Program-made: the position numbers and the translations under genes | In this document: piece after piece, positions 1 through 29,043 of the stretch | Layout of the letters: each line of letters begins with the position of its first letter | Numbering within the stretch: position 1 is the stretch's first letter | Notes under the pieces: generated by a model | Seen by the model: only the letters and a program-made list of their open reading frames with translations | Databases searched by the model: none | What the model was told of the DNA's origin: nothing | Virus record (IMG/VR): IMGVR_UViG_3300030376_000060 | Location: 1-29,043 of that record | DNA from: a virus | Taxonomy: Duplodnaviria > Caudoviricetes | Length of the DNA stretch: 29,043 nucleotides | Strand: one strand, 5' to 3'

Positions 1-231
1 CATGCAAGTCTTGTTAAGTTAGAAAGACCTTTAATGCAGTATCCAAAGAATATAAAGCAGGGCGAAATGACACCACTAGCACAAGCTATGCCTGATGAAT
101 ACAAGCATGAAGACCCTATCATTGCCTATCGTAGATATGTTATTAACGAAAAGCATTATGCCAAGTGGGAGAAAGGCAGGTCAAAACCTAAGTGGTGGAA
201 TAAAGATTATGCAGAAGCACTTGCAATTTAA
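1..231 (+). CDS. Pyrimidine-dimer DNA glycosylase/endonuclease V-like (Pyr_excise) protein, C-terminal part, 5'-truncated
   Basis: Frame is open from base 1 (HASLVKLERPLMQYPKNI...). The C-terminal pattern P.NI...T..AQAMPDEYK..DPI.AYR.Y...K...A.W...R.KP.WW matches the marine-phage Pyr_excise-like family as I recall it. Confidence 0.7.
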   Translation, partial: HASLVKLERPLMQYPKNIKQGEMTPLAQAMPDEYKHEDPIIAYRRYVINEKHYAKWEKGRSKPKWWNKDYAEALAI

Positions 232-249
232 TTAAAAGTATGGTATAAT
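221..249 (+). promoter_or_regulatory. Sigma70-type promoter with extended -10 (TTGCAA-N17-TATAAT)
   Basis: TTGCAA at 221-226, 17-nt spacer, TG at 241-242, TATAAT at 244-249. Near-identical copy at 864-892. Confidence 0.85.
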
Positions 250-262
250 GGAGCACTAAATT

Positions 263-463
263 ATGAAAGCACAAAGAGATATATTTTATTCAACAACAAA
301 ACAAGTCACTGAAGATGAGTACTACAGGTTTGTAGATTATGTAAAAGATAACTACGAGGAATGGTATGAGTATAAAGTTTGTTATGAAGTTTCTAAAACT
401 AATGGCAACTACTTTGTGACATTGTATAATAATGAGATTGTCACTTTCAATGACATCTTTTAA
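263..463 (+). CDS. Hypothetical early protein (66 aa, Tyr/acid-rich)
   Basis: ORF directly downstream of a consensus promoter, in line with neighbouring genes. Confidence 0.7.
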   Translation: MKAQRDIFYSTTKQVTEDEYYRFVDYVKDNYEEWYEYKVCYEVSKTNGNYFVTLYNNEIVTFNDIF

Positions 464-568
464 TTGACATGGTAGCCCTCAACAAAACCTTCCTAACCAT
501 GTCAGTATGTCTTGCAAAAAGACAAGTGGCTAGGTAAAGCCTAGATTAAATTCGGGGTACTAGCCACT
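463..568 (+). ncRNA. Candidate structured RNA element with three consecutive hairpins
   Basis: Perfect inverted repeats: TGACATGGT 465-473/ACCATGTCA 496-504; TGTCTT 508-513/AAGACA 519-524; AGTGGCTAG 525-533/CTAGCCACT 560-568. Together they fill most of the intergenic gap. Confidence 0.55.
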
Positions 569-586
569 ATAATTTTCGGAGGGAAT

Positions 587-874
587 ATGAAAAAACAAAA
601 ACAACAAATAGACTACGGCATGTATGCAGAACGTTTAAACAACGTCATGCACTACAGTGCTCCAGACTATCAGTTTATTTTAGCTGATGAGAAGTATCAT
701 AATTATGCTACCTTAGTTATTGGTAGCAATCATTTAAGGGTAACTAAAAATGATACTGGATTATCAACTAAAGATTTAAAAGAACACATCATCAATGAGT
801 GGTTTGCCGAAGAGAACGAAATGACTAGGCAAAAAAATAATGCAAAGCGAAAAGAAAAAAGACTTGCAATTTAA
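587..874 (+). CDS. Hypothetical early protein (95 aa)
   Basis: GGAGGG SD upstream of the ATG; basic C-terminus. Confidence 0.75.
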   Translation: MKKQKQQIDYGMYAERLNNVMHYSAPDYQFILADEKYHNYATLVIGSNHLRVTKNDTGLSTKDLKEHIINEWFAEENEMTRQKNNAKRKEKRLAI

Positions 875-892
875 ATCTACTTATGGTATAAT
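864..892 (+). promoter_or_regulatory. Sigma70-type promoter with extended -10 driving the SSB/replication operon
   Basis: TTGCAA at 864-869, 17-nt spacer, TG at 884-885, TATAAT at 887-892. Confidence 0.85.
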
Positions 893-933
893 GTGCAAAG
901 TAATTAAAACAATTTATATATAGGAGTAAAAAT

Positions 934-1344
934 ATGTATGAGTATGTAGAAGGCGAGGCGATGTATCCACACATCACTACACCTAACACGAGGTTTCAAC
1001 CTCACAAGTATGTCATTACAGTTTTAACTGATGACAGCACAGCTTCTGAGTTAGAAGCAAAAGGTATCTCTCAAGTTAGAGATAGAAGTGGGCAACCTAA
1101 GTTTGATAAACCTGCCTTTTCTTTTAGTAGAAAAGTAGAAGTTGCGGGTCGTGTCAATGAAGCACCAAAGCTAATTGATAGTGACGGCAACCCCATGGAT
1201 GTTGCACTAGGTAATGGCTCTAAGGTTAAAGTAAAAATTAAACCTTACAGTAATGACTATGGAACTTTTGCTGAATTGATTGCAGTTAAAGTTGTAGAGT
1301 TAGTTGAGTACGCTGAACAATCAGCAGACAACGAGGAGTTTTAA
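934..1344 (+). CDS. ssb: Single-stranded DNA-binding protein, T7 gp2.5-like
   Basis: AGGAG SD; LGNGSKVKV and L.AVKVVELVEY motifs; acidic tail ending in Phe (DNEEF); lies upstream of the primase-helicase. Confidence 0.85.
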   Translation: MYEYVEGEAMYPHITTPNTRFQPHKYVITVLTDDSTASELEAKGISQVRDRSGQPKFDKPAFSFSRKVEVAGRVNEAPKLIDSDGNPMDVALGNGSKVKVKIKPYSNDYGTFAELIAVKVVELVEYAEQSADNEEF

Positions 1345-1345
1345 T

Positions 1346-1615
1346 ATGATTATTAATATTAAAAAAGATGATGGAGAAAACATTTATAATGTTAACGAGA
1401 TAGCTGATGAAGCCAAACAAGGCGAGGCTAGAGTTATCATTTCTAAAGTTGGAACTCTTGAAACTTTATCTGAAGCAGTTAACTTTGCAAGTGCTACACA
1501 TAGAGCTAATCTTGAAAAGCTTTTAGAAAGCTGTAGTGAAGCACTTATGGTTAAACCTATAGAAGAGGAAGTATCTGAAACTAAAATTATTACAGAAGAT
1601 ACTAAAGATAAATAA
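1346..1615 (+). CDS. Hypothetical protein (89 aa)
   Basis: Start re-called to ATG 1346 (MIINIKK) because GAGGAG lies upstream and the gene then abuts the ssb stop. Confidence 0.7.
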   Translation: MIINIKKDDGENIYNVNEIADEAKQGEARVIISKVGTLETLSEAVNFASATHRANLEKLLESCSEALMVKPIEEEVSETKIITEDTKDK

Positions 1616-1633
1616 TAATTAGTGAGGGCTAAT

Positions 1634-3298
1634 ATGACAAGCACTTGGGATAAGGTGCACCAACCGTGTCCGGTATGTAACAGTAGCGATGCAGTTGGTG
1701 TTAATGAAGATGGTTCAGCTAAATGTTTTAGTTGTGATACCTTCATGCCTAACTACGAACAAAGTTGCGAAGGAAATAATATGGAAGTACAAAAAGATAA
1801 TACGTTTAAACAACCTGACAATATTGAGGTAGGTTCTTTTTCAGCACTGACTGATAGGAAAATATCTAAAGATACTGCTCAGAAATATGGAGTTAAAGTT
1901 GTCCATGATTTACAAGGGAATGTAATTAAACACATGTATCCATTTTATAATGGGTATGAAATATCAGCTACTAAAACAAGAAGTGTTAAAGATAAGATAT
2001 TCTTTTGGCACGGCACTAAAGCAGAGACTGGATTGTTCGGTCAACAACTTTTTAAAGGTGGTAAGTATATTACTATTACCGAAGGAGAGTGTGATGCTAT
2101 GGCTGCCTATGAACTACTGGGTAGTAAGTGGGCAGTTGTGTCTATTAAAAGCGGAGCTTCTGGAGCAGTCAAAGATATTAAAGAAAGTTTAGAGTTCTTT
2201 GATGATTTTGAAAATGTTATTATCGCATTTGATAATGACAAAGCAGGTAAAGAAGCTTCGCAAAAAGTAGCTAGACTGTTTAAACCTAGCAAGGCTAAGA
2301 TACTTTCTTTACCCAATGGTTGGAAAGACCCTAACGATATGCTTAGAAGCAATAGGCATAAAGAGTTTGTCGAATCTTGGTGGGCATCTAAAGTTTATAC
2401 ACCATCTGGTGTTATAAATGTATCTGAACAAAGAGATAAGTTCCACAACAGAGAAAAGAAAACAAGCATACCTTATCCTTGGCAAGGACTTAATGAAAAA
2501 CTTTATGGTCTTAGACAGGGAGAACTTGTAACTCTTACAGGTGGTACAGGTCTTGGTAAGTCTTCGGTAACTAGAGAACTAGAACATCACTTAATAAAAA
2601 GCACAACAGATAATGTTGGAGTGATTGCTCTTGAAGAAGATTGGCGAAGGACTATCGATGGCATCTTATCTATTGAAGCTAACGCTAGACTTTACATAGA
2701 CCAAGAACGAGAGAACTTCAGTAAAGAAGAACTAGATAAATTCTTTGATGTTCTTTATGATGGAGACAATAAGAATAGAGTCTGGGTACACTCTCACTTT
2801 GGAACTAATGACATTGATGACATCTTTTCAAAACTAAGATATATGATTATCGGTTGTGAATGTAAATGGGTAGTAGTAGACCACTTACATATGTTAGTCA
2901 GTGCTGTCCATGAAGGCGATGAACGTAGAGCCATAGATTCTATTATGACAAAGCTTAGAAGTTTAGTAGAAGAAACCGGAGCAGGTATTGTTTTAGTTTC
3001 TCATCTTCGTAGAGTCGATGGTAACAAAGGACACGAGAACGGTATTGAAGTATCTTTATCTCATCTAAGAGGTTCAAATAGTATTGGACAATTATCAGAC
3101 TGTGTGATAGCACTAGAAAGAAATCAACAATCAGATGATATTGACGAAGCCAGAACTACTAAAATGAGAGTACTTAAATCTAGATATACTGGAGATGTAG
3201 GACTAGCTTCTCATTTACTTTATGATAAAGATACCGGCAGGTTATCAGAAGTTGACATGTCTGATATACAAGTTAACGAAGACGAACATGGATTTTAA
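1634..3298 (+). CDS. DNA primase-helicase, T7 gp4-like
   Basis: Zn finger CPVC...CFSC; TOPRIM motifs ITEGECDA and FDNDKAG; Walker A GGTGLGKS; VVDHLH; LRGSNSIGQLSD; LKSRYTG. ATG 1634 has a GAGGG SD. Confidence 0.97.
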   Translation: MTSTWDKVHQPCPVCNSSDAVGVNEDGSAKCFSCDTFMPNYEQSCEGNNMEVQKDNTFKQPDNIEVGSFSALTDRKISKDTAQKYGVKVVHDLQGNVIKHMYPFYNGYEISATKTRSVKDKIFFWHGTKAETGLFGQQLFKGGKYITITEGECDAMAAYELLGSKWAVVSIKSGASGAVKDIKESLEFFDDFENVIIAFDNDKAGKEASQKVARLFKPSKAKILSLPNGWKDPNDMLRSNRHKEFVESWWASKVYTPSGVINVSEQRDKFHNREKKTSIPYPWQGLNEKLYGLRQGELVTLTGGTGLGKSSVTRELEHHLIKSTTDNVGVIALEEDWRRTIDGILSIEANARLYIDQERENFSKEELDKFFDVLYDGDNKNRVWVHSHFGTNDIDDIFSKLRYMIIGCECKWVVVDHLHMLVSAVHEGDERRAIDSIMTKLRSLVEETGAGIVLVSHLRRVDGNKGHENGIEVSLSHLRGSNSIGQLSDCVIALERNQQSDDIDEARTTKMRVLKSRYTGDVGLASHLLYDKDTGRLSEVDMSDIQVNEDEHGF

Positions 3299-3300
3299 TT

Positions 3301-5031
3301 ATGGATTTAGTATTTGACATAGAAACAGACGATTTAAAAGCCACTAAGGTTTGGTGTATTGTTGCTCAAGATGTAGACACAAATGAAATATTTAAGTTCC
3401 CACCTAATAAACTTGATGACGGTGTAAAACTTTTACAATCTGCAGATAGATTAATAGGTCATAACATTATAGGTTTCGATGTACCAATGATTAAAAAGTT
3501 TTTTGATGTTGACTTAACTAATAAAGAACTTCTTGATACATTAGTTTTATCAAGGCTATTTAATCCTACTCGTGAAGGCGGACATTCGCTAGAAAAGTGG
3601 GGATACAAACTAGGCTTTAATAAGATTGAGTTTGAAGACTATCAAAACTATTCGTCAGACATGTTGAACTATTGTGTTCGTGATGTACAGCTTAATACTT
3701 TAGTTCTCAAAGAATTGAAGAAAGAAGCAAAAGGATTTTCAAAAGAGTCAGTATGTTTGGAACATGACATTGCTGACATAATGAAACGACAGGAGAAAGA
3801 TGGCTTTAAGTTTCACGAAATTAATGCCAATCTTTTATTAGCAGAACTTAGACAAGAGATGCAGTCTATTGAAGACGAAGTGCATGAAACATTTCAACCT
3901 AAGTGGGTAGACGATAAGTTAGTTACACCTTACATTAGAAAAGACGGAGTTCTTTCTAAGAGAGGACTTACTGACGAAGAGTATGAAAGATGTTTAAACA
4001 GTTCCGATTATAGACCGTTTATGAGACAGACTTTACAAGAGTTTAATCTTGGAAGTCGTAAACAGATTGGCGAATATCTTACTGACTTCGGTTGGAAGCC
4101 TGATAGGTTTACACCTACGGGTCAGCCTATTGTAGATGAGAAAACTTTATCAGAGATAACTCATATACATGAAGCTAATCTTATTGCTAAGTTTTTATTA
4201 CTGCAAAAAAGAATAGCACAAATAGAGTCGTGGCTTGAATCTCTTCAAGAAGATGGTAGAGTACATGGCTTTGTCATTCCTAACGGAGCTATAACCGGAA
4301 GGATGACACATAGGAATCCTAACTTAGCACAAGTTCCTAGTAGTTCTAGTCCGTATGGTAAAGAATGTAGGTCTTGTTGGATAGTAGAAGAAGGAAATAA
4401 ATTAGTAGGTATAGATGCTAGTGGCTTAGAATTAAGAATGTTAGCACACTATATGGATGACAAGGAGTTTATAAATGAAATCATTAACGGAGACATACAC
4501 ACCGCTAATCAAAAACTTGCAAAACTTAAATCAAGAGATAAGGCAAAGACTTTTATCTACGCCCTCATGTACGGAGCAGGAGATGAAAAACTTGGCAAAG
4601 TGGTTGGAGGAAATACATCTGATGGCAAAAGAGCTAGACAATATTTCTTTGATAATAAACCAGAATTTAAGTCTCTTAGAGATAGAGTTCAGAGAGCAGC
4701 AGCTAAGAAGTACCTCAAGGGTATAGACGGTAGAAAGCTTTACATTAGAAATAATCATGCAGCACTTAATACTTTATTGCAAGGAGCAGGTGCTATAGTT
4801 ATGAAGAAAGCATTATCTTTATTAGATAACAAACTAAAATTAAATACTATTGACTATAAGTTCGTTGCAAATATACATGACGAATGGCAAGTTGAAGTGA
4901 GGGAATCTCAGGCAGACTTTGTAGGACTTCGTGCAGTCGAAGCTATAACAGAAGCAGGAGAACATTTTAATCTTCGCTGTCCTTTAGATGGCGAATACAA
5001 GGTAGGAGACAACTGGAGTGAAACACATTAA
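3301..5031 (+). CDS. polA: DNA polymerase family A, T7 gp5-like, with 3'-5' exonuclease domain
   Basis: ExoI FDIET; ExoII GHNIIGFD; ExoIII YCVRDV; motif A DASGLELR; motif B RDKAKTFIYALMYG; motif C HDE. Confidence 0.97.
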   Translation: MDLVFDIETDDLKATKVWCIVAQDVDTNEIFKFPPNKLDDGVKLLQSADRLIGHNIIGFDVPMIKKFFDVDLTNKELLDTLVLSRLFNPTREGGHSLEKWGYKLGFNKIEFEDYQNYSSDMLNYCVRDVQLNTLVLKELKKEAKGFSKESVCLEHDIADIMKRQEKDGFKFHEINANLLLAELRQEMQSIEDEVHETFQPKWVDDKLVTPYIRKDGVLSKRGLTDEEYERCLNSSDYRPFMRQTLQEFNLGSRKQIGEYLTDFGWKPDRFTPTGQPIVDEKTLSEITHIHEANLIAKFLLLQKRIAQIESWLESLQEDGRVHGFVIPNGAITGRMTHRNPNLAQVPSSSSPYGKECRSCWIVEEGNKLVGIDASGLELRMLAHYMDDKEFINEIINGDIHTANQKLAKLKSRDKAKTFIYALMYGAGDEKLGKVVGGNTSDGKRARQYFFDNKPEFKSLRDRVQRAAAKKYLKGIDGRKLYIRNNHAALNTLLQGAGAIVMKKALSLLDNKLKLNTIDYKFVANIHDEWQVEVRESQADFVGLRAVEAITEAGEHFNLRCPLDGEYKVGDNWSETH

Positions 5032-5539
5032 TATAAAACCAAAAAACAAAGACATCAGAGCAGATGGAAAAATGTATGACGGAACTAGTTGGAGAAAGAG
5101 AGGTATTAACCATCATCTTAATGAAGACGGTTTAGTCTTTTATAAAAGAAAGTTTAGAACTATTGAAGGATACTTACAGCAAGGAGGCAACTTAACTAAA
5201 TTAGTATTTGGTAAGATAAAGAAACCACAAGCTATCAGTAAGATTGCTAAGATGCTATACAACAAAGAAGAAAGTGGAGACATATATATTATAAGTAACC
5301 CATCTTGGAAAGGTTGGATAAAGGTTGGCATGGCTATTGATGCTAAAGATAGATGCAAACAATACCAAACTTCTAGTCCTTTCAGAGATTATAAATTACA
5401 TTACAGTAGATTTTTTAGCGATAGAAAAGTTGCTGAGAAAAAAGCACATAAACTATTAAAGAAAAATTCTGAACAGAAAAAAGGAGAATGGTTTAAGATT
5501 ACTAAACAAGATGCTAAAAATATAATAGAAACAATATGA
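5018..5539 (+). CDS. T5orf172/MUG113 (GIY-YIG-like) domain protein, possible homing endonuclease
   Basis: GDIYIISNPSWKGWIKVG...DRCKQYQTSSPFRDY...EKKAH...GEWF is the T5orf172 signature. GTG start overlaps the end of polA. Confidence 0.8.
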   Translation: MKHINIKPKNKDIRADGKMYDGTSWRKRGINHHLNEDGLVFYKRKFRTIEGYLQQGGNLTKLVFGKIKKPQAISKIAKMLYNKEESGDIYIISNPSWKGWIKVGMAIDAKDRCKQYQTSSPFRDYKLHYSRFFSDRKVAEKKAHKLLKKNSEQKKGEWFKITKQDAKNIIETI

Positions 5540-6423
5540 AAAAATTAGATAACTTAGTAGAGGATATTTATTCTAAGCTTTCCGTTTTAGGAGAAGGTAA
5601 GTCTCTTGATGCTAGTCCTGAAGATATAGATGCTTTAGGAGAAAGTATTAAAGAAGTTCTACATCACTGGGCTAACCCGTCTCCAAGAAGTTCTGACATG
5701 TTAAGAATGTCTAACATTGGAAAACCTACTAGGCAACTATGGTATGATTTAAAATCAGAGAATGAATCTACTGAGTCTTTACCTCCTCCGGTGTTTATTA
5801 AGTTTTTATACGGACACCTGTTAGAGGAAGTATTATTATTTTTAGTAAAGATTTCTGGACACGAAGTAGATAACGAACAGAAAGAGGTTACTGTTTCAGG
5901 AATAAAAGGACACATGGACTGTACTATAGACGGAGAAGTAGTAGATGTTAAGACTGCTTCAGGCTTTGCTTTCAAGAAATTTAAAGACGGCACGTTAGCA
6001 GAGCAAGATACCTTCGGCTATCTTCCACAACTTGCAGGTTACGAAGAAGCTGAAGGTACAAACAAAGGAGGCTTCCTAGCCATGAATAAAGAAACAGGAG
6101 AGTTAGCTTTATTCAGACCGTCTGACTTTGATAAACCAAATATTAAAAAGAAAATAAGAGATGTTAAGAAAGCAATAAAGCTTGACAAGCCACCTCAAAG
6201 ATGTTATAATGCAGAACCAGAAGGCAGCTCTGGCAATATGAAACTTGCTAAAGGATGTGTATATTGCAGACATAAGTTTGAATGTCATTCAGATGCTAAC
6301 GATGGGCTAGGTCTAAGAGTATTTAAATATGCAAGAGGCTACACTTATTTAACACAAACACCAAAACCACCTAAAGTTATAGAGGTTACACATGAATGGC
6401 AGAAAAGCAAAAAGACTTCGTAA
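5536..6423 (+). CDS. PD-(D/E)XK (Cas4/RecB-like) exonuclease
   Basis: LRMSNIG; GHLLE; GHMD...VVDVKTAS; QLAGY; C-terminal Cys cluster C...CVYC...C. Confidence 0.85.
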   Translation: MKKLDNLVEDIYSKLSVLGEGKSLDASPEDIDALGESIKEVLHHWANPSPRSSDMLRMSNIGKPTRQLWYDLKSENESTESLPPPVFIKFLYGHLLEEVLLFLVKISGHEVDNEQKEVTVSGIKGHMDCTIDGEVVDVKTASGFAFKKFKDGTLAEQDTFGYLPQLAGYEEAEGTNKGGFLAMNKETGELALFRPSDFDKPNIKKKIRDVKKAIKLDKPPQRCYNAEPEGSSGNMKLAKGCVYCRHKFECHSDANDGLGLRVFKYARGYTYLTQTPKPPKVIEVTHEWQKSKKTS

Positions 6424-6646
6424 ACATTCTAAACAATTATTAATAAGATGGATTAGGTCTATGACTCCTGACGGAGAAGATGAGACTGAAATAAATGAAA
6501 AAAACTTAGAACAGTTTTTACCTGAACAGACACATATATTTGCTAACAATAAATTCATGGTTAGTGCTTATACACTTAGATGGTTTTATAAAAAGGTAAA
6601 AGAAAATCCTAATGCTACATTAGAGGAGATAATGAATGGCTCGTAG
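6392..6646 (+). CDS. Hypothetical protein (84 aa)
   Basis: GAGG SD; overlaps both neighbours as expected in a compact operon. Confidence 0.75.
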   Translation: MNGRKAKRLRKHSKQLLIRWIRSMTPDGEDETEINEKNLEQFLPEQTHIFANNKFMVSAYTLRWFYKKVKENPNATLEEIMNGS

Positions 6647-7085
6647 AAAACCTAGAAAGGTAAGACCTAAAGATAAAAATGCACCTAGAGGATACGATAG
6701 TTTATGGGAATATGAAATACATCAAAGACTGTTCGGAGACTGGTTACACCATTACGATACTATAAAATATAATGTTCCTAAAAAATATGAACCTGATTTT
6801 GTAAAAGTATTTGATGAAGATAAAGTTATTCTAATAGAAGCTAAAGGAAGATTCTGGGATTATGCAGAGTATAGTAAATATATACATGTCAGAGATGCGT
6901 TAGAAGATAATGCTGAACTGGTTTTCTTTTTTCAAAAACCTTTAGCACCTATGCCTCAGTCTAAAAAACGTAGAGACGGAACTAAAAGAACCCATGCTGA
7001 GTGGGCTGAAGCAAATAACTTTAGATGGTTTGATGAAGATACACTACCGGAGGAATGGAGAAATGACTCAACACAAAACAATTAA
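6636..7085 (+). CDS. Endonuclease I / Holliday junction resolvase, T7 gp3-like
   Basis: YDSLWE; YEPDF; IEAKGRF; T.AEWAEANNFRW. Confidence 0.88.
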   Translation: MARRKPRKVRPKDKNAPRGYDSLWEYEIHQRLFGDWLHHYDTIKYNVPKKYEPDFVKVFDEDKVILIEAKGRFWDYAEYSKYIHVRDALEDNAELVFFFQKPLAPMPQSKKRRDGTKRTHAEWAEANNFRWFDEDTLPEEWRNDSTQNN

Positions 7086-7359
7086 TGATATAATAATAGA
7101 ACAAGAAAGAGATATAGAACTAGAAAAAGAAAGAGACATGGTTAACAATCCTAAACATTATAACACAGGAGAGATTGAATGTATAGATGCTATTGACTCT
7201 ATGTTAACCTCAGAAGAGTTTATAGGATACTTACGAGGTAATTCTTTAAAGTACCGTTGGCGATTTAGATATAAAAACGGCACTGAAGATTTAAAGAAAG
7301 CAGAATGGTATGAAAAAAGACTATTAGAATTATTAGACAAAATAGAATATTACAGATAA
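7063..7359 (+). CDS. DUF3310 protein (T7 gp1.7 nucleotide kinase-like)
   Basis: VNNPKHY...IECIDAI...GNSLKYRWR...KNG.EDLKKA.WY. Start re-called to ATG 7063, which has GGAGG upstream. Confidence 0.85.
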   Translation: MTQHKTINDIIIEQERDIELEKERDMVNNPKHYNTGEIECIDAIDSMLTSEEFIGYLRGNSLKYRWRFRYKNGTEDLKKAEWYEKRLLELLDKIEYYR

Positions 7360-7364
7360 GAATT

Positions 7365-9260
7365 ATGGTAGAAGATAAAGTAGGACACAAACCTTATTTA
7401 GGTATTGAAATAAATTACGATAAAGAAAAAAAGCTAGACAAGTTTAGTTTAGATACATTAAGAGATAGATATTTCTGGGAGGAAGAAACACATGCACAAG
7501 AAGCTTTTGCTAGGGCTGCAGTATTTGCTGCCACCTTCAAGGGTGTTACGGATTATGAAATGGCTCAAAGACTGTATAACTACAGTTCCGATTGTTGGTT
7601 CATGTTTAGCACTCCTATACTTAGCAACGGGGGAACAACTCGTGGGCTACCTATTAGCTGTTTTCTCAATTATGTTCCCGATAGTCGTGATGGGTTATCT
7701 TCTCATTATGACGAAAATATTTGGTTGGCTAGTTCGGGGGGTGGAATTGGTGGATACTGGGGAGATATTAGGAGTAATGGTATTTCTACTTCTAGTGGGA
7801 GTCGTTCTACTGGAAGCATTCCATTCATCCATGTAGTTGATTCTCAAATGTTAGCCTTTAATCAAGGTGTAACTAGACGAGGCAGTTACGCTGCTTACAT
7901 GGATATATCTCATCCAGAGATTGAAGAGTTTATAAACATGAGAAAAGAGTCCGGTGGCGATATAAATAGAAAGTGTTTAAACTTACACAACGGTATTAAC
8001 ATCACTAATGATTTTTTAAAAGCTGTTAAAGACGATTCTGATTGGAGGTTAATAGACCCTAAAACAAATGAAGCTGTTAAAACTATAAACGCTAGAGAGT
8101 TATGGTGGCAGATTATCTATGCAAGAGCAGAAACAGGAGAGCCTTACATGATAAACATAGACAACTGTAACGATGCTTTACCCCAAGGACAAAAAGATTT
8201 AGGTTTAGAAATAAAACAAAGCAACCTATGTTCAGAAATAACTTTACCTACTAACGAAGAAAGAACAGCAGTATGTTGTTTGTCTAGTGTTAACTTAGAA
8301 CATTATGATGAATGGTCTAAAGACGATTACTTTATAAAAGATTTAATAACTATGTTAGATAATGTTCTACAACATTTTATTGAGAATGCTATTGACACAT
8401 CACAACTGGGAGAATATAATGCAAACTTTAAAAGATTTAAAGGATATGTCAAAGAAGGCAAAGAAGGCTTTACAAAAGCTGCTTATTCAGCTTACAGAGA
8501 ACGTTCTTTGGGATTGGGTGCGATGGGTTTTCATGCCTATCTACAATCAAACGGCATACCTTTTGAAGGAATCCAAGCTACGGGATTTAACTATCAAGCG
8601 TTTAAACATATTAAAAAGAAAGCTACGAAAGCTAGTGAGGAACTGGCTGATATTCGTGGTGAAGCACCTGATGTATCTGGTTCTGGGATGCGTAATGCTA
8701 ATCTCCTTGCCGTTGCTCCTAACGCTAGTAGTAGTATTATATGTGCTGGTACGTCTCCCTCAGTAGAACCTTATCGAGCAAACGTCTTTACTCACAAAAC
8801 TTTATCAGGTTCTTATCAAGTAAAAAATAAATACTTAGAAAAAGTTTTAAGAAGTAAAGGATTAAAAGGAGAAGAACTTGACAACGTTTGGAAAGACATT
8901 GCCGGTAAAAACGGTTCAATACAACACCTGTCTATGTTAGACGATACTGAAAAAGAATTATTTAAAACTGCAAATGAGATAAATCAAATATGGATTATTG
9001 AACATGCCCATAAAAGACAAGAGTTTCTTTGTCAGAGTCAGTCAATAAATTTATTTTTTGTGTTACCGAAAGCCACTGAAGAACAAGATGCTCACGATAC
9101 ATATATGCAATATGTAAATGATGTTCACTGGTACGGTATGCATAATTTAAAATCACTTTATTATTTTAGGTCTGATGCAGCTAGAGCAGCAGAGAATGTT
9201 AATATAAAAGTTCCACGAATAAAGCTAGATGATGTGGAATGTATAGCTTGTGAGGGATAA
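7365..9260 (+). CDS. nrdA: Ribonucleotide reductase class Ia alpha subunit, no ATP cone
   Basis: FSTPILSN; PISCF; SNLCSE radical Cys; VCCLSS; APNASSS; SLYY; C-terminal CIACEG. Confidence 0.97.
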   Translation: MVEDKVGHKPYLGIEINYDKEKKLDKFSLDTLRDRYFWEEETHAQEAFARAAVFAATFKGVTDYEMAQRLYNYSSDCWFMFSTPILSNGGTTRGLPISCFLNYVPDSRDGLSSHYDENIWLASSGGGIGGYWGDIRSNGISTSSGSRSTGSIPFIHVVDSQMLAFNQGVTRRGSYAAYMDISHPEIEEFINMRKESGGDINRKCLNLHNGINITNDFLKAVKDDSDWRLIDPKTNEAVKTINARELWWQIIYARAETGEPYMINIDNCNDALPQGQKDLGLEIKQSNLCSEITLPTNEERTAVCCLSSVNLEHYDEWSKDDYFIKDLITMLDNVLQHFIENAIDTSQLGEYNANFKRFKGYVKEGKEGFTKAAYSAYRERSLGLGAMGFHAYLQSNGIPFEGIQATGFNYQAFKHIKKKATKASEELADIRGEAPDVSGSGMRNANLLAVAPNASSSIICAGTSPSVEPYRANVFTHKTLSGSYQVKNKYLEKVLRSKGLKGEELDNVWKDIAGKNGSIQHLSMLDDTEKELFKTANEINQIWIIEHAHKRQEFLCQSQSINLFFVLPKATEEQDAHDTYMQYVNDVHWYGMHNLKSLYYFRSDAARAAENVNIKVPRIKLDDVECIACEG

Positions 9261-9261
9261 T

Positions 9262-9693
9262 ATGAAACACAGTATAGCAATGTTAATAGTTAGTATACTA
9301 GGTATTGGTGGAATACTCTATACAACTATCATAAATGCAGAAGTGTCTGGGTACGGAGACGTACATGGTTGTGGAGGTGAATGTTACAAAGAATATACTG
9401 TAAAGTATGGTACATTTACAGAACAACTAGAAGCAAAAAGAGTTGCAATGCAAACAGAAACACCTGCTGATAAAGGTGCTAAGATATATGTTAACTGTAA
9501 TATGTGTCACGGCATGAAAGGAGAAGGAGGTATTGGACCGAAACTATCTGGCAGTACGTCTATTGTAAAAATGTTAATGCAATATAAAAACGGAGAAACT
9601 AGAGGTGCACAGTCTGCTCTTATGTGGGGTCAAGCTGCTAACTTATCTTCTGAAGATATGAAAAATTTACAAGCTTACATTGATACTTTATGA
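9262..9693 (+). CDS. Exported monoheme cytochrome c (c553/c4-like)
   Basis: Hydrophobic signal/anchor ending INA-E; G.KIY..CNMCHG..GEGGIGPKL; YKNGETRG...LM..QA..LS.EDM..L.AYI.TL with the axial Met. ATG 9262 has a GAGGG SD. Confidence 0.9.
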   Translation: MKHSIAMLIVSILGIGGILYTTIINAEVSGYGDVHGCGGECYKEYTVKYGTFTEQLEAKRVAMQTETPADKGAKIYVNCNMCHGMKGEGGIGPKLSGSTSIVKMLMQYKNGETRGAQSALMWGQAANLSSEDMKNLQAYIDTL

Positions 9694-9914
9694 AACCAAG
9701 ACATGTTAAGAGATTTGAAGATTCTTTATCTTATCCAGAGTATACTGAAGAAGATAAAAAGAAAGGCATGAACAATAAAGACCTAGATTTTATGACAGAA
9801 AAACCTTTGCTTTGGTCAGTAATTCTACCTTCTATTTTCGTTATTGGTATAGGATTGTTACCTTTTATTTTAATGCTAATCTTTTTTGACAAACCAGAAT
9901 TTCTTAAACCATAA
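9690..9914 (+). CDS. Small membrane protein (74 aa, one C-terminal TM segment)
   Basis: ATGA overlap with the cytochrome c stop; hydrophobic LLWSVILPSIFVIGIGLLPFILMLIFF. Confidence 0.7.
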   Translation: MKPRHVKRFEDSLSYPEYTEEDKKKGMNNKDLDFMTEKPLLWSVILPSIFVIGIGLLPFILMLIFFDKPEFLKP

Positions 9915-9927
9915 GGAGGTAATTATT

Positions 9928-10086
9928 ATGAAATGTTGGCACTGTAATACAGAATTAATTTGGGGTGGAGACCACGATATTGAAGAAGAAAACGAAGATT
10001 ACATTATTGAAACTAATTTAAGTTGCCCTAATTGTAAAACACTTGTTATGGTTTATTTACCTAGAGGAGAAAATTATTATGACTAA
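9928..10086 (+). CDS. Small Zn-ribbon protein (52 aa)
   Basis: Perfect TAAGGAGGT SD at 9912-9920; CWHC...CPNC. Confidence 0.8.
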   Translation: MKCWHCNTELIWGGDHDIEEENEDYIIETNLSCPNCKTLVMVYLPRGENYYD

Positions 10087-10288
10087 ATATTCAGGAGCAC
10101 TATTGTATAAAGCTCTAGAAACAAAATACAAAGCAGAAAAAGCAGAAGCTAAAGCTAACCTTGAAGTATTTTTTGAACACAAAGTAGCCGTAGCAGACCA
10201 CCCTAATGTTGTCGAGTCTATGGATAAACTTATAAAAAAATATTCGAGTGCTTCAGAAAAATTAGAAATATTACAGGAGGATTTTTAA
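10079..10288 (+). CDS. Hypothetical helical protein (69 aa)
   Basis: GAGGAG SD before ATG 10079; TAATG coupling to nrdB. Confidence 0.75.
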   Translation: MTKYSGALLYKALETKYKAEKAEAKANLEVFFEHKVAVADHPNVVESMDKLIKKYSSASEKLEILQEDF

Positions 10289-11286
10289 TGAGCTTATTAG
10301 GAACAAGAGATTACTACAAACCATTTGATAACCCATGGATGTTTGATTACTATGTATTACAAAATCAAATGCATTGGATGCCAGAGTCTGTACCTTTACA
10401 TACAGATGTTAAAGATTGGCAAGAGTTATCTAATACTGAAAAGAACTTATTAACACAAATATTCAGGTTGTTTACACAGTCCGATGTAGATGTTGGTTCT
10501 GGTTATATAGATAGATACATGAGAATATTTAAAAAACCAGAAGCAAGAATGATGATGGGTTCATTTGCTAACATGGAGTCTATACACCAACATGCTTATA
10601 GTTTATTGTTAGATACTGTCGGTATGCCTGAGATAGAGTACAAAGCTTTTTCCGAATACGAAGAGATGTCTAACAAACACGAGTACATTAGTAATTTGAA
10701 AACAACTAAAAGAGATAAAGAAAGTATTGCAAAAACTTTAGCAGTGTACTCAGCTTTTACTGAAGGACTACAACTGTTCAGTAGCTTTGCAATCTTGTTA
10801 AACTTTCCAAGGTTCGGTAGAATGAAAGGTATGGGTCAGATAGTTACCTATTCTATTAGAGATGAGTCAATGCATGTTGAAGCCATGACAAAACTTTTTA
10901 GAGAGTTTATTCAAGAGAACATAGAAATATGGACTGACAAGTTTAAAAAAGAATTATACGATATATGTAGACACATGGTAGAACTTGAAGATAAATTCTT
11001 AGACTTAGTGTTTGATATGGGAGACATACAAGGATTAACTAAGAAAGATATGTATGCCTATAATAGATATATAGCAGATAGAAGACTGCTACAACTAGGA
11101 CTCAAAACAAACTTTGACCAAAGGGAGAATCCGTTAGGTTGGTTAGATGAAGTTATGGGAGTTGAACATCAAAACTTTTTTGAGGGTCGTGCTACTTCAT
11201 ACATGAAGGCAGGATTAAGAGGAAGACAAGACCAGATAACTTTCGCATCCATGGAGGAGAATAATGGCGAAGAAGAAAGAAGCTAA
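10288..11286 (+). CDS. nrdB: Ribonucleotide reductase class Ia beta subunit
   Basis: HWMPE; FTQSD; ESIHQHAY (Fe ligands and radical Tyr); EGLQLFSSF; RDESMH; NFFE.R.TSY. Confidence 0.97.
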   Translation: MSLLGTRDYYKPFDNPWMFDYYVLQNQMHWMPESVPLHTDVKDWQELSNTEKNLLTQIFRLFTQSDVDVGSGYIDRYMRIFKKPEARMMMGSFANMESIHQHAYSLLLDTVGMPEIEYKAFSEYEEMSNKHEYISNLKTTKRDKESIAKTLAVYSAFTEGLQLFSSFAILLNFPRFGRMKGMGQIVTYSIRDESMHVEAMTKLFREFIQENIEIWTDKFKKELYDICRHMVELEDKFLDLVFDMGDIQGLTKKDMYAYNRYIADRRLLQLGLKTNFDQRENPLGWLDEVMGVEHQNFFEGRATSYMKAGLRGRQDQITFASMEENNGEEERS

Positions 11287-11485
11287 TATAATAAGTTTTA
11301 AAGTAGTGCTTACTGCTAACAACGATATTGTTACGGAGTTAAGTATGCTACCGGTAGAAGAAGTAGATAAGGTATTTAAAACTAGAGACGAGAATGAGAT
11401 AGTTAAGACTATCCTACAGGCAGGGAAAAAGAAATTTTCCACCTTACATAATTATTTTCAGAGTGAACTAGATTTTATAAAGTAG
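11264..11485 (+). CDS. Hypothetical protein (73 aa), last gene of the + strand block
   Basis: GGAGGAG SD; overlaps the end of nrdB. Confidence 0.75.
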   Translation: MAKKKEANIISFKVVLTANNDIVTELSMLPVEEVDKVFKTRDENEIVKTILQAGKKKFSTLHNYFQSELDFIK

Positions 11486-11488
11486 TTC

Positions 11489-11581
11489 TTATAGTGCTGT
11501 AATTGAAGCATACATTACTGTCATTGTTATCCAGAACAGGATACAGAGGACACAGAAATCCTCGCCATTGCCATTTCTCAC
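11489..11581 (-). CDS. Unannotated 30-aa single-TM peptide (MRNGNGEDFCVLCILFWITMTVMYASITAL)
   Basis: GTG start with GGAGGT 11 nt upstream; fills the gap after the holin; strongly hydrophobic. Confidence 0.5.
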   Translation of the reverse strand: MRNGNGEDFCVLCILFWITMTVMYASITAL

Positions 11582-11615
11582 TAGCTTTTTTTACCTCCGT
11601 AAGCATTGGTTAAAA

Positions 11616-11978
11616 TTATTTTGAATCTGTTTTCTTTAGTTTATCGTAACTTCTCATTCCAGCAATACCTAACATACCTGTTAGAAGTGGCATCATCACA
11701 CCGGCATCAGCTTGTGGTATGTCAATACCAAAACCTTTTGCCACTGGAGAGATTAAAAAGTTAATAGCTAATCCGGCAACACAAACATAGCCTGTTAGTG
11801 GTCGCCATGAAGATTGAAACCAGTTGCCTTTCGCTTCTAGTTTATTTATTTCTACTTGTGCTAGATTAGCCTGATGAAATAGTGTTTTTAGTTCGTGGTC
11901 AAGTTGGGCTTGTAAGTCTTTATCTTTTACTAGCTTACCAACTAAATTACTCACTGGTTTTATTAATGTTTCAAACAT
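11616..11978 (-). CDS. Holin, GTA-type 3TM family
   Basis: AQVEINKLEA...WFQSSWRPLTGYVC...LLTGMLGIAGMRSYDK. Start re-called to MFETL at 11978. Confidence 0.85.
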   Translation of the reverse strand: MFETLIKPVSNLVGKLVKDKDLQAQLDHELKTLFHQANLAQVEINKLEAKGNWFQSSWRPLTGYVCVAGLAINFLISPVAKGFGIDIPQADAGVMMPLLTGMLGIAGMRSYDKLKKTDSK

Positions 11979-12330
11979 CTTTTGCCTCCAATATTTTTCT
12001 AAGTTTTTCTGCTTTCTCCATAGCTGAGTCAGCATGTAAATCTTGGTCTACAACTTTTTCAAGTTTTATAGAATCTATTTTTTGATTGGGAATATACCTC
12101 CATGTATATCCATCATCTGAGTATACCCCGAATACAGTCTGGGTAAACCCTATTTTAATTATCATTGCCACTTGTCCATCGAGAATAACTTTGTCTCCTT
12201 CTTTAAAAGAGTTACTAAGTCTAAAGGAAGCACCTTTTACAAAAGACATAGACCAGTCTTTCACAGCTAGACCAGTTAGCAAAGTTATTATAAAGCCGAT
12301 AGCCTCGACATAGTATTGTTCTAAGTCCAT
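11971..12330 (-). CDS. Truncated MscS-like mechanosensitive channel protein
   Basis: One TM helix, then LAVKD..MSFVKG (TM3-like), FKEGDKVILDG...IIKIG...T...YIPN (MscS beta domain). Confidence 0.7.
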   Translation of the reverse strand: MDLEQYYVEAIGFIITLLTGLAVKDWSMSFVKGASFRLSNSFKEGDKVILDGQVAMIIKIGFTQTVFGVYSDDGYTWRYIPNQKIDSIKLEKVVDQDLHADSAMEKAEKLRKILEAKDV

Positions 12331-12331
12331 A

Positions 12332-12586
12332 TTATTTTATTTCAGGGTCAAAGTCTATAGTTCTTTCTAGAGCTTTATTAACTTGCTCAATAACATATTC
12401 AGCAACGTCTTGTTCTTTTTTCTCTAGTTTTTTTTCTACAGAATTTGTAAAGTATGTATCTAGTAAAGCTTCATAGATGTTTCTAAAGTCTTCTCGCCTT
12501 ATCCAAGGCTCGTCACCTTTGGTTCTAGCTTTGCAATCTATTCTATATGCTTCGTCTAAATCTCTTTCTCTGTATAATATCAACAT
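12332..12586 (-). CDS. Hypothetical protein (84 aa)
   Basis: TAATG coupling with the endolysin stop gives the start MLILYRE at 12586. Confidence 0.7.
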   Translation of the reverse strand: MLILYRERDLDEAYRIDCKARTKGDEPWIRREDFRNIYEALLDTYFTNSVEKKLEKKEQDVAEYVIEQVNKALERTIDFDPEIK

Positions 12587-12951
12587 TAGTAGCTCCAAAT
12601 ACGAGGAGTAGCTCGTGAGTTATCCATGTCTAGATGAATAAACCTTGAAGCATGGTCTCCTTTTTGTGCAACTCCTATCCTATTAATACCCTCTTCCAGA
12701 GCTATTTTAACGAGTGTCATGGCTTGTTCTCCGTTGACAAGTATATCCATAGCCTTACCAGAAGAATGAGCTCCGGGGGTGCTCTTTTTGGCTTCTATGG
12801 GATGCTCTGGAGAACGATAAGCACTGCTTACTTTGAAAGGGAAACCACAACGTTCTCTAATCCTTTCAACTGTTTGCATAAATGCCCAGTCCATATCACA
12901 TAGACCGGTGTGTTTGCATTTTAGTTCATCTTCTGTAAAGTATTTATACAT
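12586..12951 (-). CDS. Endolysin, peptidase M15A family
   Basis: YFT.DELKC; SSAYRS; H..GKAMDI; FIHLD (Zn ligands H, D, H); PRIWSY. Confidence 0.9.
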   Translation of the reverse strand: MYKYFTEDELKCKHTGLCDMDWAFMQTVERIRERCGFPFKVSSAYRSPEHPIEAKKSTPGAHSSGKAMDILVNGEQAMTLVKIALEEGINRIGVAQKGDHASRFIHLDMDNSRATPRIWSY

Positions 12952-15900
12952 TATTTATCATTTACAAATGGGCTTACACCTTTTTCTACACTTTCTTTGT
13001 AATGCTTTCTAGCATTCCTATTCATTTGTCTACCAACTTTAGTTTCAAATATATTGTTTTTTTCAAAATCAAAGTTTTGTATAAACTCTATTTGTTTATC
13101 TGTGGTATATGGATTTAGTAGTGGATAAAAACCTTCTTCAGTATCTGGCTTACCAGCAGAAAGCTCTGTCATTGTTTTCCCACTAACATTATTTTTAATT
13201 CTACCTTTATGCCCTATCTGAGATTTTTTAGTTCCGTCTAGTCTTAGAGAGTTATCTACTTCTGTTCCTTCAAAAAAACCTAATCGTTCTTCATCATCTT
13301 GTAAAAGTTTGTAAATTAAAAACTCTTCTGGTTCAGTAGGAGTTTCAACATTACCACCCGTTGAGAAGTTAAAAATTCTACCATCTTTCAGGTTTACTTC
13401 AAATCTTTTATCAGTTGGTTTAGCTTTAGTAACATTTTTACCAAGAACTAAAGGACCGATTTGAATTACTTCATCTGCATTTACAACTGGCATACCGTCT
13501 GCTTTATCGTAGAAGTAACTAAATCTATATGGGTTCATACCTATTTGAGACCACTCAGGGTCATCCATATATTGTTGAGCTTTTTTAAATGCTTCGTCTG
13601 CAGTATGGTCTTTCCACAAACCATTTGCTCTAGCAAAAGTTGATTTGCTCTTATATGTTGCTATATTATATGCTGTTTCTGGGTTAGTATTAAAGATTAC
13701 ATCTGTTATCCATCCAGTATTTGAATATCCGACTGATTTACCTGACCTACCTAATCCTTCATGTATAGAAACAACCCATGTATCATAATTATTATATGAA
13801 GGTATATCTAAACGTAGACCTACTTCTGTTCCAGTCGAAAGCTTGGGTATGTCTGCTCCAATAACTCCTACTCCTTCTTTTATTAAACCAGCATTTAAAC
13901 TTCTAACCACATCAATAAGAGGAGTCATTTCAGGAACTTGTTTAAACGGAACAATAGGCATTAGTTTATTAACTTCATTCCTATATTCATCTACAGAAAT
14001 TTTATTCTTACTTAAATCTTCAGCAGCATTTGCTAGTTCTGGTATTCTTTTTCTTTTCTGAGGCAGTCCTGTATCTTTTTCTTTTATTTTTACTTCAGCT
14101 TCAGCTTTAGCTCTCCAAGCCATTACATCTTTGTTTTTTAAATTAAAAAATTTGAAAGCTGGAAGAGTATCATCTATTGGTTTTTTGGTTCGTTCTTTTT
14201 GTTTTAGCTGAAATTTTTCTTCTTTAGCAAGAGTCTGCTCGTCTACTTTTTTAGCTACATTTTCTGTGGCTTCTTCCACCTGCTCTTTTACTTTTGGAGG
14301 AACAAAGTCATCTATAGCTTTAACAGGAAAGTTTTTTAACACATAAAGTTCTGCTTCAGGACTATTTATATAACCTTTTCTTAAACTAGGAGTATCAATA
14401 ATTAAATCAAAACCTTCTTCTCTTAAAAACTTACCTGCTGCTCTTGCTATTCTTGCAAAATCTCCAGAGTCAACTTTTAAACTACCTTCGGCTCTCCCTA
14501 ATAAAACTCCTAAAGCATCAGATAAATCATCAGTTTCTGGAGTTGGGTCAAAGTTAATATCATTTAACTCAGCTAGTTTAGTTCTCATTTTTAACTTCAT
14601 ACTAGGAGTAGGGTTATCTAATATATATGGTTTTTGAGCAGAGCTAATATCTATTTCGTGTAGTCTATATTCTGATTCAGGAATAAGTAAAGATTTACCA
14701 TCACTTGCTTCTACTTTTGGAAATGCATCTGGAGAAGCATAAGTTTGAGCATGGAACTTATCAGAAGCAGCAAACACTGATTCCGTGCCTTCTGGACTGT
14801 CTACTATCCTACTTGTACCACCACGATAAACTTTATCTGGTAAAGCATTTAATAATTCTTCTGCAGGAACTTCTTTACCTTCTGCTATGTTTTTTAACAG
14901 AAATTTTAATCCAGCTCTAATTCCTCCTGCAACAAACTTTTTACGTCTTTGTAAATTATTTAACAAACCACCATAGGTTTTAGGAATTCTATCTTCTTGT
15001 CTATCTTTTAAAGTAGCTAAGACACCTTTTGAAGTTTCACTGTACGGTTCTCCTGTTACTGGATTAATTCTATCTGCAGGATTTTCTTCAGTGAAAGGCA
15101 CGTCTTCAGTTCCTGTTATTAATCCTCCAGTAGATTTAGTTAATCTACCTTTTTCTAAATCTTTTTCAGAGTAATCTAGGATTGGTAGACTACTAAACTT
15201 TTGTTCTTCAGTAGACAAAGCTCTTTTTATTTCAAAATAATCACTAGCTAAATTTTTATTATTTACCAACCTTTCTAATATACCAGAAGTTATTTTAATA
15301 GGAGTAAAACGATTACCTCCCATTAAATATTTTGCTTCAGGTTTAGAAAGTTTATCTTTCAAAACAGGATATGTATTTAAACCTAACCTTCTTGCAGCAC
15401 TTGTATGATTGTAAAATTCTCTATAAGTTTCATAATGTCTTGCTTGAATATCTTTATAATTTTCAATAAAATCTTCTTTAGATTCTGCATTACTAGCAGC
15501 GTTAGCTAATAACCCTCTTCTTGCACTTAAATCTCTACTGTAACTATTGGTATTCATTTCATATACATTTGTCATGTATTCTTTATTTAAAACTGTAACG
15601 CCTATACCAGTTAATAATTTAATAATTTCTTTACCTTTATGTATTTCTTGATTAAATTTAGTTTCATCTTTACCATAATTATTTACATATCTTTGTATGC
15701 TTTTAGCTGTTCCCGGAATAAAATTTTTCGTTAAATTTGCTACAAAAATTTGCATGTTAGCTGGGTCTAAAAGACCTGCAGCAGTATCATATACTTTAGT
15801 TTTATTAAAAGGATTTCTCATAAGTCTTCCTTCAGAATCTCTACCATTTCTAGCAATATAATCAATTCCTGTACTTGGAGTCATAGTAGTTCCGAAAAAT

Positions 15901-18900
15901 GGAGTTAGCATTTCTTGACTATAATCAAAAAATAATTGCTTTACATTTCCTTCTATATCATATCCTTCCTCAATAAGTTTAGGGATAAAACTTACTATTT
16001 TATTAGGGTAGTCATAAAAATCATATCTACTTGTATTAAAAATAAGAGGAGTTCCTTCTTTATTAATAGTTATAACTAAATTATCGTTTCTAGCATAAGG
16101 AGCTACAAAAGATTTTATATCTTTTTCTTGTTGTTCATCTATACCAGAAATATACCTATTAATAGCTTGATACCCAACTACAGCTCCTCCTCCGGGTACT
16201 CCATATTTTAGTCCATATTTTACAAATTCTCCACCTGTTCCTAATGTAGTGTAAGCAGCCATTCTTTTTGTTCCTCTTTTCAATATAATAGAACCTGCTT
16301 CATCAAAGCCCTCTTGCATTAAATCTTTACCAATTTTAATTTCTCGTGCAGCTTGAATACCGGTGGTAAAACCTATACGAGTTGATTCAGATAAGAAAGA
16401 AAAAAATTGAGAAATAAGTGGGTTGGCTCTTAGGAGCTGTAAGTTTTCAGGAACTATATCATAGTTAGGTAGTCCGCCAACAACTCTTCTAGCTGCTTCT
16501 CTTTCTATAGCTTCTTCACTTGTAAATTTATAAAAGCCATTATAGTTATCTGGTAAAGCATCATTAAACTTTTTAAGGTTTTTTAATTCTACTTCATATA
16601 AAAGAATTTTAAAAAAATCATCTTCTGCAATATATAAATCAGTAATACCGTCTATTGATTTTTTAACTTTATCTGATGCAGATTTTAATAATTTATTTCT
16701 ACGAACAGGCTCAGTTATAAAAGCAAAAGGACTTTTTAAACCATTATCTCTAACATCTTTCATTAGAGCATTTATTTCTCTAGCTATTGGACCTTTATTT
16801 AAAATATTATACCCTGCTAATTTTTCAACATATTTTTGTTGTTCTTTATCCGTTTTACTCGCTAAATCTCTAGCAACAACTTTAGCAGTACTAGTAAAAC
16901 TTTTTATACTTGGAAAAGCTCCTTGACCAAGTGTACCCATTGCTTGACCAAGAACGTTTTGAACATGAGTGTGTACGTTCCAAACAGTTGCAGCTTTTTG
17001 AGTAAATCCTTTTACAAGAGCCATTGCTTGATATAGCTGGTTAAAAACCCCACCTTCGCCATCAAACCATTGATTGTATTTTTGTTTTTCTGTAAAATAT
17101 CTAGCTAGTTCAGGACTGGTGTACTTTCCAGATAAAGCTCCAAAAGGTTGTATTATTTCTGCATCTGCTTTAGCTTGTTTACTTTTAAAGTCTTTTTTAG
17201 CTTGTTTTGTTGTCGGTATTTGTACGTTAAAACCTGCTCTAGGTTTATCGTGAAAATAAATATCCTTACCATTTTTATTTAATTCATCATAAAAATCTAA
17301 ATCATTTACAAACCTACTAATTTTATTTAAAGAAATACTTAAACTTTCTAAAGGATTTGTAACTTCTCCATAGTAATCTTTTATTTCTTGAGGAAGCTGT
17401 AGTTTTTTATCTAGTAAATTTCTATTAACGCCTTTATATTTATTTTGCCTTCGTACTATTTTTGCATATTTACCTTCTCCACCTGCAAGGTCTTCCATTC
17501 TTACTTCTACTTCATCGTTTATTTCAGCTTCAGTTAAAGGATTTTTTTTATTGGCATTTTTATTAATTAAATCTTGTCTTATAAAAGCTCTAGCAGCAGC
17601 AGTTACTTTGTCAGTAGGTATGTAATTAGGGTCTTCAAACTTTTTATAACTTGTTCTAACATAAATACCTAGTTGGTCTGAAACAATTTTTTTATCTTTT
17701 GCACTGATGTATGGGCTATCTAATAATAACCTACTTAAATTATCTTGTAAATCTCTAGCATCTAAAATAGCTTGTCTAGCTTCTTCTGGAAACTGATTTA
17801 ATTTTTTTATAAAAGTTTCTCTCTGGCTAACAGGAGCTTTTGTTCCTCTTGAAGTGACAATACCCGGAACTCTAAAATCAGTAAACAATAAATAATTTAT
17901 ATCTTCTAAAACTTTTTCACTGGTATCCTTGGTAGCTTTGTAAATTGTTTGTAAAGCACTATCGAAATTTAACATATTGTTTTCAATAGTTTTATCCCAT
18001 TTATTTTGTAGACCTTTAAATTTAAAATCGGTCTCAAACATTTTTTTAGTCATTCCACCTCTAGCTGTGAAAGTTCTGGCTAAAAAATTAGAAATTCTTT
18101 TTATAGCTGGTCTGTCTGAAAATTTAGAAAGACCTAAAAAATTATCTTCTAAACCTTCTATGTCTCCTAAATCCCCAGCTTCTTGTCTAGCTTTTAGGGC
18201 AGCTTCTTTACGAGGTTGTAAAGTTCGTTTTGCACTGTTTGTAGATTTAATAACTTTAAGAAAATCTTGACTTGCTTTTCTACCTTTTGATTTAATTTTA
18301 TTTAAAACATTTACTATATTATTTGCAACATTTTCACGTTGATTGTAAGCACCTTTACCTACCTTAACAGCACCACCTACAAGACCAGTTAAAAGTAGAC
18401 CTTCTGCTAATAAACCAATTCTATTTTCTAATTCACTTTTGTTTTCAGTAGATTTGATTGGGTCTAATAAATAGTCTTCTATTGCAGAAAAATAACCATC
18501 ATCATCTATTACTGCTCCTAGAGAACTAGCAAACATATTAACAAGATTTTCTTCGTTGGGATTAAGAGAAAGTTGTGCAGCTATTTCTCCTTGAGCAATA
18601 AATCCTGCAGTAGAAGTTGCTTTAGGTGCAGCTTTGGTAGCAGCTTGAACAGCTTTAAAACCTTTTAAAGGTAAACCAAGTTTGCCAACACCTATCATCG
18701 AGCCCGTAAAAGCAGTCATCTCTCTAATAGTTTGATTTACTCCTGACTCTGGTTCAGCTATATTAGTTACCAGTTTACCTTGACGTTCTTCTTGGATAAC
18801 GTTTTCTTTACCTACAAGATTACTATAAAGTGTATTTAAAAAATCTTCAGTTCTCGCTGCTTCTTTTTTAGTAGGTTCATCAAGAAGTCGGTAAAGCTCA

Positions 18901-19013
18901 ATGCCTTCTCTTACAACGTCAGAACCAGCTCCTATACTTGTTCTTTTAAATTCTTTTTTTTGGTCTTCACTAGCTCTATCCCATAGCTGCATGAATAGTA
19001 ATGGATTCTGCAT
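12951..19013 (-). CDS. Giant internal virion/ejection protein (2020 aa) with modular C-terminus including an ADP-ribosyltransferase-like domain
   Basis: Size and position at the end of the internal-protein block. About 1290 aa of helical body, followed by motif-delimited modules. Confidence 0.75.
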   Translation of the reverse strand: MQNPLLFMQLWDRASEDQKKEFKRTSIGAGSDVVREGIELYRLLDEPTKKEAARTEDFLNTLYSNLVGKENVIQEERQGKLVTNIAEPESGVNQTIREMTAFTGSMIGVGKLGLPLKGFKAVQAATKAAPKATSTAGFIAQGEIAAQLSLNPNEENLVNMFASSLGAVIDDDGYFSAIEDYLLDPIKSTENKSELENRIGLLAEGLLLTGLVGGAVKVGKGAYNQRENVANNIVNVLNKIKSKGRKASQDFLKVIKSTNSAKRTLQPRKEAALKARQEAGDLGDIEGLEDNFLGLSKFSDRPAIKRISNFLARTFTARGGMTKKMFETDFKFKGLQNKWDKTIENNMLNFDSALQTIYKATKDTSEKVLEDINYLLFTDFRVPGIVTSRGTKAPVSQRETFIKKLNQFPEEARQAILDARDLQDNLSRLLLDSPYISAKDKKIVSDQLGIYVRTSYKKFEDPNYIPTDKVTAAARAFIRQDLINKNANKKNPLTEAEINDEVEVRMEDLAGGEGKYAKIVRRQNKYKGVNRNLLDKKLQLPQEIKDYYGEVTNPLESLSISLNKISRFVNDLDFYDELNKNGKDIYFHDKPRAGFNVQIPTTKQAKKDFKSKQAKADAEIIQPFGALSGKYTSPELARYFTEKQKYNQWFDGEGGVFNQLYQAMALVKGFTQKAATVWNVHTHVQNVLGQAMGTLGQGAFPSIKSFTSTAKVVARDLASKTDKEQQKYVEKLAGYNILNKGPIAREINALMKDVRDNGLKSPFAFITEPVRRNKLLKSASDKVKKSIDGITDLYIAEDDFFKILLYEVELKNLKKFNDALPDNYNGFYKFTSEEAIEREAARRVVGGLPNYDIVPENLQLLRANPLISQFFSFLSESTRIGFTTGIQAAREIKIGKDLMQEGFDEAGSIILKRGTKRMAAYTTLGTGGEFVKYGLKYGVPGGGAVVGYQAINRYISGIDEQQEKDIKSFVAPYARNDNLVITINKEGTPLIFNTSRYDFYDYPNKIVSFIPKLIEEGYDIEGNVKQLFFDYSQEMLTPFFGTTMTPSTGIDYIARNGRDSEGRLMRNPFNKTKVYDTAAGLLDPANMQIFVANLTKNFIPGTAKSIQRYVNNYGKDETKFNQEIHKGKEIIKLLTGIGVTVLNKEYMTNVYEMNTNSYSRDLSARRGLLANAASNAESKEDFIENYKDIQARHYETYREFYNHTSAARRLGLNTYPVLKDKLSKPEAKYLMGGNRFTPIKITSGILERLVNNKNLASDYFEIKRALSTEEQKFSSLPILDYSEKDLEKGRLTKSTGGLITGTEDVPFTEENPADRINPVTGEPYSETSKGVLATLKDRQEDRIPKTYGGLLNNLQRRKKFVAGGIRAGLKFLLKNIAEGKEVPAEELLNALPDKVYRGGTSRIVDSPEGTESVFAASDKFHAQTYASPDAFPKVEASDGKSLLIPESEYRLHEIDISSAQKPYILDNPTPSMKLKMRTKLAELNDINFDPTPETDDLSDALGVLLGRAEGSLKVDSGDFARIARAAGKFLREEGFDLIIDTPSLRKGYINSPEAELYVLKNFPVKAIDDFVPPKVKEQVEEATENVAKKVDEQTLAKEEKFQLKQKERTKKPIDDTLPAFKFFNLKNKDVMAWRAKAEAEVKIKEKDTGLPQKRKRIPELANAAEDLSKNKISVDEYRNEVNKLMPIVPFKQVPEMTPLIDVVRSLNAGLIKEGVGVIGADIPKLSTGTEVGLRLDIPSYNNYDTWVVSIHEGLGRSGKSVGYSNTGWITDVIFNTNPETAYNIATYKSKSTFARANGLWKDHTADEAFKKAQQYMDDPEWSQIGMNPYRFSYFYDKADGMPVVNADEVIQIGPLVLGKNVTKAKPTDKRFEVNLKDGRIFNFSTGGNVETPTEPEEFLIYKLLQDDEERLGFFEGTEVDNSLRLDGTKKSQIGHKGRIKNNVSGKTMTELSAGKPDTEEGFYPLLNPYTTDKQIEFIQNFDFEKNNIFETKVGRQMNRNARKHYKESVEKGVSPFVNDK

Positions 19014-19022
19014 AATTAATTT

Positions 19023-20462
19023 TTATTGTTTATCTATATTTCTAAGTTCGTTTGCTCTAGCTTTTTTAATCTCTAGAAGTCTGCCGTGATTTGACATAAG
19101 ATTTTTATAATAAAATTCTTCAAAACTTGTCTTATCTTTAAATCTTGGATTATCTAAATCTTTTTCATAATTAATCGTAGCTTGTATATCGGATTCATTT
19201 GCAGGATTATTAAGATAAAGAGTTGCACTTTGCAGTGTACTTTCAAGCATCTGGTCTGGAGTATAACTAACTAATTGTCTTTCAAGTACAGGTATTAGTT
19301 TCGGGTCAGTTGATGGACTATTTAGCTTCATTACTGTTAATGCTACTTTTCTTATTTTTTCGTCAGGCTCAAGAACCATCAGATTTATAAATTGTTTTGA
19401 TTCTTCTTTGTAAGCAGCAAAAAGGTCATCTCCTTCTTGTGGAATTACTCCTCCAGTTGTAGGACTTCTTTTCCATCGTTCATCAAACAATCTTTGTGCC
19501 GTTTCTATTTTTTTTGTAAACTCATCTTTATTATTTCTGTTAAGATTTACTTTAGATAATGCTATTCCAAGTATTTCATCTGAAGTAATTCCTTCCTCAC
19601 CTTTCATTTTAGTAATACTTTGTTCCATTTGATTTAGTATTTCTGGACTTACCTTATCTTCATAATTAGTATTAATAAATTCTAAAGCTCTAGTTTTATC
19701 TAGCTTTGGTTGTGCTGCTAAATAACTAGCAACTGCAGGATTAAACAATTCTTCCTCTTCTTGCATCTCTACCACAAAGTTTGCTTTATCTACAGAACTT
19801 TGTAATTTTGCTTTTCTGTCATCAAACCAAGATGGAAATATACTATTTGCAGCAGAAGCTAGTAAACTAGATTGAGTTGGGTCATTTTCTAATCGAGCAT
19901 ATTCTGCTTTATAAGCATCATCGTAGGCTTTATTATACTCTTGAAAAGTTCTTGAAGTTATTAAAGGATTGTCCTTCATAGCTTCTAATTCTATTTTAGC
20001 TTGTTTTTTAGATTCTTCCCATAATTGGTCAGCTAAAAATTTAGCATTTGGGTCAGTTAGTTCGCTTTTATTTTTAAAAGTTACATTACTTTGCTTTATA
20101 GATTCGTCATTGTTGTAAATCATTTCAGCATAATCTACTATACCTTGTTCTGGATTTTTTAAATATTTATCATAAAAATCTCTATTTTCATTTTCTTTAT
20201 CATAAATAGTTTGTCTAGACGTTGATTCTTCTTTAAAAGCTGCATCTAATCCTGTAAGATTTTTTAATAATTTTTGTTGTAATTTTTTTTGTTTTCCTTT
20301 AAAAAAAGATAATAAACCTGATACTAAGTAACCTTGATTCCTTTCTTTTACATTACTACTTTTACCTCTTGCTAATAAACTATTAAATGTATTAAAGTCT
20401 TTTTGCATAGCTGCATCGACTACTGCACCACTAAAGAATTTTTTTCTTGAATCTTCTGACAT
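19023..20462 (-). CDS. Putative internal virion protein (479 aa)
   Basis: Charged helical protein within the block between tail and lysis genes. Confidence 0.65.
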   Translation of the reverse strand: MSEDSRKKFFSGAVVDAAMQKDFNTFNSLLARGKSSNVKERNQGYLVSGLLSFFKGKQKKLQQKLLKNLTGLDAAFKEESTSRQTIYDKENENRDFYDKYLKNPEQGIVDYAEMIYNNDESIKQSNVTFKNKSELTDPNAKFLADQLWEESKKQAKIELEAMKDNPLITSRTFQEYNKAYDDAYKAEYARLENDPTQSSLLASAANSIFPSWFDDRKAKLQSSVDKANFVVEMQEEEELFNPAVASYLAAQPKLDKTRALEFINTNYEDKVSPEILNQMEQSITKMKGEEGITSDEILGIALSKVNLNRNNKDEFTKKIETAQRLFDERWKRSPTTGGVIPQEGDDLFAAYKEESKQFINLMVLEPDEKIRKVALTVMKLNSPSTDPKLIPVLERQLVSYTPDQMLESTLQSATLYLNNPANESDIQATINYEKDLDNPRFKDKTSFEEFYYKNLMSNHGRLLEIKKARANELRNIDKQ

Positions 20463-20463
20463 T

Positions 20464-21213
20464 TTACACCACCTCTTCTTGCTTAGTTAGTAAGCTTCTC
20501 ATTTCTGGACCTTTATCTTTTATTTTATCTAGTAAATTTTTTCCTACCACTTCTTCTGCTCTAGCAACGGCTGTATCTTTATTGTCATCAGTAATTTGTT
20601 TTTTACTTCTAATATCTTCAGCAGCTTTTCTAAACTGTACTACTCGTTCATTTACTTCAACTTCATCAGCTTCACCAATATCATTAGGTTCGATATTATA
20701 TTCTATACCAGCTTCAGAACCTATTGACATTACAGTATACATGATAGGCTCTGCTAATAATAACATAGTGTCAGGATTTATTTCGCCATTAACAAACTTT
20801 GTATATAAGATTGTATTAGTAATATCAGTTACTGCAACTCCATCTGCTAAAGATTTTATAATACCTTTCATTGCTTCAGGGTTTAAAATATCTGCAGTGA
20901 TAGAAGTTAAAGCATCTCTAGGGTTAGCAAACTCTGCAGGTTTTTCCCAAGGATAAGGATTTTCAGGGTCATTAACTAATGATTGTCCGGGAATTGCTAC
21001 ACCTTTTATAGTATCATTTGCTAGTTGATTTAAAGCTGTTTCAGATGTTTTACCGTCAGCTATTAATTTAGTAGGTTCTTTGTCTATTGCATCTACTAAT
21101 TCTGATATATCAATATCTGCTTCAGCAACATCTGATACACTTTGTATCATCGCATCTGATAAATTGCTTTTAATAAATTTCCTATTTAAAGGATTTATTT
21201 TTTGTTCTGCCAT
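20464..21213 (-). CDS. Putative virion protein (249 aa) with IPGQSL...YPWEKP motif
   Basis: Tightly packed in the late operon; I recall this motif from marine podovirus late genes. Confidence 0.65.
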   Translation of the reverse strand: MAEQKINPLNRKFIKSNLSDAMIQSVSDVAEADIDISELVDAIDKEPTKLIADGKTSETALNQLANDTIKGVAIPGQSLVNDPENPYPWEKPAEFANPRDALTSITADILNPEAMKGIIKSLADGVAVTDITNTILYTKFVNGEINPDTMLLLAEPIMYTVMSIGSEAGIEYNIEPNDIGEADEVEVNERVVQFRKAAEDIRSKKQITDDNKDTAVARAEEVVGKNLLDKIKDKGPEMRSLLTKQEEVV

Positions 21214-22454
21214 TATGTCACCTGTATTGGTAATGTTTGTTGTCTAAGCAGGTCTCCGCCCATTGCATTCATATCTCCTGAACCATAAGTTAAAGTTTGA
21301 TAAGGTGCGATTGGGTCTATACCTACCGGTAGTGCAGGAAATTGAAGAGATTGACTAGCCATTCCTGCTCCATACTGTTGAGCTGTTGCTGGAATACCAG
21401 ACTGTATAGGGTCATCCGAAAGTTTATCTGAAATAAATCCTTCGGCTGCCGAGCCTAACATACCAGTTCCAAAGTCAAAAACTCCATCGACTACATTATC
21501 AGCACTAAAAGAATCTTTAATCTTATCAATTAATTGCCCACCAAACTCACCAAAAGATGGTTTAGCTGCTGGAATTTTAATAGTTTCAGAAAGCATATTT
21601 CTTACAGAATCTTGAGAAGCTACGCCATCAAAACCTATGTCGGCTGTAAAGTCAGTAATATTAGCAGCATCTAACTTTAATTCAGGCACAGTATAAGTAT
21701 TTAAACTTGATATAGGTTTGAATCCATCAGCAGTCTTAGTAAAAGTAGCACCTATTTCATCCATAAATACAGTGTCCGGGTTTAAAGGATTTACGTCTGT
21801 TAAAGTTCCTCTAGGAGTTGCTACTAATCCTGAATCTGCTATAGCTGCAGAAACATCTGTCGGTGCAGTCACGTCTGTGCTTATTTGCCCTGTTCCTGTT
21901 ATTTCTCTCATTTCTTGGTAGTCAGTTAAATTTTCAGCAAAATTATCACCATAAGCTGAAGCATCTAAAGTGCCGTCTGCTCCCATAGCATCTAATTTAC
22001 CTTGAGTCAAATCAAGACTTTCTCCTCCAGCTTTTGCAGCTTGAGCTTGTTTAATTTTTGAACCAATTCCAGCTAAAGCAGCTCCAGTTGCAGCACCGAA
22101 TGCTCCAGCTTTTAAAGCATCTTTAAAGCTACCACCAGCCATAACAACTCCACCTGCTCCCATTACTGCACCACTGATTGCACCAGTAGCCACGGCAGCA
22201 GCAGTTACTCCTAATCCTGATAAAGCAGGTAAAGCAGCAATAGCTCCGGGTAACATAACGGCTGCTGTTATCATTAAACCTAGCCGTACATATTTGTTTC
22301 TAGTTAGTTCTTTAACTCCTTTAAAAGTTTTCTTTTGAATTTTTTTAACTAAATTAACAGCCTTTTTAACTCCTTTAGCAACAGTGCTAATTTGTTTTTT
22401 AACACCACCATATATTTTTTTTCCAGCTTTTTTTATGTCATCAAGTATTCCCAT
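21213..22454 (-). CDS. Putative membrane-penetrating ejection protein (413 aa)
   Basis: Lys-rich amphipathic N-terminal helix followed by Gly/Ala-rich hydrophobic glycine-zipper segments; AGGAG SD. Confidence 0.65.
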   Translation of the reverse strand: MGILDDIKKAGKKIYGGVKKQISTVAKGVKKAVNLVKKIQKKTFKGVKELTRNKYVRLGLMITAAVMLPGAIAALPALSGLGVTAAAVATGAISGAVMGAGGVVMAGGSFKDALKAGAFGAATGAALAGIGSKIKQAQAAKAGGESLDLTQGKLDAMGADGTLDASAYGDNFAENLTDYQEMREITGTGQISTDVTAPTDVSAAIADSGLVATPRGTLTDVNPLNPDTVFMDEIGATFTKTADGFKPISSLNTYTVPELKLDAANITDFTADIGFDGVASQDSVRNMLSETIKIPAAKPSFGEFGGQLIDKIKDSFSADNVVDGVFDFGTGMLGSAAEGFISDKLSDDPIQSGIPATAQQYGAGMASQSLQFPALPVGIDPIAPYQTLTYGSGDMNAMGGDLLRQQTLPIQVT

Positions 22455-22463
22455 TATATTCTC

Positions 22464-24461
22464 CTATGTTACATCGTCTGATAACGCAACTATTAAACTT
22501 TCTAAACCTGTAGTATCTTTATAACTATTAGGGTCAGCAGCTAAAGCCGTATTTAATAAAGCAGAAATTCTTTGCTTTTGATTTTCTGCGTATCTAAAAT
22601 CAAAGTCAGCTTGGTCTCTAAGCTCTTGCCAAATAAAAGCTTGTGCTTGACTACTAAGATTAAAAGCATTTTGTGCATTTTGTAAATTAACTGCATTTTG
22701 TGCTGCAGTGTTTGCAGTATTAGTTTGTCTTCGCCATTGAATGTTACTAGCCTCAACGGCAGCAGCATTCTGTGCATTCCATTGATTTCTAGCAAAATCT
22801 TGATTAGCATTAAACTGGTCAATCTGTGTAGCTAGTTGTGAGTTTAATCTATTTACTTCTGCAGTTCTACCAGCATCTCTAGCTGCAGCAGCATTAGCTT
22901 GAGTAGCATTAAATTCAGAAATAGCATTTGTTTGAGCTGCATTAAACTGATTCATTTGTGCAGATAAGTTAGCCATAAATTGCTCTGTTTGATTTGTACT
23001 GGTAGCATTAAACTGTGCAGCAGCATTTTGCGAAGCTTGATTAGTTAACATTCTTTGCTGGTCTTGTTGAGCTCTTAATATATTTACTTGTTGCTCTGCA
23101 TTTAAATTGGCTAAGTCTACTGATAAAAAAGATTTTGCATTTTGTATAGCTAACTTTGTATTTGCATCAGCCTCTACAATATTTGCTTGAGACATTAATA
23201 CAGCGTTTTGAATAACGCCCTGTTGTTCTGCTGTAGCATTTTGTAATGAAACAGTTTGTAAAAATTTACTATTAGCTAAAGAAGTTTGTTGGTCAGCAGT
23301 AAATTGTGCTAAGTCTAATCTAAAAACATTGTTAGCATTTTGCAATGCTGTTTGTTGTTGAAACTGAGCATTAGCTAAAGCTTCTTGACTTATTAAAGTT
23401 TTTTCTTGTGCTACTGACTGTTGTATAGCTTGAGCATTAGCTTGAGCAATCGGAACTGAAGATTGTATTATAGCATTTATTAAATTATCTCTACCCACTG
23501 TAGAAGCTGACATACCTCTTTGAGCTAACATTTGCTCTACTGCTGTTACTGCAGGTTGTGCCCATGTAGGTATTTCACCATTTTCAATTCCTTTTAATAA
23601 AGTATCTAATTGATTACTTACTAAGGCTTCTTGTGGTAAACCTTCAATTACACCTCTCTGTGCTTCAGTAAAATCAGTTAGTCTATCTTCTAGTGCTTCA
23701 GGATTATCTCCTAATGCAGTAATTGTTGCTTCATCCAATCCAGCAGTTCTTAATTGTTTTTTAGCTCTAGTAACTCTTGCTAATGTTGTACCACTTGCTT
23801 GAGCTGCAGTAGCGATAGACTGTGGACTTATTTGACCTACTACTCTTTGAGCAACTGCTCCCTCTTCTACTTTTACTTTAGCAGGGTCAATAGGTTGTAT
23901 CCTATTTACTCCTGCAATTTTAGCAAGTTCTTCATCAGCTAGTGTTGTTTGTGCAGCAGTAACAGTAGGAGCTTGAGTTATTTGTGCAGGTTGAATAGTA
24001 CTAACTGGAGCAACTGTAGGAGTAGTTACAGTTTGCGGAGGTTGTATAGTTGTAACTTGTTCTGCAGGAGTTGTAGCAACTTGAGTTTGACCTACAGTAG
24101 TAGCCGTAGGCATTGTAGTAGTCTGCTGTGGCATATTAGCATCTACTTGTTGAACAGCAGGTACTTGACCAGCCACAGGAACTTGACCTGCTTTAGCTTT
24201 TTCTAATTCAGCTCTACTAGCTGCTTTTTGTTCTTCTGTCATTGCCATTTGTTGTCCTCGTACTTGTATTTGTCCTGTATTTATATTTAAATTAAGAGGG
24301 TCTGAACTATAGGCTTGAGCCATTTGTTGACTAAAGGAAGTTCCATATCCACCACTACCAGTAAATAATTTTTTTCTTGGACCATCTTTAGAAACTTGAC
24401 CACCTTTGCGATAGTCTTGACGTTCAGAACTAGTACCTGCTCTTTTGTACTTTTTCTTCAT
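22464..24461 (-). CDS. Putative DNA pilot/ejection protein (665 aa, Gln/Ala/Asn-rich coiled coil)
   Basis: Q/A/N-rich with QFNA repeats at 11-aa spacing; P/T/V/Q-rich linker. Confidence 0.7.
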   Translation of the reverse strand: MKKKYKRAGTSSERQDYRKGGQVSKDGPRKKLFTGSGGYGTSFSQQMAQAYSSDPLNLNINTGQIQVRGQQMAMTEEQKAASRAELEKAKAGQVPVAGQVPAVQQVDANMPQQTTTMPTATTVGQTQVATTPAEQVTTIQPPQTVTTPTVAPVSTIQPAQITQAPTVTAAQTTLADEELAKIAGVNRIQPIDPAKVKVEEGAVAQRVVGQISPQSIATAAQASGTTLARVTRAKKQLRTAGLDEATITALGDNPEALEDRLTDFTEAQRGVIEGLPQEALVSNQLDTLLKGIENGEIPTWAQPAVTAVEQMLAQRGMSASTVGRDNLINAIIQSSVPIAQANAQAIQQSVAQEKTLISQEALANAQFQQQTALQNANNVFRLDLAQFTADQQTSLANSKFLQTVSLQNATAEQQGVIQNAVLMSQANIVEADANTKLAIQNAKSFLSVDLANLNAEQQVNILRAQQDQQRMLTNQASQNAAAQFNATSTNQTEQFMANLSAQMNQFNAAQTNAISEFNATQANAAAARDAGRTAEVNRLNSQLATQIDQFNANQDFARNQWNAQNAAAVEASNIQWRRQTNTANTAAQNAVNLQNAQNAFNLSSQAQAFIWQELRDQADFDFRYAENQKQRISALLNTALAADPNSYKDTTGLESLIVALSDDVT

Positions 24462-24469
24462 ATACTATT

Positions 24470-24712
24470 TTACCTTAATTCAAACAGTTTGTCAAGCTTT
24501 TCATCTAATTTATCTAACCTATCTACTAAGTCTCTCATAACTGCTCTGGACTCATTTTTCGTAACATAGTCTCTAGCTATTTCTTCTCTAGTTTTATTTA
24601 ACAAAATATCAACACGTTTATTTTCTTGAGAGTTTTGTCGAATGTTATAGAGTATTGGAGCTAGGACTAATGTTATAAAAGCATTCCATATCAGGTATGA
24701 AGATATTTCCAT
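24470..24712 (-). CDS. Small protein with N-terminal TM helix and C-terminal coiled coil
   Basis: LIWNAFITLVLAPILY followed by heptads LVDRLDKLDEKLDKL. Confidence 0.7.
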   Translation of the reverse strand: MEISSYLIWNAFITLVLAPILYNIRQNSQENKRVDILLNKTREEIARDYVTKNESRAVMRDLVDRLDKLDEKLDKLFELR

Positions 24713-24713
24713 A

Positions 24714-25067
24714 TTAGCCCACCTGTTTAGTTTGAACTGTTGGTGTAACTAACTCAGCTATATTTGCATCAAGACCAGCTTTCATTTCTGTAATCTTATC
24801 TGCACCCATAGCAGCTTCAACCCAACCTTGTACATCACTTGCAGTTAAATCTGCAAAAGCTGTAAAGTCTGATAAGTCTGAAGTGTCTAAAGATTGTGTG
24901 CCATATACTGTAGAAGCAGCATCAATATCATTGTCTTGCGAATCTTTAACAGTATTAGTATCGTCAGTTCCAGTAAGTCTCCAGTGGACATTAAAAACAG
25001 TATCAGCGTTGCTGTCTATTTCTTTAACATCTACAGTGCTTACATTCCATGTGTAGTTAATTGCCAT
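24714..25067 (-). CDS. Tail fibre-associated protein (117 aa)
   Basis: Immediately after the tail fibre; YTWNV...VHWR...F..FADLT...V.GWV pattern often seen there; AAGGAG SD. Confidence 0.65.
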   Translation of the reverse strand: MAINYTWNVSTVDVKEIDSNADTVFNVHWRLTGTDDTNTVKDSQDNDIDAASTVYGTQSLDTSDLSDFTAFADLTASDVQGWVEAAMGADKITEMKAGLDANIAELVTPTVQTKQVG

Positions 25068-25069
25068 TT

Positions 25070-28000
25070 TTATTCTCCTTTGAGTGTGTTAATTTCAGCT
25101 TGTAAGGCTTCAATCTGTGTTTGTTGTTCTTGGATTGCTTTTGTGAGTAAAGGTACTAATTTACTTTGGTCAATACTTTGCATTTCTTCTCCATCTTTTT
25201 CGCCTGTAATAGCTTCAGGTACAATATCTGAAACTTCATGAGCTAAAAATCCATCTACTGTTTCATCTTTTTCTACTATAAAATTAAATCTAGCAGGTTT
25301 TAATTGTGCAACTCTTGATAGAGCATCAAATTCATAAGTAACATTTTCTTTTAATCTGTAATCAGAACTTGTATTGTATGCGGTAGAAGATGTAGTTACG
25401 CTTATACTTCCAACTGCTGATGAAATGCCACCACGATAAAAAGATACTATCCCCCCATTACTTCCTGACCTTTTTAAATGTGCAACAGTCAAATTATTGT
25501 TAGCAACGTGAAGAGAACCAGTTCCAGCATTGTTAGAACCATTTACAAAAGCAGTAGTTTCTCCAATAATTACACCACCATTAGAATCAATTCTCATTGC
25601 TTCATCTAAGGTTGTGTCATTTTGAGATATATAAAAAGCTAAAGCTGATGCTGCATTACTGTCATCACCGTTTTCTTTTAAACCAGCAATAGCTGAACCC
25701 GTTATTGGATTAGTTTCATCATCAGGTATTTCAAATTCTAATCTTGAACCTGAACCTGCTGCACCATCTGAACTTGTGCTAGAAAATGTTGCACTTAATT
25801 TTAGTACAGTCTCAGGTGTACTTTGAGTATCGCTAGATAAAGTTGAAGAAACATGTAAAGGTGATGAAGGACTTGATGTACCAACACCAACTCGGTCATT
25901 ACCCCCATCAACAAATAACATACCTTGATTGCCATTTGACTCAACTCTAAAATCTCTATCATTACTGCCATCATTGATAATGATACCTGAAGCATCCATT
26001 ACCATTTCTTCAGTACCTGCTATATCAAATCTGATTTTATCTTCATCAGAACTTTCTTCTACTTGAATTTTAGTATCACCATCAGCATCTTGTACAGTAG
26101 TAGCAGTACTGATACTTGTAGTAGTCAAAGTAATACATTCTACTTTTACACCAGTTGGCGGTGCTGTTGAAAATGTTAAAGTTGTACCTGAAACTGAGTA
26201 AGTATCTTTATGCTGTAGTACACCGTCTAAAGTTACAAAAGTAGCATTTTCATTTGTTGGAGTTGCACTTAAAGATAATGTAGTATCAGAACCATCTCCT
26301 GTCATCGTATCTATTACAGGGGCAGTTCCTCCACCACCACCAGCTATAGCACCCCATTCATCTGTATAACCTTCAAAGCCACCAGTAGTTGAATTATATC
26401 TAAAGTAACCTGCAGCAGGACTTCCCGGTCTTTGAGCTGTAGTACCTACTGGTACATGTATTGAATCTGTATTAGCACCTAAGTCTAGTGATACATCTGG
26501 TGAAGTTTGATTAACACCTATTCTATTTTCACTTACATCTACAAATAAAACACCACTGTCTACATTAACATCGCCTGAGAATGTAGCTGCTGTAAAAGTT
26601 GTAGGAGTAATATTAGCACTACCATCAAAGCTTACACCACCAATAGTTCTAGCAGTTGTTAAAGTAGCTGCAGAACCTGTAGTATTTTGGTTAAGAGTTC
26701 CTACTGTTAAGTCTATAGTGCCGTCTGAGTCTTCATAAGCTACAGTAATACCGGATTCAGTATTAGAACTAAACATAGCTCCTACTGTATCTTGTACAAC
26801 TTCTGTTAAGTCTATGTTTGCAGTACCATCAAAAGATACTCCATGAATAGTTCTTGCAGTTTCTAAAGCTGTAGCAGTTGCTGCGTTACCTGTAGTATCT
26901 GCTGAACCACTAAATGCAAAATCTAATGTACCGTCTGAGTCTTGATAAGTTACTGTAATATTTGTTTCAGTATTACTAGATACCATAGCTCCTACAGTAT
27001 CTTGAATAACTTCAGAAAGGTCTATATTAGCTGTACCGTCAAATGATACACCATGTATTGTTCTTGCTGTAGCTAAAGCTGTTGCAGTAGCTGCTAAACC
27101 TGTAGTGTCTTGATTAAGTGTGCCAATTACAAAGTCTAATGTATTATCAGAGTCATCATAAGTAACTGTAACACCAGTTTCAGTATTACTTGTTACCATT
27201 GCTCCAACAGTATCACTAATTGTTTCTGCTAAAGTAACTCCACCAATAGTAATTGCATCGGCTTCTAATGTTCCGTCTATGTCTGCATCACCTGATATGT
27301 CAAGTGTAGCTGCATCTAATTCGCCACTAATAGTTATATTACGACCACCAGTTATATCTTTGTTTGCATCTGTTATAATAGCTTTACTTGCTATTACTGT
27401 ACCATTGGTAATTCCATCTATAAGATTAATGTCTGCAGCATTTGCTGTAACACCATCTAAAATATTTAACTCTGCAACTGTTGAAGTAATACCATCAAGA
27501 GCATTTATTTCTGCTGCAGTAGCTGTAACACCATCAAGGATATTAAGTTCTGCTGCAGTGCTTGTTACACCGTCTAAAATATTTAACTCTGCTGCAGTTG
27601 ACGTAACTCCATCTAAAATATTAAGTTCTGCTGCAGTACTTGTAACTGCTGTGCCATTTATAGAAAGGGCATCAGTTTCTAAAGTACCATCAACATCTAC
27701 ATCGCCACTTACATCTAATGAACCTGCATCAAGTTCGCCAGTAAGTGTAATGTTTCTAAAACTTGCAATGTCTTTATTGCTATCTACTACGACTGCTTTA
27801 GAAGCTGCAACAGTTCCTGCAGTTACACCGTCTATTGTTTCTAATTCAGCTTCACTAATATCTGCAGAACCAATAACAAAACTTGTACCTGTAATTGCTG
27901 TACCTGTAATAGCGGCAGCACTTGAACCACCAATAATAGCACCGTCTATAGTACCACCATTAATATCTGCAGTATCTGCAACAAGAGCATCAGTAGTTAC

Positions 28001-28660
28001 TGTGCCGTCAAAGTAAGCATCTTTAAATTCAATAGAGCTTGTACCTAAATCTATATCGTTATCTGTAGAAGGTACTATTGCTCCATTAGTAAAGGTAACT
28101 TGATTATCTCCTCCAGCAGCTATAGTAATAACATCTGAGCCACTAAAAGTTATTGAAGTATTTGAATCTGCATCACCAGCAATACTATCTAATTGAATAC
28201 TACCTACATTAGTAATTGCTGAATCACTAAAATCTATTGTTCCTGTAACATCTAAATTACCACCTACAGATACATTACCTGTAGTTGTAATTGAATCTAT
28301 ATAAGCATTTTTAAAATATAATGAACTTGTTCCTAAATCAACATCACTATCAGTAACAGGAAGTAAAGCACCATCTTGTAATCTTATTTGCTCAACTGCA
28401 GAAGAAGAAACCTCTACATAAAATCCCCATCTATTATTTGTGCTATCTACAACTATTTTATTTAAAAAATCTAAATCACCAATAGTATGAATATTACCAC
28501 CTTGTCCAGCAGTACCATCGTGTCTGTGTCCAGTAGAACTTGCACTACTTGACGAGTAAGCGAAAGCATTTACTAACTGATTATATTCATCATTAAACAA
28601 AGCAGCAGTAATAGTATCTCCATCTGCAAATGTACTTTGTCTTGTGTATGTTTGTGCCAT
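25070..28660 (-). CDS. Tail fibre protein with C-terminal peptidase S74 intramolecular chaperone
   Basis: N-terminal anchor (GHRHDG); T/S/D/G-rich repeats; C-terminal SSDYRLKENV...GFLAHEV...IDQSKLVPLLTKAIQE plus coiled coil. Confidence 0.9.
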   Translation of the reverse strand: MAQTYTRQSTFADGDTITAALFNDEYNQLVNAFAYSSSSASSTGHRHDGTAGQGGNIHTIGDLDFLNKIVVDSTNNRWGFYVEVSSSAVEQIRLQDGALLPVTDSDVDLGTSSLYFKNAYIDSITTTGNVSVGGNLDVTGTIDFSDSAITNVGSIQLDSIAGDADSNTSITFSGSDVITIAAGGDNQVTFTNGAIVPSTDNDIDLGTSSIEFKDAYFDGTVTTDALVADTADINGGTIDGAIIGGSSAAAITGTAITGTSFVIGSADISEAELETIDGVTAGTVAASKAVVVDSNKDIASFRNITLTGELDAGSLDVSGDVDVDGTLETDALSINGTAVTSTAAELNILDGVTSTAAELNILDGVTSTAAELNILDGVTATAAEINALDGITSTVAELNILDGVTANAADINLIDGITNGTVIASKAIITDANKDITGGRNITISGELDAATLDISGDADIDGTLEADAITIGGVTLAETISDTVGAMVTSNTETGVTVTYDDSDNTLDFVIGTLNQDTTGLAATATALATARTIHGVSFDGTANIDLSEVIQDTVGAMVSSNTETNITVTYQDSDGTLDFAFSGSADTTGNAATATALETARTIHGVSFDGTANIDLTEVVQDTVGAMFSSNTESGITVAYEDSDGTIDLTVGTLNQNTTGSAATLTTARTIGGVSFDGSANITPTTFTAATFSGDVNVDSGVLFVDVSENRIGVNQTSPDVSLDLGANTDSIHVPVGTTAQRPGSPAAGYFRYNSTTGGFEGYTDEWGAIAGGGGGTAPVIDTMTGDGSDTTLSLSATPTNENATFVTLDGVLQHKDTYSVSGTTLTFSTAPPTGVKVECITLTTTSISTATTVQDADGDTKIQVEESSDEDKIRFDIAGTEEMVMDASGIIINDGSNDRDFRVESNGNQGMLFVDGGNDRVGVGTSSPSSPLHVSSTLSSDTQSTPETVLKLSATFSSTSSDGAAGSGSRLEFEIPDDETNPITGSAIAGLKENGDDSNAASALAFYISQNDTTLDEAMRIDSNGGVIIGETTAFVNGSNNAGTGSLHVANNNLTVAHLKRSGSNGGIVSFYRGGISSAVGSISVTTSSTAYNTSSDYRLKENVTYEFDALSRVAQLKPARFNFIVEKDETVDGFLAHEVSDIVPEAITGEKDGEEMQSIDQSKLVPLLTKAIQEQQTQIEALQAEINTLKGE
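26604..27226 (-). repeat. Three roughly 70-aa tandem repeats in the tail fibre
   Basis: DTVGAM.SSNTE..ITV.Y.DSDGT.D...TTG.AAT...ARTI.GVSFDG.ANI occurs three times. Confidence 0.9.
27413..27646 (-). repeat. Six 13-aa (39-bp) tandem repeats in the tail fibre
   Basis: VTSTAAELNILDG three times, then VTATAAEINALDG, ITSTVAELNILDG and VTANAADINLIDG. Confidence 0.92.
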
Positions 28661-28662
28661 AA

Positions 28663-29043
28663 TTATCTCCTGCCTGAAGGTATAAAGTCTACATAAAGTC
28701 CGTTAACTGTGTAGCTTGGTTTGGTATCATTACTAATAACTGTAAAATTATTACTTGTACCACTGCCTTGCAACGGTACTCTTATCATTGGATTGTTTTG
28801 TCCTGCAAATTTATTTGTATTAAATACTGCACCACCAAATAATGAAGGTGGATTTATAACTCCTAAGTCAAATAAATCTGTAGGTTGTTGTATATCGGTA
28901 CTGTTATAATCAAATTTAATCTGTACATCAGGTTCTACAATTCCTTCTGTTGCCATAGAAACTCTAAGATAGTGTAAAGTTTTTAAAGTTCCTAAATCAC
29001 CATAATCATAATTTGGTGTAGTATATCTTGCTAAAATAGCAAT
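28663..29043 (-). CDS. Tail tubular protein B / head-tail stabilisation protein, C-terminal part, 5'-truncated
   Basis: Frame is open to the window edge (IAILARYTTPNYDYGDLGTLKTLHYLRVSM...); Y.TP..D.GD...K pattern; precedes the tail fibre. Confidence 0.65.
   Translation of the reverse strand: MAILARYTTPNYDYGDLGTLKTLHYLRVSMATEGIVEPDVQIKFDYNSTDIQQPTDLFDLGVINPPSLFGGAVFNTNKFAGQNNPMIRVPLQGSGTSNNFTVISNDTKPSYTVNGLYVDFIPSGRR

Follow-up and report, generated by a model that had tools for sequence, protein, structure and literature searches.

The window (the whole 29,043-nt stretch of caudoviral DNA analysed here) encodes, on its minus strand, four proteins of 665, 413, 249 and 479 aa (slots A-D) and a giant protein of 2020 aa (Table 1). 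Gene position and content suggest that these proteins are virion-internal or ejected, and the giant is likely to be a large ejection protein. The 665-aa protein belongs to no Pfam or PHROG family; it has homologues in HTVC103P/104P/115P, HMO-2011 and CRP phages. The 413-aa protein, with hydropathy maxima at residues 60 and 88, gave a weak match to the internal virion protein family phrog_342 (E 4e-4), and an Atlas search with the 249-aa protein returned unnamed viral clusters only. A short motif, R-x-x-[F/Y/K/L/M]-x-x-G-G, is found near the N-terminus of the 665-aa protein and recurs in the tail of the giant.

Table 1. Features of the five genes, with motif scores in bits (positions in the window).
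Feature	Position	Strand	Remarks
665-aa protein (slot A)	22464..24461	-	Basic leader with tandem motif copies; likely internal or ejected
Motif copy RQDYRKGGQV, residues 14-23 of the 665-aa protein	24393..24422	-	23.8 bits
Degenerate second copy RKKLFTGSGG, residues 29-38 of the 665-aa protein	24348..24377	-	4.3 bits; clear copies there in close kin
413-aa protein (slot B)	21213..22454	-	Lys-rich amphipathic N-terminus and hydrophobic segments; no motif
249-aa protein (slot C)	20464..21213	-	Conserved; no motif
479-aa protein (slot D)	19023..20462	-	Sporadic N-terminal copy RKKFFSGAVV, residue 6 (20418-20447), 10.2 bits
Giant body, residues 1-1289 of 2020 aa	15147..19013	-	Conserved slot
Motif 1290 and conserved ~40-50-aa cassette	14979..15146	-	16.7 bits; alignment GGLV.G..VPFTKENPADR.NP.TGEPY
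Motif copies 1342 and 1357	14916..14990	-	11.4 and 11.5 bits
Module, residues ~1367-1590	14244..14915	-	Likely ADP-ribosyltransferase fold, ART-PolyVal-like
Module, residues ~1640-1879	13377..14096	-	Resembles mycobacteriophage L5 gp82; PF25735 E 4e-4, below cut-off
Motif copies 1880 and 1910 with short linker	13257..13376	-	6.4 and 16.5 bits; profile scan and homologue comparison
Terminal ~105-aa mobile module	12954..13274	-	Added at motif 1910

A sequence-only reading of the window had described eight copies of a single signal. All eight peptide stretches translate as stated, but the literal pattern given for them, which had been fitted to these same copies, matches only five; it has no match in the remaining 5,811 aa of the window and a mean of 0.15 matches in shuffled sequences, none of 500 shuffles reaching five. 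In a scan with a motif profile whose training set left out the window and its close kin (cut-off 9.5 bits, shuffled rate 0.5 per 10,000 aa), six copies score above the cut-off and two score low, namely the second copy of the 665-aa protein and that at residue 1880 of the giant, where homologues have clear copies at the same position. The scan also gave 13.0 bits for a site in a tail-protein ORF (28663-29043), which is probably a chance match. With training restricted to the 665-aa family, a profile missed the copies in the window's giant. Among 519 sites, arginine is kept at position -6 in 88%, the predicted P1 column accepts a wide range of residues (F in 29%, Y in 25%, K in 24%, L in 11% and M in 5%), and ATGG, VTGG and AEGG are the most frequent four-mers. 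Variants of the second glycine (GT, GA, GD) persist.

Conservation was counted over de-duplicated loci. In 49 of 50 relatives the N-terminus of the 665-aa protein carries one or more copies, in 44 of them two or more, and none lies past residue 75; tandem copies are spaced eight residues apart in 44 of the 50. The tail of the giant has the motif in 53 of 54. The other slots differ. The 479-aa copy passes the cut-off, but a copy-like N-terminus was found in only 5 of 55 homologues and is sporadic, the 249-aa protein has no match in 58 homologues, and the KKIYGGV of the 413-aa protein, which had been listed as a weaker copy, is rejected as one (KxYGG in 3 of 57 homologues, profile score -12 to -17). 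Held-out gene classes gave further copies. Of 120 homologues in the portal-scaffold family, 115 carry the motif (42.5 per 10,000 aa vs 0.15 in shuffled sequence), and some small basic late proteins consist of hardly anything besides motifs and a 15-aa tail. Over five genomes, 13 matches were found in 2,081 aa of portal-scaffold protein and 5 in 6,634 aa of small late ORFs, vs 2 in 25,048 aa of early-strand ORFs, in agreement with the reported absence from replication proteins, and 1 in 20,563 aa of shell and tail proteins. The scaffold, major capsid protein and portal of these genomes have no match, and phiM6 homologues lack the motif. A similar element, GG.I.G..VP..GE, without the arginine or aromatic residue, is found at the portal C-terminus in 119 of 120 close homologues. 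The motif is real and limited to late, virion-block genes, but its spread is narrower than first reported, and it does not label all internal proteins, since the 413-aa, 249-aa and most 479-aa homologues lack it.

The giants, which range from 1,292 to 2,309 aa, are built of a conserved body, a motif, a cassette of about 40 aa, another motif, and then swappable modules, which are effector-like, as had been proposed, and include cell-wall hydrolases, ADP-ribosyltransferase-like modules and a methyltransferase. The copies do lie between the body and the downstream modules; ahead of the cassette, the motif rate is 0.95 per 10,000 aa, about background. The cassette profile found 460 representatives at E<=0.001 and no PDB match, and the cassette is C-terminal in 13 of 69 long proteins. 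The modules comprise 158 segments in 37 BLAST-linked families, and Pfam matches were obtained for 19 of 61 segments. With the motifs masked, a motif lies within the 60 aa ahead of the start of 51 of 61 shared-module intervals (null 35.8+/-2.8); 7 of 61 span a motif (null 26.4+/-3.2). The last module begins right behind a motif in 7 of 7 other giants, and L003 and L004 lack the window's terminal module yet match the window closely up to motif 1910. The motif is positioned at module joints, and swaps mostly start there. Not every boundary coincides with it, however: the window and L001 part near residue 1586, where there is no motif, and the methyltransferase, bounded by motifs in L036, is fused without one in L001 and L009. 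The L5 gp82-like module is likewise joined to the ADP-ribosyltransferase-like module without a motif, and has a copy at its end in four lineages.

The assignment of residues ~1367-1590 depends on an HMM built from Pfam-labelled ART-PolyVal modules and their BLAST neighbours, which matched the corresponding module of L009/L012 (74% identical to that of the window) at E 2e-5 and the window's own copy at E 0.19; there was no direct Pfam match. An NCBIfam search gave nothing above the curated cut-off, an Atlas search with the giant's last module returned unnamed clusters only, and an AlphaFold model covering the final 740 aa of the giant (pLDDT 49.9, 9 sequences) had no structural match at Z>=5.

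In phage T4, internal proteins carry a short capsid-targeting sequence, and a prohead protease is present. The likeness to T4, on which the initial proposal drew, goes no further than a short signal carried by internal proteins. The five genomes show no recognisable conserved phage protease, and their scaffold and capsid lack the motif, which speaks against a system of the T4 type. Closer parallels are found among tape measure proteins. T5 pb2 is cut after R1127 (PMC10038345), at FVPR|AEGG, and R-A-x-G-G is kept there in 31 of 31 close and four of five distant homologues; the site scores below 5 bits in the motif profile, because arginine at P1 is rare (1% of the 519 sites) and there is none at -6. 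Lambda gpH matures to gpH* and gpHC, with a reported piece of ~14 kDa and a cleavage site that is not known (PMC12617516). It has FATGG at 733, in the expected region, a cut at which would give 12.5 kDa, and lambda YATGG scores 11.4 bits. The portal-scaffold core is homologous to a tape-measure element (E 3e-5 for Douge, with weaker matches for JBD30 and lambda), and is the only part to match tape measures; a downstream GG...GEFV element is common to tape measures and to the portal-scaffold protein of close relatives. Unlike T5 and lambda, the phages studied here, whose gene set is of the podophage type, have many copies in several genes; Arg stands at -6, and P1 is F/Y/K/L/M.

In crAss001, the portal-bound segment of cargo protein C1 (gp45) was modelled as residues 425-552, and the available part of that report treats gp45 as an intact chain and does not mention the motif (PMC10172136). 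Residue 425 is the alanine of N|AFGG, the next site is F559|AYGG, and gp45 has several such [F/N/K]-A-x-G-G joints; the start of the model at A425 is equally compatible with a bound motif and with a cut end. There is no profile homology between gp45 and the cassette: in profile comparisons, neither the pairing of cassette and portal-scaffold core nor that of either one with gp45 425-552 reached significance, and the link to T5 and crAss001 therefore consists of four or five residues and their register. P22 gp7, an ejection protein, is processed by the host OpdA and loses an N-terminal leader, leaving Lys-Gly-Gly-Lys-Gly (PMC8402733), but the cut lies one residue before the glycines rather than two, at a single site, and the leader is dispensable (PMC8402733). 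The giants also resemble polyvalent proteins (Iyer et al., 2017, PMC5512222) in being large and probably injected, and in combining variable effector domains in different ways, among them ART-PolyVal, methyltransferase and peptidoglycan-hydrolase modules. Polyvalent proteins commonly, though not universally, embed a zincin, whereas no built-in one is found here, and no junction motif is described in the part of PMC5512222 available.

These data suggest, at about even chances, that the motif is a maturation cut site before x-x-Gly-Gly, used most likely during assembly, that separates cargo from anchoring pieces. By analogy with T5 pb2 and crAss001 gp45, the predicted cut would fall just ahead of x-x-Gly-Gly, after the F/Y/K/L/M residue, during particle assembly, and would detach the injected enzymes both from the large ejection protein and from the short pieces that are likely to hold them in the head; the ~40-aa cassette that follows the cut may act as the anchor. 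The window's giant is predicted to yield pieces of 145, 5.6, 1.8, 58, 3.4 and 12 kDa. Speaking against a cut site are the breadth of P1, the persisting variants of the second glycine, the joints that have no motif, its absence from the phiM6 homologues, the low profile score of the T5 site and the description of gp45 as intact. The protease is likely to be of host origin or a phage protein that escaped recognition, because no conserved phage-encoded candidate was recognised, either among the genes common to the five genomes or among 48 proteins of three genomes (G001-G003) compared with Pfam and PHROGs, in which several core genes are unannotated. HExxH is absent from the window's five proteins and from slots A-D, and is found in 6 of 63 giants, in optional modules only. 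A SprT-like gene (early strand, G001 only), the fibre S74 chaperone and the M15 endolysin were rejected as the protease. The portal-scaffold protein lies where head proteases often do, but no sign of catalytic function was found, and its AlphaFold model is of low confidence (pLDDT 57.8). The suggestion of a protease site or packaging tag thus gains outside support for cleavage, from the T5 cut and the crAss001 model boundary, but not the protease gene that was sought along with it. In the full-text literature, no paper on the motif was found among the matches listed, most subscription papers being outside coverage; the "GG motif" of PMC2248197 is a different one, of HNH nucleases.

The motif may instead be an uncut docking tag, a somewhat unlikely reading in which a pocket on the portal, scaffold or core would bind x-x-G-G-x-V, and the avidity gained from tandem copies would help to load cargo into the prohead. 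The regular tandem spacing in the 665-aa family, the small late proteins made almost entirely of motifs and the similar element at the portal's own C-terminus are consistent with docking, as are the binding of crAss001 gp45 to the portal wing from the motif onward (PMC10172136) and the loading of P22 ejection proteins through the scaffold (PMC8402733). However, most 413-, 249- and 479-aa homologues in the same block lack the motif, loading need not require a copy between every cargo module of one chain, and T5 is cut in the same register. It is improbable that the motif is a flexible hinge, with neither partner nor cut, whose DNA provides short homology for cassette shuffling. Modules and short cassettes are exchanged at it, and the first glycine shows a mild excess of GGT (0.75 vs 0.50), but over 193 sites arginine is encoded by both AGR and CGN codons and both glycines by all four, so the constraint acts on the peptide; no conservation at synonymous positions, as expected of a DNA recombination site, was seen. 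Conservation is at the protein level. The retention of arginine at -6 also argues against a hinge, as does conservation right at the start of the 665-aa protein, a place that receives no swapped module. Also improbable is the release in the host put forward in the sequence-only reading, whereby the proteins would be packaged whole and a protease of the cell just infected would cut them once they had been injected. It would fit the lack of a recognised phage protease and the different compartments needed by the modules (periplasmic hydrolases, cytoplasmic transferases), and the available text of Iyer et al. allows such processing (PMC5512222), but cleavage of the tape measures of T5 and lambda takes place in the course of tail morphogenesis, and that of P22 gp7 before assembly.

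If the motif is a cut site, one code, cleavage before x-x-Gly-Gly, might tentatively be common to the T5 and lambda tape measures, crAss001 gp45 and the ejection proteins of marine podophages, turning internal proteins into polyproteins. Were this shared code true, lambda gpH would be cut at F733, and gp45 would be present in head and tail as separate pieces rather than as one stretched chain. The motif gives residue-level predictions for the cultured phages T5, lambda, crAss001 and HTVC104P, and bears on where and by which enzyme lambda gpH is cleaved (PMC12617516), and on how large modular phage proteins pass through a narrow tail and deliver enzymes. It could possibly be used to load proteins into phage particles, and it provides a rule by which the cargo modules of abundant marine phages, with 460 cassette-bearing clusters, can be parsed.

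All eight motif stretches that the sequence-only reading had placed in three proteins of the window, which is the whole of a 29-kb virus record, are present in its sequence, but the literal pattern offered with them, fitted after the fact to these copies, matches five of the eight, leaving three stretches unmatched, and has no match in the remaining 5,811 aa. A profile was trained on 198 sites in slots A and E (the 665-aa protein and the giant 2020-aa protein), with the window and 11 of its close kin left out; it scores six of the eight copies above 9.5 bits, and it is their position in homologues that backs the two low-scoring copies. A profile built from slot A only finds giant-protein sites at 3.8 vs 0.8 per 10,000 aa, and recovers none of the window's own giant sites. 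The consensus of 519 distinct sites is R(88%)-x-x-[F29/Y25/K24/L11/M5]-x-x-G-G(86%)-x-[V/I/L]. Codon use is mixed at 193 motif sites, with a mild GGT bias, and the signal is therefore a peptide; the motif DNA may additionally ease shuffling, and a motif acting simply as a hinge for shuffling seems improbable. Among the best matches listed by full-text searches, no paper described this motif.

The window encodes a T7-like primase and DNA polymerase (recognized from translations), a nuclease, an ssDNA-binding protein and ribonucleotide reductase. The 665-aa protein is matched by 19 cultured phage records, the best being the pelagiphages HTVC103P/104P/115P, Pseudoalteromonas phage Slicky01, HMO-2011 and Roseobacter CRP phages. 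The five-gene block is syntenic in 71 loci, window counted (58 once duplicates are removed), and gene position and content suggest that its proteins are internal and ejected. The motif is conserved in slots A (49/50) and E (53/54), both counts including training sequences, sporadic in slot D (5/55) and absent from slots B and C. Five longer relatives carry the motif in two gene classes left out of profile training, with 13 matches in 2,081 aa of the portal-scaffold protein (encoded between portal and scaffold) and 5 in 6,634 aa of small basic late ORFs; their early-strand ORFs gave 2 in 25,048 aa and their shell/tail proteins 1 in 20,563 aa, a count that misses one giant, lost at a region border. 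Copies are also present in 115 of the 120 portal-scaffold homologues listed, in HTVC104P gp54, gp81 and, weakly, gp61, and in HMO-2011 gp25; the phiM6 homologues have none. Small basic late ORFs with a GEMP tail look like stand-alone internal proteins.

Features of the window, related loci (L) and longer relative genomes (G)
Record	Position	Strand	Feature
Window		−	Late genes: fibre, five-gene block (665, 413, 249, 479, 2020 aa; slots A–E), lysis genes
Window	9250–9693	+	Cytochrome c-domain gene (Pfam PF00034) between ribonucleotide reductase subunits
L077 (G001)	11748–12821		Portal-scaffold protein (homologues P0001–P0120): short cassettes shuffled at motif, EF-hand-like loops among them, preceding tape-measure-like GG...GEFV core, its own first glycine replaced
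L077	9511–11721		Portal: C-terminal TGGGNIG.G.VP..GE, conserved in 119/120 close homologues and present in G002 and HMO-2011; similar to start of giant's cassette, but without Arg and aromatic residue
L061	980–1312		Small basic late ORF: at least one terminal motif, conserved ~15-aa tail with GEMP
L042	1420–1827		As L061
L023	1816–2112		As L061
L065	1282–1503		As L061
L062	giant residues 1781–1862		HNH-like segment (by eye), motif copies on both sides
L083, L085 (G003)	984–3956, 16608–18359		CsgF, CsgG, FecR-domain, CHASE2-adenylate cyclase and Hsp20-like genes downstream of lysis block
G004, G005			Gene set similar to that of G003
G001			NifU-like gene

The giant's body of ~1,000–1,400 aa leads into a motif, a conserved ~40-aa cassette, usually a second motif, and zero or more modules. 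A cassette profile search found 460 representative proteins. Of the 150 listed, 69 are long; the 84,317 aa ahead of their cassettes contain 8 motif copies, the 16,531 aa behind them 23, and 13 of these proteins end with the cassette. Of 61 giant segments, 19 have a Pfam name: five tail lysozymes, three GH73, one T4-type lysozyme, one LysM, three ART-PolyVal and two methyltransferases (one of each above cut-off), three L5-gp82-like (below cut-off) and one weak DUF. The window's giant has one module that is likely an ART fold, one L5-gp82-like and one of 105 aa without assigned function. In the giants' modules, a hydrophobic residue just ahead of the motif's GG goes with a more basic stretch downstream (mean charge +1.6, n=31, against −0.5, n=73; p 7e-6, post hoc). 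Such stretches recall the slot B N-terminus and may be a sorting signal.

Modules had been expected to be swapped at the motif, and most swaps begin there. Once motifs and cassette were masked, 49 giants (nine near-duplicates dropped) shared 61 intervals, not independent of one another: 51 start no more than 60 aa downstream of a motif (null 35.8, maximum 45 in 1,000), and 7 run across a motif (null 26.4, minimum 17). L003 and L004, both close matches to the window up to motif 1910, lack the window's last module, which starts directly after a motif in 7/7 other giants, whose neighbouring modules differ. Some modules, however, are fused without a motif between them, and the window diverges from L001 near residue 1586 at a joint lacking one.

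T4-type head proteolysis is expected to have sites in scaffold and capsid. Neither carries the motif, which argues against such proteolysis and against the T4 internal proteins as its parallel. A protease gene, which the sequence-only reading suggested looking for, was not recognized among 48 proteins of three genomes or the genes common to five, and HExxH is confined to optional modules (6/63 giants).

Known ejection and tape-measure proteins offer partial likenesses. T5 pb2 is cleaved after R1127 (PMC10038345), between FVPR and AEGG, ahead of a GE-containing stretch; R-A-x-G-G is retained in 31/31 close and 4/5 distant homologues, but the site scores below 5 bits with the motif profile trained here. 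In crAss001 gp45, the segment bound to the portal is modelled as residues 425–552 (PMC10172136), residue 425 being the A of AFGG after N; the crAss001 authors take gp45 as intact (PMC10172136). Lambda gpH is cut to give a product of ~14 kDa, at a position reported as unmapped (PMC12617516); a cut at FATGG (733) would yield 12.5 kDa. The portal-scaffold core matches tape measures in Douge (E 3e-5), in JBD30 at the predicted 'hook' 1022–1066 (E 0.07; PMC11445458) and in lambda at 754–776 (E 0.17). Profile comparisons among the cassettes gave no significant match. In P22, host OpdA removes an N-terminal leader from gp7 and leaves Lys-Gly-Gly-Lys-Gly (PMC8402733), in a register differing from that proposed here. 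An uncut docking tag is a possible though rather unlikely role for the motif, and cutting delayed until after injection seems the least probable of the readings.

The most likely of the readings, at about even odds, is a cut just ahead of x-x-G-G while the particle is assembled, which would part the enzyme modules from the ejection body and from short anchor pieces, so that any gene inserted behind a motif copy would be packaged and released. The motif's location, its constraint as a peptide and its place at joints are observed; packaging, the cut with its register and timing, and the role of the anchor pieces are inferred. The giant would be processed like tape measures and work like a polyvalent protein as outlined in PMC5512222, but without a zincin.
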